IMG/VR virus record: IMGVR_UViG_3300017565_000017
Location: 192,779 to 242,859 of that record
Direction: 5' to 3' (one strand)
DNA: 50,081 nt
Source of the DNA: a virus
Taxonomy: Duplodnaviria; Heunggongvirae; Uroviricota; Caudoviricetes
The notes under the pieces: generated by a model
Databases searched by the model: none
Told to the model about the DNA's origin: nothing
Seen by the model: the letters and a program-made list of their open reading frames with translations, nothing else
Position numbers and translations under genes: made by a program
Part shown: one piece after another, positions 1 to 50,081 of the stretch
Layout of the letters: each line of letters begins with the position of its first letter
How positions within the stretch are numbered: position 1 is the stretch's first letter

Positions 1-376
1 AGCATTTCTTCCAATCCCATCGGGACACTGGGAATACCTTCTCATCAATAAGCTCTTGTAGCGTGTCAGGCCAGTTGATAAGGCGGGCCATAGCCAGCAT
101 AACCGGCAAGTTGGGATTGTCCTCGTACTTTCGGATGATATTGTCGATGATCCAGATCGATACGGTGTCGAGTTGCCGATAAATATTACAAAATCGATTC
201 TCAAGCAGTACTGGATCCTGAGTCCATGGTTTATCTAGACCACGCGCTCGGCGCAGATAAACCATATGGCGCTCGATAACAAACCGAGCATGAGTGTCGT
301 AGCGGTCCAGATTATGTGGATCCGCGCACAGCAGATTGTTATCGGGTGGAATTAAAAGGAGTTGACCTTTAGCCAT
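1..376 (-). CDS. 5-hmdU DNA kinase helical-domain (aGPT-Pplase1 family) protein, N-terminal part; runs off the window edge
   Basis: Not in the ORF track; translated by hand from ATG at 376: MAKGQLLLIPPDNN...RFVIERHMVYLRRARGLDKPWTQDPVLLENRFCNIYRQLDTVSIWIIDNI...ARLINWPDTL. The ER..Y.RR..G...PWT.DP.L...RFCN.YR..D..S.W pattern is typical of this family. Confidence 0.8.
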   Translation of the reverse strand, partial: MAKGQLLLIPPDNNLLCADPHNLDRYDTHARFVIERHMVYLRRARGLDKPWTQDPVLLENRFCNIYRQLDTVSIWIIDNIIRKYEDNPNLPVMLAMARLINWPDTLQELIDEKVFPVSRWDWKKC

Positions 377-713
377 CTTGTTCTTCCCTAATACACAAAA
401 ATCCGCTACTGGTCTTGTAGCGGACAATAGACTTGTTCAAACGTTCAGGTTCCCCAATAGTGGCTGGCAGTGTCCACTGACTCTTAGCCATGACCGTTAC
501 CCGTGTAAGATTACTATTGCGCATTTTCTCGGCGACAATAAAGTTCTTTAGCAGGTAACTCTTCTTAGTACCGTCAGACAGCACGAGCTTTACGTGCGTC
601 GAACTGAATACTACAGACTGGACATAGTGAGTCAGTGGATACCGATAGTCAACCGACTTATTCGGAGCTGAGTGAACGCGCGGGGGCGAGGAATTTCTCT
701 TCGAAGTCTTCAC
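369..713 (-). CDS. hypothetical protein
   Basis: 114-aa ORF in operon orientation, end overlaps the next start codon. Confidence 0.55.
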   Translation of the reverse strand: MKTSKRNSSPPRVHSAPNKSVDYRYPLTHYVQSVVFSSTHVKLVLSDGTKKSYLLKNFIVAEKMRNSNLTRVTVMAKSQWTLPATIGEPERLNKSIVRYKTSSGFLCIREEQDG

Positions 714-1248
714 TTAGCAGGTTCGGTTCTAGGTTGGGCTTTGCCAGATCAATGCGCCCCTGCAAAAAGCGGGGGAATTTGTTCCGGTAGGCAGCAGTGC
801 CGTGAACGGTCTCCCCCGTTTCATTGGGGAAGCATGTTGTGACAATCGCGTCTCTTGAGCGCACATCGCTAGGAATGTCCCGAAGGGCATTCGCACCACG
901 AAAGGTATCTGCGTGGCGATGTACAAAGCGTAGGAGGGCGTTATCCAGAGCATCCTTACGTAGATGATCCACCAACACCGCTCTAGACAAAGCTTCTGGG
1001 AAGAGGTCTAGGGTACGTACATAAAAACGATGCACCGAGGGTGAACCTAACGTGAGCAGGGCTTGAGCTACGTTGCGACCGATCTTGCGGTTGAAAGTCT
1101 CATCCGGACGACAAAACGCGGCAGCTACCTGTAGACCTACCCGGTCCGGACGGGACACGTAGTAGGCCAGCGTAAAACCCCCACGCGGGCGGCTAGTTTC
1201 CTCGTCATAGTTGATGTGATGCAGGTACTCAATCTGGATGTTCTTCAT
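658..1248 (-). CDS. hypothetical phage protein
   Basis: 196 aa; GGFT...AFCRPDETFNRKIGRNVA resembles a common small phage motif (C...D.F.R..GR..A). Confidence 0.7.
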   Translation of the reverse strand: MKNIQIEYLHHINYDEETSRPRGGFTLAYYVSRPDRVGLQVAAAFCRPDETFNRKIGRNVAQALLTLGSPSVHRFYVRTLDLFPEALSRAVLVDHLRKDALDNALLRFVHRHADTFRGANALRDIPSDVRSRDAIVTTCFPNETGETVHGTAAYRNKFPRFLQGRIDLAKPNLEPNLLSEDFEEKFLAPARSLSSE

Positions 1249-1747
1249 TCAACACCTCCGGTACATCCACTACACACTTAGCTAGTGCCTCATAGAACTT
1301 AGAATGTAACTGGTCAATTTCTTCCGAGCTAACGTCTGCTCCCCAACCCTGTACCAGTCGAGTGCTGGCGTCGATTTCCACGTAGTGTGAAATTGCCGAC
1401 GGCTGAATGAGCCCCATTGGAACGCCTTCCGCTAGAACCTGAGGAGCCACCTGATGGGATTCCGCCTTGCACTGAAAGTGCTTGAGCAGAGTGCGCATCA
1501 GCTGCACCAGAGGCTCCGTGCCAAAGTTGGAACCCGACAGGCCGGATGGGATCGGCAGGATCGTCCACTCAAACTGAGTGTCATAGGGCTTGTATTGGGC
1601 GTAAGCCACATATCGAGGGCGGGCGAACACGAAGGCTGTGTACTGGTCGGCATCGCTAGGCAGCTCGGGCACTGCTTCACTCCGTATCTGAGTCTGTTCC
1701 ATCTGGGGCTCCGAATTGGGCTTTGGTATACGAAATGGTCCGTTCAA
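1229..1747 (-). CDS. hypothetical protein (true start probably ATG at 1702)
   Basis: ORF packed in operon with overlapping neighbours. Confidence 0.65.
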   Translation of the reverse strand: MNGPFRIPKPNSEPQMEQTQIRSEAVPELPSDADQYTAFVFARPRYVAYAQYKPYDTQFEWTILPIPSGLSGSNFGTEPLVQLMRTLLKHFQCKAESHQVAPQVLAEGVPMGLIQPSAISHYVEIDASTRLVQGWGADVSSEEIDQLHSKFYEALAKCVVDVPEVLNEEHPD

Positions 1748-2732
1748 CCAGCTTAATAACGTTCTTTGGCAGAGTAATGCCAGTCATGTGGAGGGCAAAC
1801 GCCTCGGCGAACGTCTCACGGTAATTCTTGGTGGCGTATTCGCTGATAACAGGGGCCAGCTCCTTACGCTCGATTGTGCGGGTAGGCCACAGGTAGCGAA
1901 TCTCTTCGCGCTCTTCACCTTCAAACAGCAAGTCTAGCTCATGAACGCTAACGCCGTGGGTCTGCTTGATGTGGCGCATAATCCACTTGAACACCAGGGC
2001 GTCCTCTTCCTCCAGAGACTTTTTAAAGCTAGAGGGGCGGTCTTCACCGGCCAGCAGGTTCTCCAGCATCTGCAAAGCCTCTTCCTTGCGGATATCTTGC
2101 TTCTTGATACTGGTGTTAAAGAGCTTAACCCACGCCGCTTCCAGCTTAGGGCTCTTTACATAACGCGAATGGATATGGTGCCCCAGCTCATGGAGCACCG
2201 CGTAAGGATACAGGTCAGCCGTCATAACCTCCGGGCGCAGCAGAATGCGCGCCGGGATTTCAATCGACTTTGTCTTCTTCTGAGGAATGTACATACCAGC
2301 GTACTTCTCTTTACCAGGAGCATTAAGCTCCCAGACAATATCCTCACTGGCCAGAGGCTCTAGACCGAAAGCGGTCAGGCGCTTATACGCGACATTGAAG
2401 CCGCGCACGATACTTTCCTTAGCTTCTTCCTCCGGCTTGTACATCCAACACAAGCGCCCGAAACGCTTGTGCTCCATGGAGCTACGGTACAGGTTGGTAA
2501 CGTCCACACCATAGACTTTACCGCCACGAGGGTCCTTCCCCAGATTCAGGAAGACATCCTGAGCAGGAATATCGACAACCTGACGCAGTTCCTGAATGTT
2601 TTGATATTTGGTAGAAACACCCGTCACCGTGGTGCCGTTCGAGCCGCTCACCTTGATAACGAGTGGCCCTTTACCGTCGGGCGAATTCGCGACTGCGTAG
2701 TCACCCTTCGATACTGCCAGAATGTCTGCCAT
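1677..2732 (-). CDS. putative zinc metallopeptidase (zincin)
   Basis: HELGHH (HExxH) and downstream SEYATKNYRETFAEAF (Y...E.FAE third-ligand motif); RBS AAGGTGGAG. Confidence 0.7.
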   Translation of the reverse strand: MADILAVSKGDYAVANSPDGKGPLVIKVSGSNGTTVTGVSTKYQNIQELRQVVDIPAQDVFLNLGKDPRGGKVYGVDVTNLYRSSMEHKRFGRLCWMYKPEEEAKESIVRGFNVAYKRLTAFGLEPLASEDIVWELNAPGKEKYAGMYIPQKKTKSIEIPARILLRPEVMTADLYPYAVLHELGHHIHSRYVKSPKLEAAWVKLFNTSIKKQDIRKEEALQMLENLLAGEDRPSSFKKSLEEEDALVFKWIMRHIKQTHGVSVHELDLLFEGEEREEIRYLWPTRTIERKELAPVISEYATKNYRETFAEAFALHMTGITLPKNVIKLVERTISYTKAQFGAPDGTDSDTE

Positions 2733-2743
2733 AAATCTCCACC

Positions 2744-3892
2744 TTATTTACGAACTACTTGCGGCTTGAATTGGAAAGGAGCCATGCCTTCCGGCTGTAC
2801 CGTCTTAGTCGGTGCCGGGTTGCCAAACAAGGCTTCGGTGTCGTCACGCTGGTCGTCAGCCGGGCTATTACCCTGACCAGCCACCACAACGGGCTCGTCA
2901 TCGTCGATAATCTTCAAAACGGGGTCTTCATCAACTTCAACAGAAGCCTTCGTAGCCACCGTCGACAGAGCGGCCAGCACGGTATCGCTAGGATCTTGCT
3001 GCTCGTACTTGGTCTCAACGCGAACACGCAGTTCAGGTTCGCGCTGCTCCGTAACCGGATCAGCTACAGGTTCGGGGTCCTGCTTCATTTCTGGCTCTGC
3101 CGGAGCGATTGGCGCAGGCATTTCATCGATGAGCAGTTCCTCTTCGAAATCACCGGCCATCGGGGTCGTGAAGATAATCGAAGCAAACATACCGTCCGGC
3201 GAAACAACCGGATAGGCTCCGTGGTAAGCAACCCAATCAACCACAATCCCGTTGATCGAGAACACAGGGTAGTATCCCTGAGCTTCGCCACTCGGGGTAA
3301 ACACAGAGTTCAGATCATCTAGCGTGAAGCCGTTCTGGGCAACCACCAACTTATGACGAATACGGCTACGGGCCGGATTCTCCATGTCGATATCCGGATC
3401 CTGCTCATATTGCAGAATGCTACCCGCCAGCGTAATAGCGTCAATGACAGGCTCTTCGCTACCCGCCGCCGTAAACACGGCCACAAGTTGGGAAGGCGCA
3501 GGCTCTTCCGTCGTTCCGCCCAGATCACCCCAATCACCTTCCATCGGCTCAGCACCCTCGCCTTGAGCCTGAGATTCACTGGCGATATTGCCAACAAGAT
3601 CCTCAAGGTTTGGCTCTTGAGGAGGATCCTGAAGAGCCTTCTCAAGCATATCCTCCATGTATACGTTAATCGTGATATACTCACGATTTTCAATATACGA
3701 TTCGATCGGTACGGCGTTGATCTTGCCCATGTCGTCAAGATACACAACCATGGGCGGATTGCGCTTGGCTGCTGCGCCCTTCAGTCGGGTGTTTGCCAGA
3801 TACAGGACAGTAGATTGACGACCGGTATCTACACGACGCCAGACATGACCCTTACCAAGAAGGGCAAGAGTTTCTTTGGAAATATCAGCCAT
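2744..3892 (-). CDS. acidic hypothetical protein
   Basis: 382-aa ORF, D/E/P-rich; GGAG RBS. Confidence 0.75.
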   Translation of the reverse strand: MADISKETLALLGKGHVWRRVDTGRQSTVLYLANTRLKGAAAKRNPPMVVYLDDMGKINAVPIESYIENREYITINVYMEDMLEKALQDPPQEPNLEDLVGNIASESQAQGEGAEPMEGDWGDLGGTTEEPAPSQLVAVFTAAGSEEPVIDAITLAGSILQYEQDPDIDMENPARSRIRHKLVVAQNGFTLDDLNSVFTPSGEAQGYYPVFSINGIVVDWVAYHGAYPVVSPDGMFASIIFTTPMAGDFEEELLIDEMPAPIAPAEPEMKQDPEPVADPVTEQREPELRVRVETKYEQQDPSDTVLAALSTVATKASVEVDEDPVLKIIDDDEPVVVAGQGNSPADDQRDDTEALFGNPAPTKTVQPEGMAPFQFKPQVVRK

Positions 3893-3930
3893 TATGTATA
3901 ACTCCGTAGGTTAAGGCTTACCCTGGATAT

Positions 3931-4266
3931 TTACGGTTTCGTTTCCAGCGGTTGGATATTAAATGCGTCGCGGATTGTCTGTGTCAGTGAAGCCTTGGAC
4001 ACGGAACAGACTTCCCATACGCCAACCATATTAGATACCCACTCAACTACCTGACCTTCCTGGAGCCGACCACTAGGGCCGGGGGCAGGGGGCCGGGGTA
4101 GCGGCGGACACGGGGCCAGCAACGATTCCTGGATGCGTACAGTATGCTTCTCTGGAACGACTGGCTGCTCAGGATTGCGGGGTGTAGTCTCACATGCAGT
4201 TAAGACGTAGGCGAAAGCTACAACAACTAGAATCCGCAGTATAATTCGATCTAGAGGAAGACTCAT
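3931..4266 (-). CDS. o-spanin (Rz1-like lipoprotein)
   Basis: Signal peptide with lipobox LTA-C, Pro-rich region, directly downstream of the i-spanin. Confidence 0.8.
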   Translation of the reverse strand: MSLPLDRIILRILVVVAFAYVLTACETTPRNPEQPVVPEKHTVRIQESLLAPCPPLPRPPAPGPSGRLQEGQVVEWVSNMVGVWEVCSVSKASLTQTIRDAFNIQPLETKP

Positions 4267-4703
4267 TTCGCTGTACCCATAATCCGATTAATGGCATCCA
4301 GCGAGGGGCCGGACAACCCACACTGACCCGCTACAGTAACGTACTTCGTTTGGTATTCCGTAATGATCTCGGTACGCTTCTGGCCGTTCTCTTCCAGTAA
4401 CTTCTGAATGCGTAGCGCATCTTGGGCAGACTTTTGCTCTAAGACCCCGATGCGGTCATTAAGCTCCTGCGCCTTTTGGTTGCGGTCGCGCACTAAAGCA
4501 TCGACCTCATCTTGTTTTAACGTGAGGCGCTTGTTGAAGGAAGCAGTCAACTCAACCTCTGCCCGATTATACCCAGCAGTGTCCCCCTTCCAATGGCCCG
4601 TGAAATACGCACCAACGACTAGGGCCAAGCCCCCGAGTAGCACCCAGGGACTTGGGAGTAGACTACCAACAGCCGGTAATAGCTTGGGGATCCACGATAA
4701 CAT
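4263..4703 (-). CDS. i-spanin (Rz-like)
   Basis: N-terminal TM segment, coiled-coil, C-terminal Cys; overlaps lipoprotein gene by 4 bp. Confidence 0.8.
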   Translation of the reverse strand: MLSWIPKLLPAVGSLLPSPWVLLGGLALVVGAYFTGHWKGDTAGYNRAEVELTASFNKRLTLKQDEVDALVRDRNQKAQELNDRIGVLEQKSAQDALRIQKLLEENGQKRTEIITEYQTKYVTVAGQCGLSGPSLDAINRIMGTAK

Positions 4704-4705
4704 AA

Positions 4706-5707
4706 CTACTCCAGTTCACGATGATTGAAATACTTGCGTTTGATTTTCAACAGAATCTCCTCTGGGCAGTTACCTGGGTCCCACAAGTTACCCTTAAACG
4801 CCTTTTTCTCTTCTTTAGTCTTGAGCTTCAGATATCGGTGGTACGGACTATTTGGCATAGACCACAACTTGATTAATTTCGTTGGAATAACCTCAGAGAT
4901 ATCCGGACCAATGCGCTCTGACGCTAGAATGCCCGCCTCGTCACCATCCATCATGAGCAATACCTGCTCAACTCCATACAGCTCTAGGAGTTGGGCTTTA
5001 CGCTGACTCCAGGTGTTGGTCCCAAGAATTGACAGAGCTGGAATACCTAGAGAGAGTAACCGCAAAGCATCTCGGGGACCTTCAACCAGAACAATAGTAC
5101 TCGACTTCAATTCCTCCATCATCTTGATAGAGAAATCAAACGGAAAAAGGCCGTGAGTCTTAGACCACGGCCCTTTACTGTTGATGTAGGACGGGCGCTC
5201 CCCCGTAGGATCCTTCTTGAGTCGGGCCTTGATATACCCGCGCTCTTCACCGTTGATAAGAACAGGCATGTACAGCATGCGCGTATTCCACTCGGTGAGC
5301 ATCATCTGAATACCAATCTTGCGCAAGAATCGGGTATCGAAGGTGCGCCATGTCTTATTCTTAGGAAGCGGATGAAGCTCAAATTTGGCTGTTTCTTCGT
5401 CTTCCTCAGTAAGATTCAAACGCATTGAGTATAGGTCGGTGGCAGGCTGCTTACCGAACGGTTGAAGGCCAATCTGGGTTGCTAGTTCGTCCCAATGACA
5501 TCTATGACCACATCCAAGGCATCGGAAATAACCTGGACTCCTAGTTCCCACGCCGTGGAAGACTTGTCCGCTTGGGGTTCGTTCTTGATGGAAGGGGCAG
5601 CTGATGAAAGTCCAGCTTTCATTTGTTCGGCCTTTTCGGCCAGACCAGATACGTAATTGTTCTCTGACATGATTGAGTTTCTCGACCTGACTGATGGGAT
5701 CATTCAT
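4706..5707 (-). CDS. DNA primase (Zn finger + TOPRIM)
   Basis: CPFH...CLGC zinc finger; VEGPRDA and MMDGD TOPRIM motifs. Confidence 0.9.
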   Translation of the reverse strand: MNDPISQVEKLNHVREQLRIWSGRKGRTNESWTFISCPFHQERTPSGQVFHGVGTRSPGYFRCLGCGHRCHWDELATQIGLQPFGKQPATDLYSMRLNLTEEDEETAKFELHPLPKNKTWRTFDTRFLRKIGIQMMLTEWNTRMLYMPVLINGEERGYIKARLKKDPTGERPSYINSKGPWSKTHGLFPFDFSIKMMEELKSSTIVLVEGPRDALRLLSLGIPALSILGTNTWSQRKAQLLELYGVEQVLLMMDGDEAGILASERIGPDISEVIPTKLIKLWSMPNSPYHRYLKLKTKEEKKAFKGNLWDPGNCPEEILLKIKRKYFNHRELE

Positions 5708-6348
5708 AAACGGTTGCCTAAGCCAAAAAGGAAAGTCTCAAGAGTATTAAAGCAACGGAACAAGTCACCGCGCCGCTCAGCAGTAATCCAACCCCACCAT
5801 TTGGAGCATAGAGCCTGAGTGCGTATAAAGACTGGTCGATTGCGAATTACAGGAAACCGATAAATCCATAACCTTGGATTGGTCTTGGAGCGTAGCTCCG
5901 GCCCAATATCGTGGTCAGACCACATCAGCTGAACAGAAATGCCGTCCCATACGCCATACATATAGAGCGGCACCCCATTTACAAGAAAGGACCACGAACC
6001 GTGGTCCCCTTCTGCGTTCAAGATTGCCAGGTAAGGGGTCTCACCTAGCTCCTCTTGGATTTTATAGTATTTCTGACTCTGCGTAAGTCCCGGAAACCTA
6101 GAATCTAGGTCACTCAGGCTCTTGGTCAGACGACCCATGAATTCCGGATCGTCTGACATAGCGTAGGCCAGGATACGTTTATCCCGCTGAGGTATATAGA
6201 TTTGCTCGTGCTCCATGTACTCCGCTGGCTTCAGCCACCAGACACCGTTCTGGCGACCCGGTACGTGCTGACCAGTTAGGTCATGTTCGAGTCCCATATG
6301 GGCAGTCGGAGGTGAATTAGAGGATAGGACTATCGAGCCAAGAATCAT
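5704..6348 (-). CDS. hypothetical protein
   Basis: 214-aa ORF with 4-bp overlap to primase. Confidence 0.7.
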   Translation of the reverse strand: MILGSIVLSSNSPPTAHMGLEHDLTGQHVPGRQNGVWWLKPAEYMEHEQIYIPQRDKRILAYAMSDDPEFMGRLTKSLSDLDSRFPGLTQSQKYYKIQEELGETPYLAILNAEGDHGSWSFLVNGVPLYMYGVWDGISVQLMWSDHDIGPELRSKTNPRLWIYRFPVIRNRPVFIRTQALCSKWWGWITAERRGDLFRCFNTLETFLFGLGNRL

Positions 6349-6359
6349 AGAACCTTCTA

Positions 6360-6746
6360 TTAGTGAATCTTAGTCTTAGGGACAGGGGTCGTGCTAATTA
6401 GCGGACGGCCTTTAATGGTGCCTCCCATGGACATCGCAAAATCGATTGGGTTCTCAATATTCACATCACCGCTGCATAGTTGCTGGGCCATGAAGTTAAG
6501 AACCTCATCGATACCATTCTGGGACGTGTCATACACAACGGCATTGAATAATTCCTCCGAATATGAAACCACGTCCCCTTCGACGTGTTTCGGGGCGCAT
6601 TCGGCAAGAACAACACTGAATGTATGTGGACGCAGTTCAATAGCGGCCAGCATGAATACACGCTGTTCATCCGTTAGGAACAGCGTGCGCTCCGCCGACT
6701 TAAACAGGCGAAACTTGCTCTTTACGCGCTTTCTCTTCTTGATCAT
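6360..6746 (-). CDS. hypothetical protein
   Basis: 128-aa ORF, GAGG RBS, overlaps polymerase end. Confidence 0.65.
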   Translation of the reverse strand: MIKKRKRVKSKFRLFKSAERTLFLTDEQRVFMLAAIELRPHTFSVVLAECAPKHVEGDVVSYSEELFNAVVYDTSQNGIDEVLNFMAQQLCSGDVNIENPIDFAMSMGGTIKGRPLISTTPVPKTKIH

Positions 6747-9700
6747 ACTTCCTCACAGCTTGTGTTATTTGCTCAGTCAAGTCGGGCACGTTAAGCAGCG
6801 GATACCGTTTCTGTAGGTACTCAATGGTCTTAACACTGCGGTACGGGGCAAGGATCTGGCCCATAACTTCTTCCCTAGATTCCTTAATCGCACCGAGAGA
6901 AATACCTTCGTCTACGGACTTGCTAATGCTATCAATCAAGTGAGGCAACGACCAATCCCACTTGATAGTACTCGCATCACAAGCACCGATTTCGATTTCG
7001 ATTTCAGGCTCGATGGTGAACTGCACACCGAGCTGCTCTTCCGTGGCTCGCGCAAGTCCATACGTCGCTTGCCATTGGCAAATATGGATATGTGGGAGCA
7101 CCATAAAATAGGGAACCGCAAAGTAGGACGCGTCGTGAACCTGACGACTGAATTGGACTTTGGAATCCCAAACTTTACGCTCCGGATGGAACTTCTTAAT
7201 GAACTTTGGAAGTTCACGATAATATGCTTGAAGGATCATGTAGCCTGCCTTGGAGCCCAATTCCGAAGAGAAGCCCTGGATAGGTGCATTGGAGCCTCGG
7301 CGGACCTGACGACTAACAATTGACTTGTCCTTGGTAAGAGACGCAAACAGGTGGCGGCGGCGGTGTACCGGACTGTACACATAGAATTCCTCCTCCGCCA
7401 TCTTCTTCATGGTATTGGTCCAAATGGCCCCCTTCGGGAACGATTCGAACGTCTTATCAATCAGGTCCTGTGCGTATTTGGTATCCTTCTTCTCGTCCTC
7501 TTCCTCGCTGCCTAGACCAGAGCCCAACTGCTTACGCTCCGCCTTTAGACCAGCCGTAACACGGGCAACCAGTTCACGAACAGCCTTCGGGTCAGCAGCA
7601 GCCCGGTCAGCGTCAGTGGCCTTCTTGCCAAGGATATCCAGGGCGATCTTAATCAAGTCATCGACCTTGGTAGTATCGCCCAACAGAAACAGGATATCGT
7701 CGATCTCATGGATACGCTTGCGTGCCAATGCACGGGGACCCACTTCAAAGCCCATGGACTTCGAGCTAAGGCCGTACAACAGACCGAAGATAACGCGCTT
7801 AACCGCGTCACGGCGGGGGTCTTCTTTGTCTACCCATACCTTCCAGAAGCGGTACACGTTCTGGATGTGAATGTCACCCTTGGTCTTAAGCTCGGTGAGG
7901 ATTTCCTTGGTCGGGTTCTGAATCCACTGCTTACGCAAGTCCTGACCAGCGCGGAACGCCGCAGCCAAGATCTTGTCACCCGAGGCCACGCTCCACATAC
8001 GAACTTCGTGGGCGCTATAGTCAAAGCGAATCATTAGGTGGCCCGGAGGCGTAATGAACATCCGCTTAATGATCTTGCTGAGCTTACCCCGTGCCGGAAC
8101 TTGCTGTAGGCTTGGGTTCTTCGATGCCAGACGACCCGTAACCACGTTCCAGAACAGGTAGTCCGGGCGCAAATACCCATCCTTGGCCGAGTCCTGGTTC
8201 TTACGCAGCTTCTTATACCAACCACGCACATAGGTCGATAGGAGCTTAGTACGCTTGGACCATTCTTCAAAGACCGCAACCTCGCGGTGCTGACCCTTGT
8301 ACTGAGCGATGAACGCTTTACCGACAGAGGGTGCGCCAGTATCTGTAAAGTCCACAGGTTCCAAACCCATGATGTCCAGGAACAGCATGGCTTTATGTGC
8401 GCCCTTAGAAAGCCGGAATGCCCATTCCTTAACTGCGTCTCCCCAAAGACCCTTGGACTTAACCCCGGACTCTGCCAGAATCTGGTCATTGGCTTTTTGG
8501 GCCGCAGGGAATGCCCGCAACTGACGCTCAGCCGCCTGAATCTCCTTGCGCAGAGGAGAATCCTTGGTCATCAGGAACCGCAGGTAGGGGCGATCAACAT
8601 ACGAACCGTCTTCGCGCAAGTGCGACAGGGCGTGTGCTTGATCGCTCATGATATGGCGCATATGACGCTCGAAATACGCGGTATAGGGTTTGCCTAGGTG
8701 CGGAGTGCGGTCGGCACGGCGTAACTGCTGGGCCTTAATACCAATCAGAGCCACCACGTCAGTTGACGCGTATTTCAGGAACTCAGCGTCAGACGGCGGT
8801 ATGGTGCCAGTAGTGGTACGATCTTCCTTACTGAACTTGGCTCGGTAGTAGAAGTCATTACCATAGGACGCAAACGTAGCGGCCAAGCCGCCAACCGGGG
8901 GACCTACGTCAGTCAGCTCCGTAGTGTTTTCATCCAGAAGGTGCTCACCTGCCATAATCTCCCAGACCTTGAGGTTGATGATCGGGAGTTTAAACGCTTG
9001 CCGAATAACACGCAAATCATACATACCGTTGAAGGTCACCAACTCAGGACCCTCGTGGGCAGGCTGGTCAAAGAACGCCCGGAGGCGCTTCTTAATGATC
9101 TTCAGGTCCTCCCCTGTGAACGGAGTCATGGGGTGGTTAATAGGCAGTACGTAACCGACATTAGGCTGGCGATTGGTGCAGAACTGAATCGTATAGATAG
9201 CGTTGTGGTGAACAGTCAAGTTGGCCGTTTCCGTATCACACGCCACGTTGTCTGTAGGACCCAATGCCTCAAGACGATCCATCAGCTTCTCGAACTTCTC
9301 CATCGTGTCGATGTATCGAGGTTCGGCAGCTAAGGCTCCGATGTTATGTGGGTGCTTGCCCATCATGAGATAGGCAAGATGTCGGGTCCAGAAGCCCAGA
9401 AGATTGGCCTTAGCACCATTCTTCTCCAGCAGACGGTCCAGGTCTACAGTGGTCGCAACTTTAGCCCCCTCAAACTCGTGGATCCAGCCACGTTTGTAGG
9501 GGTGGTGCGTAATGTCGGTCAGCATGTACTGAGCAGCAATATCACCGCTAATCAGGATATGCGTGGGCTTCAGCTTCTTAATGAGCTTGCGCAGACGTGA
9601 AGCGAAGTGGTTCTCTGCATCCTTGCGGGCGTTTCCCTTAAGCTGCAAGTGCTTGAACGCATTGAAGTTCACAACAGAGAACGCGAAGTCAGCCGGGTTA

Positions 9701-9927
9701 TGCTCGTAGTTACGGCAAATGCGGCGACTGTACTTAATGCAGTTCACAATCGTATCACGGACAAGCCCCTGAGGGGCAATGTCGCGCTCTTTCAGTGAAA
9801 TCTGCGGAACCATCTGCAACACAATGAGCAACCGCTGTTTAGCGGTTGTCCAGTTGCGGTCTCGACGAAGGCGGAGATTATACTCCTTCTCTTCGTCGAG
9901 GGCAAACTTAAAACTCTCTTCTAGCAT
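6700..9927 (-). CDS. polA: family A DNA polymerase with 3'-5' exonuclease and degenerate UDG-like N-terminal domain
   Basis: Exo I CDTET, Exo II FNGMYD, Exo III YASTD; TGRLAS..PSLQQVP; motif A DYSAHEVR, motif B RDAVKRVIFGLLYG, NAPIQG, motif C QVHDA. Confidence 0.95.
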   Translation of the reverse strand: MLEESFKFALDEEKEYNLRLRRDRNWTTAKQRLLIVLQMVPQISLKERDIAPQGLVRDTIVNCIKYSRRICRNYEHNPADFAFSVVNFNAFKHLQLKGNARKDAENHFASRLRKLIKKLKPTHILISGDIAAQYMLTDITHHPYKRGWIHEFEGAKVATTVDLDRLLEKNGAKANLLGFWTRHLAYLMMGKHPHNIGALAAEPRYIDTMEKFEKLMDRLEALGPTDNVACDTETANLTVHHNAIYTIQFCTNRQPNVGYVLPINHPMTPFTGEDLKIIKKRLRAFFDQPAHEGPELVTFNGMYDLRVIRQAFKLPIINLKVWEIMAGEHLLDENTTELTDVGPPVGGLAATFASYGNDFYYRAKFSKEDRTTTGTIPPSDAEFLKYASTDVVALIGIKAQQLRRADRTPHLGKPYTAYFERHMRHIMSDQAHALSHLREDGSYVDRPYLRFLMTKDSPLRKEIQAAERQLRAFPAAQKANDQILAESGVKSKGLWGDAVKEWAFRLSKGAHKAMLFLDIMGLEPVDFTDTGAPSVGKAFIAQYKGQHREVAVFEEWSKRTKLLSTYVRGWYKKLRKNQDSAKDGYLRPDYLFWNVVTGRLASKNPSLQQVPARGKLSKIIKRMFITPPGHLMIRFDYSAHEVRMWSVASGDKILAAAFRAGQDLRKQWIQNPTKEILTELKTKGDIHIQNVYRFWKVWVDKEDPRRDAVKRVIFGLLYGLSSKSMGFEVGPRALARKRIHEIDDILFLLGDTTKVDDLIKIALDILGKKATDADRAAADPKAVRELVARVTAGLKAERKQLGSGLGSEEEDEKKDTKYAQDLIDKTFESFPKGAIWTNTMKKMAEEEFYVYSPVHRRRHLFASLTKDKSIVSRQVRRGSNAPIQGFSSELGSKAGYMILQAYYRELPKFIKKFHPERKVWDSKVQFSRQVHDASYFAVPYFMVLPHIHICQWQATYGLARATEEQLGVQFTIEPEIEIEIGACDASTIKWDWSLPHLIDSISKSVDEGISLGAIKESREEVMGQILAPYRSVKTIEYLQKRYPLLNVPDLTEQITQAVRKYDQEEKARKEQVSPV

Positions 9928-9935
9928 GGCCTTCC

Positions 9936-11255
9936 TTAGTCCGCTGCGAGGTTTTTCACATCCATACTGAAATCTTGATCTGGCTTACGCTCTACATAAT
10001 CTTGATCCACATCGCCAATAGTCGAATACTTGTACTCGATCTTAATCGTAAACGGATAGGCCACTTGGTTCCGGCTCTTGATCTGCTCGATCTTCAAGAT
10101 GCCTTGCTCTTTACTGTCCTTATCCGCCACAAAAATCCAGGCGTTGGACGCGTGCTCCTTAACCGTTTGGCTGTACCGGATTTTGCCGGTATCGTCCACC
10201 TGGGACAACAATATATTTACGCGGTTGTTAAGCTCCGCGTTAATCTTAGCGATACGGGCGACTTTGCCGAGATCCTTCCACTGATCAGGACCATCCGTAC
10301 CTTTCAGGAGGGTAACGTAGTCGATGACCACCACATCACACTGATAGGTGGAAATGGCAGCGTAGGCTTCCTCAATAGTCAAGTCCGAATCAGGCTTAAA
10401 GATAGTGAAACGGCCACCCTTCTTCTTAATGCGACGCACCCACTTCTTGTAGCCTTCCATCAGCTTGTCCTTACCCTCGGTACTCAGCTGATTACCGTTG
10501 ATCTTCAAGCTATCGACCTTGCACGCATTAGCCAGAATACGGGCGGTCATTTCCTTCTTGTTCATTTCGAGCGGCACCAGCAATACTCGGTAGCCCATTT
10601 CCGCCATGTTCATACACAGAGCGGTGGCTACGTGTGACTTACCCGCACCAGAATTACCCCCGATAATAACCAGGGAGCCGCGCATGAAGCCCAAGTTCGT
10701 ATCGTCGAAGGCTTTGATTCCTGTGGGGATAATCTCTGCGTCTGAGCCTTCGTAGATAAGCTCGCGCACAAACTCCATCGAGTTGTTGCTCGTACCAAAG
10801 TGCAGGAATGCGTTGTCCTGGCTTTTGGTCTGGCGGACCTCGACCATCTTCTCGCCAAGCTTCTCCAACAGCTTGTCGGGATCGATCTTATCACCATCCA
10901 GCCCCGTATTAATGTCGTGCATGATCTCATGGAGACCACGCATCTTACGAAACTTGCGCAATATACGTACAGCCTTAGCTGCATCCGTTGCGCTTTCAAT
11001 CGAGTCCGGGGCATCACGCAGAAACTCGCGCGCATCCTTGCTTACACCCGGGTCCTCCAGCAAAATCTTGAGCTTGGGGCTTACACCTTCCTCGGAGATT
11101 GACTGGCGTACATGGTTGTAAATCTCCTTTGACTCCTCTCTATAGAAGTAGGACTCATCGATGGAAGACAAAATCGTACCGACCACAGTACGATCTGAGT
11201 GCAGCATACCGCGCAAAACAGTTAGTTCTGCCTTGGGACTAAAAATCCGTGCCAT
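9936..11255 (-). CDS. dnaB: replicative DnaB-like helicase
   Basis: Walker A GNSGAGKS, LEM, VVIDYVTLL, LLSQ, KSRN. Confidence 0.9.
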   Translation of the reverse strand: MARIFSPKAELTVLRGMLHSDRTVVGTILSSIDESYFYREESKEIYNHVRQSISEEGVSPKLKILLEDPGVSKDAREFLRDAPDSIESATDAAKAVRILRKFRKMRGLHEIMHDINTGLDGDKIDPDKLLEKLGEKMVEVRQTKSQDNAFLHFGTSNNSMEFVRELIYEGSDAEIIPTGIKAFDDTNLGFMRGSLVIIGGNSGAGKSHVATALCMNMAEMGYRVLLVPLEMNKKEMTARILANACKVDSLKINGNQLSTEGKDKLMEGYKKWVRRIKKKGGRFTIFKPDSDLTIEEAYAAISTYQCDVVVIDYVTLLKGTDGPDQWKDLGKVARIAKINAELNNRVNILLSQVDDTGKIRYSQTVKEHASNAWIFVADKDSKEQGILKIEQIKSRNQVAYPFTIKIEYKYSTIGDVDQDYVERKPDQDFSMDVKNLAAD

Positions 11256-11259
11256 AGAT

Positions 11260-11991
11260 CTAGATTACCTCAATAGATTTTTTGACAATACTTTCCGAGA
11301 AGTAGGCAATACCCTGAACAGATTTGAACAGACGCGTGCTCATAAACGATATAGGGTCCTCGCCCGCGCCCACAATAATCTTGGGGATATTGGGGAACCG
11401 CTCGATCAGGTCTTGGGCTTTGCCAATCTTAGACGAGATTGAGTTTACGGCTAGGTTATGAATCACGAGAATAGTAGGCGCACCCAAATTCTCAGAGCGG
11501 GTCATAACGCTAGGTTCTGAGTACCCGCCATATAGAGTTTCCCACACCGGAACGGCGCGGGATCCCAGATGCTTCATGTGGAGATACATCAGGTACGCTG
11601 CAAAATATGCAGCCTTGCTATCGTCAGGGGAACCCGTAACGCAGAAGTTGATTGGAGCGGTCGGGCTCTTAATCCACTGACGTAGGCTATTCCGCTGTAT
11701 ATCCCCAGACATAATGCGGCTATTCAGCCGGTCTGATTCGATAGCAAACGATTGGGGACGGTACTGGAAAGGGGACTGTCGGAATATCCAGCTAGGAACC
11801 ACGGCGCGTAGCACATCGGAATTGAACTTGGCTAGATTAATAGCCTTCGGAAGCTGGATTTCGGGATCCTTGGCTTCCTCGGTAATAACCCGTGGGGCTT
11901 TGGGAGGCTCGGCCTCCTTCGCGACAGGCTTGCGGGGCGGGGTAATCATCTGACCACCCGATCTGCGCCGAACAGGTTTAAGTTCTGTCAT
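11260..11991 (-). CDS. possible degenerate DnaC/IstB-like helicase loader
   Basis: Adjacent to DnaB; CVTGSPDDSKA resembles a decayed Walker A, ILVIHNL a decayed Walker B. Confidence 0.4.
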   Translation of the reverse strand: MTELKPVRRRSGGQMITPPRKPVAKEAEPPKAPRVITEEAKDPEIQLPKAINLAKFNSDVLRAVVPSWIFRQSPFQYRPQSFAIESDRLNSRIMSGDIQRNSLRQWIKSPTAPINFCVTGSPDDSKAAYFAAYLMYLHMKHLGSRAVPVWETLYGGYSEPSVMTRSENLGAPTILVIHNLAVNSISSKIGKAQDLIERFPNIPKIIVGAGEDPISFMSTRLFKSVQGIAYFSESIVKKSIEVI

Positions 11992-12392
11992 AATTGATTT
12001 TCGTAATCCTCTATAATTGAGCTCAGTACTTCTAGAGGTCGGCCTGTCAGAGCGGCGCGCATACCTTGGAGCAGCAGGAGCTTATCCGCAATAGCATGAC
12101 GGTCTTTTGGGCCATTACTTATTAACGCTATGTCGCGTACTGAGAACATATAGAAGGTGAATATGCCAGCCTCCACCTTCGTTGCGCTCAGTACCATGCG
12201 ATCAACAAAGTACCGCAAGATACTGGTGACCTGACCGGTTGTTAGATCCGGGTCAATCTCGCGAATATCCTTGTTGGTAAATGTCCCGGAGCCCTCTGCA
12301 CCGGAATTTTTCTTATACCAGATACGAACAGCCTCCAATACTTTAGTTCGCATTGGAGTCATGCTCAAGCTCATACTCACCTGACTGCTCAT
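11988..12392 (-). CDS. putative winged-helix DNA-binding protein
   Basis: FTNKDIRE..PDLTTGQVTSILRYFVDRMVL wHTH-like pattern. Confidence 0.5.
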   Translation of the reverse strand: MSSQVSMSLSMTPMRTKVLEAVRIWYKKNSGAEGSGTFTNKDIREIDPDLTTGQVTSILRYFVDRMVLSATKVEAGIFTFYMFSVRDIALISNGPKDRHAIADKLLLLQGMRAALTGRPLEVLSSIIEDYENQL

Positions 12393-13990
12393 AACTCGAT
12401 GCTCAATTCTTTGGCCTTACTGGCGCTTTTACCGCTGAGATACGCTTTCAATGTCACTAGGTCTGGGTTGGAAATAGTAGGCTTGAACACCTTCCATATA
12501 CACCCCCACCATTCGTTACGCAAACACGCACGACGAGCGTTAGTGTCATCAAGGAAGATACGGAGCATAGGAGGGGGTTTGTCCTCATAGGGGGTAAGTA
12601 CACGGCTAACCCGCTGCTCGCAGTTCTCCAGATTGGAAGACATTGCAACATCATAGATAGCAGACGCACGCGGGATGTTGACGCCGGTACTCACCAGCTT
12701 GGCACCTCCTACTAGAATCTTCACCTTGTAGGACCGGGCAGCTTGAATGAGGTTCTCGCGCTCCTCACCCTTAACGTTGCCGTAGAACGGATGAGCCAGC
12801 TTCTTACCTGCCAATTTGTTAATCTGCTCGACGATCTTATCAATGGCCTTGACACGGGTCAGGGGAATGATAACCATGTGACCCTGCTCCACATCCTTTA
12901 TAGCCCACTGAGCGATGAGCTTAATGCGCTTCTTATCGTTCTCGAGCTTAGTCACCATGTTGACCCACTGCGCTTTCTTGTTATGGTCAACATACTCGGT
13001 GCGTACCAGACGCACGGTGGGCTTTAGACGCTCGACCTCAGCCTTGAACACAATAGGGCCAATCAGTTGGTGCATGATGGCGTGGCGTTGGTCCTTACGA
13101 GTAGGTGTACCCGATAGTCCCAGAATGTACTCCGCATTAAGCGCGGCCAGAACTTGGCTGAACTTAGGGGCAGCACTCGTATGGACTTCATCCACGATAA
13201 CCACGCTAAACATATTCTTCAGCTTCTTGAGCAGACGCAAGCCATTCTCAGAATACAGGCTCTGAACAGTAGCCAAGCATACGTCATGACGCTGGAAATC
13301 CTCTAGCGTTTTGCAGAAACCCACAGACGCACGCTTCTTGCCACTCTTCCAAAAAGCGCGGCGCTCAGCCGCAGTAACACCGGAGCCAATCGCGTTAGTA
13401 AGAGCAGGCTGAGACGCCGAACCACAAAAAGTTTCATAGAATCCCTTTAGCCATTCGGCCTGAACTGTGACGATAAGAGTCTTCAGACCCAAAGTGCAGG
13501 TAATCGCACTGCCGATAACGGTCTTGCCGCTTCGTGGGGGTGCCTTAATCACACCTTTCTTGGCTGCAATAAATGCGTCGTGGGCCTCCTTCTGGTAGGG
13601 GCCGCGCCATGTTCCGTTGAACTTGATTGGGCGCTTGAAGCGGGTCACCTCGTGGTCAGGGTGTTTGTTAACCCACGTGGGTAACTGCACATCCGTTAGA
13701 ACGCCTGCACGACGCAGGTTACGCACTAAGCCCTTCCGATCCCCCACTGGAAAGCGAATATACGCTTTCTCGTTTATCTTAACGTTCTCAGCCAGCCGTG
13801 CTCCGCCCTGGTAGGCGGCGCAGTTATCGCACACACCTTCCACATGGCGTTCTGGCTGGTATTCACATTTGTCACATGCCTTCTCTTCGTAAAAACGAAA
13901 AGTGTATGCGTCAATAAGTTCCTGACGCGCTTCCCTTCCCTTGATATCCTCTTTACGGATAAAGAATGCTTCACGCTCAAATACTTTCAT
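12389..13990 (-). CDS. superfamily 2 DNA helicase (UvsW/T5 D10-like)
   Basis: APPRSGKT, DEVH, SGT, TGVNIP, QRVSRV; N-terminal CxxC..CxxC. Confidence 0.9.
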   Translation of the reverse strand: MKVFEREAFFIRKEDIKGREARQELIDAYTFRFYEEKACDKCEYQPERHVEGVCDNCAAYQGGARLAENVKINEKAYIRFPVGDRKGLVRNLRRAGVLTDVQLPTWVNKHPDHEVTRFKRPIKFNGTWRGPYQKEAHDAFIAAKKGVIKAPPRSGKTVIGSAITCTLGLKTLIVTVQAEWLKGFYETFCGSASQPALTNAIGSGVTAAERRAFWKSGKKRASVGFCKTLEDFQRHDVCLATVQSLYSENGLRLLKKLKNMFSVVIVDEVHTSAAPKFSQVLAALNAEYILGLSGTPTRKDQRHAIMHQLIGPIVFKAEVERLKPTVRLVRTEYVDHNKKAQWVNMVTKLENDKKRIKLIAQWAIKDVEQGHMVIIPLTRVKAIDKIVEQINKLAGKKLAHPFYGNVKGEERENLIQAARSYKVKILVGGAKLVSTGVNIPRASAIYDVAMSSNLENCEQRVSRVLTPYEDKPPPMLRIFLDDTNARRACLRNEWWGCIWKVFKPTISNPDLVTLKAYLSGKSASKAKELSIEL

Positions 13991-14057
13991 GGGCTATCCT
14001 GCATTTGTACTTACTGTCACAGTATTTACACGGTGAGCCAAGTTCCGCCCCAAAATG

Positions 14058-14084
14058 GAAAAAGCCGCCACGCCGGGGCTTTTA
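14058..14084 (-). terminator. putative intrinsic terminator
   Basis: Minus strand AAAAGCC-CCGGCGTGG-CGGCTTTTT in the intergenic gap. Confidence 0.5.
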
Positions 14085-14151
14085 GGCCAGCCCTCCGGGG
14101 TAGGTGAGGGGTAGGCTTAAAAACGGCGTAGCGGCCCGATTTAAGGCACTG

Positions 14152-14514
14152 CTAGGGGTTGTTTTGATCGGTGCGGGCCACGCGGGGCAAACCGTACTGC
14201 GGATGGTTGAACCAGCGCGGGTCCAGACCTTCTTTGACAACATTCATTTCCCACCAAGGGTATTCCCGTTGAATGAGCGTGACCATGGTGCCTGGATGTA
14301 AGCGTTTTAGATTCTTGAAATTCTCAATCAAGATCTCAGACGACCACGCATAAATCTTCTTCCCGTCGACTTCCGTGCAGAAATTACCCAGGTTTCCAAC
14401 ACCGACCGGCCATGGACCCTCATCTAGAGCCTTGTCGTCCCAATGAATATATTCAACACAGGTCTGCTCGTGAATATGAATATCTGTAATGTGCTTCACT
14501 ACAGCAACTTTCAT
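14152..14514 (-). CDS. hypothetical protein
   Basis: 120-aa ORF, ATGA overlap with upstream gene. Confidence 0.65.
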   Translation of the reverse strand: MKVAVVKHITDIHIHEQTCVEYIHWDDKALDEGPWPVGVGNLGNFCTEVDGKKIYAWSSEILIENFKNLKRLHPGTMVTLIQREYPWWEMNVVKEGLDPRWFNHPQYGLPRVARTDQNNP

Positions 14515-14855
14515 TTTACGATCTCCCGGTCAGCGGGGTTCTTAATGGTAAACAGCTGGACGATCTCCGGTCGTAATGCTTCTGGTATGATATTTGAAGA
14601 GTGAGCCCATTTAGTAAGTTCTGCCTTCACTGTGAGAGCGGCTTCTTTCTTTAGAGCAGCTTCTTCTTGAGAAACCATCGGAGTGTTGGGGAAGAGCGTT
14701 GCGCTCTTAATCTCAATACACATAGGACTTCGGTGTGTCTTCTTCAAGGAGAATCGCACGATACCGCCCGATATGTATAGCTCGCCATGAATAGCAAACG
14801 TCATACGGGTGCCAGTACGCGACTGGCTAATAGAGAAGGATTGGATTTCAATCAC
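14511..14855 (-). CDS. hypothetical protein
   Basis: 114-aa ORF, GTG start with GGAG RBS. Confidence 0.65.
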   Translation of the reverse strand: MIEIQSFSISQSRTGTRMTFAIHGELYISGGIVRFSLKKTHRSPMCIEIKSATLFPNTPMVSQEEAALKKEAALTVKAELTKWAHSSNIIPEALRPEIVQLFTIKNPADREIVK

Positions 14856-14857
14856 TG

Positions 14858-15058
14858 CTACTCCGAGCTATGGGTGTATTCAACAACTTTTCTGGAACAC
14901 AGTAAGCACCGGCGGGTCTGATGATGCTTAACGAGATAGGGCTTAGGATTCTCAGCACCCTCCTCTTCCGGATGAAAGTATTCAAGATCAGGGCCGTCTT
15001 CCCATTGTGACCACAGATGCCATCCTATACCGCACCGAATTGGAGCCCAGAAGCTCAT
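14858..15058 (-). CDS. small Zn-binding hypothetical protein
   Basis: RC.IGWH.W...R.C..C pattern. Confidence 0.6.
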   Translation of the reverse strand: MSFWAPIRCGIGWHLWSQWEDGPDLEYFHPEEEGAENPKPYLVKHHQTRRCLLCSRKVVEYTHSSE

Positions 15059-15585
15059 AGGATTTTACCTTCCTTACCATCGAGCAGACGCAGCACTTCC
15101 ACCATATGCTTCATGGCGAAGCCTGCTTGATCCAAGTCTTTGATAAGCGTATCGATTAGGTCTAAGTGTGAATTGCCCTCTGACATAAACTCTTCAGCCA
15201 AAGCTGTGAGTCTCATTAGGAGGGCCTCTCGCTGATCTTTGGTTCGGTAATCTGCATTGCGCATGTCATCTGCGTAGGCAGTGTACACATAGCGCTTCAG
15301 CGCAGAACTGGCTTCTTTCACATACGAGATATGAATAGACGACCGTACCCGTAACTCAACCAAGCGGCTACGATTAGCCTGCACTTGAGCTAGTGACTCT
15401 AGCAGTGTCTTGGAGCTATACTGCTTCTTGCCATACAGAGTGCGAACCACTAGTCCGGAATGTAGGGAAAGTGCCTCCTGCCGGTCCTTCTCAAAATCCA
15501 CGCGTTCCTGGGCTTCTGTGACAATCTTCTTGAACTTCTTGTATCGAGTATCCGCCCGTATGGCCTGAATTAGCTCGGTTGCCAT
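15055..15585 (-). CDS. helical hypothetical protein
   Basis: 176-aa ORF, AAGGA RBS. Confidence 0.7.
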   Translation of the reverse strand: MATELIQAIRADTRYKKFKKIVTEAQERVDFEKDRQEALSLHSGLVVRTLYGKKQYSSKTLLESLAQVQANRSRLVELRVRSSIHISYVKEASSALKRYVYTAYADDMRNADYRTKDQREALLMRLTALAEEFMSEGNSHLDLIDTLIKDLDQAGFAMKHMVEVLRLLDGKEGKIL

Positions 15586-15954
15586 TTATTGTTCCTTGAA
15601 GAAGGCTTCCACGTAGGGGCTGACCGTAGGTGTGATAGCCAAAGCCGCGTCTTCGTAGTTGTAGATAACGACCCGCTCATCGCGGATAACTGTAGTGTAT
15701 CGGGCTAGATTGTAGCCCTTTGTAGACACAGTCCACAGATAACCGCCGTCGTTATGAATGCGGTAGGGGGATAGGAACGCAAGACCAATTGTAGCGCCAT
15801 TAACACGGAGCTTACTTATGTTGAACGTACATTTCACGTCGATGGGTTCTGGCTCGTATACTGTGCCAATAGCCATGATCTGAAGAGGCAGTACGTGGTA
15901 GTTCCCGATGCGGTAGAATGCACCGGGGTCCAGGGTCATAGGCAACTCGATCAT
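15586..15954 (-). CDS. hypothetical protein
   Basis: 122-aa ORF coupled to the clamp gene. Confidence 0.65.
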   Translation of the reverse strand: MIELPMTLDPGAFYRIGNYHVLPLQIMAIGTVYEPEPIDVKCTFNISKLRVNGATIGLAFLSPYRIHNDGGYLWTVSTKGYNLARYTTVIRDERVVIYNYEDAALAITPTVSPYVEAFFKEQ

Positions 15955-17027
15955 TCCCCATCCTCCTGGTTAAACGCAATCAGAACTGTAGCACCCTTGG
16001 CGGTCTTGCCGACAATAAATGCGTCGCCCACAACCTTGAGGGTAACTTCGGTGCCCGACTTGCGTACTAGCTCATCGAAGTGTTCATAATCAATGGCAAA
16101 TGCTAGGTCAGAGCCCGAGTCGTATGGTAACGATGCCTGAATCTTGCCCGCCTGGGTCTGAATCGACATCCGTAGCTTACCTTCTTCAGCTTTAACTCGC
16201 AGCTCACCGCGCTCTTTAAGAGCAACGGCGCGCGAATTGTCTAGGAACGCAACTAGCTTGTCTTTCGGTACGGTAATATCCTGGCCTTCGATCTTAGCCA
16301 CTTCACGGGCTTTACCCATAACAGCGTCCAGACCAATAGAGTTCTCTTCCAGCGTAGGCAGACTCACACGAGCCCACACTAGGTCCGTGTAGATTTCAAC
16401 ATAGGCATCCGTAACCACCATGTTGAACGCAGCCATGCCCACAGCCTCTAGCACTGCCTGAATAGTGTCCACTGGAACAACAAAGTTAGAACTCCCTTTG
16501 ATAGCTTTATCACGTAGGAAAGACATCCGGGTACGGTCAAAGCACGAAATGAACGCACCCTTATCTGACAAGTGGATACCTACAGGCATGTACGAGCTAA
16601 CCAGAGCCATGGGTCGAATAGCGACATCGCTAATAGCCGAACGTAGCCACGCGGCCTGTTCGGTACTAACTTCAATGGGCGTGTCGGTAGTCCGTGCAAC
16701 GTCGTCCTGTTCCAGAACATCGGAGGTTGCCAACTCTGCCCGGTAAGAGCCGGACTTTACATACAGCATTGTGTTCTTGTACGTAAGCTCCACCGAAGCA
16801 CGGCCTCTGGTGGCATCACGAATGGCGTCTAGTCCGATAGCAAACTGACCTTCACCCTCGACTGTACCCGGCACAACGATGGTGCAGGAGCTCAGTTCAC
16901 TGTAGCTCACAATCTGTGCTCGGCCTTTGCTCAGCCGAAATGTGATAATGCCTTCAGACGGTGCCGCAAGTTTAGATACGGTCTTTATAGCCGACTGAAT
17001 AGATTCGCTTTCTGTTGTAAACTTCAT
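15951..17027 (-). CDS. dnaN: DNA polymerase III beta-type sliding clamp
   Basis: 358 aa (three-domain size); MKFT....I..AI..V start, GTVEGEGQFAI, SCFDRTRMS (cf. ATDGHRL). Confidence 0.75.
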   Translation of the reverse strand: MKFTTESESIQSAIKTVSKLAAPSEGIITFRLSKGRAQIVSYSELSSCTIVVPGTVEGEGQFAIGLDAIRDATRGRASVELTYKNTMLYVKSGSYRAELATSDVLEQDDVARTTDTPIEVSTEQAAWLRSAISDVAIRPMALVSSYMPVGIHLSDKGAFISCFDRTRMSFLRDKAIKGSSNFVVPVDTIQAVLEAVGMAAFNMVVTDAYVEIYTDLVWARVSLPTLEENSIGLDAVMGKAREVAKIEGQDITVPKDKLVAFLDNSRAVALKERGELRVKAEEGKLRMSIQTQAGKIQASLPYDSGSDLAFAIDYEHFDELVRKSGTEVTLKVVGDAFIVGKTAKGATVLIAFNQEDGE

Positions 17028-17041
17028 TCTCGTACCATGAA

Positions 17042-17069
17042 AAATAGGGGGCTTTTATACCCCCTATTT
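17042..17069 (-). terminator. hairpin/terminator between 17075 ORF and clamp gene
   Basis: AAATAGGGGG..CCCCTATTT inverted repeat, T-run on minus strand. Confidence 0.55.
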
Positions 17070-17074
17070 ACGGT

Positions 17075-17932
17075 TTACACCACGGTCATTGTCAGGATAA
17101 CAGGCGTCGTGTTCACGATACCGTTAAGCGAAGCAGTCACCTCGAACTCGAAGACATAATCGCCAGGGGCGACAGTCTCAGTCATACGTAGAATGCGCAC
17201 GGTGTCGAACATAGTGCCACCTCCAGCCACGTACTCAGGGCGTTGCAGAATAGCTGCACGGAACTCACCGCCCGCAGGCTGAGTTACCGTCATAATCTGC
17301 ATAGGAACCCACGTATTGGATCCACCTTGAGTATTCGGCTCGGCACTGAAGATCGATTCTTGGAACAACGTTACCCAATTGAAGTCGAAAAACGTGCATT
17401 GCGGTTGGATAGCCGCGAGGTCCAAACTAACGGCCCAGCGTAGAGTGCCGTCAACCGGATCCGGGGTGGGTGCTGTTGGAGGAACCCAAACAGGGTAGAA
17501 ATCCATACCGTTCAGGAACGAGCCGATAAGCGAACCCGGATCGTACCAATGGCGGCGCAGTCCAGTAGGCGTAGACCAGCGGCTGTAGTAACCCGTCGTC
17601 TCCGGATAAATGAACTCGGAAAATCCGCCCCAGGGCAGCGGCTTGGCTTCTTCATATGTATACGTCACAGCCATGAATTGCTGCGACGGTGGGTAGTCTG
17701 GGGCCGCAGCTTTAGCGGGCAATGTCACGGACTGTATATCAACCGTACCGCCCGCACCGGGTTGGACAACGTAAGTCGTCTCGGTGCCGTCGAATGTGGT
17801 CAGCGGGATAGCAAACATGCCAACCACTTGAAAGGTTGAGTTCTGCACGATACCTACAGGTAGAATGGTCTGCGCACTTGGTGTGTCCAGTGGCAGGCCG
17901 AATTGGGTCTTTGACCCGACGTTAGTAGCCAT
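17075..17932 (-). CDS. hypothetical protein, possibly virion-associated
   Basis: 285 aa, T/P/V/G-rich beta-type composition; GGAGG RBS. Confidence 0.65.
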   Translation of the reverse strand: MATNVGSKTQFGLPLDTPSAQTILPVGIVQNSTFQVVGMFAIPLTTFDGTETTYVVQPGAGGTVDIQSVTLPAKAAAPDYPPSQQFMAVTYTYEEAKPLPWGGFSEFIYPETTGYYSRWSTPTGLRRHWYDPGSLIGSFLNGMDFYPVWVPPTAPTPDPVDGTLRWAVSLDLAAIQPQCTFFDFNWVTLFQESIFSAEPNTQGGSNTWVPMQIMTVTQPAGGEFRAAILQRPEYVAGGGTMFDTVRILRMTETVAPGDYVFEFEVTASLNGIVNTTPVILTMTVV

Positions 17933-17941
17933 TATGGCCTC

Positions 17942-18301
17942 CTATGTTTGTGGGACAACATGAACAGGCACGAATTTCAGCTCCTCACCAGTGCATAGGA
18001 TTACTGCGGGCGGGGGACCTTCGGGCTGCGTTAGTAGGGAAGGGTCTGGGTATTCAACCGTCGGCACATAGCGGACCCCGACAACCGCGTAAGACCACAA
18101 GGCATACGTGTTGAGCTGAGTCGCAATAGCGTCTGGAGTGAACGGTATAAAGAATGACGCTATCGGAGCGGCCACAGCCAAGATATACTCGGCTCTAGTC
18201 GGCTCCTCAAACTGTAATTCTGGGGTCAAGACAAGTGTTTCATCGGGGATGTCGACTTGGGCTGGACCGTCTGGACGAATAATTGTTAGTCGTGACGGCA
18301 T
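17942..18301 (-). CDS. hypothetical protein
   Basis: 119-aa ORF, AAGGAG RBS. Confidence 0.7.
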   Translation of the reverse strand: MPSRLTIIRPDGPAQVDIPDETLVLTPELQFEEPTRAEYILAVAAPIASFFIPFTPDAIATQLNTYALWSYAVVGVRYVPTVEYPDPSLLTQPEGPPPAVILCTGEELKFVPVHVVPQT

Positions 18302-18332
18302 AAGGAACTCCTTAGACTATGGAGATACCCTA

Positions 18333-19064
18333 TTAAACTTTCCCACCCTGTTTCACGACTGAAGACAAAATGTACGAAATGTCGAAAGCCTCGATGCTAA
18401 ACTCGTTAGATAGGTCCTCTATATCCTCACCATCCTTAGCCCGCTCCACCGCTTTGGACAACATCACTGCCTCAGGAGTATTAAGCAGTGTACGAATTGT
18501 ATCGTATTTGAAGTTCGACCGCAGGGTATCACGCATGGAGCTTACGCTTACGCGCCCACCCAGGAACATCACCACTTTGTTCTGGATGATCTTACGCTCT
18601 GCATAAGGGTTAATCTTATAGATCGCTGTAAGAATCTGATTAAGTAAGGAAGGCTTGGAAGCCATGGCGACAAAGTCTTGAATGTCAGGTTCTGTCGACT
18701 TGTATTCCCAATCTTCGTCCATGATACGCAGTGCCTTCTTAAGCACTGACTTTATATCGCGACCCTCTGGTAGAGGGGTAAGGTTAAGGTTAGCCAGAGC
18801 AGGCACCGAATCACAGACAAACAGGATTTGGCGCTCCTTATCAATACGGATGCGCGGCACATCCGCTACCGAATGGGTCACAATAGGCCATGCGGGCTGA
18901 GCAACCGACAAACCATCTGTGTCGTGGCCCCTTAAGGCGTGGCTGTCCTTCGACCAGCCGACAACCGAATGGCTCACGTTAAGCTCGGTGAGGGCCTCGG
19001 TAAGTTGCACGGGAGTCCACCTGGAGACAGCCCACGCCTTAACCACTGTAACTTTCTTTGACAT
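18333..19064 (-). CDS. hypothetical protein
   Basis: 243-aa ORF coupled to SbcC. Confidence 0.7.
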   Translation of the reverse strand: MSKKVTVVKAWAVSRWTPVQLTEALTELNVSHSVVGWSKDSHALRGHDTDGLSVAQPAWPIVTHSVADVPRIRIDKERQILFVCDSVPALANLNLTPLPEGRDIKSVLKKALRIMDEDWEYKSTEPDIQDFVAMASKPSLLNQILTAIYKINPYAERKIIQNKVVMFLGGRVSVSSMRDTLRSNFKYDTIRTLLNTPEAVMLSKAVERAKDGEDIEDLSNEFSIEAFDISYILSSVVKQGGKV

Positions 19065-19067
19065 GCT

Positions 19068-21278
19068 TCAACCTCGTAGCATTGATGGGTGACCTTCGAC
19101 AAGTGTCGAAACCCCATTCTTCTTAACGGCAGTGTACGCAGTAGCGCCATCGTACACTTCATCGGACTTTGGTGTAATGACGATAATGGAAGGAATAATG
19201 GCGTTCATTACGTTTAGGAGCTCCTTAAACGATTCGCGCGTTTCCGTACTCATATTGGTTGCAGGTTCGTCCAGGATCAGAATGGAACTACGGCGGTTCT
19301 CAGGGACGAATGTCAATAGAGATAATACCATAACGTATGTGAACAGCCTAGACTCCGCACCCGAAAGTTTCCGGACGTCACTCACCTCTATTTTCTTACC
19401 ATAGCGCCGGTGGCATAGGAGCGCGATCTGTGACTTGTCCCAGTTAAGCTCGAAGCGGTAATTCTCTGGGAATATACGTGACGCATACTTATTCACCTGA
19501 GCCATTAGGCTGTGGCTGATGGCTTGAACTGCCATCTTACGCATCCCCTTGTCCGCGTAAGCCTGGAGCATCAGCTTCAGCAGGCGCTCATGCTGTAAAC
19601 CCTCTTCCATTTCAGACAGCCTAGCATCTAAGTCTTTTAAGCGTTGACGATAGCTACGCAGCACGCTGACCTGTGCCGTTACCTCTGCGTATTTCTCGGT
19701 CAACTCTCGCATCTTAACCGTGTAGTCTGGAACCTTCTTACCCTCAACTTCTGGATATTTTAGGAGCAAAGGTAAGCCCGGTTCCAATAGCTCCAGGCAG
19801 TGTAGGCGGTATCTATCTTCTTGAACCATGCGCTCATAGATATCCACATCCTTCTTGGGGCCAGTATAAGGTTCCGGCTCAGCGGGCAGGCTGCGCAATT
19901 CCTGTAGGGCCTCGTGAATAGGCTGCCATTTCTCAATCAGTGCCTTGTTATTCTCAATAGCCTCTAGAGACGATATACGATTATGCTCATTAGCCTCCCA
20001 GTCTTTCAGATCCCGAACGTAGTCTTCGTAAGCGTTATGGGCTGCAATAGCTTTCTTGGCGGTAGCCAGAGCCGATCTGAGCGTCTCCATATCTGCAACC
20101 TTAACTGACTGCCCGCAAGTGGGGCAAGTGCCTGAGCCAAACGTTTCTGCGTGTTCAATCTGTGATAGCAGAATATCGCGGGTGGCAATCAACTCACGTT
20201 TGTCCTGCTTGGGCTTCTTGACCTTAGTGGGCTTCTCGAGTTCCTCTGGCATTTCACGCAATCTACGAGTGTTGTCTGCCTTAGCCTGCTCGTACTTGAC
20301 ATCCAAGCGGCGGGCCTTAGCCAGCTTCTCTTCATCCGTGGCATAGATACGGGCGCGCTTACTCAGCGTGTTTACAACCTTATCGTAAGCTGCTCTGTCC
20401 CGCCTGTAGTCTGCGTAGGAGCGTGCTAGGCGCAGATCTTTCAGATTACTGGACAGAGAATCTCGTGTGTTGCCCAAAACCTCGGCAAAGGACTCCTCTG
20501 TGATAGGGGTATCCTGTAATGCAGTAAGAAGTTCTTGAATCGGTTTCTGGTTATCTTTGACGTACTCTTGGACACGTCTAAGCTCCATAGCCTGAGAATT
20601 CTTGGCCTGAATAGAATCGAGCTGCACACTCAACGTAGTGGCATCTGCCTTAAGTTCCTTAAGGGAAGCCCCACCGTGCTCCTGGATACGAGCTAGCAGA
20701 GCTTCCCGTTCTTTGCCTAGTTCTATGTAAGTGGCTTTAAGCGGCTTTAAGTCGGCCAACTCCGCCATTACCCGCTTCTTCTCCATACCGATCTTTTCTA
20801 GGTCGAAGAAGGAATCCAGGAAGTTTTTGCGCTCGGTGGAGGTTCCGCGTACCAATGGATGGTGACGCAGGCTGTCGAGGTACAAGTAGGATTCCGAATC
20901 TTCTTCGGTAAGCGGTAAGTTCTGGGCTATCCAATGCTTGGTTTCCTTAGTGGTACGACCAACAGAAGCTCCGTTCTCATCCAAAACCTGGAGCTTACTG
21001 CCCTTACGGTAAAAGGTGACCTTCTTTCCGTTAACCTCCGCTTCAACCCAACGCTCACCAGACTGCACCCGGTCCTGTGTCGTACCTAGGACCGGGGAGT
21101 CAAAAATAGTTTCTGGCAACTGCGAGAAGAAGCGGGACTTACCCGCTGCGTTACCGTTGCTAGAGGCTGCGGTTGTGCGGTTAAGTCCATAGATGACAGA
21201 CACCCCGGTCTTAAACTCGAAAGTCGAATCTCGGTAAGGTGCTACATCTTTGACACGGAGGCTACGGAAGATAATCAT
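19068..21278 (-). CDS. sbcC: SbcC/Rad50 (gp46-like) recombination ATPase
   Basis: Walker A NGNAAGKS, coiled coils, Zn hook CPTC, signature LSGAE, Walker B ILILDEP. Confidence 0.9.
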   Translation of the reverse strand: MIIFRSLRVKDVAPYRDSTFEFKTGVSVIYGLNRTTAASSNGNAAGKSRFFSQLPETIFDSPVLGTTQDRVQSGERWVEAEVNGKKVTFYRKGSKLQVLDENGASVGRTTKETKHWIAQNLPLTEEDSESYLYLDSLRHHPLVRGTSTERKNFLDSFFDLEKIGMEKKRVMAELADLKPLKATYIELGKEREALLARIQEHGGASLKELKADATTLSVQLDSIQAKNSQAMELRRVQEYVKDNQKPIQELLTALQDTPITEESFAEVLGNTRDSLSSNLKDLRLARSYADYRRDRAAYDKVVNTLSKRARIYATDEEKLAKARRLDVKYEQAKADNTRRLREMPEELEKPTKVKKPKQDKRELIATRDILLSQIEHAETFGSGTCPTCGQSVKVADMETLRSALATAKKAIAAHNAYEDYVRDLKDWEANEHNRISSLEAIENNKALIEKWQPIHEALQELRSLPAEPEPYTGPKKDVDIYERMVQEDRYRLHCLELLEPGLPLLLKYPEVEGKKVPDYTVKMRELTEKYAEVTAQVSVLRSYRQRLKDLDARLSEMEEGLQHERLLKLMLQAYADKGMRKMAVQAISHSLMAQVNKYASRIFPENYRFELNWDKSQIALLCHRRYGKKIEVSDVRKLSGAESRLFTYVMVLSLLTFVPENRRSSILILDEPATNMSTETRESFKELLNVMNAIIPSIIVITPKSDEVYDGATAYTAVKKNGVSTLVEGHPSMLRG

Positions 21279-21547
21279 GTGGTCTCGTATGCGATAATGG
21301 CGGAGGTCTTTACTGCGCTGTATTTAACACCTTTCACCAACATAAGTAGTTCCTTGTCGGCTTCGAACCAGACTCGGGTTCCTTGAGGGTAAGTGGTGTC
21401 CCAGGAAGCATGCGTAACAATACCGGAAACTACCGGAACCGCTAGGCTTAGACCCAGAGCAATCGCGTATTCAGGCTGATCCTGATCATCTAGTTCAGGA
21501 CGGTCGTCTACATCGACAATAATATAGTTCTTAGATGAATGAATCAT
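21275..21547 (-). CDS. GroES-like co-chaperonin
   Basis: 90 aa; N-terminal strand YIIVDV, mobile-loop-like segment, G.V...GTRVWF...VKGVKYSAVKTSAIIA matches the GroES layout (GDxVxF...GxxYxxL..xDIxA). Confidence 0.6.
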   Translation of the reverse strand: MIHSSKNYIIVDVDDRPELDDQDQPEYAIALGLSLAVPVVSGIVTHASWDTTYPQGTRVWFEADKELLMLVKGVKYSAVKTSAIIAYETT

Positions 21548-21548
21548 G

Positions 21549-22502
21549 TCAGGCCACCCGTGCTAGTAGAATTTTGTTTAGGTCTACGGCCATAGAAACA
21601 GTGCGGCTAATAACCCAACCGCGACCCGGTAGGTAGTCCGTATTGATAGAGATAGGGTCTACCGGATTGATACCACGGTCGGTCACTTGGCCGGAGTCTT
21701 CTCCAACGTAGATAAGGATATCCTCATCTTCCAGGAAGCGCATGTGCTTGGGGCGACCGGCATCGGAGAACACCGGCACCGAGATATCATCAGCGTAGGA
21801 CCAGCGGCCAATGTATCCAGAGTACCACTTTGTCTTGGAAATCGACAAGTCACGCACTACACCACGGATACGCATCATCATGTCGGAGCTTACGAGAAGC
21901 TCTGTGTTCTCTGGGAGCTTACCACCAAAGCGAGACGCAAAGCGATGCAGGGCCGCGTTGATAAGCTCTTTAGGCGTAGGCTCATAGGCTACTGAGAGCA
22001 GGAACTTGTCCGAGTGTACTTGCAGGTTCTGATACAGGATGCGTTCTTCCTGAGCAGATAGAGCTTCTACCGCCTCAGCTTCAAGGTCGGCAGCCTGTTT
22101 GAAGGGCTTTGCGCCCATTTCTTCCTTTAGAGTATCGACCCAGTCTGACGAATTAACAAACGGGCGGGAAATCAAAAGACTTTCCTTCGGAATTCTCCCG
22201 GGAAATTCAGTTGGAATAAGTTCTGCGTGCCCAAGTGACTCAGATTCTTGCAGAAACTCAAGGTGTGAGCACCGATACGCACCAGAGGGTCCCTCAAACA
22301 AGTAAAGTCCATCGGCGTAGTCACACGGATATGGCAGAACACCATTCGGTAATGTCACAGACTTCATAATACGGCGCACGAAGTTATTGGCCGCGATGTA
22401 GTTAACTCGATTGGCAATAGCCTTCCCGACGCGACGGTGTGCGGCGGGGCTAGTCAGGATTGATTTGATACTGGTTTTAAGCGGACGGAGATCCATAGTC
22501 AT
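21549..22502 (-). CDS. major-capsid-protein-like paralog (HK97 fold)
   Basis: EALSAQEERIL backbone-helix-like segment; GYIG...VFSDAGRP; TDRGI.....PGRGWVISRTVSMAV C-terminus resembles large-myovirus MCPs (recalled, not searched). Confidence 0.6.
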   Translation of the reverse strand: MTMDLRPLKTSIKSILTSPAAHRRVGKAIANRVNYIAANNFVRRIMKSVTLPNGVLPYPCDYADGLYLFEGPSGAYRCSHLEFLQESESLGHAELIPTEFPGRIPKESLLISRPFVNSSDWVDTLKEEMGAKPFKQAADLEAEAVEALSAQEERILYQNLQVHSDKFLLSVAYEPTPKELINAALHRFASRFGGKLPENTELLVSSDMMMRIRGVVRDLSISKTKWYSGYIGRWSYADDISVPVFSDAGRPKHMRFLEDEDILIYVGEDSGQVTDRGINPVDPISINTDYLPGRGWVISRTVSMAVDLNKILLARVA

Positions 22503-22717
22503 TTTTTATCCTTAGACTTAGCATAGCGGGTCCGCTCACGCTCGGCAGCTTCAGATACTGTACGAGCAATCTTTTGGTAAGCAAGAACACGCTGCTTTTC
22601 GGGGTCATCGTCAGGGTCCAACGTGTACGTCTCAGTGATCCCGATCGTAACCGTTTCATACGGTGCGGTCTGAATGATACGTTTGACTTCAACTGTCAGT
22701 TCCTTGACTTTTCGCAT
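22499..22717 (-). CDS. hypothetical protein
   Basis: 72-aa ORF, GAGG RBS; TAPYETVTI motif. Confidence 0.65.
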   Translation of the reverse strand: MRKVKELTVEVKRIIQTAPYETVTIGITETYTLDPDDDPEKQRVLAYQKIARTVSEAAERERTRYAKSKDKK

Positions 22718-22719
22718 AA

Positions 22720-23244
22720 TTACCTCTGGTTTCCACCAGCCTTTATGTCGGCCAGTGATCGGTATTTAGCCCCTCTGTAAGCAGCGCGCAAAGCTAGGTT
22801 CAGAAGTACGTCTTTGTCAACCTCACGTTTACGCGCTTTGCGAGCAAACTTGAGGGCTGACTGTGGATTTTCGGGGTCCACAATGACAATTACGCCGACC
22901 TCCGGACCAAATTCCCAAGTAGGGCTCAGGCTATCCCACGTCTTTTGATCGAACGCGAAATAGAACTGATTGCAAAAGGGTAAGTACCCTTCCCACTTAG
23001 TGTCGGTACGAAAGTCGGCGCGACAGGATTTTACTTCGACTATGGTTATATGACCTTTGAACGTCATAACAAACACATCCGCCCGCAACTTACCCCAAGA
23101 GGATACTGCGAGCTCGAAGTTAACACCAGATTTCTTCTTGGCATAATAACGAGCAACTCTGAGTTTGATCGCATCTGCCGTAGCCTTGCGCGCCGATACA
23201 GGGACTACCGGCTTATTAACGGTTTTCCTTGCGCGGCGGGCCAT
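22720..23244 (-). CDS. MmcB-like PD-(D/E)xK endonuclease
   Basis: RADV...IVEVKSCRADFRTDTKWEGYLPFCNQFYFA; likely start ATG at 23244. Confidence 0.8.
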   Translation of the reverse strand: MARRARKTVNKPVVPVSARKATADAIKLRVARYYAKKKSGVNFELAVSSWGKLRADVFVMTFKGHITIVEVKSCRADFRTDTKWEGYLPFCNQFYFAFDQKTWDSLSPTWEFGPEVGVIVIVDPENPQSALKFARKARKREVDKDVLLNLALRAAYRGAKYRSLADIKAGGNQR

Positions 23245-23245
23245 A

Positions 23246-23686
23246 TTAGCGCTCCAAACGGACGGAGGCACTGCGGATAAGGTTGCCGTCCTGGTCATAC
23301 GCACCAACAGCGATCACGTCATCCGGTACAGCATTGCGGAGTGCAGGGTTCGTAGCAGAGGTAAACACATCAGCCCCAAAGATCCGACCGAGCTCCCCGT
23401 CTTTAAGACGGCTATGGCGCGCTACAGGGTCCAGCACTGCCAGAAACTCAGGACTATCACCCATAGTCAGGTGATGGTACACGTCGTAACCTATAGCAAT
23501 AGCATACGACTTGGCTTCCGGAACCTTTTCTCGCACCAGGGTGTACGTCTGGGTCATGAACTTGAAGGGGTGCAGGTCGTCTACACCCTCAGTTGCCATC
23601 TGTTCCTTGTCGTAGGTCAAGCGCTTGGAGCTGACTACCATTTCGGTTAGACGAATGGCGGTTGATACAAAAGCTGAGTCATTCAT
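23246..23686 (-). CDS. capsid A-domain-like small protein
   Basis: IGYDVY...EFLAVLDPVARHSRLKDGELGRIFGADVFTSA resembles the MCP A-domain segment. Confidence 0.55.
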   Translation of the reverse strand: MNDSAFVSTAIRLTEMVVSSKRLTYDKEQMATEGVDDLHPFKFMTQTYTLVREKVPEAKSYAIAIGYDVYHHLTMGDSPEFLAVLDPVARHSRLKDGELGRIFGADVFTSATNPALRNAVPDDVIAVGAYDQDGNLIRSASVRLER

Positions 23687-24537
23687 GGTTGATACTCTTT
23701 GATGGTTTTAATCAGCAGATCATCATACTCGGCGATACCTGCGGGGCTATCCGTGTATGGCTTGGCACATTGTAAGGCGCTGCGCATCTGGTCAACGGCT
23801 GCCAACAGATCAGCATCCGGTCGAGTACCGGCCTTCTTATGTTGGTAGAGTCGCTCAAACAGGTTGGGCAGGTTTAAATGCGCAAAGCCAGGGCCAGCCT
23901 CGGGCATGGGGCTAGTAAGGCTTTGCGCGGTCTGTGCGCTGGCTATAAGGGCGCGTATAGGCACCGGGGGCATAATGCCTAGGCGAATCTTTACCCAGGC
24001 CGCTAAAAAGCAGCGAAAGGCGTACAAGGCGCGTTTAGCCGAGCGGCCTTCTGAGTCATCGATCTGGAGTAGGGTCTTGCTACCCATTTCCAGGTAATGA
24101 TGGAACACCGGCCCCACACGCCGATACTTATTCATCAGCTCACTAATCTGCATGCCAATGCCAAGGTCGCGGTATACGATAGGGCTATTCACCCACTCGT
24201 GGATCATCGCGTTGTTACGCCATGCGTATCGCATAACCTTGTGAATAGCCCACCCCTCCATATCAATCTCAAGATCGGAAGTAACAGGCCACCCGGAAGT
24301 GTTGCGGTCCAGGGTCTCTGGGGATTTATCTAACGAGAAGTAGGTGGACTCCTTAGGTACGTAGATAAAGCGCACATCGTAGTCGCTATCTTTAGTAGAG
24401 AACCCCCAACTGCGGGAGCCCTGTTCGACCGCCATAATAATCCGCACCCCATACTGTTCCTCGATGCGGATTATGTTCTTCGTGATCTCTTGCTCAGGCG
24501 TAGCGTATAATTCAGGATGGGTTGCACGGGAGACCAT
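23683..24537 (-). CDS. Pol-beta superfamily nucleotidyltransferase (YcgL/NrdC.11-like)
   Basis: EQGSRSWGFSTKDSDYDVRFIY; EWVNSPIVY; HHYL. Confidence 0.85.
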   Translation of the reverse strand: MVSRATHPELYATPEQEITKNIIRIEEQYGVRIIMAVEQGSRSWGFSTKDSDYDVRFIYVPKESTYFSLDKSPETLDRNTSGWPVTSDLEIDMEGWAIHKVMRYAWRNNAMIHEWVNSPIVYRDLGIGMQISELMNKYRRVGPVFHHYLEMGSKTLLQIDDSEGRSAKRALYAFRCFLAAWVKIRLGIMPPVPIRALIASAQTAQSLTSPMPEAGPGFAHLNLPNLFERLYQHKKAGTRPDADLLAAVDQMRSALQCAKPYTDSPAGIAEYDDLLIKTIKEYQP

Positions 24538-24995
24538 TAGTTAATTCCGGTGGATGGGTAGTGCCATGTGAGTGGGGTTAGGTGTACACAGACAGAGCCG
24601 ACAACCGCCTGATCATCCATAGCCATGATGTAAAGGCAGTTCGGAGGCAGAACAGTTTCGTCATTAGACCACAGATAATCGCTGACCACGGGTATGGTAG
24701 CGCCCTTGGATTCGACTATGCCTAGGATACCGGCCTTCGCGCTTTCATCATCAGAGAGTGTCACAATCTTAAGAAAGTCAGGGTCGGAGGCTAGGTCCAT
24801 ATAAGAAGAACCTACCAGTGCGTAATACTTGAAATTCTGGGAGTCGATAGTACCCAACTTGTCCAGAGCAAGCTGGAACACCCCTAGAGACATTGTCTGG
24901 TCAAATACCTGTACATGCTCTGCCTTCTGTTGAAGGGCTGCGTTAAGCAGGGTCTTGGAAGCGGTCTTTACGGTACTAAGATCGGGAGTAGTCAT
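24537..24995 (-). CDS. capsid A-domain-like small protein
   Basis: Y.DLASDPDFL...AGILG...IPVVSDY...VLPPNCLYIM aligns by eye with the 23246 and 21549 ORFs. Confidence 0.45.
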   Translation of the reverse strand: MTTPDLSTVKTASKTLLNAALQQKAEHVQVFDQTMSLGVFQLALDKLGTIDSQNFKYYALVGSSYMDLASDPDFLKIVTLSDDESAKAGILGIVESKGATIPVVSDYLWSNDETVLPPNCLYIMAMDDQAVVGSVCVHLTPLTWHYPSTGIN

Positions 24996-25396
24996 GCATC
25001 ATCTTCCTCTCCAAAGTCTAATCCACGGCGAGCCGGGTTGACCTGGATACGTGTAGCAGGGGCAGCTCTGGGCGCTGAGGCAGCCGTAGGCTTGGGGTCT
25101 TTCGACTCTAGTGTTCCAAGTTCTACAGATTCCGCCATAGTCACCTTGAGGCCCTGTAGTTTTTGGGCCATCCACTTCTGAGCTAGTTCGTCAGGTACTT
25201 CTACACCTAACTCGCTAGTAAGGGCATCCATAACAGCAACTAGCTGATAGAATTCCTTTAGAAGCTTTTGAATATTCTTTGGCTCATTTCTGTAAGCGTT
25301 CGTGAGGCCGAACCGGAGGCATTTACCTACCTCCTGCCCGACCTCACTTGCTTCTTCGCCTACACATGCCAATAGATAGTCTAGGCGACTTAACAT
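24992..25396 (-). CDS. MazG-like nucleotide pyrophosphohydrolase
   Basis: EEASEVGQEVGKCLRFG...KE motif. Confidence 0.65.
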   Translation of the reverse strand: MLSRLDYLLACVGEEASEVGQEVGKCLRFGLTNAYRNEPKNIQKLLKEFYQLVAVMDALTSELGVEVPDELAQKWMAQKLQGLKVTMAESVELGTLESKDPKPTAASAPRAAPATRIQVNPARRGLDFGEEDDA

Positions 25397-26244
25397 TAGC
25401 TGACTACTCGCAGTTTGTGAGGGTTGCGCTCGCGTTCACGTTCCTGAGCTTCCAGGTAATTTTCGCTCGCAATGATCCAAGAACGTACAAAGCCCGAACG
25501 CACGATATCGTAGCGGTCAAACTCAACAAGTGTGAACTTGGGGAGGTCGCGGATAATTTCCTTGAAGATGGGCAGGCCAGAAGGCTGGCGCTTGTCCAAG
25601 TCCAGTTGGCGCTTATCCCCCATGATAACCAGACGGCTCTCTTCACCGAGGCGGCTCAGTACCGTATCCAGTTCACGGAACTCACAGTTCTGAGCCTCAT
25701 CGAGAATAACAACCGCGTTATCGAAGGTAACGCCACGCAGGAATGACGTGGAATGGAATTCCACCAGACCTGCTTCTTTCATGTCTTTGTAAGAGGAAGC
25801 CCGACCTAGGCGGCGTGCGAAGGCGTCGGCGTATGGCTGCTCGTAGGCAGCCAGTTTTTCAGCAAGATCCCCAGGAAGAAAACCAAGATCGCGGCCTTGC
25901 ACCGCAGATCGAACGATAATAATCTTGTCAATCGGATCGTCCTTACGGAGCAGAGCCGAAAGCGCAAGATAAACAGCCAGTTCGGTCTTACCCGTACCGG
26001 TAGAGCCCAGCAGTGCTAGATTGTCACCCCCAATCCAGTTAGTGATTGCTGTAGCCTGTTTGTCGTTCTTTGGCCGCAACGGTATCAAGTCATGGACAGA
26101 CCAGGACTTTTTACGCGGGCCTTCTGTGCGAGCGCTAGTATCAGCCTCGTACAGTTGCAAATCCATCTCTTCAGACCGGGCACGACGCCCTTTGATCTTT
26201 TTAGAGGGGCGCGTAACTGCGGTTCGCATGGACTTTCTCTTCAT
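25396..26244 (-). CDS. phoH: PhoH-like ATPase
   Basis: GSTGTGKT, LGFLPGDL.EK, FLRGVTF, DEAQN, SRLG, GD..Q.D, DIVRS; start at 26244 with AAGGA RBS. Confidence 0.93.
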   Translation of the reverse strand: MKRKSMRTAVTRPSKKIKGRRARSEEMDLQLYEADTSARTEGPRKKSWSVHDLIPLRPKNDKQATAITNWIGGDNLALLGSTGTGKTELAVYLALSALLRKDDPIDKIIIVRSAVQGRDLGFLPGDLAEKLAAYEQPYADAFARRLGRASSYKDMKEAGLVEFHSTSFLRGVTFDNAVVILDEAQNCEFRELDTVLSRLGEESRLVIMGDKRQLDLDKRQPSGLPIFKEIIRDLPKFTLVEFDRYDIVRSGFVRSWIIASENYLEAQERERERNPHKLRVVS

Positions 26245-26284
26245 GGGGTGCTTCCTTATGGGCGGAATGCCCGTTGCTACTTGC

Positions 26285-27391
26285 TCAATCTGAGCCGTGA
26301 ATCTGAACGATAGCCGTGTAAAGGCGAGCAGCAATAAGCTCTGGAGCACTGATCCCAGGATTACCTAGTTCGATTCGTAGGTTGGTCAGAGCTACATTAA
26401 CCGCCGCCAAGATGTTGATAGGCACTGGATTCTTCTTCGTACGATCAGAGATTGCACGATTAAGGGGAGCCCAATGCTTGAGCTCCGGGTGGTTGCTGCC
26501 GTTCAGTGCAGCTTTGTACATGAGGTAGGAATTTGCCCAGAGCAACTTCTGGACGAACATGAACCCATCCTTCACATCCAACAATGCCTTGACCACCCGA
26601 TCAAATTTGCCGCTGTACGTACCGATTAGGACCTCAAGCGCTTGATCGTCGTCGGATGTAGCAACGGACCGCAACACACCTGAAATAAACTCCGGAGTTA
26701 GGCGCTTGGGTTTATCTTCAAGACCATCGTAATACTGCTGGACTCCTTGCATAACGTTTGCGAGGGTACGCATTTCGCGACCGGCAGCTTGGACGATATC
26801 GTTAAGGATTGGACGCGCATACAGCATGTCTTCACCCTTAGCAATGCGTTTGGCTTGCTTCAGCAGATCCTCATCGGTGTGAGGCTCTAGATTAAACTGA
26901 GACAACCGCGTCAGCATAGCCTTACCTTCTATGGTAGTGCCAAACTTGAGGGGCTCCATCGAACACAGGATCCAAATAGTGTTCTTGGAAGGTTCCTCCA
27001 AAGGCTTTAGGAGGGCTTGCGCGGCTTGCTTATTTGACAGAAGCTGTTGAGCTTCATCGATGACGATCACACGGTACTGGCTATGTGTTGGACGGAACTT
27101 GCTAATCTGCACAAGCTTACGGACATCATCGATTGTCTTCTGATCTGCGGCGTTGATCTCGGTGTAGTCTCCGTGCATCAACTGCACAGAGGCAACTCCG
27201 TTAATCTCTGCGGCAAACGCACGGGCCAGCGTGGTCTTACCGGCAGACGGCGGACCAAAGAACCCCAGGGCGTTAGGAACCTTGCCACTTGCTACCAATC
27301 CCTTGAGGCGCGTTACTACAGTCTCGTGACCAATAAGGCGACGCAAGGTGCGGGGACGGTACTTCAGATGAAAGGCTTTAGAATCTGTCAT
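26285..27391 (-). CDS. clamp loader large subunit (DnaX gamma/tau-like AAA+)
   Basis: KYRP, LIGHE, GPPSAGKTT, EINAA, IDEAQ, LLKPLEEP. Confidence 0.9.
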   Translation of the reverse strand: MTDSKAFHLKYRPRTLRRLIGHETVVTRLKGLVASGKVPNALGFFGPPSAGKTTLARAFAAEINGVASVQLMHGDYTEINAADQKTIDDVRKLVQISKFRPTHSQYRVIVIDEAQQLLSNKQAAQALLKPLEEPSKNTIWILCSMEPLKFGTTIEGKAMLTRLSQFNLEPHTDEDLLKQAKRIAKGEDMLYARPILNDIVQAAGREMRTLANVMQGVQQYYDGLEDKPKRLTPEFISGVLRSVATSDDDQALEVLIGTYSGKFDRVVKALLDVKDGFMFVQKLLWANSYLMYKAALNGSNHPELKHWAPLNRAISDRTKKNPVPINILAAVNVALTNLRIELGNPGISAPELIAARLYTAIVQIHGSD

Positions 27392-27642
27392 TTTGTAGTG
27401 GCTTCTCCGACCCAGACGGTATTGGGGTCGTTGTCATCTCGAATCATTTCCAGGCCGAACTCTAGGGTTTGCACCTTAGTCCAGTCTGGTATTAGGGCTT
27501 TGTTGTAGGTCAGGCGGTGGGTGCCGTCCTTAAGACGATCCAGATGGAAGACGAAATCCGCCTTGTCCGAATTAATGGCTGTGACTCGGCTGATCTCAAA
27601 CACCTGATCTGTACCAACAATGCGCAGGGCGCGACGGGGCAT
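27388..27642 (-). CDS. hypothetical protein
   Basis: 84-aa ORF, AGGAG RBS. Confidence 0.7.
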   Translation of the reverse strand: MPRRALRIVGTDQVFEISRVTAINSDKADFVFHLDRLKDGTHRLTYNKALIPDWTKVQTLEFGLEMIRDDNDPNTVWVGEATTK

Positions 27643-27670
27643 ACCTACTCCTGTGAACCAAACCCTGTAT

Positions 27671-28081
27671 TTACAGGTTGATAGTGCTTATCGACAGCAT
27701 ACCGTTTTCTTTAAGCCAGAACTCTAGACCGCTGCTATCCACTGCGTCGTGCCACTGAAAGAGCACAACCCCTTGGATACCCTGCATGTTACTGATGTAG
27801 ACTGGATTAGCCATCACCGTGTAGCTGCTCAACAGACCCGCGTCCTTATCCTTCTGCAAGATATCTGACAGAGCATGTATCAAGGCTCGAGCTCCAATGT
27901 CGTCCAGCATCTGCACATCGAAGCACGTTGCGCAGCGGGTTACTAACTTAGCCACGTGGCCCGCGTAACGTTCAATCGAGTCTGGAGTAGGAGCACCGGA
28001 TGCTGCATCTTCCTCAGCAAGTTTCACTAGAGCTTCTTTTAGGTTGTATTCCACGGTGTACAGCATTTCTACTCGTACCAT
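27671..28081 (-). CDS. hypothetical protein
   Basis: 136-aa ORF in operon. Confidence 0.65.
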   Translation of the reverse strand: MVRVEMLYTVEYNLKEALVKLAEEDAASGAPTPDSIERYAGHVAKLVTRCATCFDVQMLDDIGARALIHALSDILQKDKDAGLLSSYTVMANPVYISNMQGIQGVVLFQWHDAVDSSGLEFWLKENGMLSISTINL

Positions 28082-28088
28082 TCCGGCT

Positions 28089-28382
28089 TCACTTTAAAAG
28101 AGTTGGCGGTTTCCAGCCACTGGTTAGACTGAATTCGTATTCAATGCGAAAGTCGCTAGGACTACTCGACTCTTTACGGCTCAGTAGCGCACAGCGGTGG
28201 ATACACAGATCGCTGACTTGCTCTATAGTATAAGACAACAGAGTTTGTAGGTCATACGAGAAACACAAAGGATTCCAATTAAGAAACGGAAACCGAGCTC
28301 CCTCTGAGAACCTTGCTATGTAGTATAGCGTGGGACTTTCAGGTGGAGCTGCTTTCTTTGGAGGAGGCCACTTTTTTGCCAT
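28089..28382 (-). CDS. hypothetical protein
   Basis: Likely start MAKKW at 28382 with GAGG RBS. Confidence 0.55.
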   Translation of the reverse strand: MAKKWPPPKKAAPPESPTLYYIARFSEGARFPFLNWNPLCFSYDLQTLLSYTIEQVSDLCIHRCALLSRKESSSPSDFRIEYEFSLTSGWKPPTLLK

Positions 28383-28962
28383 AACGTCTACCTCTGGAGA
28401 ATCTGGGACTTGCCAATGCGTTTTGGACTTGCTGCTCTTCCCATCCTCTGACAATAGACCACGCACGCTCCAACGCCTCAGGGTGCGCCTTGGTCAAAAC
28501 AGTTAACGTCTCCCGCTTCTCACGGGCATACACCGGAGCAAATGTTGGGTCACGCACCAACACCGTGCTCAGGTTGTCGATGATATCGCACGCTTTAAGC
28601 GTCTGACCTCGGGCACTAGCAGTCGCCAGATGATTGATATTCATACGCATGCGAGTAGCTCGATTGCCATCCGCAGGCTTTGCTACATCAGTCACTTCCT
28701 CCACCAGCTTGGCAATGTCAGAACCCAACACCTGACGGATATAGTCATTGGTGATGTGGGTATCTTCCACTACATCATGTAGAAGAGCAGCACACTGCAA
28801 CTCCAGGTCGGCCGGAAAGTACGAGTGTACCAACAGCGAAACTGCGCGAGGATGTACAATGTACGGCTCGTTCGTGTACTTACGACGCTGGTCAATAGCC
28901 GAGTGGGCCGTGTATGCCAGCAGGTCAGCAACCTGGATCATGTTGCCAGTGTTAATCATCAT
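28339..28962 (-). CDS. HD-domain (p)ppGpp hydrolase-like protein (SpoT/Mesh1 type)
   Basis: AH..Q.RKYTNEPYIVHP, ALLHDVVEDT, K.CD.IDN. Confidence 0.85.
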   Translation of the reverse strand: MMINTGNMIQVADLLAYTAHSAIDQRRKYTNEPYIVHPRAVSLLVHSYFPADLELQCAALLHDVVEDTHITNDYIRQVLGSDIAKLVEEVTDVAKPADGNRATRMRMNINHLATASARGQTLKACDIIDNLSTVLVRDPTFAPVYAREKRETLTVLTKAHPEALERAWSIVRGWEEQQVQNALASPRFSRGRRYGKKVASSKESSST

Positions 28963-29908
28963 CTTTTATTCCTAGAGCTTCCATGGCTAGTTTCTTAATA
29001 GGCAATCGGCCCTCTTCCTTGGCACGATTGTATGCGGTCTTGAGCACATGCACCACTTCCTTGGACCGACACGTATCGCAGTAAGGGTCCTTGCAGAGCC
29101 CATACGTCTCATACAGCGCCTTGATATCAACCCACTTACGAGCGTTGATAACATCCTTGTGTGCTGCCTTCCAGATCTTTAGATCCTGAAAGATTAACTT
29201 ATGGTCGTGGGGTAGAATAGCCTGCTCCCACACAGTTGGGTACTGAGGATTATCCCGTGGGATAAACGCGAGCATGACCCCGACGATATTTAGGCTGTAC
29301 TGCTTCTTGAGCAAGTACGCATAGGCCCGGATCTGTGACTTATACCCATCACCCGGATCCTTTTCCTTCTTGTACTTACCCTTCTCACTGGTTGTCTTAT
29401 AATCGACAATAACGAACTCCAGCTCCTTGGCAGCTTCAAACCGTTGTTCCTTAGGAAGGAAGGACAGCTTCTGGGCAGCTTTGCCATCTAAGGCATAGAG
29501 CGTATCTACGTGACCCTTGACACCCTTGTAGTCGATATTCAGTTCTTCGTACTGCATTGGATTACCGCAGCACATACGAATGGTGGACATGGGTTCAAAG
29601 TTACCGCACCGGCGGCACTTCCAATCACCAAACAGACGGCCGTCACGCATAGACAGCGCCTGCTGCATAACCAAGTGAACTGTTGTGCCGACACTGGTAT
29701 AGAACAGACCCCGCATATCAAGGGATCGAGCCATACCGTTGTTGGCAATATTCGTGAAGAAGTCTAGAGGGCAGAAGGGCAGAGCCGAGCAACGTAGGCT
29801 TAAGATACGATGGGGGTCAGCGGGTGACCAGACCTCAACTTCCTTCATGCACTTAGCGTAGTGCTTGAGAAAGTCTTTGGCAAAACTACGACCCGGCGTT
29901 AACAACAT
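28952..29908 (-). CDS. Cas4-like / PD-(D/E)xK exonuclease
   Basis: S.L..CP, GT.VH, GHVD, DYKT, Q..AY, C-terminal C...C..C. Confidence 0.8.
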   Translation of the reverse strand: MLLTPGRSFAKDFLKHYAKCMKEVEVWSPADPHRILSLRCSALPFCPLDFFTNIANNGMARSLDMRGLFYTSVGTTVHLVMQQALSMRDGRLFGDWKCRRCGNFEPMSTIRMCCGNPMQYEELNIDYKGVKGHVDTLYALDGKAAQKLSFLPKEQRFEAAKELEFVIVDYKTTSEKGKYKKEKDPGDGYKSQIRAYAYLLKKQYSLNIVGVMLAFIPRDNPQYPTVWEQAILPHDHKLIFQDLKIWKAAHKDVINARKWVDIKALYETYGLCKDPYCDTCRSKEVVHVLKTAYNRAKEEGRLPIKKLAMEALGIKDDD

Positions 29909-29926
29909 GAATATTCTCCATCTGGA

Positions 29927-30199
29927 TTAAGCAGATACCAAAGTCGTACCTTTAGGTCCGGTGTCCTTATCCAGAGCTTGCTTCAGAGTAGCGACACTGT
30001 GGGCATCGCAGTAGACAGCACGACCAGAAAGGGTAGCAGCAAAGCCTTCTTGGCCTTTGGGCATCACGACCTTCGTAGCGAGCCCAGCTTCAAGCAGGCC
30101 ATAGAAGTCGCTACCCTGAATGTTCATGGCGGCGCTAGTCGTGATGGGGCCGTGCATAAGCCAGCCCAGCGAATAGACTTGAATGTCTGTAGGTTTCAT
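29927..30199 (-). CDS. hypothetical protein
   Basis: 90-aa ORF, ATGA overlap. Confidence 0.65.
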   Translation of the reverse strand: MKPTDIQVYSLGWLMHGPITTSAAMNIQGSDFYGLLEAGLATKVVMPKGQEGFAATLSGRAVYCDAHSVATLKQALDKDTGPKGTTLVSA

Positions 30200-31098
30200 C
30201 CAAACAATCCTTTAGATTTTGGGTATAGAAAGTCTACGTAAGCTGCAAACGACTTAGGATATCCCTGAGGCTTGTGCTTTGGGATCACCATATGACTAGG
30301 GTCAGGGTCGTAGCACTTACGGTCTAACTTTACTAATTTACGGTTTAGACGGAGCCGTTCCATGTGGGCCGTAACCTTAGCAAGTTCCTCACCTTCGAGA
30401 CTTTCAATCCATGCGTTAAGAGATTCGAACTTAAGTACAATCTTCTTAGCAGCAACTGGACCAATTCCAGGTAAGCCAACAACGTTGTCGATGGAGTCGC
30501 CTAACAACGTTTGATAATCTACCATGCGCGAACATGGAATACCCTTAGCCTCTTCAGCCATTGAGTAGGTCAGCACGTAAGGCTTGTTCTTACCATCGAT
30601 CTTACGGTCAGCGATATACAAGCTAACGTTCTTAGTCAGTACTTGATAGCTATCCTTATCCTTGGTCATGAGATACACCCGGTAGCCTTTGCTACCAAGG
30701 CGGGCCACGCATGCCAAGATATCGTCAGCCTCGTACTTCTTTAGCTGCACCCAAGGGATACCGGCTTTATCCATATATTCCTGGACAAGTGGCAGATGCT
30801 CATACACCGGGTTAGACGTCTTTGTCTTGTCTTCACCTAGAGTACCGTCTTTCTTGTCCTTAGTGCCTCCACGCCGATTGATCTTATAGCGCGGATTTAG
30901 CTTGTATCTAAAGACTGAAGGGCCGTCCCACGCAACTAGCACGTGAGCGGCCCTTACAGCGAGTGCATCTTTCATGATCATGGATGTCACAAGGTAGGCC
31001 AGTTTGCGACCTACCTCGGGATCATTGACATCCAATACATGATGGGCTCGGTTTAGATACCAATTCCCATCAAATGCTGCAACGATCGGTTTAGTCAT
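30196..31098 (-). CDS. 5'-3' exonuclease / flap endonuclease (T4 RNase H, PolI N-domain family)
   Basis: DGN, WDG, YK.NR, EADD, DKD, GDSIDNVVGLPGIG. Confidence 0.92.
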   Translation of the reverse strand: MTKPIVAAFDGNWYLNRAHHVLDVNDPEVGRKLAYLVTSMIMKDALAVRAAHVLVAWDGPSVFRYKLNPRYKINRRGGTKDKKDGTLGEDKTKTSNPVYEHLPLVQEYMDKAGIPWVQLKKYEADDILACVARLGSKGYRVYLMTKDKDSYQVLTKNVSLYIADRKIDGKNKPYVLTYSMAEEAKGIPCSRMVDYQTLLGDSIDNVVGLPGIGPVAAKKIVLKFESLNAWIESLEGEELAKVTAHMERLRLNRKLVKLDRKCYDPDPSHMVIPKHKPQGYPKSFAAYVDFLYPKSKGLFG

Positions 31099-31430
31099 TA
31101 ATGAAGCTCCACGGAAACGGGCACCTCCACAGCATCGATCAAGATCATGATGTCGTCAGATTCGGTAATAAACGTAATCTGCTCCTCAGTCTCTGAATCG
31201 ATCAACTCCAGAATATAATCACGGCCAAAGGCGGTGCTGATGTCCAAGGACACGGACGTCAACACTTCCGTCAAAGCATTGGGTGTGCGGCGGATCGGGG
31301 CTGACATCAGTACATGAGTCAGACGATCACGTGCATACATAGCCAATTCTTGCGGATGGTCGCAAAAGAGCGACGCGGCTTCGGTAAGGGCGCAGCCCTC
31401 TAGGTTGAGAACAAACTGACTCGGTTCCAT
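31098..31430 (-). CDS. hypothetical protein
   Basis: 110-aa ORF, GGAGG RBS. Confidence 0.7.
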   Translation of the reverse strand: MEPSQFVLNLEGCALTEAASLFCDHPQELAMYARDRLTHVLMSAPIRRTPNALTEVLTSVSLDISTAFGRDYILELIDSETEEQITFITESDDIMILIDAVEVPVSVELH

Positions 31431-31438
31431 ATACCCTC

Positions 31439-31834
31439 CTACGCTTGGTATTTAATGGTCACGTCATTGCTTGCCAAATCCGATGTGAGTTTCAGTGCTG
31501 TAGCCCATTCCGTAGTGCGGATAACGTTCTTGCCGTTGCGCACCCATATGGTTACAGGGAGTTCGGGAAGTAGTTCATATAGCTTGTTCTTCGATTCACC
31601 AACAAAAGAAACAGGCGCGCTGGCGGCTGACGACTCGATAAACTTCTGCAATGTGGCAGAGTCGTCAGCCGTAATATCCTGGATGTACGCTAAGGCGTCC
31701 CCCGAGGCGGGTTTAATAACCGTCGCCACAATGGACGGCGGAGTATCCCATAGGATGAGCGCCGCGCTACGGACACGGTCAACTGTCTTACCGTCCGTAT
31801 TGTAAGCAACTGAAAACGGTTTGCTCATGTTCAC
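31439..31834 (-). CDS. hypothetical protein
   Basis: 131-aa ORF, AAGGAG RBS. Confidence 0.7.
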   Translation of the reverse strand: MNMSKPFSVAYNTDGKTVDRVRSAALILWDTPPSIVATVIKPASGDALAYIQDITADDSATLQKFIESSAASAPVSFVGESKNKLYELLPELPVTIWVRNGKNVIRTTEWATALKLTSDLASNDVTIKYQA

Positions 31835-31857
31835 TCCTTAAACCCTAAAATTTACGC

Positions 31858-32463
31858 CTATTCGGAGGGCTTTTCGTCGGCAGGTTTGGATTTGGCACGG
31901 CTACGCTTCGGCTTCACAGCTTCGGATGCAGAGACGAACAGGCCACCAATACGTTCACGCAGATCCGCTTGGAGCTTCTCCGCCGACTGTGCAAACTCCT
32001 CCACCTCCTTGGAAGCAGCGGCCAACAGCTCACGCGCCGATTCCTTCGCAGTGTCTAGAGTAGCCGCAAGATCGGGAGCAGACTCATTGTCCTTTTGAGC
32101 CTCAGACTTGGATTGCAGTTGTCCGTTAGCCAGGAGCTGGACGCGACCCTCAAGAGAGGCTAGGCGCTCTGTCAAGCTCTCTAGAACTTCCTCGACAGTC
32201 ATCGCGCCGTCGTCTTCTGCACGGATATGCAGATCCAGTTCCCGCTCTTCCTCTTGGGCAATAACCCATTTCATCTTTTCTTTTAGAGCAATAAGCTCCA
32301 CCAAATCCTTGGACAGGATATCGGTAGCTGTTTCTTGGACCTGCGGTTGGGGAGGGGTGCCGTAGGCTTGGCTCACGAGCATATGCGGAGCGTGCTTTAG
32401 CAGGTAATCGCGGGCCAGGATAAACTGACCCCAGGCTTCGGTAACATCATGTGGTTGATTCAT
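31858..32463 (-). CDS. coiled-coil hypothetical protein
   Basis: Likely start MNQPH at 32463 (GGAG RBS); upstream in-frame extension overlaps another gene. Confidence 0.65.
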   Translation of the reverse strand: MNQPHDVTEAWGQFILARDYLLKHAPHMLVSQAYGTPPQPQVQETATDILSKDLVELIALKEKMKWVIAQEEERELDLHIRAEDDGAMTVEEVLESLTERLASLEGRVQLLANGQLQSKSEAQKDNESAPDLAATLDTAKESARELLAAASKEVEEFAQSAEKLQADLRERIGGLFVSASEAVKPKRSRAKSKPADEKPSE

Positions 32464-32617
32464 TATCAGACTCCAGTAATTCTTCGAGTGTTTGGCGTAC
32501 CCAATCAATAGGGCGCACATTGGGTGGACAGCCGTACTTGTTGGCAAGTTGACGCAACTCTTCGGCAACGGTAACAGCAGGACGCTGCTCCGCAAAGGAC
32601 CACGTATCATCAGCCAT
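32447..32617 (-). CDS. small hypothetical protein
   Basis: MADDTW... 56 aa filling the gap between neighbours. Confidence 0.55.
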   Translation of the reverse strand: MADDTWSFAEQRPAVTVAEELRQLANKYGCPPNVRPIDWVRQTLEELLESDNESTT

Positions 32618-33161
32618 TGCGCGGCTTCCCAGTGATTGATACATCGCTCGAAAAGGTAACATCGCCGAACAAAGTCACAGTGTCGGCCAGTGATCCCGTA
32701 TCGACATTAACTACACCATCGACACTGAGTATGCCCTCCGGGGTGATAGTAATCTTGCTACGGGCGACACCCGGATAAGCGTCTGGAGTGGTGCTATCAG
32801 CGGTCGACGTAGTGAAGTAGGGATTAAGCGGGATGTTTTGAGGGGTCTCCGGTGCAGCTCCCCACATGGGGGTCGGACGCAGCGGCCACGTATTAGGCTG
32901 ATTAGCTTGGGCCAATTTCGACTTCAGTATAGAGTTCTCAAACGAAAGCTCCTGAACTTGGCGCTCCAGATCCTTTAGGCGCTGGTCCGTTGCCGCTTGG
33001 CTAAAGGAGCTAAAATCCACCTGAGTCGGTTTCTTCTTAGATTCAGGAGCTGTAACCGCTTCAGCGGCAGGTAACAGCTTGGACCCTGTACGCTTCAGGT
33101 ACTCCAGACCTGTTGCGTACATGAGCAGCGCTTCTTCTTCAGTGCGGGGTTGGGTGGTCAT
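32610..33161 (-). CDS. hypothetical protein
   Basis: 183 aa; N-terminus similar to the 31858 ORF. Confidence 0.65.
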   Translation of the reverse strand: MTTQPRTEEEALLMYATGLEYLKRTGSKLLPAAEAVTAPESKKKPTQVDFSSFSQAATDQRLKDLERQVQELSFENSILKSKLAQANQPNTWPLRPTPMWGAAPETPQNIPLNPYFTTSTADSTTPDAYPGVARSKITITPEGILSVDGVVNVDTGSLADTVTLFGDVTFSSDVSITGKPRNG

Positions 33162-34645
33162 AGTATGAACCTCGTCTTTTCTCGGGGTCGAGTTAAGGCG
33201 ACGTAAAGAGCGCGCCCGTGCTCGAAGTCTTCACGGATATAATCCATGTCAGGAAGGTCAACCAACGCCAGATCAAAGGTGGAACCCTGTGACTTGTGCG
33301 CGGTCAATGCGTAAGCGTGGCGGATAAGTGCCCAGCCATTCTTAAAGTCCCAGGCTCGTTTAAGAGCAGCACGTCGCTCGTTCCACTTGGACTGGGATTC
33401 AAACTCTCGTACTTCATCGAAGCGGCGGCTAACCTCTGCTTCGTATTCGGAATCTGACCACGGCACATACACCGTCGTGTAGCCGGTGCGGGGCTCCAGG
33501 TCATTACCCAGCTCAAGACGCCACGCTTTAAACTCGGTGTAAACCGGGTGCGTTGTCAGGCGTACATTGCGGATTACGAACTCAAAGCTGTTCTTAATTG
33601 GCAGGTCTTTATTATCACCCTTGAGTGGCGTGTACCCCTCATGGGCAATAACAGGCTCCCCGACACAAAACATATCCTTGGTGTCTGGGTACAGCGCAAA
33701 GTGGATGGCCTGATTGTGAGCCACCACAATCTTGTTCCGATAGGCTAGGATCCGAACGTCCTTACCGGCTTTGTGCGCCTTGATGAATGCCTTGATCAAG
33801 GTCTTACGCGGAACGAAGTGGGACTCGTCCAACCATTCGGTAAGGTCTTCCAGGTCCACCCGTTCTTCGTTGCGGATGCGCACGCGGACCTTCTTGGACG
33901 CGATGATAAGTGGATTACCTTCGGCCTGCCGTGTAATCTGCTTCAGGACTACCTTCGGTCCCATGCTAAAGGTCGGACTCTGTTCCATTTCCCCGACGGG
34001 GTTGAACTGTGCCGGGTCACCAATAGCAATTATACGGCAGGATCCGCGAGCCTCTTCCAAGGCGCTTGTCAGCTCACGACCCGACATGGAGCATTCGTCG
34101 AGCAGTGCAAAGTGGAACTGGCGTAGGACATGACATTGAGTGCGAGCAGTGGCCCGCGTACCGTCCTCCAGTTCCTCCATCTTAAGTCCGGAACTCGAAT
34201 GAACAGTAGCAGTGTCGCAACTGACCTTGGACGCAAGTACCCGGACAGCTTTGTGCGTTGGAGCCAGTCCAATAACACGGAAGTTCAGGACCTGGAGTGC
34301 CTTGGACAGTAGTTGGACCAGCGTTGTTTTACCTGTCCCAGCAAACCCACGCAGATTAATCCAGTCGGAACCGTTCGCATCCTGGACCCAATCCATAAGT
34401 TTGTTCCATGCAAATGCTTGATCATCCGTAAGCTCGATGTTCATCAAGTGCTTGGCAAACGCTTGACCATCCAACGGACTTGGACCATTCCAGGCCGTGT
34501 TCACAGGTGATATAACTTGAACATCTGGTTCAGAGTTGATCACTTGAGTAGCTCGTGTAGCGTTCGTTCCATCGTGCATCCTCTTGATTTTACGGTCAAT
34601 TGTTTGGTTGCGCAGTGTTTGGAGTGTGCGTTGTCGCCAGTCCAT
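33158..34645 (-). CDS. SF1B helicase (Dda/RecD-like)
   Basis: GFAGTGKTT, APTHKA, DECSM, GDPAQ, YALTAHKSQGSTF, LYVALTR. Confidence 0.93.
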   Translation of the reverse strand: MDWRQRTLQTLRNQTIDRKIKRMHDGTNATRATQVINSEPDVQVISPVNTAWNGPSPLDGQAFAKHLMNIELTDDQAFAWNKLMDWVQDANGSDWINLRGFAGTGKTTLVQLLSKALQVLNFRVIGLAPTHKAVRVLASKVSCDTATVHSSSGLKMEELEDGTRATARTQCHVLRQFHFALLDECSMSGRELTSALEEARGSCRIIAIGDPAQFNPVGEMEQSPTFSMGPKVVLKQITRQAEGNPLIIASKKVRVRIRNEERVDLEDLTEWLDESHFVPRKTLIKAFIKAHKAGKDVRILAYRNKIVVAHNQAIHFALYPDTKDMFCVGEPVIAHEGYTPLKGDNKDLPIKNSFEFVIRNVRLTTHPVYTEFKAWRLELGNDLEPRTGYTTVYVPWSDSEYEAEVSRRFDEVREFESQSKWNERRAALKRAWDFKNGWALIRHAYALTAHKSQGSTFDLALVDLPDMDYIREDFEHGRALYVALTRPREKTRFIL

Positions 34646-34673
34646 GGAGGTTCCTTTTACCTAACCCTACTAT

Positions 34674-35000
34674 TTACGTTTTGGCGTTCCACTCGACGGT
34701 AAACGCATTATCGGAAAAGCGGGCCGTGTATCCGAGGAGTGCCAAACGAGCGAGGACTGTCTGTACAGACTTCGGGTCATACGGTGGACCGCTTGGCCTG
34801 GTGACTGACACGGAGTTAAGCCCGCGTCCAGCGTAGTGGTTAACCGCGTCCAGTACGCTTTCCAAAAGTTCCCGTTCGCTATTCTGTCGTGCCTGTTCTG
34901 TAAGCACCGTGGCCTGAGCCGCACTGAGACATAGTTTAGGCGACATCGTGGCCGAGGCTGAAGGTTCAGATTGGAACCACTTGCGGATGGACTTGAACAT
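34674..35000 (-). CDS. hypothetical protein
   Basis: 108 aa, GGAGG RBS. Confidence 0.7.
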   Translation of the reverse strand: MFKSIRKWFQSEPSASATMSPKLCLSAAQATVLTEQARQNSERELLESVLDAVNHYAGRGLNSVSVTRPSGPPYDPKSVQTVLARLALLGYTARFSDNAFTVEWNAKT

Positions 35001-35545
35001 TACTTGCCTCCAATCGTACGGCTAGGATCGCCAATCGTATAACGGCGTTCCTCGGACCGGGGTGCGTTCAAACGATTCCACTCAGCTTCCACCTGGGCCT
35101 GGATAGCCGAGTCTAGTTCCTTCATGACAGGGTCCATTTCCACCTGCGGCGTGGTTACATTGTGTGGATTAACTAGGGTGGGAGCAGTGGCTGGACGGAA
35201 GCCTTCCCGTGGATTGTTCCAATCGACCGTGATACCTTCCGGTCCAGTGTAAACTCCATACCCACGAACCTCAAAGAAGTCACGGACACGCTGGATAACC
35301 AATGGATGGACTTCGCCACGGTCCATTGGAAATGAATTGAAAGTATGTGTCGCTATGCGACTCGCTACTTTGGACTGGAGTGCGTTTCCAAGGCTCATAA
35401 TGATTGGATAGGCTTGGGCGTCCACTTGCTCTGGAGTTAGACGCACTAAGTCTTCGAGTTCGGTAGCCAACGGAATGTGGGATAGTCGTTCATCCAAGGT
35501 GGCGTGATTGTCATTGGAGAGGGTAGGGAAGCGACGAAGGGTCAT
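35000..35545 (-). CDS. hypothetical protein
   Basis: 181 aa. Confidence 0.7.
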   Translation of the reverse strand: MTLRRFPTLSNDNHATLDERLSHIPLATELEDLVRLTPEQVDAQAYPIIMSLGNALQSKVASRIATHTFNSFPMDRGEVHPLVIQRVRDFFEVRGYGVYTGPEGITVDWNNPREGFRPATAPTLVNPHNVTTPQVEMDPVMKELDSAIQAQVEAEWNRLNAPRSEERRYTIGDPSRTIGGK

Positions 35546-35548
35546 AGT

Positions 35549-37753
35549 CTATAGTTCCGGTTTGAAGAAAGAATCGCCCGCTTTCCAGCGGCGCTCGAAC
35601 TGCACTTCACATAGCTTTATTTGGTCGGCCAGGGCAGACTCTAGGGTCTTCAAATCGTCCCTTAAACGGTCTTGGTCGTGAGAAGCACGCTTTTCCGCTA
35701 ATCTGCGTTTTAACGACACTATTTCCTTGTATTGTGGGATCTTCTGGATCAGGAACTTTTTCTTAGCGGCAAACTTAGTACCCCGTTTCTTAGTCGCCAC
35801 CGGATTTCCAGCCTGACGCTTCTGGAACTTGAGGGCGATGATCGAATGGAGATTGCGCAAGTCCTTAGTGTCTTCCTTGGTTAGCCCATTCCCAATTCCA
35901 AGATTCCCAATGTCCCAGGGCTCAATGAGGGTCGGAAGATCGGAGAATCCAAACTTCTTAACGTTTTCTGCACTAGCCTTATCTGGCAAGATCAGTAGTC
36001 GGTATGCGTCCATGTCTGGAACACGAATGCTAGATCGTGTTAAGGACTGCACTGCTTGGTCCACAAGGTGGTCTAGATCTGAATTATAGGAAGGACACAG
36101 GGCTTCCATAACTGTCTTGGCCCCTGGATGTGGATTAACGCTCGCCAGGAAGGCAAACACGTGATGCTCAATGTAAGCATTGGAACCTTGGCTCTTAAAC
36201 GGAACAAAGATAATGTCGTCGGCCCCAAATTTCAAAAGCTCTGCTTCACGTTCATAGCTACCATCCCCGACGTTAATCGTAGCCAGCAATGGAGTTGGAT
36301 CGTAGTTACCCTGAGCCTTGTTCCACGCTCGATTTATGTCGACACTACGCTTCAGTAGGTACTGGATTGGAGTATAGGGCTGGAGGTCCGGTAGAGTTTT
36401 GATATACGCTATCAGGTCTTCGTTGTTGGTTCGGAATCGAGACGTTCCACTGTAACCCTTGACCTTTGCTATACCGCGAATGAGATTCCGCAAGATATTG
36501 GGCTTCAGTCCAGCACCGGGGGCTGCATTGAGTTCCATAAGTCCAGAACTCCACAGATCCAGGTTGTCTCCAGGCTCCGGACGCACCACGATCCCATTGT
36601 CCAGGAGTCCCATACTGAGCTTCGACTGACCGGCGGACGCATACGTTATATAAGCCTGGGACCACGCTCGGCGTAACGCACGTTCCTGGATCTGGATGGA
36701 CGGCACACGCTTTTGCTCCAAATGGATAGGGCAGTCGATGTCTTGGATACGACGTTCAAACAAATCGTTGTCTTCCCCGTCCAGAGGTTCGTATCCGGAT
36801 AATCGTAGCATGTGGAACATTTGAGTGTTTTCCAGACGTGCTGCCATGATCGTAACGGTCTTCCATCCGTAAAACACCCGGGCTGGATCCAGAACGGTTT
36901 GGAGCTGTAAGGTGCATGTCCGTGGATTATACTGAGCCTGGCCCATAACACGGACCGCTGACCCGTACACGTGTTCCATAACCCTCTTCAGGTCTTTAAA
37001 CATGCGATCGACCTTTGGAGTGAGTCGATATTGAGCTACGTAGGACTGGAGCGCGTCGTCCAGTTCCTTGCGGGTCAATTTGGACTTGATCTCAATGGGG
37101 GTCCGAGCTTCATGGAGTTCTTGGAGGGGTAGGAACTTGCTGAGCACGCCTTCCAATTCCGGGGGCAAGATCATCTGCTCGGATTGTAGTACGCATTTCT
37201 GGGCTTCGTCAAAGATGACGCTCACGCGTTTGCGGTTAGGGAGCAATGATTTTCCATTTTCCTTGTAGCCGCTGTCCAGGCGTAAGAATGTCTCGTGGGC
37301 CATCATAATGACGGTTCCGCGCTCCAGCTTGGGTACTTCTATGTTGTTGATCCTTATGGACTTGGACACGGCACGCATCAACACCTTGGCTACTTCGCGC
37401 AGCGTGTTGAGTCCCAAGCTCTTCTTTAGGTCGTCGTTGATCTTGAAGATCCGAGGATGGAGGGCTGGGTCGACTCCCATACGAATTTTGTGCCCGATCT
37501 CGTCCAATAGTTTGTGTGTCGGGGCTGTGTAGATGGTGACTCCACTCCCGGTACGGATGCGATTCTGGATCACGCGGATGGCCCAATGGGTTTTACCTCC
37601 GCCGGGGAGCGATGACAGGTAATGTATAGTCTGTGGATGACCGTCTATCGAATAGAGGGGCATGATGTTCCAGTTAGTAAGTCCATGCAGGCTATTAACG
37701 GTATGACGTTTAACGGATTTTGTTAACGGAGGTCCGTTAAACGAGCGCAACAT
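35549..37753 (-). CDS. SF2-helicase-like protein, candidate origin-binding/initiator (true start may be 37663)
   Basis: PGGGKT, APTHKL, IFDEAQ, C-terminal Q..TRS..R; abuts repeat-rich non-coding DNA. Confidence 0.6.
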   Translation of the reverse strand: MLRSFNGPPLTKSVKRHTVNSLHGLTNWNIMPLYSIDGHPQTIHYLSSLPGGGKTHWAIRVIQNRIRTGSGVTIYTAPTHKLLDEIGHKIRMGVDPALHPRIFKINDDLKKSLGLNTLREVAKVLMRAVSKSIRINNIEVPKLERGTVIMMAHETFLRLDSGYKENGKSLLPNRKRVSVIFDEAQKCVLQSEQMILPPELEGVLSKFLPLQELHEARTPIEIKSKLTRKELDDALQSYVAQYRLTPKVDRMFKDLKRVMEHVYGSAVRVMGQAQYNPRTCTLQLQTVLDPARVFYGWKTVTIMAARLENTQMFHMLRLSGYEPLDGEDNDLFERRIQDIDCPIHLEQKRVPSIQIQERALRRAWSQAYITYASAGQSKLSMGLLDNGIVVRPEPGDNLDLWSSGLMELNAAPGAGLKPNILRNLIRGIAKVKGYSGTSRFRTNNEDLIAYIKTLPDLQPYTPIQYLLKRSVDINRAWNKAQGNYDPTPLLATINVGDGSYEREAELLKFGADDIIFVPFKSQGSNAYIEHHVFAFLASVNPHPGAKTVMEALCPSYNSDLDHLVDQAVQSLTRSSIRVPDMDAYRLLILPDKASAENVKKFGFSDLPTLIEPWDIGNLGIGNGLTKEDTKDLRNLHSIIALKFQKRQAGNPVATKKRGTKFAAKKKFLIQKIPQYKEIVSLKRRLAEKRASHDQDRLRDDLKTLESALADQIKLCEVQFERRWKAGDSFFKPEL

Positions 37754-37859
37754 AATTTTCTATAGGCGTGTTACGGACTGACAACGGAACCAGAGTGTAA
37801 TACTGGAACTGCTCAAAAAGTGTCCGTTAAACGAGCGCAACATAATTTTCTATAGGCGT
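37732..37859. repeat. 38-bp perfect direct repeat, 2 copies
   Basis: GTCCGTTAAACGAGCGCAACATAATTTTCTATAGGCGT at 37732-37769 and 37822-37859. Confidence 0.95.
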
Positions 37860-38818
37860 TTAACTGACGGGTTACGGACTACGTCCATGGTACGTAACGT
37901 TCATAGACTGGTAATACAACTGTTTTAAAAAATTTTCGTGGCGCAGCGTAGCGAGCAACGCACGGAGGCCGAAGGCCGACGTGTGTAATGGACACACAAC
38001 ACACTGTCCACTTCCTAGATAATTGGAGGCGGATGTTTTTGTACAAAGTTCCCGGCTTCCAGTCGCTGCGCTCCTTACCGCCGGGACCAACCTCCCTTCG
38101 GTCGGCGTTTTTGTAAGATAAGAGAAAGACCTAGAACCTAGGACTTAGACCCACAATTACACCTCCAATTACTCACTCTACACGGACTCTAATTCGGGAT
38201 AAAATCGGGGCTCCGGCGCTTACCCATGATTACCCCTTACTCACCCTAAAATTCCGTTTTTTACCGTCATTTCTATATCTACCTCTTTACCCCTAACTAA
38301 CCTCTACTTTACCTCTATCATAGGTTCTATACTTCTACTGGTTCTTGTCTATTACAGGTGTGTTCCAACTCCTATCTCTTTACGTACTGTGCCATACCCA
38401 AAATTTTTTAAGAACCACTTATTACCCATGTATCTCATTACCCTGTAGTCTAGGTCTTACACCTATTCTACTTGAGCTAGGAACTGGAACCGGGTACTGT
38501 CATGGGGCGCTCTGCGCCCACATTCAGTTGTAGGTTCGAGGTTCCAACCGGGTCCGGGTATAGGTGCTAACTCCATTTGAGCTAGGGTCTAGTTCCATTT
38601 CCTAGTTCTGAATCTTATTATCTGCGGAGATCGTTTGACTCCGAATTAACTCGGATTTTGTCGGTTTAACTCTTGTTTTTGTCACCCTGTGTATGGGTTA
38701 TATGTCCTGTGTATGAACGGGGGTCTGTGTAGTTCTGAATTGGCTACTGAGGGGGTGGGGTAGTTTTAGGTCCGTACATTGCTTACCTGGGTCTTGTGGT
38801 GTACGGGTCTATGCTTTG

Positions 38819-38892
38819 TCCAGTGTCCTTGGTCATGGTTTCCAGTGTTGTTCTATATCTTGCCCTGGTTTCCAGTGTTGTCCCAGTGTCCT
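38819..38892. repeat. CCAGTGT repeat cluster
   Basis: TGGTTTCCAGTGTTGT at 38836 and 38866; CCAGTGTCCT at 38820 and 38883. Confidence 0.85.
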
Positions 38893-39049
38893 GTTCGTCT
38901 TATCATGACGACTCCACGAACGGAGTCGCTTCGGGGTACTCACCTTCCTCCCCCTTTCACAGATATTACCCGACTCTTGTATTACTTCTTGGATCTTGGA
39001 TTGGAAGGAGCTACGGTGCTCCCATGACTTTTGACTGCGTCAAATGATA

Positions 39050-39093
39050 AAAGGCCGGTTAGGGGCTTAAACTACAAACCCTAACCGGCCTTT
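39050..39093 (-). terminator. 15-bp perfect inverted repeat downstream of kinase gene
   Basis: AAAGGCCGGTTAGGG / CCCTAACCGGCCTTT. Confidence 0.6.
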
Positions 39094-39144
39094 GTTATAC
39101 AACCCTAACCGCTACGGGTTAGGCTCCGGACTTGTTAACAAGTC

Positions 39145-40437
39145 CTAGTTCTTTGCAGCGTGTAGACGCGCTAGGGCTTGACCCAGCGCTTGGGACAGGT
39201 ATTGCACTTCCATTTCCAACATATGGATGTGACCCATCTTGTAGTCCGTGGGTATCTGTTGGGTAGGTAATACTTGACCTAGACCCACTGGACCTGGACC
39301 TGGAACCGGATTGGACGCAGGTACTGGATTTGGACTCACGGGCTCCGTGTTGGGCAGTTCACCCATGAGCTTGTTATACGCCTCATTCCATTTGGCCTCT
39401 TGTTGGGAGTGCCACTCAGCGCTGTAATCACCCTCCAACGGAGGCCACGCCTGATTAGCTGCCTGTGCTGCTTTACGTGCCTTGCGTTCAGCTCTCCGCA
39501 GTTGTCTCCAGCTTCTATAGAAGCGGCGGTACTCAGGCGGAGCATCATCCGCAGGCGCAATCATGTTGTGGTATGTAGAGACCTTCACCTTAGGTGACTT
39601 CTCAGTGCCGGATCCAGTGATACCCGCTTTACGAGCTTCGCGTGCGTCCTGAGCAGCCTTTTCCTTTTCGTATAATTGCTGATCGAACACCATAGCGCGC
39701 TGATCCACGTCATATTTGTAACCCAGAGTGCGCTCCCCGTTCTTATCCAGGGATTGTAATTCGATTTTGATCTCAGGGCGCAGTTCCCACTTGGACTCAG
39801 GTTCCCCAACTTGCCAGCCCTTAGTTGGATCATGGCCGAAAATCTTAGCCACCCACTCCCAACCTTCATTGCGATCCACGTACTTGGCTTGGACCCCCGC
39901 TTCTTCCAGCTTCTTCATGACGCCGGGTACGCTGTTAGCCTTGGAGATCAGGTTGTCAGGGTTGACATCGCTGGCGTTGGGGTCTTTGTCACGGCGACGG
40001 GCATTGACAGCCGCAATGCAGTCATCCATGGATGTGGTAAGGGCAAGGATACGAGACTGACCATTGGTCAGCTTGTTCATCTTGATGGTTTGGATGGCGT
40101 CCCCGGTATATAGGAGACCCTCGTTCAGTACATGATAGCCCTTGGCCCAGAAGTAGGCTACGAGCTCATTCATAGCTGCGTAATGGGAGATCGAATCGAG
40201 GCCACCACAACCGGCCGATCCTGCTTCGTAGTGACCAATGACTGCGAGGGGGCGCTTGCCTTCATTCTCGAACACGTGAGCGATGGGCTGACGCCGACCG
40301 TTCACAAAGTAATTAGTCTTGTACTTGTATTGGGACAAGAGCTTGAACACGATCGTGGTCTTGCCTGATCCTGACGTACCTTTAATACCTACCAGACGTT
40401 GCTTCTCTGGCTTGATCTGGCTCCAGTCTTTTGACAT
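39145..40437 (-). CDS. P-loop nucleotide kinase, putative 5-hmdU DNA kinase, with C-terminal extension
   Basis: GTSGSGKTT; IGHY....CGGLDSI; LNEGLL; C..AVNARR lid; matches the P-loop kinases of hypermodified-thymidine systems as recalled. Confidence 0.7.
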   Translation of the reverse strand: MSKDWSQIKPEKQRLVGIKGTSGSGKTTIVFKLLSQYKYKTNYFVNGRRQPIAHVFENEGKRPLAVIGHYEAGSAGCGGLDSISHYAAMNELVAYFWAKGYHVLNEGLLYTGDAIQTIKMNKLTNGQSRILALTTSMDDCIAAVNARRRDKDPNASDVNPDNLISKANSVPGVMKKLEEAGVQAKYVDRNEGWEWVAKIFGHDPTKGWQVGEPESKWELRPEIKIELQSLDKNGERTLGYKYDVDQRAMVFDQQLYEKEKAAQDAREARKAGITGSGTEKSPKVKVSTYHNMIAPADDAPPEYRRFYRSWRQLRRAERKARKAAQAANQAWPPLEGDYSAEWHSQQEAKWNEAYNKLMGELPNTEPVSPNPVPASNPVPGPGPVGLGQVLPTQQIPTDYKMGHIHMLEMEVQYLSQALGQALARLHAAKN

Positions 40438-40509
40438 TGCAGCATCCTATAAGGGTTTGTGAATGGGGATGAAATTGGGATCCACCCCTACACCTTATTT
40501 ACGATTTCC

Positions 40510-40770
40510 GCACCTGCTCCTGCTCCTGTTGGAGTAGGGTCTTCTGCTGCTTCTGCTGCTGTCGCTGGAGTCATTCCTCCTCTCCTGCTGCTCCTGCAAG
40601 ACTCTCCTGCTGCTGCACCTGGATTCATTCTCCTCTCCTGCTGCTGGAATGGACTCTCCTGCTGCCGCTGGAGTCATTCTCTTCTCCTGCTGCAGAATCA
40701 GATCTCCTGCTGCTGGAATGGACTCTCCTGCAGATCTCCTGCTGGATCTATCTCCTCTCCTGCTGGAATT
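40510..40770 (-). repeat. degenerate tandem CAGGAG repeat tract
   Basis: 12 CAGGAG copies on the minus strand; 29-bp exact repeat at 40634-40662 and 40703-40731. Confidence 0.9.
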
Positions 40771-41090
40771 GAGTCCGAGTCCTAGATCTAAGACCTGGAT
40801 CTTCGTCTCAGATCTGGGATCAGGATCCTCCTCCTAGATCGCGGAGAGCGACTCCGTCTCCCTGAGAGTCTACGTCTCTCCTGGATCCTGATCCCAGATC
40901 TCTGTCAGGGATCCCGGTCATGGGCGTCTATCATGGACGTCCAAGATTCCCCCTGGCCCGATCGCCGTCTGAATATTCAGATCTACGATCACCATGTGGG
41001 ATCCTGCTCATTGCTCCTAGATCCTGCTCACAGAGGGAGACTGGCGGCAACTGGATCTAGTGCATTGGACCGCGGAACTGGATCAGGGTC

Positions 41091-41492
41091 TTAGATCGTG
41101 GACGGGGACTCCTCTTCGGTAGAAATGTGGATCTGACCCAGGAGCTTGACGAGGCGAATGAATGGCTCGTGCAGTGACTCTGGGATGATACTCGCGTTCC
41201 GCTGAACACGCGCCGCATAGTGGCGGGCAGGCAACGGAAAGGAGTGGGGGCGCAGCATCGCTGCTTGTGTGTCGTGCAGATCTTGCAGCCAGTTGAGGAG
41301 CTTGACGAAGTCCTCTTCTGTCTTGTTCTTGATCCACAGATTGAATTCGTAGATTTCCCAGCTATTAAGCCACCGCTCGTCCTGGCGCAGCACGGCAAAG
41401 CGCTCGCGCAACAGGTCAGAACTGAGGCAACTGTGACACCGCTGCATGAACTCGGTGCCTAGTCTGTAGCTGTAGTCGTGATGTACGGTCAT
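41091..41492 (-). CDS. hypothetical early protein
   Basis: Likely start MTVHH at 41492, below a sigma70 promoter. Confidence 0.6.
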   Translation of the reverse strand: MTVHHDYSYRLGTEFMQRCHSCLSSDLLRERFAVLRQDERWLNSWEIYEFNLWIKNKTEEDFVKLLNWLQDLHDTQAAMLRPHSFPLPARHYAARVQRNASIIPESLHEPFIRLVKLLGQIHISTEEESPSTI

Positions 41493-41531
41493 CAATAACA
41501 AAACCCTAGGGCCACAATTGGCCCGGGTTGC

Positions 41532-41560
41532 ATTATGCACGGTTTTAAAAGGGGGCGCAA
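41532..41560 (-). promoter_or_regulatory. sigma70 promoter (leftward)
   Basis: TTGCGC-17-CATAAT. Confidence 0.7.
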
Positions 41561-41607
41561 CTCCTTGTATTACTCCGACTTTTTGCAAAAACGGGGCGGC
41601 TCCCAGT

Positions 41608-41636
41608 TTGCTATTTTTGCGCCCCCGTGCTATATT
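41608..41636 (+). promoter_or_regulatory. sigma70 early promoter
   Basis: TTGCTA-17-TATATT with extended -10 TG. Confidence 0.8.
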
Positions 41637-41688
41637 AAGGGCTGGCTAATACCCCTAGCCAGTAACCCTAACCGTAAAGGCAAACCGT

Positions 41689-42315
41689 ATGTCCCAGACC
41701 CTTGTTCCCCTGTCCCGCGATCAGATCATCGCTCACTACGTCTCCCAGTTGGGTAAGACTCAGGGTGTGGATCGAGGCCCGGACCTCCCTGTCGTGCCGT
41801 ATGTGTGCGCGTTCTTCGCTGATCTCATGTCCGGGGATTGCGATTCCTTCGAACCCTTTGATGAAGCTCGCCACGAGGTTCCGTTTCCGAAGTACTCGTA
41901 CCTCGCACTCAATGCTCTCGTGTCCGGTACTCTGCCTATCAACTCTGAGAACGACGAGGATGTCGAATGCCTCTGGGATAACGTCGATTACTTCGACGGC
42001 ACTCTCGGCTATTGGGCTGCTTCTGTTCAGGACTCGAAGCATCAGCCTCAGCCCGAAGCTCTGGCGGATCTTGAGATCTGGCTTCGGGAAGACCCTCTGG
42101 TTCGCGCTCCGTTGCTTGCCCGCTTCGTATGGTTCAACTCGGATTACGAGCAGGCGGAAACGCACGGTCGAGATCGAGAGTACGACATCAATGCCGATAA
42201 CTACGGCGAGTTCTATGGCCCGGCTCCAATGTCTGCCGCAGAATCTGCAGCGGCTATCCCGGAAAATCTCCACGAAGTCACCATCGACATCTACGAATTG
42301 GCCTGCAACGACTAA
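41689..42315 (+). CDS. early hypothetical protein, paralog family A
   Basis: 208 aa after promoter; shares motifs with the 42418 ORF. Confidence 0.8.
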   Translation: MSQTLVPLSRDQIIAHYVSQLGKTQGVDRGPDLPVVPYVCAFFADLMSGDCDSFEPFDEARHEVPFPKYSYLALNALVSGTLPINSENDEDVECLWDNVDYFDGTLGYWAASVQDSKHQPQPEALADLEIWLREDPLVRAPLLARFVWFNSDYEQAETHGRDREYDINADNYGEFYGPAPMSAAESAAAIPENLHEVTIDIYELACND

Positions 42316-42334
42316 TCCCTGACCCGCCCGGGGG

Positions 42335-42363
42335 TTGCGCGTAGCGCGCCCCCGTGTTATATT
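42335..42363 (+). promoter_or_regulatory. sigma70 early promoter
   Basis: TTGCGC-17-TATATT, extended -10. Confidence 0.8.
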
Positions 42364-42417
42364 TGTGTACGGCGTAACCCCGCGCCCTAATGCCCTAACC
42401 GTAAAAAGGTACACCGT

Positions 42418-42948
42418 ATGTACGACACTACCATGATCCCCCTCCAGAATCTGCCCTGGCTTTCTGCGTTTATCCAGGACCTGTTCCCACCCGATGGTAG
42501 CGCTGGGGACGGGGAGCTGGATTACTTCGACGAAGCTGCCCGCGAAGCCAAGCACACCCCGTTCGTGTTCCCGCTGTTTATGTCCCTGATCCAGGGCAAG
42601 AACCTGCCTCCCACTGACTATATGTACGCTAAACATATGTACGTCACTCACACGGAGGCCGAGCTCCAGCTCCTAACTGAACTCAATGTCTGGTTGTCCC
42701 GGGATATCAGCCATGCTGTGTTCCTTGCCGAGTTCCTGTGGTACTCTTCGGATTATTGTTGGATTGAATTGCACGAGGTTGAGAGGCCCGAGGTGTATGA
42801 AGATTCGGAGCCGGAACCTGGGTCTATCCGTCGGTACAAGTACACGGGGGCGGGGCCGACGTCGGCTCCTATCTTTGCCTCTCTGGTCCCCCAGAAGTTC
42901 CATGCGATCATGGGGCGTTGGTTCACTCAGATGTGCTACTACGGGTAA
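42418..42948 (+). CDS. early hypothetical protein, paralog family A
   Basis: 176 aa; FDEA, L.VWL..D, LAEFLWYSSDY, GPTSA. Confidence 0.8.
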   Translation: MYDTTMIPLQNLPWLSAFIQDLFPPDGSAGDGELDYFDEAAREAKHTPFVFPLFMSLIQGKNLPPTDYMYAKHMYVTHTEAELQLLTELNVWLSRDISHAVFLAEFLWYSSDYCWIELHEVERPEVYEDSEPEPGSIRRYKYTGAGPTSAPIFASLVPQKFHAIMGRWFTQMCYYG

Positions 42949-42958
42949 GGGGCGTAAC

Positions 42959-43492
42959 ATGGGAACTTCTGCATCCATTATCTGCCACACTGGCTCCTAC
43001 ACGTGGGCTAACGACGTTCACTACGATGGTGACCTGTCTCACGTGGGTCTGCTCTTGGTCAACGCGTACCCCCGTCTTGAGGTCATTCAGCCCCTGGTCC
43101 ACGGCGGTTCCATGTCGGGCCTCGCCGCCATGTCTGGTTATCCGGCCCTCGATGATGACGATCGCGAGAAGATGCGTATGGCCGAGATCATGCGCACTCA
43201 CCATGATCGTCCCTACATGAAGAATCTGGTCTCGGTCTATTACCACCGAGACAAGAAAGAGCCTTGGGACCTCTGCAAGTATCGCACGTACAACTCGCTG
43301 GCCGAAGCGATCAAGGGTGAAACCTGCGACTATGTGTACGTGTGGCATGAGCCGACTCAGCGTTGGTATTGGGCGAATTGCGAGCAGCATCCTCGGTCGC
43401 TGACATCCAAGATACTGGCTGCTCGTCAGCCCGTGGTTGGTGTGCCTCTGTCCATTGCTTTGGAACACCAGCGTAAGAGCCCAGGCGCGTAA
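42959..43492 (+). CDS. conserved-type phage hypothetical protein
   Basis: Start MGTSASI; H.DG....VG..L...Y and CDYVYVW motifs typical of a widespread phage family. Confidence 0.75.
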   Translation: MGTSASIICHTGSYTWANDVHYDGDLSHVGLLLVNAYPRLEVIQPLVHGGSMSGLAAMSGYPALDDDDREKMRMAEIMRTHHDRPYMKNLVSVYYHRDKKEPWDLCKYRTYNSLAEAIKGETCDYVYVWHEPTQRWYWANCEQHPRSLTSKILAARQPVVGVPLSIALEHQRKSPGA

Positions 43493-43505
43493 CGCTACAT
43501 GGGGC

Positions 43506-43534
43506 TTGCGCCCCCGCCCCCACTGCTATATAAT
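43506..43534 (+). promoter_or_regulatory. sigma70 early promoter
   Basis: TTGCGC-17-TATAAT. Confidence 0.85.
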
Positions 43535-43588
43535 GTGGTACGGGCTACCCCTGGCCCTAAGTAAACCCTAACCGTATAGGCTAACCCC

Positions 43589-44215
43589 ATGTCCCTCCCT
43601 CACTTCAATCCGAACACGGCCGACGTCAGCAACGTGCGGGGCGTCCTCATGAACGCGCTCCGTACGTCGGCAGCCCTGGACCAGGAACGTGCGTATTCGA
43701 CGATCACTCATGTTCTGGCTATTGCCCAGGACGTGTATGAGATTCGTCTTCATGAAATCGAGCGCATCGTTGCCAGCAGCGCCACGAATGCCATCCAGGT
43801 GTTCCAGTACATCACCCGTGCTCTCGAGTCGATTCGCAACGAGCGGTGGGAGCTGCCGAAAAACGAGCTGGCTCCGACCCATTCGTACGACACGTACCAG
43901 CTTACTCGGCTCACGATCCTTCTGTGCAACATCGTGGCGCAGGACATTCCTGTCGTTGGTCTGTACCAGCGCCATTATGAAATGGTGCCTCTCATGGATC
44001 GCTACTACATTCTGCGGGCTAATCTCGTTCGGCTCAATGCGGAGTTCGACGAACTTGAGCAGAAGTCGGATGGTGATGATGATGCTGATGAGGAGGCCAT
44101 GGAAGAAATGCGCCCGTTCATCACCCCGATCTATGACGCTGTCGAGCAGATGCGTTTGCACCTGAACAAGAAGTTGGGTTTCGTCGGCGTCGAGATTCAA
44201 GGCGCTGCCTTCTAA
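43589..44215 (+). CDS. early hypothetical protein
   Basis: 208 aa between promoter and terminator. Confidence 0.8.
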   Translation: MSLPHFNPNTADVSNVRGVLMNALRTSAALDQERAYSTITHVLAIAQDVYEIRLHEIERIVASSATNAIQVFQYITRALESIRNERWELPKNELAPTHSYDTYQLTRLTILLCNIVAQDIPVVGLYQRHYEMVPLMDRYYILRANLVRLNAEFDELEQKSDGDDDADEEAMEEMRPFITPIYDAVEQMRLHLNKKLGFVGVEIQGAAF

Positions 44216-44258
44216 AGAACCTGTCAGGGTGGGCCAGCCGGCCCCATCTTGATCTTTC

Positions 44259-44283
44259 GGGGACCTTCGGGTTCCCTCTTTTT
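44259..44283 (+). terminator. intrinsic terminator
   Basis: GGGGACC-TTCG-GGTTCCC then TCTTTTT. Confidence 0.85.
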
Positions 44284-44284
44284 G

Positions 44285-44331
44285 GACTCCAGGTCTAAGA
44301 TCTTCGTCCTAGATCTAAGAGAGCGACTCCG
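44285..44331 (+). repeat. 47-bp GA/TC-rich intergenic box
   Basis: Near-identical to 47141-47187; 3' half also at 40836-40856. Confidence 0.85.
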
Positions 44332-44361
44332 GTCCGGAGGAAAAATAAATGTGTGGCGGGG

Positions 44362-44390
44362 TTGCGCCCTAGCCCTTATTACGCTATACT
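44362..44390 (+). promoter_or_regulatory. sigma70 early promoter
   Basis: TTGCGC-17-TATACT with upstream A-tract. Confidence 0.85.
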
Positions 44391-44443
44391 TTAGTTAATG
44401 GCTAACCCCGGCCAGTAAAAGCCCTAACCGTATAGGCTACCCC

Positions 44444-44851
44444 ATGTCCCAAGCTACCCTCCCCGAGATCGTCAAGGTCTTCATCAGCGAACCCCACGGC
44501 GAAGACTACGTTCCGGATCCGGCGCGTGTCGACGCCATCGTTGCTCGCGTCGAAAAGCGTATCCCCGCCCCCAAAATCCAGCAAGCACTCGACTGGATCA
44601 ACAACACTCCCATCGCCGACCCCTCCGGTAAGTCTGGGGATAAACTCCACTGGTCAATGTATTGCATCAGTGGGTTCGGTATGCCTCCCCATCCGTGGGT
44701 TCCCTTCGAACTTCAAGACGAAGTGGCTTATCTACTCGTAAAGATTTTCAATTGGGTGTGCTTCACGGATCTGTCGGGCACGCTGCCCCGCCCCGCCACC
44801 TTCGGTCAAATCCGTAAGGTTTATCGCGAAGCCATCGGCCTCGACTTCTAA
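44444..44851 (+). CDS. early hypothetical protein
   Basis: 135 aa. Confidence 0.75.
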   Translation: MSQATLPEIVKVFISEPHGEDYVPDPARVDAIVARVEKRIPAPKIQQALDWINNTPIADPSGKSGDKLHWSMYCISGFGMPPHPWVPFELQDEVAYLLVKIFNWVCFTDLSGTLPRPATFGQIRKVYREAIGLDF

Positions 44852-44860
44852 GGATCGACC

Positions 44861-45205
44861 ATGCACATCACCAATCTGTATGTCATGGCCTCGATGGCTA
44901 CCCTCGGCCACCACGAGGGTCTCGAGGCTACTGTCCGTGATCTTCATGCCATCGCCAAGGGCTACGAGTCGTGGGACCACTACCACGCCTTCGGTTCTCA
45001 GCCGGTGGATCCCTCGATCCTGGATACCAATCACGCTAACTTCGAGATTACCATCAAGTGCGTGGGTGAAATCCAAGGCCAGATTCGTTATCACCTGTGG
45101 TACGAAGCTCCAGACATTGGGGCTATGAGTTCGGCTACCAAACGAATCACCATCTACACCGACCTCAATGGTCTGGTCGCTAACGTGGAGCTCGACAATG
45201 TCTGA
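44861..45205 (+). CDS. early hypothetical protein
   Basis: 114 aa, AAGGA RBS. Confidence 0.75.
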   Translation: MHITNLYVMASMATLGHHEGLEATVRDLHAIAKGYESWDHYHAFGSQPVDPSILDTNHANFEITIKCVGEIQGQIRYHLWYEAPDIGAMSSATKRITIYTDLNGLVANVELDNV

Positions 45206-45572
45206 TTCTAACCTCATCGAACAACTGCTGGACAAGGATCTCTGGATCTTGCGGGCTCTGGTGCTTGCCTACTACCGGGGCGCACAATCGGAATCCGAAT
45301 GGGATCCGCAGGACGCCATCGGCACTGCTGCCTTCGCGCTGAACCATGCGTCGAACACGACCGGCATTGGCCTCGTGTGGGTCAACCACGAGCTCCGCGC
45401 CCCCATGCTGTTCCTGGACTGCCACCGCTTGCTCGAAGCACTCGGTGAAGCGGAACTCGTGGGCGAAAGCGCCCCCGTGCCTCAGGTCCTCATCAATCGA
45501 GTGCCTCACGAGCTTCACCTGTTCCTCACTCACTTCATCGACGCGTCTACGGGGTCACCGTCGAAAGAGTAA
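45198..45572 (+). CDS. early hypothetical protein, possible distant family A paralog
   Basis: Start MSDSN with GGAG RBS; RAPML and VP.ELH motifs. Confidence 0.7.
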   Translation: MSDSNLIEQLLDKDLWILRALVLAYYRGAQSESEWDPQDAIGTAAFALNHASNTTGIGLVWVNHELRAPMLFLDCHRLLEALGEAELVGESAPVPQVLINRVPHELHLFLTHFIDASTGSPSKE

Positions 45573-45595
45573 AAACCGGGGGCGCTGGCCCCCGT

Positions 45596-45624
45596 TTTAC
45601 ATTGCGCCGCCCCCGTGTTATACT
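45596..45624 (+). promoter_or_regulatory. sigma70 early promoter, overlapping a terminator hairpin at 45576-45598
   Basis: TTTACA-17-TATACT, extended -10. Confidence 0.8.
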
Positions 45625-45656
45625 TATTACCCTAACCCTAACAACCTGGAAAAACC

Positions 45657-46643
45657 ATGGCCGACTCCAAATCCCCTATCGAACAGCTCCTGTCGGCGCT
45701 CGATAGCGACAGCGAGGTTCAAACCCTCCGCGTCGAGGGTAACAACCTCGAAGAAGTGCTCCAGAACCTGCGCCAGCAAGCGCCGGAAGGTATCCCGCCG
45801 GAAGTGCTGTCGGCGATGGAAAACATCATCCGCAAGAAGTTCGGCGAGCGCGATTCTGCTTCCCATTCGGGCAAGTCCAAGGTCCCGGTCATCGACCACT
45901 GGACCGAGCAGGAGCGCGATATGTTCGTGTCGACCCTCAGCGCCCTGTTCAACAACCTGGGCCGCTACGATCCGGACCTCGACAGCCCGGAGATCGTTAA
46001 CAAGGGCATCGCCCATCTGGTGTTCTGCCCGCAGTGGGACCCGGAAAAGGTGCGCCCCCTGATCATCTGGATGCTGGAGAACCCGGCACGCATCCCCAGC
46101 ATGATCAACGTGATGAACACGTTCGTCCACGGGCTGGCCTGCAAGTTCCCCATCCCCTCGGTGGAAGACCTCAAGCTCAAGGATGAGCTGGCGGAAGACC
46201 GCGCCCTCGACATCACCCATCCGGCCATGCTGCATCTGGCCGAAACCATCATGGACCACGTGGACAACGCCTTCCACGAAGGCAACATGATTGCGTCTCT
46301 GCTTTCCTACGCGGTGCCCGACGCCTACGTGCTCAACGGCACGTGCAAGGACCACGAGGAGGCAGACGCTCGCTTCGACAACGAGCGCATGACCACGGTG
46401 GTCAATCAGCTTCTCAAGGACGAGACGCTGTCGCCCCATGCGGCCAATACCGCGCTCTACAGCACGACTGTCGCCCTTCCGGCCAAGATGTATCTCATTG
46501 CCCGCGCTCTGGGCAACGATTCGACGGTCGAACGCATGACTGGCCGTCTGCCGGATACCGTGGTCAAGGTCCTGGATGCTGCCGCGCTTCTGTGCTTCGG
46601 CGTCAAGGCCATCAAGGGCAAGAGCGACACGGTGCTCCACTGA
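45657..46643 (+). CDS. early hypothetical protein
   Basis: 328 aa, strongly G/C-ending codons. Confidence 0.85.
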   Translation: MADSKSPIEQLLSALDSDSEVQTLRVEGNNLEEVLQNLRQQAPEGIPPEVLSAMENIIRKKFGERDSASHSGKSKVPVIDHWTEQERDMFVSTLSALFNNLGRYDPDLDSPEIVNKGIAHLVFCPQWDPEKVRPLIIWMLENPARIPSMINVMNTFVHGLACKFPIPSVEDLKLKDELAEDRALDITHPAMLHLAETIMDHVDNAFHEGNMIASLLSYAVPDAYVLNGTCKDHEEADARFDNERMTTVVNQLLKDETLSPHAANTALYSTTVALPAKMYLIARALGNDSTVERMTGRLPDTVVKVLDAAALLCFGVKAIKGKSDTVLH

Positions 46644-46666
46644 CCTAAAGCTGCACTAATTACCCC

Positions 46667-46692
46667 GGGGGCGCGCTGTGCGCCCCTTTTTA
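46667..46692 (+). terminator. intrinsic terminator
   Basis: GGGGCGC-GCTGT-GCGCCCC then TTTTT. Confidence 0.8.
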
Positions 46693-46756
46693 TTTGCGCA
46701 CGTGTACACGGTTTACAACGCCTAAAAATATTTTTATTGTTTTACACGTTAGGGGG

Positions 46757-46785
46757 TTGCACAAGTGTATAACACGCCCTATAAT
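46757..46785 (+). promoter_or_regulatory. strong sigma70 promoter with AT-rich UP element
   Basis: TTGCAC-17-TATAAT. Confidence 0.9.
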
Positions 46786-46878
46786 ACATACATGGATCGC
46801 AAAACAGCGAACCTAACCTAGCAAACCGGGCATGGTGCCCGGTAGTAAACCTCCCACTGTAGGGAAAGGAGAAGTTCC

Positions 46879-47088
46879 ATGACCACCCAAGCCCAAGCCC
46901 CCGCCAAGAACCTGAAGCCCGTCAACGTGCTGAAGTACGTCGTGAACGGCGAAGCGAAGACCGAAAACTACACGCGCTTCTCCGAGCTGGCGAAGCGCCA
47001 GTCCGAGCTCCTGAAGGACGGCGTGTCGGTCACCATCGAACCCCGCATGGGTGAAGTGAAGACGCAGGTCTCCATCGTCCTCGACTAA
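46879..47088 (+). CDS. small, probably highly expressed early protein
   Basis: 69 aa, AAGGAG RBS, extreme codon bias, own promoter and terminator. Confidence 0.85.
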   Translation: MTTQAQAPAKNLKPVNVLKYVVNGEAKTENYTRFSELAKRQSELLKDGVSVTIEPRMGEVKTQVSIVLD

Positions 47089-47115
47089 CCGTCGGCGGTC
47101 GCCATGGCAGTACCG

Positions 47116-47140
47116 GAGGGCCGCGTGGCCCTCTTCTTTT
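47116..47140 (+). terminator. intrinsic terminator
   Basis: GAGGGCC-GCGT-GGCCCTC then TTCTTTT. Confidence 0.85.
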
Positions 47141-47187
47141 GACTCTAGGTCTTAGATCTGAGTCCAAGATCGTGGAGAGCGAGTCCG
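47141..47187 (+). repeat. 47-bp GA/TC-rich intergenic box
   Basis: Second copy of 44285-44331. Confidence 0.85.
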
Positions 47188-47221
47188 ATCTTGATAGACC
47201 TAAACAAAGTTACAATAAAGT

Positions 47222-47250
47222 TTTACAGGCCGTTAACGTTAGGTTATAAT
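47222..47250 (+). promoter_or_regulatory. sigma70 early promoter
   Basis: TTTACA-17-TATAAT. Confidence 0.9.
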
Positions 47251-47288
47251 TACTTTACCCCTAACCCTTAGCCGTATAAGGTACTCCC

Positions 47289-47696
47289 ATGTTGCAAACC
47301 CAGACCCCGGTCCAGACCACGAAGCATCGCCGCACCCGCATGAGTAAGCCCACCTCTGTTTTGTCACGTGTTCGTTCTGCTCAGTGGGCCAAGGCCACCG
47401 AGCTCCTGTTCCGGTCTCTCACCAATTCCCGCACGTCGTTCCCTGACGAGGCTTTGGCTCTGACCTACGTTGACCGTGTCATGGAAATCGTTCGGGCCAC
47501 GCCTGCCCGCCAGCTTCAGATCCTCGAGAACTGGCTCAAGTCCCAAGACACCCACATGACGCTCGCTGTCGATTACATGGACCAGCTCTACCGCTTCTCT
47601 TACGAGGGTGGCTTGGTTCCGGTCTGTCGTGATCTGGTGGACCCGGGCGTGCGCCCGTCCCTCAATCAACTCCTTCATCTCAAGGTCCAGCTCTAA
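47289..47696 (+). CDS. early hypothetical protein
   Basis: 135 aa, AAGG RBS. Confidence 0.75.
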   Translation: MLQTQTPVQTTKHRRTRMSKPTSVLSRVRSAQWAKATELLFRSLTNSRTSFPDEALALTYVDRVMEIVRATPARQLQILENWLKSQDTHMTLAVDYMDQLYRFSYEGGLVPVCRDLVDPGVRPSLNQLLHLKVQL

Positions 47697-47727
47697 ACCC
47701 CCTCACAAGACCAGGAGCTGGATTTTT

Positions 47728-47752
47728 GGAGCCTCCCGGGGCTCCTCTTTTT
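47728..47752 (+). terminator. intrinsic terminator
   Basis: GGAGCCTC-CCG-GGGCTCC then TCTTTTT. Confidence 0.8.
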
Positions 47753-47834
47753 GTTTGTAACAAATGGGCTTTACATATAGGTAATATGTTTTACCTAGGG
47801 TTTGCCGGTATAGCCTGTTTATATGGTGTATACT

Positions 47835-48112
47835 GCGTTTGTTGGTTGCTGCCTTGCAGTAACGCAAACGCCCCCCTACAAAGCCCCTAGGGGGCGCGTA
47901 TAGGCCACAAGTTTACGGTAGGGCTGTAGTGATAGCCGGTCAGTGCGACGCAACGTCCACTCGGTATCCGCAGCCCGGTTAGGGGGAGGTTTCTCTAGGG
48001 GTAGAGAACCTCCACTCGGTTCTCAGCGCAGTGATGTGTTGAGGGTATTCGCTTCTCCCGGCGAATAGACGACCCGGTAGCTCTTAATCGAGCTACCGGG
48101 TCGCTGAGTTTT
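47835..48112 (+). ncRNA. candidate structured non-coding RNA
   Basis: ORF-free; seven consecutive hairpins ending in a 14-bp perfect stem and T-run. Confidence 0.6.
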
Positions 48113-48118
48113 TGGCCC

Positions 48119-48147
48119 TTGTTTTTGCTGGGGGCGCATGTTATACT
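48119..48147 (+). promoter_or_regulatory. sigma70 early promoter
   Basis: TTGTTT-17-TATACT, extended -10 TG. Confidence 0.75.
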
Positions 48148-48188
48148 TGTTTTACACCCTAACCCCTAACCGCGTATAGGAGCGCCGG

Positions 48189-48380
48189 ATGGAGAAAGTC
48201 CAAATCCTGCAAGAACTCCAACTCCGAGGCCAAACCCGTCCTGATTCGTGCCCCATTGTCGATGCCATTATCGACATGATCACTGATGACAACAAGTGGC
48301 CTCTGGTCCAGGAGCTGATCCAGCACTGTGCGTCGCCTCAAGATGCGGTCAACTATCTTATGGAGACTCACCATGCGTGA
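48189..48380 (+). CDS. early hypothetical protein
   Basis: 63 aa, AGGAG RBS. Confidence 0.7.
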   Translation: MEKVQILQELQLRGQTRPDSCPIVDAIIDMITDDNKWPLVQELIQHCASPQDAVNYLMETHHA

Positions 48381-48633
48381 ATATGTCGCCAACCCCGTAC
48401 AAGACGCCCTGGACAACATGCCCCCGCTCACGTCGGTGGGCGACTTCTACATGATTCGCAACAAGGTCAGTGGCGAATTCGTCATGCAGGACATGGTCGA
48501 CGAAGGTAAAGTGCCGTTCCTGTGCCACAATGTCCAGACGGCTCGTGCGTGGTTCAAGGCCCACGAGAACCCCGAGCAGGCCAACCTCGACTACGAGGTC
48601 GTCATGGTCGATGGCTGGCGGCTTGAGCGGTGA
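48373..48633 (+). CDS. early hypothetical protein
   Basis: Likely start MREYV, GGAG RBS. Confidence 0.7.
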   Translation: MREYVANPVQDALDNMPPLTSVGDFYMIRNKVSGEFVMQDMVDEGKVPFLCHNVQTARAWFKAHENPEQANLDYEVVMVDGWRLER

Positions 48634-48812
48634 CAGTCTACGGGATTGTCAATCTAATGACCAACAAGTTCCTCATGGACAAGGCTGTGCATTGGCCTGC
48701 CTTGTTCGAAACTGTGGATCTTGCGATGGAGCGACGCCGCAAGCTGTCCGCCCCCGAGTTTTGGTCTGTCGTCCCCATTCCCGTTAACGGCCCTCAAGCA
48801 GACACCGAATGA
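48630..48812 (+). CDS. early hypothetical protein
   Basis: 60 aa, 4-bp overlaps on both sides. Confidence 0.65.
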   Translation: MTVYGIVNLMTNKFLMDKAVHWPALFETVDLAMERRRKLSAPEFWSVVPIPVNGPQADTE

Positions 48813-49216
48813 TTTACGTCCAGGACCTCGACGCATTGCCTGCCGCACTCACCGCGTGGGTCGACGAAACGTCTACTCGCATCAACGCCAATACGCACTT
48901 CCGTTCGGGTGGCGAGAACAATCGTGACTGGGACTGGGAAATCTACGTGCGTCGTACCCGCCACTGCATTCGTGGCAAAGTCTATACGACAATCGATCTG
49001 GCGACTATCGGCGTTATCCCGGCTCTCCGCCGTCAAGGTATCGCCAAGCGCTTGATCGAGATTGTTGAAGCAGAAGCGGCTCGACGTCAACATATCGTTT
49101 ACGTCGAGAACGTCATCAACCCTAACCTAGAACTGTATCTAAGGAGGCGCGGCTATCAGTCAGTACATTTCGATCAGCACTTCGGACCCACCCTAGCGCG
49201 GGATCCCGCCATCTAG
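48809..49216 (+). CDS. GNAT-family acetyltransferase
   Basis: LATIGVIPALRRQGIAKRLI acetyl-CoA motif A; N..L..YL.RRGY motif B. Confidence 0.8.
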   Translation: MIYVQDLDALPAALTAWVDETSTRINANTHFRSGGENNRDWDWEIYVRRTRHCIRGKVYTTIDLATIGVIPALRRQGIAKRLIEIVEAEAARRQHIVYVENVINPNLELYLRRRGYQSVHFDQHFGPTLARDPAI

Positions 49217-49396
49217 TTCTAGAGCAGATGGGGGTGTTGGCAGCCTCCTCCCTACATCGAAAAGATAAACTATTGTCAGTGACTCGGCGTATAGTGGGAC
49301 AGCACGTCAGTAAACCGGGGCCGCACACCGGGTCTAGAATTATTGGTCGGGGGCGCGTAGCGCCCCCTTTGCTTACCCTAACCTACCTCTATCTAC

Positions 49397-49906
49397 ATGA
49401 CTGTCACCTACGAGAAACTTCCCTACGCCTCCGAGCTGGTCCCCGTTACGCCGTGGCTCCCGGACAACTCTGACGAAGATCACGTAGTGCTTCGCCGACT
49501 CTTTACCCGAGAGTGCGATGATGGTGCGTATGCGGTTCTACAGTTGTTTGTTTGCGTCAATGAGGAGCGGGTGTATTCGACGCTTTTGGAAGCGGAACAG
49601 GACGTCTCGTCTATTTCTATGGATGTATCGCTAGAATGTAGCAACGGTGATACGTGGGATTACGTTATGTACGACGCCCCCGCGTCCAAGTTTGCAGGTC
49701 GCCCGATCACGGATGAGAGCCTGGCTGATTGGCTCAATCTTGCAATCGCTCCGTGGGTGCCTCTGGCTCTTGAAGATTCGATTACTGAAGAGATTGTGCG
49801 CAAGGCGCGCTCGGTCTCGGACTACAGCGCAAACACCGACGCTGTGATGTTCCTGTCCGCTGAAGACCACGAGCAAGAAGACGTGGACGAAGAGGACGCG
49901 GGCTAA
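49397..49906 (+). CDS. acidic early hypothetical protein
   Basis: 169 aa, D/E-rich. Confidence 0.75.
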   Translation: MTVTYEKLPYASELVPVTPWLPDNSDEDHVVLRRLFTRECDDGAYAVLQLFVCVNEERVYSTLLEAEQDVSSISMDVSLECSNGDTWDYVMYDAPASKFAGRPITDESLADWLNLAIAPWVPLALEDSITEEIVRKARSVSDYSANTDAVMFLSAEDHEQEDVDEEDAG

Positions 49907-49918
49907 TTTTTAGCCCCC

Positions 49919-49947
49919 TTGCGCCCCCGGGGCTACGGTGTTATACT
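49919..49947 (+). promoter_or_regulatory. sigma70 early promoter
   Basis: TTGCGC-17-TATACT, extended -10. Confidence 0.85.
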
Positions 49948-49977
49948 GGCGTTACCCTAACCCCTAGGTGATACCGT

Positions 49978-50081
49978 ATGGCCCTATTTCTAGCTAATGC
50001 CCTTAACGCCCGTGGTAAACGGGTGTACGCCGTAGTGCGGGGCGACCCCCGTGCCAATTCGGGGGCGGTCGTAGACCAATA
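49978..50081 (+). CDS. early hypothetical protein, partial
   Basis: AGGTG RBS, open frame MALFLANALNARGKRVYAVVRGDP... to the window end. Confidence 0.6.
   Translation, partial: MALFLANALNARGKRVYAVVRGDPRANSGAVVDQ

Follow-up and report, generated by a model that had tools for sequence, protein, structure and literature searches.

Iteron arrays mark replication origins of plasmids and phages, among them P1 oriR, R6K, RK2, F and lambda ori. Centromere and operator arrays are bound by small dimeric repressors, as in R1 parC with ParR and in the omega heptads of pSM19035. Among phages, the P1 pac site contains GATC-containing hexamers, T7 carries the SRL and SRR heptamer arrays beside its terminal repeat, and the T5 injection-stop region, on the inner boundary of the early genes, is non-coding DNA full of repeats and palindromes. 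At the RNA level, CsrB, RsmY and RsmZ sequester CsrA/RsmA through repeated GGA motifs. Here we describe a non-coding repeat block in a phage genome from IMG/VR and weigh it against these systems. A preliminary description had read the block as a CsrB/RsmZ-type sponge or Shine-Dalgarno decoy or, alternatively, as a DNA-level element rich in TC steps. In papers on phage CsrA sponges and on repeats of the phiRSL1/Sarumanvirus group we found no such element.

Gene order and the repeat tract

The window, by which we mean the whole 50,081-nt stretch of DNA analysed, is the right end (positions 192779-242859) of a 242,859-bp IMG/VR virus record. The DNA polymerase of this phage shares 52% identity with its counterpart in Achromobacter phage Motura and 44-47% with those of BcepSauron, BCSR5 and phiRSL1, and the genome carries the pathway genes HMUDK_hel (PF18723, window 2-427) and a thymidylate-synthase-like gene. 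From these polymerase identities, and from these genes together with the kinase homologue described below, we place the phage by sequence among the uncultured jumbo phages of the broad Motura/BcepSauron/phiRSL1 group, with thymidine in its DNA probably hypermodified. At least 40 tracts of 80-206 nt in the genome are free of any GA or TC, where about none would be expected, and these tracts coincide with promoter/leader regions (in the window, for example, 41603-41692, 42323-42424, 43479-43592, 46644-46795 and 47748-47931), which fits promoters avoiding a DNA modification in TC context. A preference for TS dinucleotides (TG/TC) has been inferred for related modifications in other phages (PMC6449724). 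Separately, another contig, of 251,081 bp and so exceeding the record by 8 kb, represents the same phage, as it encodes a 704-aa protein 100% identical to the one here; either part of the genome may be missing from the record or the longer contig may contain terminal redundancy.

Between 658 and 41588 every gene lies on the minus strand, and small plus-strand genes follow from 41689 on. The block occupies a 653-nt gap (40438-41090, minus strand) with no ORF longer than 60 aa on the gene strand. It is flanked upstream by a short minus-strand ORF (41091-41492, with an ATG at 41492 and a TTG-extended form to 41588) and downstream by a minus-strand P-loop gene (39145-40437), a position that agrees with the one upstream of the kinase gene given for it before. 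The ORFs neighbouring the block matched no family, and conservation of the upstream ORF was absent in three relatives (L006, L005 and L011). The P-loop protein (430 aa) comprises a basic helix that forms a conserved basic region, a Pro-rich linker and a C-terminal helix. In tblastn comparisons with the PaMx11 gp49 locus it showed 33-36% identity over 200 aa (E 1e-17 to 1e-19), its relatives being PaMx11/Ab18-type Pseudomonas phage proteins that adjoin an acetyltransferase; PaMx11 gp49 has been shown by experiment to be a 5-hmdU DNA kinase (PMC8989533). Its AlphaFold model (pLDDT 75) matches polynucleotide and NMP kinases. Homology and predicted fold thus bear out the earlier assignment of a kinase gene beside the block and support a putative 5-hmdU DNA kinase of the thymidine hypermodification type. 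PHROGs labels the protein a small terminase (phrog_800), an identity we rejected, as the PaMx11-type relatives are 5-hmdU DNA kinases and the fold is polynucleotide-kinase-like; because the "terminase small subunit" label of phrog_800 and of RefSeq PaMx11-like phages conflicts with the published biochemistry (PMC8989533) and with this fold, it is probably a propagated misannotation.

A candidate sigma-70-like leftward promoter (TTGCGC, 17 nt, CATAAT; 41532-41560, minus strand), recognised by eye, would transcribe through the block; a consensus promoter scan did not call it, and one distant relative (L011) has a similar arrangement. Scanning the minus strand revealed no terminator-like site, and no promoter was called inside the block. 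The array is bordered on its 3' side by the promoter-like motif CGTAAATA (40496-40503, minus strand), which points away from it. The form (C)CGTAAATA, reminiscent of T4 late TATAAATA, is found 13-60 nt upstream of many minus-strand genes (window 40496, 34671, 17065, 3928 and 2745) and 5-14 nt upstream of three tRNA genes (genome 116139, 124891 and 128706); because of these positions it is probably a phage promoter element. As the array lies upstream of the kinase gene's own CGTAAATA, it would enter RNA only by read-through from the promoter at about 41532-41560.

The 3' half of the block is a direct-repeat array (40505-40790, minus strand) of 11 canonical GCAGGAG units (40517-40763) with degenerate GCGGAG/GCGGAA units, spaced at multiples of 10.4 nt. 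The units share about 10 conserved nucleotides, with a core logo of CAGCAGGAG(A), between variable flanks. The 12 CAGGAG units in about 250 nt that had first drawn attention to the locus are indeed there, as 12 plus-strand CTCCTG within 40517-40762 (246 nt), with a 13th at 40878; the gap thus holds 13 of the 68 CTCCTG copies in the whole genome (19.9 per kb versus 0.28 per kb for the genome). Likewise, the window has 17 GCAGGAG when both strands are counted, and 11 of these, every one on the minus strand, fall within 40517-40763; its dinucleotide shuffles contained 7.3 +/- 2.8, none reaching 17. We also recovered the further CAGGA(T/G) motifs reported up to 41030 (TCCTG at 40879, 40886, 41002 and 41022) and the three quoted stems (GATC-cagcagga-GATC, GACTC-cagcggcagcagga-GAGTC and ATTCT...AGAAT), and the overlapping ORFs were short (46-108 aa) and, as described, of low complexity. 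Tandem Repeats Finder reported periods of 49 and 21 on the block. Its sense strand is purine-rich, its GC content is 0.54-0.57, and, in line with the GA/TC density noted earlier, it is the non-coding stretch of the genome densest in GA/TC (0.29 versus 0.129); the only regions as dense are minus-strand Asp/Glu-rich coding stretches at genome 165600-166100 and 185100-185950. We conclude that the repeat tract is genuine, far from random and subject to selection.

The 5' half (40771-41090) is rich in GATC, holding 20 of the 21 copies in the gap (32 per kb versus 4.6 per kb); the whole block has six AGATCT and five GGATCC. Nested inverted repeats pair 40792-40828 with 40883-40919 and 40771-40801 with 41081-41111. 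The most conserved island of this half, GGCCAGGGGGAATCYTGGACGTCC...CCCATGACC (40914-40960, minus strand), consists of invariant alignment columns and is unique in the genome. A second core, TAGATCTAGGACTC...ATTCCAGCAGGAGAGGAGATAGATCCAGCAGGAG (40765-40800, minus strand), runs into the array to about 40735, and five loci hardly differ over the corresponding 50 nt or so, TAGATCTAGGACTC...CCAGCAGGAGAGGAGATAGATCCAGCAGGAG. On the plus strand, a quasi-palindrome, CTCCTAGATCGCGGAG, is joined to a box, CTAGATCGCGGAGAGCGACTCCG (40831-40856); at the matching position one relative (L008) has a perfect 24-bp palindrome. GATC-centred palindromes number two to four per block in L003, L006 and L008 (14-bp TCCnnGATCnnGGA) and one in the window, and their half-site, (T)AGGAGAG, resembles the array unit. 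The 23-nt box CTAGATC..GGAGAGCGACTCCG (40834-40856) has only three copies in the genome, all on the plus strand, the other two (44309-44331 and 47165-47187) each lying in the interval that separates a terminator from the next early promoter. The block is in a region read leftward, whereas 44309 and 47165 are in regions read rightward; among relatives, the orientation of the box inside the block varies.

Beyond the kinase gene is a second long non-coding stretch (37754-39144, 1.4 kb), which is poorly conserved and contains at most one GCAGGAG per locus. A direct repeat of 57 nt (37732/37822) and a repeat of 16 nt (38836/38866) occur in it, positions 38100-38500 are AT-rich, and a perfect 15-bp hairpin lies at 39050-39093.

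Conservation and helical phasing

Searching public assemblies with the kinase yielded seven relatives, at 99, 79, 79, 75, 54, 48 and 48% identity, whose contigs we fetched; the conservation counts given here cover loci recovered through the kinase gene whose contigs reach upstream of it. The block was kept in all seven of these loci (eight of eight with the window), including those whose kinases are only 48-54% identical. Four of the blocks (L012, L003, L006 and L008) could be aligned with that of the window, and the other three (L009, L005 and L011) have the same architecture. On the kinase strand, each locus has a word-rich 5' part (GATC, GANTC and TAGGA) followed by the array, which ends in GCGGAAATCGTAAATA, a junction conserved among the loci. 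The arrays contain 5-11 canonical GCAGGAG units with degenerate GCGGAG/GCGGAA units interspersed. Only 24% of kinase third codon positions are invariant among the four closer phages, and identity at these positions is 33-41%, that is, saturated, versus the distant loci; as the array persists where synonymous sites of the kinase are saturated, it appears to be under constraint.

The relatives also differ in informative ways. In L012, whose kinase is 99% identical, the unit content differs from that of the window, and a 560-bp HNH/NUMOD4 endonuclease gene separates the array from CGTAAATA. An endonuclease-like ORF follows the promoter motif in L003, and a distance of 1.4 kb separates the kinase gene of L005 from the array and its promoter-like end. 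A strict promoter-proximal geometry is therefore not required; this makes a simple operator model less likely, and the candidates left are an RNA element and a cis-site that acts autonomously. The additional ORFs near the array-kinase junction are an HNH_3/NUMOD4 gene (L012:1273-1806, minus strand), a 271-aa endonuclease-like ORF (L003:4193-5008) and a 309-aa ORF (L009:1410-2339); because three different ORFs sit at slightly different points, the junction looks like a hot spot for mobile insertions. In L005, the most distant relative, a direct repeat of about 35 nt (GTTCCTTCGGAAGGGACAGAAATCG..., at about 3218-3255 and 3631-3665) brackets the array, and a strong hairpin (GGGCCCATCACC/GGTGATGGGCCC) follows it.

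Beyond these loci, we found no similar DNA in cultured phages and no kinase relatives in IMG/VR, and exact conserved words in IMG/VR matched only the phage's own record. JGI metagenomes and GTDB genomes yielded only distant short kinases, and the one checked (L015) had no array. Achromobacter phage Motura has a different gene order and is therefore uninformative. Two kinase-less contigs of about 81 kb from two samples (L026:1-137 and L027:1-136) end at the same base, 136 nt upstream of a homologue of window 35549-37753; this shared end is either a real genome end or an assembly-breaking repeat in that more distant relative.

From one canonical unit to the next, the spacings (21, 11, 21, 20, 31, 41, 42, 72, 84 and so on) follow the helical repeat of DNA. 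The best period was 10.35-10.4 nt, with a mean cosine of 0.62-0.66 (n = 40-47), a value reached by none of 5000 null draws in which each spacing was jittered by +/-5 nt. Phasing was significant in the three distant loci alone (p ~2e-4), where the spacers are unrelated in sequence, and in the window alone (p = 0.006), and using all GGA as anchors left the period unchanged. No 10.4-nt periodicity was seen for TC on the sense strand, and GA peaked only at about 21.5 nt. Some of the phasing could come from descent from a 21-nt tandem unit.

Alternative readings of the block

Weighing these observations, we lean towards the block being a DNA-level, one-face protein-binding array, of an iteron- or centromere-like or a regulatory kind. 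Whole multiples of 10.4 nt separate the canonical units, all eight loci retain the array despite saturated synonymous sites, and the units are conserved as sequence of about 10 nt, not as pairing potential; each of these points argues for a DNA-level array, as do the GATC-centred palindromes in L003, L006, L008 and the window and the box copies that share a genomic strand despite opposite transcription. RNA folding argues in the same direction, since folding energies below those of shuffles were alike on both strands (z = -3.0/-2.3 and -3.9/-4.4), which is what DNA inverted repeats give. Under this reading, the 3' half would provide about 11-14 short binding sites (core CAGCAGGAG) on one helix face, where copies of a sequence-specific DNA-binding protein would bind side by side to form a nucleoprotein complex, and the 5' half would supply GATC-centred palindromic sites of related sequence (..CTCC-NN-GATC-NN-GGAG..). 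The site may be activated or crossed by early transcription. Repeats, conservation, phasing, palindromes and kinase linkage are all observed; we infer that a protein binds and what the resulting complex does.

Several findings count against a DNA-level array. As for a binding protein, the phage has no ParB or ParB_N, the modelled kinase tail has no obvious DNA-binding fold, and the upstream ORF is not conserved. All units share the local transcription direction in eight of eight loci, and the block always lies downstream of an early promoter with no terminator, an arrangement that an RNA element would explain too.

As to function, a tentative first choice, slightly favoured, is an autonomous cis-site of the iteron, centromere or packaging kind that heads the replication-gene module, because the array is parted from the kinase promoter motif by the endonuclease gene in L012 and lies 1.4 kb from the kinase gene in L005. 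Next, and somewhat more doubtful, is a regulatory platform for the kinase gene that is linked to its promoter. The preliminary alternative of a TC-rich DNA element fits better than the RNA reading, given the phasing, the palindromes, the same-strand box and the hypermodification context. Packaging is unsupported: the neighbour is not a terminase, and the relatives' contigs pass through the block and break at different places elsewhere; searches for Terminase_6N and 6C to place the terminase returned nothing. The hallmarks of an origin are incomplete: no DnaA box with up to one mismatch was found in 40438-41090, the block has no AT-rich unwinding element, the nearest AT-rich stretch (38100-38500) being on the far side of the kinase gene, and GC skew was flat and uninformative.

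RNA-level roles as a whole appear unlikely to us. Apart from a CsrA sponge, the long untranslated stretch of the early transcript might act as a decoy, either of ribosomes (AGGAG) or of Hfq (AGC-AGC-AGG-AGA follows the ARN repeat rule), might be cleaved by a RegB-like nuclease that recognises GGAG, or might, as purine-rich RNA, form a stable R-loop that primes replication; jointly, these variants are a shade less probable still. They would be consistent with the strict sense orientation in eight loci, the purine-rich sense strand, the lack of a terminator, the conserved order of early promoter, short variable ORF and block, and G-U-compatible changes, some substitutions preserving G-U pairs on the sense strand. 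However, an RNA role does not account for helical phasing or for a box shared antisense to local transcription, the degenerate units break the ARN register, and there is no conserved structure: RNAalifold on the 5' half gave a covariation term of +1.19, which is no support, from four sequences only, too few to exclude structure.

Two further readings start from the putative hypermodification. Returning to the protein-binding array, a doubtful extension makes it a modification-coupled element, a phased row of kinase targets that adjoins the gene for the putative 5-hmdU DNA kinase and is the counterpart of the early promoters, which are GA/TC-free and modification-proof. Depending on how heavily its thymidines are hypermodified, such an element would bind proteins differently or change its DNA shape, and would thereby signal to kinase expression, replication or packaging how far the genome has been modified. 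About as doubtful is a reading with no sequence-specific binder, in which bulky or charged side chains on a dense patch of hypermodified TC steps would change DNA mechanics for packaging, ejection or protection. The kinase homologue, HMUDK_hel and thymidylate-synthase-like genes, the GA/TC-free promoter tracts, the status of the block as the densest non-coding GA/TC patch and the TS-dinucleotide preference inferred for related modifications (PMC6449724) are consistent with such a patch, but TC lacks the 10.4-nt periodicity (GA peaking at about 21.5 nt only), the conserved 10-nt motif exceeds what a TC requirement would explain, and modification and its context are putative in this phage.

We consider it improbable that the block is a functionless, fast-evolving minisatellite or a mobile-repeat remnant. 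The different unit content of the window and L012 despite 99% identical kinases, the homing endonuclease genes inserted beside the array and the direct repeat bracketing it in L005 are what such a tract might show; against this, core, orientation and phasing are retained across phages with saturated synonymous sites, and there is one array per genome.

The CsrB/RsmZ-type sponge, in which a minus-strand transcript would expose GGA motifs and sequester host CsrA/RsmA, is very unlikely. The sequence does hold many GGA (19 in the 290-nt array and 33 in 590 nt) and many CAGGAG, and, given read-through, the block would be transcribed from the early promoter. Nevertheless, Rfam covariance models gave no match, and no Csr/Rsm family appeared up to E = 10. 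In partition-function folds, the mean unpaired probability of GGA was 0.25 in the window and 0.32-0.42 in relatives, below that of shuffles (0.43-0.50), whereas E. coli CsrB, folded in the same way, gave 0.80 versus 0.54 for its shuffles. The predicted pairing is generic, UCC with GGA, and buries the motif; as GGA is preferentially paired in these in silico folds, the exposed loops expected of a sponge are not predicted, and burial of GGA in stems is an outcome that the preliminary description had itself named as refuting a sponge. The flanks of a unit are no more complementary to each other than to those of other units and form no unit-specific hairpin: in 86 units from seven loci, a unit's own flanks paired at -6.27 kcal/mol versus -6.21 kcal/mol for mismatched flanks, and 2080 of 5000 permutations were as good. 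The covariation term is likewise no help, the block lacks a promoter and terminator of its own, and 10.4-nt phasing has no RNA rationale. The phage genome encodes no CsrA gene, and related cultured phages infect Burkholderiales, for which, to our knowledge, no Csr system is described. In these predictions the sponge reading fails every computable structural criterion, and the Shine-Dalgarno decoy first proposed alongside it is likewise not supported.

That the block encodes a low-complexity protein can be set aside: ORFs of 46-108 aa overlap it and a 100-aa gene is called in L008, but neither the unit spacings (9, 11, 13, 20, 21, 28 and 31) nor the gaps in the alignment with relatives come in multiples of three, all frames contain stops and none is conserved.

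Four more specific candidates were rejected. A Chi-like array (plus-strand GCTGCTGG versus E. coli GCTGGTGG) does not fit, as conservation centres on CTCCTGCTG instead of the Chi-like portion, and phasing plays no part in Chi. A Type III (CAGCAG) orientation bias is not seen, one genome strand having 108 CAGCAG and 112 CTGCTG. A Dam- or CcrM-regulated element is discounted because the phage encodes neither methyltransferase type, and a ParB centromere because ParB_N is absent.

Comparison with known systems

If the block is a docking site, it marks a new cis-acting locus (an origin, a packaging or partition site, or a regulatory hub) in an uncultured jumbo-phage clade related to phiRSL1, Motura and BcepSauron, in which replication and packaging signals are poorly known. 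Its linkage to a hypermodification kinase and to GA/TC-avoiding promoters makes it a place to test how hypermodified DNA works with DNA-binding proteins. The analysis also removes the attractive but unsupported claim of a phage-encoded CsrA sponge.

Set beside CsrB, RsmY and RsmZ (Rfam RF00018, RF00166 and RF00195), the block likewise packs many GGA repeats into a few hundred non-coding nucleotides, with a CAGGAG close to their CAGGA(U/A/C)G, but its GGA motifs are predicted to be buried, it is no discrete sRNA unit and matches no covariance model, and its repeats are helically phased with a longer conserved core. The P1 pac site and T7 SRL/SRR resemble it in having short repeats and GATC clusters within non-coding phage DNA; here, however, the gene next door encodes a DNA kinase rather than a small terminase, the phage lacks Dam, and the contigs of relatives end elsewhere than at the block. 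The parC/ParR and omega arrays share with it a short site present as phased direct repeats and inverted pairs upstream of a promoter, but we found no ParR, ParM, ParB or omega homologue, and the spacers are variable and long. Compared with the T5 injection-stop region, the block is similarly repeat- and palindrome-rich non-coding DNA bordering early genes with host-type promoters, although neither two-step transfer nor fixed ends are evidenced here. With iteron arrays it has in common direct repeats in one orientation at whole helical turns (mostly 21 nt), a position heading replication genes and an adjoining GATC cluster, as in P1 oriR; its core is only about 10 nt, the block has no AT-rich unwinding element or DnaA box, and no initiator gene was recognised. 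The best-supported description that emerges is of a helically phased array, probably protein-binding and accompanied by palindromic sites, that lies where the early genes border on the replication module and is linked to the gene for a hypermodification kinase.

Follow-up and report, generated by a model that had tools for sequence, protein, structure and literature searches.

The promoters of a soil phage of the phiRSL1/Motura type, with a genome of 243 kb (G000), are purged of a single two-base word, GA on one strand and TC on the other, over a span of about -50 to +25 on both strands that corresponds to the footprint of RNA polymerase. Most likely, the word was purged because the phage marks TC elsewhere as a shield for its DNA, and such a mark would block its own promoters. 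The genome holds 54 tracts of at least 70 nt with neither GA nor TC, versus 0-2 in each of ten local second-order Markov simulations, so that the pattern noticed in the initial annotation stands against simulated controls; 24 tracts reach at least 100 nt, versus none simulated, and the longest has 206 nt. In the window (the whole stretch of 50,081 nt analysed here), gaps of at least 70 nt number 12 for GA/TC, two for AA/TT, and none for AC/GT, AG/CT, CA/TG or CC/GG, and GA/TC is alone among the non-palindromic dinucleotide pairs in showing such a pattern. The twelve tracts first listed have exactly the coordinates and lengths claimed. The flanking genes, however, are not rich in GA/TC as had been stated, but carry it at an ordinary rate (observed/expected ratio, O/E, of 1.02-1.07), and the genome-wide average is normal, with a strict, promoter-centred depletion.

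Ten of the twelve tracts contain a -10-like hexamer, as expected from the proposal that most of them cover promoters, whereas two lack one by the pattern used. The first of these (39047-39125, 79 nt, with hairpins) lies just 3′ of a kinase gene, and the second (41493-41562, 70 nt), with an orthologous tract in the related lineage L085/L122, may be a leftward promoter divergent to the next one. On the plus strand, a sigma70-type promoter with its leader and start codon occupies positions 41602-41692, and the same arrangement of promoter, leader and start codon is found at 42322-42424, at 43478-43592 (where the L085 ortholog is purged too) and at 44341-44447. Further downstream on this strand come a terminator hairpin with a promoter (45568-45649), a terminator and promoter region of 153 nt (46643-46795), a promoter matching the consensus at 11 of 12 positions (47198-47285), a tract of 185 nt with a -10-like hexamer and an ortholog in L085/L122 (47747-47931), and two promoters with leaders (48107-48180 and 49896-49970). 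The claim that the tracts run into leaders and start codons fits seven of the twelve, which have a called start codon inside or at most 45 nt away, but not 47747-47931, which precedes an ORF-free, hairpin-rich region. The promoters are presumably early ones, and their transcription starts are predicted. Two GA/TC-saturated boxes occupy terminator/promoter intervals directly upstream of the tracts starting at 44341 and 47198: one at 44283-44342 (0.27 per nt, twice the background), conserved in L085/L122, and another at 47139-47199. A non-coding block 5′ of the kinase gene (40505-41060) is also dense in GA/TC; it includes box copies at 40763-40920, and its minus strand bears 16 CAGGA repeats. 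Rfam gave no match above threshold over window positions 37500-50081.

Over the whole genome, 47 of the 54 tracts present a -10-like hexamer of the sigma70 type, and the commonest -35 calls of the tract promoters, TTGCGC and TTTACA, are both free of GA. In a set of 35 promoters, curated with the GA/TC counts in view, the usual count per 10-nt bin is about 22 for GA and for TC alike, and it drops to 0-4 within 30 nt on either side of the start of the -10 element, with partial depletion at -40 and from +30 to +50, while TG, CA, GG and AG persist across the same interval. Because this set was picked with the counts visible, a blind-rule scan is the unbiased test: 27 of 50 candidate promoters lack GA/TC altogether in 50 flanking nt, a span that should contain the word about 6 times. 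A generic sigma70 scan was noisy (9 found versus 7.2 expected). After correction for local composition, the promoter O/E is 0.35. The purge is also visible in evolutionary time: among isolated substitutions between orthologous promoters, only one of 32 involves GA/TC, when 14 were expected, whereas adjacent coding DNA shows 30 versus 28 expected. Thus, the promoter purge is maintained by purifying selection. The synonymous codons of the 0-4 kb island shun the word as well, and the avoidance of GGA that had been proposed for ribosome-binding sites is real although partial, with GGA or GAG in 15 of 36 tract-led genes versus 222 of 316 others (p = 0.001).

A second line of evidence comes from restriction-site palindromes. 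In a post hoc test of GC-rich 6-mer palindromes, none of the eight containing TC is avoided, versus 15 of the 24 others (p = 0.002; p = 0.053 without GC matching). As a control, the same test recovers TG in phages M6 and ViI, and falls short of significance in iggy and CAjan. In G000, TG palindromes are avoided like the rest (4 of 8 versus 11 of 24) and TG is plentiful in promoters. Indirectly, these figures disagree with the TG-preferring context of known kinases and suggest TC as the probable context here, with a mark that would protect TC sites. The avoidance of restriction sites by phages is itself a loss of motifs through purifying selection, and in this respect resembles the purge. However, the word lost in G000 has only two bases and is lost only locally, at promoters, apparently in avoidance of the phage's own mark and not of a host nuclease.

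The gene content of G000 points to a thymidine modification pathway. A putative dUMP hydroxymethylase gene (G000 positions 191073-192137, outside the window) shows 44% identity to M6 gp58 (E 5e-77) and matches phrog_5131 (E 7e-101). Next to it is the gene of aGPT-Pplase1 (HMUDK_hel; PF18723, E 2e-41), with its 5′ part at 1-376 of the window, minus strand, and a dUTPase/dTTPase is also encoded (PF08761, E 1e-15). The candidate writer of the mark, encoded 39 kb away from the other thymidine-modification genes (39145-40437, minus strand), combines a P-loop domain of the 5-hmdU DNA kinase family (residues 1-200) with a lineage-specific C-terminal extension of 230 residues, for which no fold or atlas match was found. 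Judging from its profile matches, to M6 gp54 and SP10 gp186, and from its PHROG (800, as for M6 gp54), it is probably a 5-hmdU kinase; its best named fold matches are the 5-hmdU kinases of SP10 (E 4e-9) and PhiW-14 (E 1e-7). Searches for the transferase aGPT-Pplase2 (ADDT) by PF18724, PF18746 and the ADDT profile gave no match in G000, which lacks about 8 kb at the junction, or in the relatives' loci, and neither Pplase3 nor N6/N4-methyltransferases were found in G000. When about 190 proteins were compared with Pfam, PHROG and NCBIfam, most small ORFs stayed unannotated, and no glycosyltransferase, ADP-ribosyltransferase or Mom-like enzyme turned up. With no known transferase, the mark would either stay as 5-phosphomethyl-uracil or be completed by an unrecognised enzyme.

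We therefore think it probable that the thymine of TC bears a mark in virion DNA, which may remain at the stage of phosphomethyl-uracil, and that promoters have been purged of this target. According to its genes, the phage would replicate with 5-hydroxymethyluracil in place of thymine, and the kinase would phosphorylate this base specifically in 5′-TC steps, giving an end mark, finished or not by a further enzyme, that shields TC-containing sites from host restriction. Elongating polymerase should tolerate the mark, since genes carry TC/GA at a normal rate. On the incoming virion DNA, however, the mark would block the binding of host sigma70 RNA polymerase or the opening of the promoter, and for this reason selection would have stripped TC, on both strands and from about -50 to +25, from every promoter that the host polymerase must read, even where this meant giving up the consensus -35 hexamer with its GA. 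In support of such a block, phosphorylation by 5-HMUDK lowered the output of E. coli polymerase in vitro to 10% of that from the hmU template (PMC6457204), and major-groove modifications act at initiation (PMC4838386). This tenfold loss concerns the same enzyme family and polymerase class as proposed for G000, but a different kinase and an artificial template, with context and position unmapped and promoter and gene-body phosphorylation not separated; its authors proposed a role in bacterial defence, and not a phage promoter design.

The closest known systems are the thymidine hypermodifications by 5-HMUDK and ADDT of phages M6, ViI, PhiW-14, SP10 and SH-Ab 15599 (PMC8989533, PMC13458397, PMC6449724), which share with G000 the hydroxymethylase-like gene, the dUTPase, the P-loop kinase, aGPT-Pplase1 and a two-base context through which restriction sites are spared. 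Their context favours TG or TC (PMC6449724), with published kinase assays leaning to TG and not to the TC proposed here, and they lack the 230-residue kinase extension and have the ADDT and Pplase3 enzymes missing from our searches. In all characterised pathways, an ADDT-type transferase adds the bulky group. Moreover, neither TG nor TC is purged from promoters in these five phages (four sampled at 40-60 kb), indicating that a thymidine mark alone does not force a purge. The original interpretation, a bulky modification at this step with promoters cleared of it, thus survives in its promoter location, double-strand rule, purifying selection, 5-hmdU kinase and protective mark at the TC/GA step, each supported by a test, but it is weakened by the missing bulky-group transferase and by the unpurged promoters of known thymidine-hypermodified phages.

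The distribution of the tracts follows that of the kinase. GA/TC-free tracts recur in four related lineages (L085/L122, L087, L123 and L124); the identity of their kinases runs from 75% to 50%, the latter in a cluster of its own. An L117/L124 relative shows a genome-wide GA/TC O/E of 0.63. The nearest cultured relatives, phiRSL1 (Ralstonia), Motura (Achromobacter), and BCSR5 and BcepSauron (Burkholderia), share about 100 proteins with G000, with a polymerase 44-52% identical and a syntenic replication block that includes a swappable modification cassette: a hydroxymethylase and Pplase1 with glycosyl/sulfo-transferases in RSL1, and a deazaguanine cluster in Motura. None of these four has such tracts, and no kinase homolog was found in RSL1, Motura or BCSR5 (three nearly whole genomes); an IMG/VR search with the leader motif returned only tract-less loci. 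As the correlation between kinase and tracts lies within one clade, it counts as one event.

The same promoter logic would hold if the mark sat on another base of the step, most plausibly on the G of GA as a 7-deazaguanine placed by a divergent phage or host enzyme, the thymidine genes serving separately. GA and TC are one duplex step, the palindrome test cannot separate T from G, and the host could supply the precursor. Phages iggy and CAjan, which carry 7-deazaguanine at GA through DpdA, are the sole reference phages with GA/TC depletion (O/E 0.78-0.87) and long gaps, one of them over a promoter-like site in iggy (PMC10484667, PMC7544227), so a guanine mark does give a related signature; in addition, Motura and BCSR5 have DpdA-like genes at the matching locus. 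However, this depletion is weaker, diffuse and mostly coding, with fully purged candidate promoters in 0 of 12 cases in iggy and 1 of 21 in CAjan, and the papers on both phages mention neither promoters nor depletion. Motura and BCSR5 are tract-less, and polymerase tolerated small 7-deazapurine changes in vitro. Furthermore, no TGT or DpdA-profile match was detected in G000 or nine loci from its relatives, although iggy, CAjan, Motura and BCSR5 were detected as controls, nor was FolE found in G000 or these loci, or any convincing match in G000 to the que genes of iggy, CAjan or Motura. A guanine mark is, in our opinion, unlikely.

Rather improbable, too, is the absence of any standing mark, in which case GA/TC, in promoter DNA or in the open complex, would be bound or modified by a phage factor for host shutoff or by a defence protein of the host, and phage promoters, having no such word, would escape. 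The purge tracks the polymerase footprint, many early proteins are unannotated, and a factor reading GA/TC would tell host from phage, since GA occurs in the host's Shine-Dalgarno sequences and in its sigma70 consensus -35. Yet the genome-wide escape of TC palindromes, the low genome-wide ratio (O/E 0.63) of the L117/L124 relative and the kinase would all be left unexplained. No factor that targets so short a duplex word is known to us.

A reader of RNA is very improbable. CmdT, which modifies GA in single-stranded mRNA (PMC11618068), Rho (YC) or CsrA/RsmA (GGA) could be invoked for the avoidance of GA and GGA in leaders and some ribosome-binding sites, and for the CAGGA repeat block at 40505-41060. 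However, the purge also takes in 30-40 nt of untranscribed DNA ahead of the -10 element, and stops near the start codon, with normal coding regions; it hits GA and TC alike on the message strand, and CC is enriched in the leaders, against an avoidance of Rho. For the part upstream of the -10 element, RNA-level reading is largely refuted. Finally, the notion that the tracts derive from one duplicated promoter/leader motif family or from local base composition can practically be dismissed, because, despite a leader motif and -10 context common to many tracts, the unrelated spacers and upstream parts are all purged, tract GC spans 0.35-0.60 with the low composition-corrected O/E, and the codons of the 0-4 kb island and, provided that the orthologous alignments are correct, the substitutions speak against it.

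Beyond the thymidine mark at TC that we favour, a more speculative extension may be considered, in which an undescribed, TC-specific thymidine mark, possibly bare 5-phosphomethyl-uracil as the final base, is packaged, and the density of its target word acts as an epigenetic map fixed in the sequence: the word is absent where host polymerase initiates, occurs at half density in an island that covers the genes expressed first, and saturates the terminator/promoter boxes, which would be read as insulators or binding sites. In agreement with the initial annotation, no description of phage promoters free of a modification motif was found in the literature searched, which omits most subscription papers. 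G000 suggests one answer to the question of how an unmodified host polymerase transcribes heavily modified phage DNA when infection begins: the modified word is kept out of promoters. If true, the target motif of a phage modification would be readable from sequence alone and promoters could be located by motif deserts, while a thymidine pathway without a known transferase would point to a new base or enzyme.

The twelve tracts free of both GA and TC that the initial annotation had described in the window were all recovered, with the coordinates unchanged, and the predicted excess over chance held genome-wide. The complete 242,859-bp record, of which the window is the final 50 kb, contains 54 such gaps of at least 70 nt and 24 of at least 100 nt (maximum, 206 nt), against 0–2 and 0 in ten local Markov simulations. 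The GA+TC frequency of the whole genome is nevertheless near expectation (0.129 per base), and no comparable dinucleotide pair leaves more than 6 gaps of that 70-nt length. Counts in non-coding 50-nt windows are bimodal, with zero GA/TC in 48 out of 434, and tracts of at least 70 nt are absent from the structural region (14–80 kb of the record).

A -10-like hexamer occurs inside 47 of the 54 tracts, and a start codon within or beside 34, while 4 are mostly coding. When promoters are lined up by their -10 element, GA as well as TC drops sharply on both strands, from ~30–40 nt upstream to ~30–40 nt downstream of its first base, or about -50 to +25, which agrees with the DNA footprint of the sigma70 holoenzyme; the -35 calls are consensus variants without GA. 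Since this aligned set was curated, a single blind rule was applied to eleven genomes. It found zero GA/TC in the 50 flanking bases of 27 of 50 candidate promoters here, where about 6 are expected, and none elsewhere except for CAjan (1/21). No promoter purge of TG or TC was seen in known T-hypermodified phages.

The density of GA/TC is patterned both ways. Saturated boxes with twice the background density separate terminator from promoter at window positions 44283–44342 and 47139–47199, and others are found upstream of the kinase gene at 40763–40920, with conserved counterparts in a relative (locus L122, 4412–4483, 8176–8225 and 11602–11653). These boxes, kept in relatives and confined to this genome part, sit after terminators and directly 5′ of purged promoters. 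Conversely, the first 4 kb of the record and its 7-kb counterpart in L122 (13500–20700) show half the GA/TC density, even in synonymous codons, the CTC/GAG context being the most depleted and TTC and ATC the least. Separately, window 40505–41060 carries 16 minus-strand copies of CAGGA; these repeats have a CsrB/RsmZ-like look, recur about 12 kb away in L122, and gave no Rfam match.

By polymerase and about 100 other proteins, the nearest phages are Ralstonia phiRSL1, Achromobacter Motura, Burkholderia BCSR5 and BcepSauron; the best carriers of the sequence are soil metagenomes, possibly its source samples. A sigma-factor-like protein is encoded, and family scans covering part of the genes detected no RNA polymerase subunit. 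Next to the sigma factor gene lies an exchangeable DNA-modification cassette (L013, L014, L015, L119): Motura has deazaguanine genes there, RSL1 and L119 have glycosyl/sulfo-transferases, and Sauron has plain thymidylate synthase. A saccharopine-dehydrogenase-fold gene, homospermidine synthase-like, adjoins a glutathionylspermidine synthase gene (98943–100247 and 101580–102779 of the record); both also occur in RSL1 and Motura, so they are not pattern-specific.

The initial annotation attributed the tracts to a modified TC/GA step in virion DNA. A 5-hmdU DNA kinase domain is encoded at window 39145–40437, in the same PHROG (800) as M6 gp54; its profile matches M6 gp54 and SP10 gp186, the top fold hits that carry a name are the kinases of SP10 and PhiW-14, and 4 of its 5 nearest IMG/VR homologs share their record with an amino acid:DNA transferase (ADDT) gene. 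A 230-aa kinase extension, confined to this lineage, gave no match in fold searches. At the far end of the window, aGPT-Pplase1, a dUMP hydroxymethylase-like gene and dUTPase keep their order in four relatives. Searches of the genome for ADDT, Pplase3, DpdA, FolE and N6/N4-methyltransferases found none. The predicted pathway resembles thymidine hypermodification in its working, except that no transferase was found. About 8 kb is apparently missing at the junction of the unclosed record and is present between both ends in the relative (L122 11600–20300), where small ORFs matched neither DpdA nor ADDT. In two relatives, an HNH endonuclease gene absent there in this genome adjoins the kinase start (L085, 9193–10008; L123, 1410–2339).

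Restriction sites get lost from phages unless modification shields them. Among GC-rich 6-mer palindromes, avoidance (O/E below 0.5) affected 0 of 8 with TC and 15 of 24 others (p = 0.002), those containing TG not being spared. The same test picks up TG in M6 (p = 0.003), which keeps only TG-containing palindromes, and in ViI (p = 0.007); the M6 kinase is reported to modify TG, and both M6 and ViI to be modified at TG or TC (PMC6449724). The test is supporting rather than decisive, because it was devised post hoc on data already seen, weakens to p = 0.053 when GC is left unmatched, and falls short of significance in both iggy and CAjan. It is blind to which base of the step carries the mark. 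One alternative is a guanine mark at GA. The GA-marked iggy and CAjan do show GA/TC depletion (O/E 0.78–0.87) and long gaps, yet guanine-mark genes were not found here, which makes this reading rather unlikely. (Those features of iggy and CAjan, among L064–L072, go unmentioned in the respective papers.) A protein attacking GA/TC in promoters would fit the footprint but not the palindromes, and is also unlikely. Reading of the RNA by CmdT, Rho or CsrA is very improbable, as it does not account for the untranscribed upstream half of the purge.

Across seven promoter cores compared with a relative, GA/TC was involved in 1 of 32 isolated substitutions (14 expected), versus 30 seen and 28 expected in adjacent coding DNA, which contradicts motif duplication and leaves it hardly credible. 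The same tracts occur in L085/L122, L087, L123 and L124. A divergent relative that shares the kinase and the hydroxymethylase locus (L117/L124, JGI contig Ga0596950_0000013) combines a genome-wide GA/TC O/E of ~0.63 with promoter tracts of up to 224 nt. Tracts are absent from RSL1, Motura, BCSR5 and Sauron. Of the pathway genes, RSL1 carries those for the hydroxymethylase and Pplase1 and lacks a kinase of this kind. The association of kinase and tracts concerns one clade only.

Thymidine-hypermodifying phages modify in a context-dependent manner and package no free hmU (PMC8989533), E. coli polymerase output after phosphorylation by a 5-hmdU DNA kinase is 10% of that from the hmU template (PMC6457204), and major-groove groups inhibit transcription at initiation (PMC4838386). 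The mechanism that we consider probable is that thymidine would be marked specifically at TC, a mark that would guard the phage genome and block transcription initiation, so that the target word would have been removed from promoters. Most known T-hypermodified phages finish with an amine; speculatively, the missing transferase may explain why this genome shows a purge and they do not, if the acidic phosphate stays here. A literature search found no published description of promoter-level purging of a modification target.

The M6 5-hmdU DNA kinase (L057, 5686–6249) is itself misannotated as “terminase small subunit” by both PHROG 800 and RefSeq, a label that conceals a family of 5-hmdU DNA kinases.

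Follow-up and report, generated by a model that had tools for sequence, protein, structure and literature searches.

A 47-bp box at two junctions of the early region

The window analysed here is a 50,081-nt stretch of the 242,859-bp record of an uncultured giant soil phage. Two related 47-nt strings reported from it in an earlier note were both found where they had been placed, and correspond to the boxes b1 and b2 of Table 1. The two paralogues are identical at 38 of 47 positions, and their surroundings (preceding terminators, following promoters and downstream 135-aa genes) show no relatedness. Segmental duplication was rejected as their origin, the downstream genes being of the same length yet unrelated. 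When the entire record was searched with an nhmmer profile of the box, matches were returned at only three loci, namely b1, b2 and a master cluster at 40771-41113 (E values of 1e-11 to 1e-12), and eight of the ten genome-wide matches to GTCYNAGATC fell inside 6.5 kb. The box pattern exceeds chance. As had been claimed, the core AGATC-N3-GAGAGCGACTCCG occurs again at 40836-40856. The word AGCGACTCCG, noted earlier on the minus strand at 38921-38930, is indeed present but was counted as a chance occurrence rather than a family member, because about 0.5 occurrences of any 10-mer are expected in this genome by simple arithmetic and the profile search detected no extended similarity at this position.

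Table 1. Coordinates of the box family and neighbouring features in the window.
Feature	Position	Strand	Description
Gene for 430-aa protein	39145-40437	-	Adjoins master cluster; N-terminal 200 aa homologous to 5-hmdU DNA kinase
CTCCTGCTG repeat tract	40459-40770		Directly before master cluster
Master cluster, left part (b0)	40771-40856	+	GAGTCC, five tandem 13-bp GATC-core iterons, final GAGAGCGACTCCG at 40844-40856
Inverted repeat, right arm	40883-40919		37 nt; 81% complementary to left arm 40792-40828
Outlying partial copy	41081-41113	+	GTCTTAGATCGTGGAC..GACTCC; right edge of GATC-rich cluster; E 0.019
Terminator abutting b1	44259-44284	+	Predicted intrinsic terminator; hairpin 44259-44276 and T-run; conserved jointly with box in relatives
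Box b1	44285-44331	+	GACTCC, two 13-bp iterons (GTCTAAGATCTTC, GTCCTAGATCTAA), then GAGAGCGACTCCG; nhmmer E 1.2e-12
Early promoter after b1	44362-44390	+	Sigma-70-type, TTGCGC-17-TATACT, read from sequence; 30 nt past b1, within GA/TC-free run 44341-44447
Terminator abutting b2	47115-47140	+	Predicted intrinsic terminator; hairpin 47115-47134 and T-run; orthologs keep stem, change loop
Box b2	47141-47187	+	Paralogue of b1; nhmmer E 2.1e-12
Early promoter after b2	47222-47250	+	Sigma-70-type, TTTACA-17-TATAAT; 34 nt past b2, within GA/TC-free run 47198-47285

At b1 and b2, in agreement with the earlier description, the T-run of a predicted terminator is followed after 0-1 nt by the box, whose end lies 10-11 nt before a GA/TC-free run. 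In every copy, those of relatives included, the box lies 0-2 nt behind the T-run but 20-34 nt before the -35 hexamer; it is tied to the terminator rather than to the promoter. The proposed placement between a terminator and the next promoter thus holds at b1 and b2, but the box does not belong to junctions in general, being carried by two of about ten plus-strand promoter tracts and two of seven good terminators between 41.5 and 50 kb.

Dispersed boxes (n = 3) all point in the direction of transcription, and every one closes a transcription unit, being fused to its 3' end. They are spaced 2.9-4.0 kb apart and occur only inside an early domain of about 12 kb that is flanked by two GATC-iteron master clusters, each repeating the 13-bp unit five or more times. 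The setting of the master cluster is a 650-bp non-coding gap near the point from which replication genes run leftward and early genes rightward. No match to the DnaA box TTWTNCACA was found past window position 36000 and no IHF consensus site near the box elements; neither GC nor AT skew gave an origin signal, and GC skew had no turning point at the master cluster.

Internal order of the box and of the master cluster

The cores of the box follow the order GANTC-GATC-GATC-GANTC, making four small palindromes whose centres are spaced by 13-13.5 bp; dyad symmetry is partial (dyad identity of 0.62 versus 0.41 for the null, P=0.002). The top self-similarity lag was 13 or 26, both lags being significant in the left part of the master cluster. 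Five 13-bp units were counted in 40777-40856, two each in b1 and b2, and three in the b1 ortholog of L026. Two inverted arms could be read from the b1 sequence, TCTAAGATCT and AGATCTAAGA, which match at 9 of 10 positions and enclose a 7-bp asymmetric spacer whose b1 version is unlike that of b2. The master cluster contains a 37-nt inverted repeat (40792-40828 and 40883-40919) and is therefore roughly palindromic. GATC density reaches 35 per 2 kb at the cluster versus about 9 elsewhere; genome-wide, neither GATC nor GANTC is avoided (observed/expected of 0.87-0.97).

A reading of the box as an RNA element was rejected, since it lies 3' of the terminator, its sole stem is the trivial pairing of two AGATCT words, and it has no Rfam or tRNA match. 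Rfam covariance models run on the region identified no family, the only match being sub-threshold and located elsewhere (47673-47752), and the tRNA search returned none.

Conservation of the box in relatives

Metagenomic relatives keep the box near letter-for-letter, including the core AGATCTTCGTCCTAGATCT..GAGAGCGA.TCC, although identity of the flanking protein is down to 64-66% in them. Mean information amounted to 1.68 bits per column in the box versus 0.70 in the following 30 nt, a figure which, as all box statistics, rests on about eight distinct and phylogenetically related copies. Identity among paralogous boxes is 81-90%, with no relatedness in their flanks, and invariant bases are found also outside GA/TC steps. 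The motif search across this genome and its relatives, as proposed in the earlier note, revealed copies that are both conserved and non-random with respect to terminators.

In relatives, the unit of tract plus cluster is present twice as a direct repeat, with boxes only between the two copies, and homing-endonuclease genes are inserted beside the clusters. The genes that follow b1 differ among lineages, yet box spacing is maintained. At b3, homology among relatives stops 14-25 nt past the box. A 699-nt indel has both ends within genes, and b1 lies inside the missing piece, not at its edge. In a more distant relative (kinase 48% identical), boxes of the form GAGTC-N8-GACTC retain the 13-bp period and the GA/TC richness but not the words; they follow the end of a gene and precede TTGCGC..TATACT promoters, and this relative, too, has the same master clusters. 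Such re-worded boxes would be expected of co-evolving specificity, in favour of a binding site.

Searches in other collections were negative: no close DNA relative was matched in the phage collection, protein-seeded scans of viral contigs yielded nothing, the 3' core pattern gave only chance matches in coding DNA among viral contigs, and the iteron core pattern was found neither in viral contigs nor in 185,579 species genomes. Comparison with the right end of Motura showed no synteny.

GA/TC content and DNA modification genes

The boxes contain 13 GA/TC steps per 46 and fall in the top 0.3% of windows; the genome averages 5.9 (sd 2.1). Their description as GA/TC-saturated is correct as to enrichment but overstated as to saturation: acidic coding stretches reach 16-17 steps per 46, and AG/CT is enriched in the boxes about as much as GA/TC. 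Two further GA/TC-dense loci, at genome 165.6 kb and 185.2 kb, were rejected as related elements, both coding for acidic proteins. The earlier observation that a substitution swaps TC for GA and thereby keeps the dinucleotide class extends to all copies, the GA/TC count being exactly 13 in eight of eight distinct copies despite 17 variable columns, with changes compensated (P=0.002). GA/TC-free runs of at least 60 nt number 61, versus 4-11 for AG/CT, AC/GT, CA/TG and CC/GG, and 32 for AA/TT. Rich in GA/TC, the box forms the counterpart to promoters that are free of it.

The product of the gene adjoining the master cluster is 33-36% identical over 200 aa to proteins of the kinase locus of PaMx11/Ab18-like phages (PMC8989533), the weakest match being 30.8% over 169 aa. 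It has a polynucleotide-kinase fold, and its C-terminal half is helical with no recognised DNA-binding fold; the PHROG label 'terminase small subunit' was replaced by DNA kinase on the basis of homology and fold. A thymidylate-synthase-like gene was located through a PF00303 match at genome 191469-191933. Dam (D12) and N6_N4 methyltransferase genes were searched for and not found, and neither were TGT/DpdA genes. In other phages, thymine hypermodification is reported at TG or TC dinucleotides (PMC13458397, PMC5889632). Since the phage encodes both this 5-hmdU DNA kinase homolog and the thymidylate-synthase-like gene, TC-specific thymidine hypermodification in this phage is plausible. The modification assumed in the earlier note thus receives indirect support, from these two genes, the GA/TC-free runs, the literature and the fixed GA/TC count.

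The box as a candidate protein-docking site at transcription-unit boundaries

Since the box is strongly conserved in relatives and offers four small palindromes 13 bases apart, it is most likely to be a docking site for a protein, judging from its sequence. Of the two functions suggested in the earlier note, a binding site for a phage protein and a densely modified insulator or roadblock, the former appears the better supported, with an iteron-like array, invariant cores, conservation in relatives and membership of one family with a multi-iteron master cluster all pointing to it. Whether the box would more specifically serve in cis as an array recognised by an oligomeric DNA-binding protein, and as such be a boundary element, we consider about evenly balanced. 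The putative binder is probably phage-encoded or delivered with the virion. Sitting on the boxes, and cooperatively on the clusters, such a protein would mark the boundaries of transcription units, where it could back up termination or protect strong early promoters against read-through and against supercoiling driven by transcription; boxes might also be tied to clusters, folding the domain into loops.

Several points weigh against this reading. Abutment to the terminator may be mere compaction, since a site that is to stay untranscribed has no other room than the slot between the terminator and the UP element or promoter. A protein roadblock would be redundant with the terminator because the bound protein would stall RNA polymerase before the T-run. 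With a 13-bp spacing, neighbouring cores would not face the same side of the helix, an unusual arrangement for simple dimeric regulators. Early proteins scanned against Pfam and PHROG matched no HTH-type and no other family, no ParB_N was found, and the 133-aa neighbour protein, considered as a binder, had no family, no atlas match and no PDB fold match.

The 13 steps kept in every copy, together with the predicted dinucleotide-context thymidine hypermodification, suggest that a reader of the box may sense the modified or unmodified state of its GA/TC steps. In its strongest form, which we regard as doubtful, the box would be a modification-dependent boundary element, with 13 TC-context thymidines in four GA(N)TC palindromes read by the protein in one state only, either hypermodified parental or not-yet-modified nascent DNA. 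If so, the phage would distinguish injected from replicated genomes, and time or confine immediate-early transcription. Such a code, a cis-regulatory one made of thymidine hypermodification and complemented by the GA/TC-free promoters, would be the first of its kind.

Alternative explanations

Intrinsic termination is influenced by properties of the downstream duplex, and a roadblock might require no specific reader: as the patch richest in TC-context hypermodified thymidines on both strands, the box would alter the local DNA just past the terminator (stability, charge, bending), slow polymerase translocation and improve termination or insulation. The kinase homolog and thymidylate-synthase-like gene, the GA/TC-free runs at promoters and leaders, the count fixed at 13 with its TC-to-GA swap, and the distant relative that retains GA/TC richness without the words are in line with such an element, as is the TG/TC hypermodification documented elsewhere (PMC13458397, PMC5889632). 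A roadblock of modification density alone is nonetheless unlikely because coding DNA is denser in GA/TC and must still be transcribed. Moreover, invariant bases exceed the GA/TC steps, density alone needs no 13-bp or dyad order, AG/CT is enriched equally, and only two of seven terminators in the window carry the box.

About equally unlikely in our view, or nearly so, is a role in DNA entry or packaging, in which the two clusters and the dispersed boxes would be injection stop or pause signals, or a P1-like pac built of GATC words, and the ~12-kb domain would enter first. P1 pac consists of GATC-containing hexamers whose cleavage is controlled by methylation; it shares with the present family the clustering of GATC words in a non-coding control site, but no Dam gene or adjacent terminase was found here (the neighbouring 'small terminase' label belongs to the kinase), and terminator-linked dispersed copies have no P1 counterpart. 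The single orientation of all boxes would suit an entry signal, as would an early domain with variable ORFs between large conserved non-coding repeat clusters. The first-step-transfer repeats of T5 are similarly conserved non-coding repeats and palindromes a few kb apart, in a pre-early block of about 10 kb with variable ORFs, and have HNH-type endonuclease genes inserted adjacent to them, as homing-endonuclease genes are beside the clusters in relatives (bioRxiv 10.1101/866236). Unlike in T5, whose regions are hundreds of bp long, the boxes are 47 bp and terminator-linked, and there are no DnaA-box pairs; IHF sites are likewise missing nearby. Contig depth was 143 in the domain versus 120 in its neighbour, and a ratio of about 1.2x rather than 2x gives no sign of a terminal repeat, although this is weak evidence from assembled contigs of a single run.

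We find it quite improbable that the box is a recombination junction for promoter-gene-terminator cassettes, whether through PeSL-like homologous recombination or as a lox/dif-like recombinase site. Gene content around b1 varies by lineage while the box is kept, homology breaks shortly after b3, and the inverted arms flank a spacer within the 6-8 bp of recombinase core sites. However, the record encodes neither a tyrosine integrase (PF00589) nor a serine resolvase (PF00239), the b1 and b2 spacers differ, the 699-nt indel ends inside genes, and the three boxes are regularly spaced rather than one per cassette; the longer repeats shared by promoters and leaders would be better substrates for homologous exchange. 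The PeSL of T4-type phages (PMC2839356, PMC4122927) provide a precedent, sharing a terminator-to-early-promoter junction in a plastic early region with varying neighbour genes. Their conserved part is the stem-loop and promoter, whereas here neither the terminator stem nor the promoter is common to b1 and b2, and what is shared is a separate 47-bp box between them, with 13-bp internal order and at only three junctions.

Equally improbable is replication control, in which the master cluster would form all or part of an origin and an initiator would be titrated or handcuffed by the dispersed boxes. Iteron plasmids combine clusters with scattered sites, as do the two clusters and scattered boxes here, and the tandem iterons, inverted repeat and GATC cluster occupy a non-coding gap near the divergence of replication and early genes. 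However, none of the genes beside the cluster was recognised as that of an initiator; DnaA boxes and a GC-skew turning point were not found there, and the strict terminator link of the dispersed copies would be left unexplained.

Relation to known elements and implications

The preferred reading as a protein-docking array finds its closest likeness in the iteron arrays of plasmid Rep systems and of the parC/ParR and tubC/TubR centromeres, which also have short tandem units of fixed length, a large cluster with smaller dispersed sets, and sequences that close relatives keep and distant ones specify anew. The box family differs from them in that no cognate protein, partition or replication gene was found, in its palindromic GATC/GANTC core within the 13-bp unit, and in dispersed copies that directly adjoin intrinsic terminators, in a jumbo phage of lytic type. 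With the thymidine-hypermodifying phages PhiW-14, M6, ViI and SH-Ab 15599 (PMC5889632, PMC8989533, PMC13458397), this phage shares a homolog of the 5-hmdU DNA kinase as well as a thymidylate-synthase-like gene, its own modification being predicted.

Little is understood of jumbo phages in the neighbourhood of phiRSL1 and Motura, whose early regions are made up almost entirely of unknown genes. As a conserved and experimentally tractable cis site, the box offers a possible route to the protein that organises the 12 kb expressed first. To our knowledge, thymidine hypermodifications have so far been discussed only as anti-restriction armour, and we know of no described cis-regulatory element that is defined by them; GA/TC-stripped promoters and boundary boxes of fixed GA/TC count may tie dinucleotide-specific hypermodification to gene control. 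Should the box reinforce termination or insulate promoters, it would also be useful as a compact building block in synthetic circuits of phages or bacteria.

A 47-bp box abuts terminators in the early region of an uncultured jumbo phage

The window forms the last 50,081 bases of an IMG/VR record of 242,859 bp. The family-A DNA polymerase encoded there shares 44-52% identity with its counterparts in Achromobacter phage Motura, Ralstonia phage phiRSL1 and the Burkholderia phages BcepSauron and BCSR5, which places this uncultured jumbo phage in their neighbourhood; near-identical DNA is present in soil, wastewater and manure metagenomes. Genes, among them those for the polymerase and a helicase, run leftward up to 40437, and from ~41600 a rightward block of small genes of unknown function is arranged in short units with sigma-70-like promoters, a common CCCTAACC-type leader and intrinsic terminators. 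Only one early-domain protein has a family match, to GNAT-type acetyltransferases (Pfam E 3.5e-6). The record ends, at window position 50081, within a gene. Its last 123 nt are identical to the first 123 nt of L018 (1-6498), a contig from a metagenomic relative which extends 6.4 kb further without joining the record start; the record is thus not closed, although its completeness is estimated at 100%.

Both 47-nt boxes described in the earlier note, b1 and b2, were confirmed. They are identical at 38 of 47 positions, and neither the terminator stems upstream nor the promoters downstream can be aligned, leaving the box as an island of similarity. Since the first genes downstream, each of 135 aa, are mutually unrelated, duplication of a gene segment was ruled out as the origin of the pair. 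A three-copy profile run against the whole record returned b1, b2 and a cluster near the leftward genes as the only loci, which together hold eight of the ten GTCYNAGATC occurrences in 243 kb. The related 10-mer reported on the minus strand at 38921 is present, but it does not exceed chance expectation and lacks extended similarity. Nor is the box universal at junctions, with two carriers among ~10 rightward promoter tracts and 7 good terminators (41.5-50 kb).

Each box consists of GASTCC, two 13-bp units GTCYWAGATCTnn and GAGAGCGASTCCG, with a top self-similarity lag of 13 or 26. In the left part of the cluster, five tandem 13-bp units precede a box-type ending, GAGAGCGACTCCG, and a mirrored arm follows (37-nt inverted repeat, 81% complementary). 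The consensus of eight distinct terminator-linked copies, GAnTCnAnGTCnnAGATCttcGTCCtAGATCtnnGAGAgCGAnTCC, comprises four palindromic cores, GANTC-GATC-GATC-GANTC, whose centres are 13-13.5 bp apart. Self-complementarity about the box centre is 62%, compared with 41% on average after shuffling (P=0.002). Invariant bases outside GA/TC steps are the A ahead of each GATC, the G of GTC, TCC and CGA.

Conservation and spacing of the box in metagenomic relatives

No similar DNA was found among database phages, and the element matched nothing in Rfam families, phage collections or genome collections. Metagenomic homologs of the protein encoded upstream of b1 (92, 66 and 64% identity) lie on contigs that bear the box, and the kinase gene described below led to further relatives (75-79%, 54% and 48% identity), some on contigs of about 250 kb. 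In every close-clade relative the box lies 0-2 nt behind the terminator T-run; the -35 hexamer follows at a variable 20-34 nt. Stem pairing is kept across relatives despite altered loops, as expected of genuine terminators. A third box, b3, was seen in L018 behind another terminator about 1.07 kb past the record end, and again in the relatives L013, L015 and L026. Terminator and box are near-invariant here among three relatives and homology stops 14-25 nt past the box, which assigns the box to the upstream unit, at its 3' end.

The fullest picture of the domain came from the 257-kb scaffold behind L026, where boxes lie between clusters A and B. Beyond cluster B, GA/TC-free promoter tracts persist for at least 7 kb, in which no boxes were found. 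Whereas b1 stands before the 135-aa gene in this phage, before a 206-aa gene in L015 and between 135-aa and 124-aa genes in L026, the boxes stay 2.9-4.0 kb apart, which argues for a domain-level function instead of control over one given gene.

Coordinates of the box family and associated features
Feature	Window	L026 scaffold	Elsewhere
Box b1	44285-44331	end at 4471	
Box b2	47141-47187	end at 8222	
Box b3		end at 11646	
Cluster (left part)	40771-41113 (40771-40856)		
Cluster A		~1050-1380	
Cluster B (direct repeat, roughly 70% identical, of the unit CTCCTGCTG tract plus GATC cluster)		~13240-13450	
CTCCTGCTG(CTG) tract	40459-40770	12950-13240	L018 1339-1650
Homing-endonuclease genes		12466-12948, 13914-14483	L021 9193-10008
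Kinase gene (-)	39145-40437		
GNAT-type acetyltransferase gene (+)	48809-49216		
Thymidylate-synthase-family gene			genome 191469-191933
Promoter-linked GA/TC-free runs	41493-50044		
Densest GA/TC			genome 165600-165950, 185150-185800
GAGTC-N8-GACTC family			L023 1-9200
Gene-free stretch	37754-39144		
57-nt direct repeat	37732-37788, 37822-37878		
Hairpins CCCTAACC/GGTTAGG	39050-39123		

A distant lineage, L023 (kinase 48% identical), yielded zero matches to the box profile. It nevertheless carries GA/TC-rich boxes at several sites where the end of a gene gives way to a TTGCGC..TATACT promoter. They are built of GAGTC-N8-GACTC words and share the 13-bp period of the AGATC-type box. Such boxes also occur in its master region, which adjoins CAGCAGGAG repeats; the family occupies five junctions plus this region, and some copies are perfect 15-bp inverted repeats. 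Replacement of the words with retention of place and period is what a co-evolving pair of protein and site would give, and would also accord with constraint acting on the GA(N)TC palindromes themselves.

Thymidine modification and the GA/TC content of the box

The first 200 residues of the 430-aa protein encoded next to the cluster are 33-36% identical (E about 1e-19) to a locus of PaMx11/Ab18-like Pseudomonas phages, adjoining an acetyltransferase there, which has been identified as the 5-hmdU DNA kinase of a thymidine-hypermodification pathway (PMC8989533). RefSeq and PHROG (PHROG 800) label this family as terminase small subunit, which we consider a mislabel given the polynucleotide-kinase/NMP-kinase fold of the model. 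The product is thus predicted to be a P-loop polynucleotide-kinase-fold homolog of the PaMx11/M6-like 5-hmdU DNA kinase. Its conserved C-terminal extension of ~230 aa comprises a small beta domain, a basic helix, a disordered Pro-rich linker and a terminal helix. Conversion of 5-hmdU is reported to be sequence-specific (PMC5889632). In one phage modification was found mainly at TG, and earlier work cited in that study gives TG or TC sites (PMC13458397). GA/TC-free runs of at least 60 nt number 61 genome-wide, against 4-11 for AG/CT, AC/GT, CA/TG and CC/GG and 32 for AA/TT. Together with the kinase homolog and a thymidylate-synthase-family gene, these data make TC-context thymidine hypermodification a reasonable inference for this phage. 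Searches for TGT/DpdA and for Dam and N6_N4 methyltransferases were negative. In the early region the GA/TC-free runs coincide with promoters and leaders up to the start codon, so that most early genes are devoid of a GGAG-type ribosome-binding site, a 69-aa gene at 46879 (aaaggagaagttccATG) being an exception.

As the earlier note had it, GA/TC-free runs begin on the promoter side, 10-11 nt past each box. Its description of the box as GA/TC-saturated is too strong: 13 steps per 46 (genome mean 5.9, sd 2.1) fall in the top 0.3% of windows, but AG/CT is about equally enriched. The best support for its proposal that the dinucleotide class matters is the constancy of the count: exactly 13 GA/TC steps in 8/8 distinct copies, even with 17 variable columns out of 46. 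When letters were shuffled within columns, the sd of this count was 0.65, and an sd of zero was reached in only 0.2% of shuffles. Substitutions compensate one another: in the central spacer GA replaces TC, and at the left end GGATC replaces GAYTC. AG/CT counts range from 9 to 12. These features are suggestive, rather than proof, of constraint on the GA/TC count itself, the copies being few and related. The proposed roadblock by modification density, on the other hand, found no support: coding stretches for acidic proteins reach 16-17 steps per 46, and density alone cannot block polymerase, as denser stretches lie within genes. The densest loci of the genome fall inside long ORFs as minus-strand GAC/GAA/GAT/GAG repeats, consistent with acidic low-complexity protein segments; transcription can evidently proceed at this density.

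Interpretation of the box

Strong conservation between paralogs amid unrelated flanks, ordered palindromic cores, kinship to multi-iteron clusters and the lineage-specific change of words are better accounted for by a specific, putatively oligomeric DNA-binding protein than by base composition. The binding site for a phage protein envisaged earlier thus gains from the cores and the cluster, but the binder search yielded no candidate; an all-helical 133-aa protein encoded beside the cluster and conserved in relatives had no fold match. From their fusion to terminators, their single orientation and their regular spacing within a delimited domain, the boxes may be boundary elements. Such elements would reinforce termination or shield strong tandem promoters, perhaps through contact between boxes and clusters. 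We give an even chance to a protein-bound boundary array of this kind, and regard as doubtful the stronger version in which the putative protein reads the modification state. Abutment to terminators may simply reflect the only non-transcribed slot on offer.

Signals akin to T5 entry or P1 packaging would share the bounded early domain, conserved repeat regions and adjoining homing-endonuclease genes (bioRxiv 10.1101/866236), yet are unlikely, DnaA boxes, Dam and a terminase neighbour all being absent. An element serving modification only is quite unlikely too, as it leaves the ordered, conserved sequence without explanation. The lox-like arms of the box and the PeSL precedent (PMC4122927) would suit a recombination junction, but the genome encodes no recombinase and the sole clear indel has no end at a box, making this very improbable; replication iterons, lacking an initiator, DnaA boxes and a skew signal, appear just as improbable. 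The box belongs with the iteron-type cis arrays, here placed in the early region of a phage. That its GA/TC content is fixed, in a phage which probably modifies TC, is an unusual and testable feature.

Sequences flanking the clusters

Each GATC cluster is preceded by the CTCCTGCTG(CTG) repeat tract of ~300 bp (CAGCAGGAG on the opposite strand), which relatives carry twice in direct orientation, with about 12 kb between the copies; the two ends of L013 have one common 19-mer within it. RNA read rightward from the tract would be full of anti-Shine-Dalgarno-like CUCCU, and RNA read leftward would carry SD-like AGGAG. In relatives, HNH/NUMOD4-type homing-endonuclease genes are inserted immediately next to cluster A, on the side facing the kinase gene, as well as around cluster B; this window has none. 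A T/C-skewed stretch of 1.4 kb without genes (AT skew -0.22) holds hairpins, a 57-nt direct repeat and an inverted repeat centred on AAAATTTTTT.

Follow-up and report, generated by a model that had tools for sequence, protein, structure and literature searches.

The window, that is, the whole 50,081-nt stretch of DNA analyzed here, makes up the final 50 kb of a phage record of 242,859 bp. The DNA polymerase of this phage is nearest to that of Achromobacter phage Motura (52%), followed by those of BcepSauron, BCSR5, and RSL1 (44 to 47%), and its presumed capsid protein shares 63% identity with the Motura counterpart. By its sequence, the source can be assigned to an uncultured, Motura-related jumbo phage of 243 kb. 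Its genome carries 25 tRNA genes, one of which (genome positions 129464-129539) has a CUA anticodon (amber suppressor-like). Promoter regions avoid GA/TC genome-wide, with 53 free tracts of at least 70 nt versus 1 in Motura; these GA/TC-free tracts, which reach 205 nt, mark promoters and are common to the related loci L010, L016, L019, L020, L036, and L044, but not to Motura. A gene for a 5-hmdU DNA kinase helical-domain protein at window positions 1-376 fits base hypermodification. We also observed a GA/TC-rich element of ~60 nt in three same-orientation copies (47141-47205, 44285-44330, and 40771-40840), two of which have a terminator immediately upstream and a GA/TC-free promoter downstream; it is also carried by short contigs in runs X15, X19, and X20. 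Run X20, an RNA run by guess but probably DNA, covers 47130-47306 and thus none of the RNA described below, and no RNA run was listed for this part of the genome. The retention of the element in L010, L016, and L019 without the hairpin seen in the window suggests that it is probably an element of the DNA whose defining feature is the density of modification.

The RNA described here lies among short plus-strand genes, each with a sigma70-like promoter, that are likely to be of the early type. It occupies the gap between the genes for a 135-aa protein (47289-47696) and a 63-aa protein (48189-48380). The description of this gap in the initial annotation as free of ORFs stands, and a small-ORF reading was rejected, as no ORF is common to the homologs. 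Two to three genes downstream of the RNA in all near homologs is a gene for a GNAT-family acetyltransferase (PF13508, PF00583; window positions 48809-49216), possibly a host-takeover enzyme.

The upstream 135-aa gene is followed by a plus-strand intrinsic terminator (47728-47752), a hairpin with a U-run that is kept in the homologs and isolates the RNA unit. Next come a palindrome, TGTAA-N10-TTACA (47756-47775), which is the single such site in the genome, is kept in the near homologs, and is absent in the distant locus L036, and a 15-bp box (47780-47794) that is near-invariant in the near homologs and unique in the genome. The palindrome is a candidate regulator site for the promoter of the RNA; GacA and TyrR boxes were considered for it and set aside, its spacer being two bases longer than what we take to be that of those boxes. 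A box loosely resembling the elements at 47756-47794 is found at genome positions ~87390-87420. Although no clean -35/-10 pair had initially been recognized, a conserved -10 hexamer, TATA(C/A)T, is present on the plus strand at 47829-47834; it has no sigma70 -35 element. At the same place, L036 has a plain TTGCAA-17-CATAAT promoter.

With a start probably near 47841 and a U-rich tail (48109-48113) as the probable 3' end, the RNA would span 47841-48112 of the plus strand. The next gene has its own promoter, with a -10 element at 48142-48147, and this succession of U-tail and separate promoter argues that the RNA is a stand-alone unit rather than a cis-leader. A reverse-strand promoter driving a leader-like transcript was also rejected, as that strand shows no -10 element and many GA/TC there. 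The RNA had been thought to follow the longest GA/TC-free tract. That tract (47747-47931; 184 nt) is the longest in the window and ranks fourth in the genome, but it covers the first ~90 nt of the RNA instead of preceding it; in the near homologs, the first 80-98 nt of the RNA are GA/TC-free.

Fold and conservation of the RNA

The gap can be assigned to a stand-alone plus-strand RNA gene of about 270 nt that belongs to an uncatalogued, conserved family. The predicted minimum free energy is -140.9 kcal/mol (z = -6.5), and none of 200 shuffles is as stable. The plus strand folds better than the minus strand by 11-29 kcal/mol in every homolog tested, and the strain variants 48047A>G and 48093C>T give G-U pairs on the plus strand only. 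These one-sided G-U changes, together with the GNRA loop and a UUCG loop in L010 and L016, indicate that the structure is that of a plus-strand RNA, in line with the initial reading of its strand.

From 5' to 3', the predicted fold begins with a variable domain (47835-47907) of two hairpins, with a C-rich loop at 47884-47889 and no conserved sequence. This is followed by arm 1 (47912-47920), whose core UACGGU (47914-47919) complements the loop ACCGUA of the leaders described below; helix P4 (47921-47976), which keeps its closing pairs and ranges from 18 to 78 nt in length; arm 2 (47977-47984), whose core GUUAGGG (47978-47984) complements the anti-SD strand of the leaders; and helix P5 (47985-48013), whose AGGGGU tip (47997-48002) complements the C-rich loop of their 5' hairpin. 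The three words, which are predicted to be unpaired, are unchanged in all seven lineages, and the helix that separates the first two shows a fourfold range. The 3' part forms a four-way junction (48014-48109) of P6 (48014-48019 with 48104-48109), P7 (48020-48045, with a GNRA loop), P8 (48046-48067, with a pyrimidine loop), and P9 (48070-48103).

Six of the seven stems proposed at the outset recur in this fold, namely, 47835-47871, ~47872-47894, 47985-48013, 48046-48067, and the perfect 14-bp stem at 48070-48103, and that placed at 48022-48043 extends to 48020-48045 with its GUGA loop and G-U pairs. The hairpin at 47922-47937, in contrast, is an alternative fold that clashes with the covarying helix 47921-47926/47971-47976 and is absent in L010, L016, and L019. 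A 10-mer noted as repeated does occur at both 47956 and 48011, but it is not conserved: the first copy is altered in the strain L007 and absent elsewhere, which suggests that the repeat is due to chance. The -10 element at 47829-47834, the closing helix that makes the four-way junction, and the helix separating the guide-like arms had not been recognized before.

Six further lineages have homologs, and of these, L036 and L044 are distant. The syntenic loci, reached through relatives of the flanking proteins, are L007 (a 98% strain), L020, L010, L016, and L019, each with a gap of 470-490 nt at the same place. A covariance model of the 3' part (142 columns) retrieved L036 with 66 bits (E = 3e-14) and L044 with 24 bits (E = 1e-4), both E-values being rough. 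Both hits lie near remote homologs of the upstream gene, and the gene order around the RNA differs in each. Both distant loci have arm 1 at its expected position even though the model does not include it, which provides an independent check. The homolog in L044 (5640-6420) occupies a 780-nt gap, has a much longer P4 and P8, and is followed by further downstream sequence.

In a set of six sequences, compensatory changes are seen in 19 of the 60 predicted pairs. When a 55-pair structure was specified for the same six, 99.7% of cells pair, exceeding all 500 shuffles and all slid controls, the events being fewer than the cells because the sequences form about four clades. With L036 added, compensation is seen in 22 of 49 pairs, and pairing is kept in 98.5% of cells in the 3' helices, in an alignment that leans towards the structure since it was fitted to the model. 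Covariation stands well above both controls. The proposal of a novel structured plus-strand ncRNA is supported by synteny, by covariation, by the want of any Rfam or ARAGORN match, and by the absence of a conserved ORF.

Searches against Rfam at gathering and E-value thresholds, covering the window and the six homolog loci, gave only subthreshold matches, and blastn against GenBank phages gave none. Pattern scans of IMG/VR, JGI metagenomes, and GTDB returned no hits or chance hits (L021, L045, L046, and L077-L088), which have neither a model score nor leader enrichment. Searches for related loci with single proteins recovered none, and no paralog of the RNA was found in its own genome. Neither the RNA nor the repeated leader motif was detected in Motura, BcepSauron, RSL1, BCSR5, or 24 IMG/VR relatives, many of whose records are fragments; the presence/absence pattern amounts to one clade versus the rest.

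Leaders complementary to the RNA

The motif CCCTAACC lies 8-29 nt before an ORF in 25 of its 40 genome copies, compared with 1 of 40 for its complement and a background of 11.7% (symmetric test). Sense copies outnumber antisense copies by 16:1 in L010 and by 17:1 in L016, and in each, the RNA itself accounts for the one antisense copy. L036 and L044 carry the same leaders. We found that the invariant words of the RNA complement, in collinear order, a leader of two hairpins carried by promoter-proximal mRNAs: read 5' to 3', arm 1, arm 2, and the P5 tip are antiparallel to and collinear with the leader hexaloop, anti-SD strand, and 5' loop. An example of a predicted target leader (43538-43591, plus strand) has a 5' hairpin with a C-rich loop and then an SD-locking mini-hairpin; other motif-bearing leaders are at 41666, 42393, 44422, 45630, 47259, 48157, 49376, and 49955.

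In the 45 promoter-linked leaders, a hexaloop (mostly ACCGUA) sits on a predicted stem whose 3' strand is the SD, which mostly measures 3-4 nt. The SD-locking stem has at least 4 bp in 29 of the 45, compared with 16.1 on shuffling of the halves (0 of 5,000 shuffles), and these stems covary, with at least six complementary stem types. The predicted mini-hairpins are weak (-1 to -4 kcal/mol) and are missing from 16 of the 45. Of the 26 longer leaders, 19 start with a 5' hairpin bearing a C-rich loop. Separately, the gene for a 69-aa protein has a long structured leader (46786-46878), kept in L010, L016, and L019, that ends in a variant SD-locking hairpin. Hairpins formed by the leader motif and its own complement occur at window positions 39050-39125 and genome positions 3496-3590, the only other clusters of the antisense word.

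Binding of the RNA core, calculated with a stand-in helix for P4 and with kissing loops ignored, is predicted to average -10.4 kcal/mol for promoter-linked leaders versus -5.8 kcal/mol for other genes (P = 9e-9). Leader binding exceeds all 20 dinucleotide shuffles in six of the seven phages, the exception being L020, with four leaders. Base composition contributes much of the binding energy: shuffles reach -9 kcal/mol versus -11 to -13 kcal/mol for the leaders, a sequence-specific excess of 2-4 kcal/mol. The predicted complementarity falls on the leader loop and the anti-SD strand and not on the SD core, and the duplex would end 0-2 nt from that core, where it can cover the first A/U bases of the SD. 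On binding, the predicted cost of opening the SD drops from 3.7 to 2.0 kcal/mol, being lower in 35 of 44 leaders and higher in 5, although leaders and lineages are related and such counts overstate independent events; the cost of opening the region from SD to AUG is predicted to rise in 12 of the 44. The arms being invariant, covariation between arm and target is unavailable as a test. Pairing of the leader or arms with 16S helix 45, which they may resemble, was set aside, the order not being collinear with the SD.

Possible modes of action and relationship to known systems

These complementarities make it probable that the RNA base-pairs with the leaders. More tentatively, and somewhat short of a probable conclusion, we propose that it is a trans-acting activator that unlocks the shared leaders of promoter-proximal, early-type mRNAs. 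The case for activation is that the complementarity of the RNA is to the loop and to the occluding strand, that the lock covaries, and that the predicted SD-opening cost falls. In the conceivable pathway, the AGGGGU tip would kiss the C-rich loop of the 5' hairpin in the leader, arm 1 would use the ACCGUA loop as a toehold, and displacement of the anti-SD strand by arm 2 would give a duplex of 11-13 bp, with P4 looping out of it to form a three-way junction. With the SD freed in this way, dozens of early genes would show a joint rise in translation; the 3' four-way junction and U-tail would serve for stability or for binding a protein. The usual pairing site of activating sRNAs is upstream of the RBS (PMC7534054), and they require an inhibitory structure that already exists (PMC12281614); such upstream pairing may also repress (PMC7534054). 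A regulon-wide lock and key, in which one split-guide, kissing-loop RNA licenses SD-locked early mRNAs and possibly recruits ribosomes via the four-way junction, is conceivable but doubtful.

The same pairing might also have the opposite sign, the accumulating RNA shutting off early translation by blocking the 30S footprint beside the SD. Such an RNA would be a counterpart of T4 RegB whose hairpins only display loops for fast capture, and we regard this as possible, if on the unlikely side and somewhat less likely than activation. The site of pairing is roughly 13-25 nt upstream of the start codon, the duplex would abut the SD, several leaders have a second ACCGUA site for arm 1 overlapping the AUG, the locks are weak, and a promoter without a -35 element and with unique boxes in the near homologs is compatible with delayed expression; further, phages need early shut-off (T4 RegB; PMC3014915), and most sRNAs repress (PMC12281614). 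Yet the predicted pairing leaves the SD core free and involves the strand occluding the SD, covarying SD-locking stems would be a cost without obvious use for a repressor, and the L036 RNA stands behind a canonical early-type promoter.

It is improbable that the invariant words pair internally (AGGGGU or arm 2 in a pseudoknot with the 5' C-runs) or between copies, making the RNA a protein scaffold, a decoy, or an RNA-only assembly, with the leader match reflecting a common vocabulary of GA/TC-free words. C-runs do occur 5' of arm 1 in every homolog, often in loops, arm 2 is predicted to be mostly paired internally in L019, L036, and L044, and TAGGG/CCCTA words are common in modification-free tracts; the pairing model also leaves the four-way junction, the GA/TC-free 5' part, and the partial internal pairing of arm 2 unaccounted for. 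However, the internal partners differ in place between homologs, UACGGU has no consistent internal complement, and both words come together in only 7 of 3,594 genome windows, the others being mostly opposite leaders. The bipartite anatomy might instead point to an adaptor, the arms catching leaders and the four-way junction binding the ribosome or S1 so as to steer ribosomes to phage mRNAs, with leader SDs being short because leaders must stay GA/TC-free. Both the short SDs and the genome-wide avoidance of GA/TC in promoter tracts agree with this, but the P8 loop is not kept in L044 and we know of no adaptor RNA of such a kind; we consider both the adaptor and its explanation of the short SDs quite improbable. 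That there is no RNA gene at all, the gap being an intergenic cluster of terminators, DNA hairpins, or protein-binding sites, is hardly credible: the first 90 nt lie inside a DNA-level GA/TC-free tract, but the one-sided G-U changes throughout, the GNRA and UUCG loops, the long-range closing helix, the 22 compensated pairs, and the RNA's own promoter and tail all speak against it.

In its build, the RNA is reminiscent of the C4 antisense RNA of phages P1/P7, which likewise presents two single-stranded guide segments in a helical frame. Both are trans-acting phage RNAs (here by prediction) whose targets are phage mRNAs, close to where translation starts (RF01695; PMC2864571, PMC8198154). C4 represses one immunity operon, whereas the predicted targets here are dozens of dispersed leaders, and the present RNA is several times longer, forms a separate transcription unit, and has no Rfam match, the RF01695 threshold not being reached in the window or the six homolog loci. 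There is no c4-icd-ant operon around it, the flanks being unrelated early-type genes with their own promoters and no PHROG match; two unpaired segments complementary to target sites are present as arms 1 and 2, by analogy only. In its predicted action, it resembles DsrA and RprA on rpoS, anti-antisense activating sRNAs that pair with the SD-occluding strand upstream of the RBS. As in such activators, its predicted site is upstream of the RBS and opposes the strand occluding the SD (PMC7534054, PMC12281614). It differs from DsrA and RprA in being phage encoded, with a split guide and a kissing loop, and in its predicted lock, a 4-5-bp hairpin repeated across the regulon. The inhibitory structure over the SD that such activators act on is predicted, with covarying stems, in those 29 of 45 leaders, where it is weak. 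Loop kissing followed by strand invasion is typical of CopA/CopT and RNAI/RNAII, which are cis-encoded, fully complementary, and single-target. The pathway proposed for the present RNA would have the same two steps. T4 RegB and RegA offer a parallel in that many early mRNAs are subject to one phage factor by way of a feature that they have in common where translation starts; RegB and RegA are proteins that repress or cleave these mRNAs (PMC3014915), and the regulator predicted here is an RNA.

Other classes fit poorly, in agreement with the initial view that the RNA does not look like a tRNA, a tmRNA, or a recognizable riboswitch. There is no ARAGORN or Rfam call for a tRNA, tmRNA, or tRNA-like RNA, and the four-way junction has arms of 11, 7, and 14 bp with no conserved T-loop or CCA. 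A riboswitch or cis-leader is disfavored by the U-tail followed by a separate promoter and by the inconsistent downstream gene order in L036 and L044. The loops (GGGG, GUGA, pyrimidine-rich, and variable) lack the repeated GGA of CsrB/RsmZ-type sponges, and no Rfam model of known self-cleaving ribozymes matched the window or the homolog loci. A literature search on the RNA and the motif returned no description, the catalogue of Fremin et al. (PMC10690425; candidates up to 151 nt) lying outside the comparison. By analogy, then, the RNA may be classed as a trans-acting base-pairing sRNA with C4 of P1/P7 nearest in build and the anti-antisense activators nearest in predicted action. What would be new are a guide split in two, a kissing loop as a third element, covariation of the SD lock, and the case for activation that follows from these.

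Described phage sRNAs mostly target host genes or one or two phage switches (PMC12197685), and in the lytic model T4, early genes are controlled by proteins (PMC3014915). The parts of the present system are short and defined, and the lock/key pair would serve as an orthogonal riboregulator. If the proposal holds, a whole class of phage mRNAs would carry a private leader code addressed by an RNA, which would constitute a different layer of control, and an activating RNA of this kind would be unusual.
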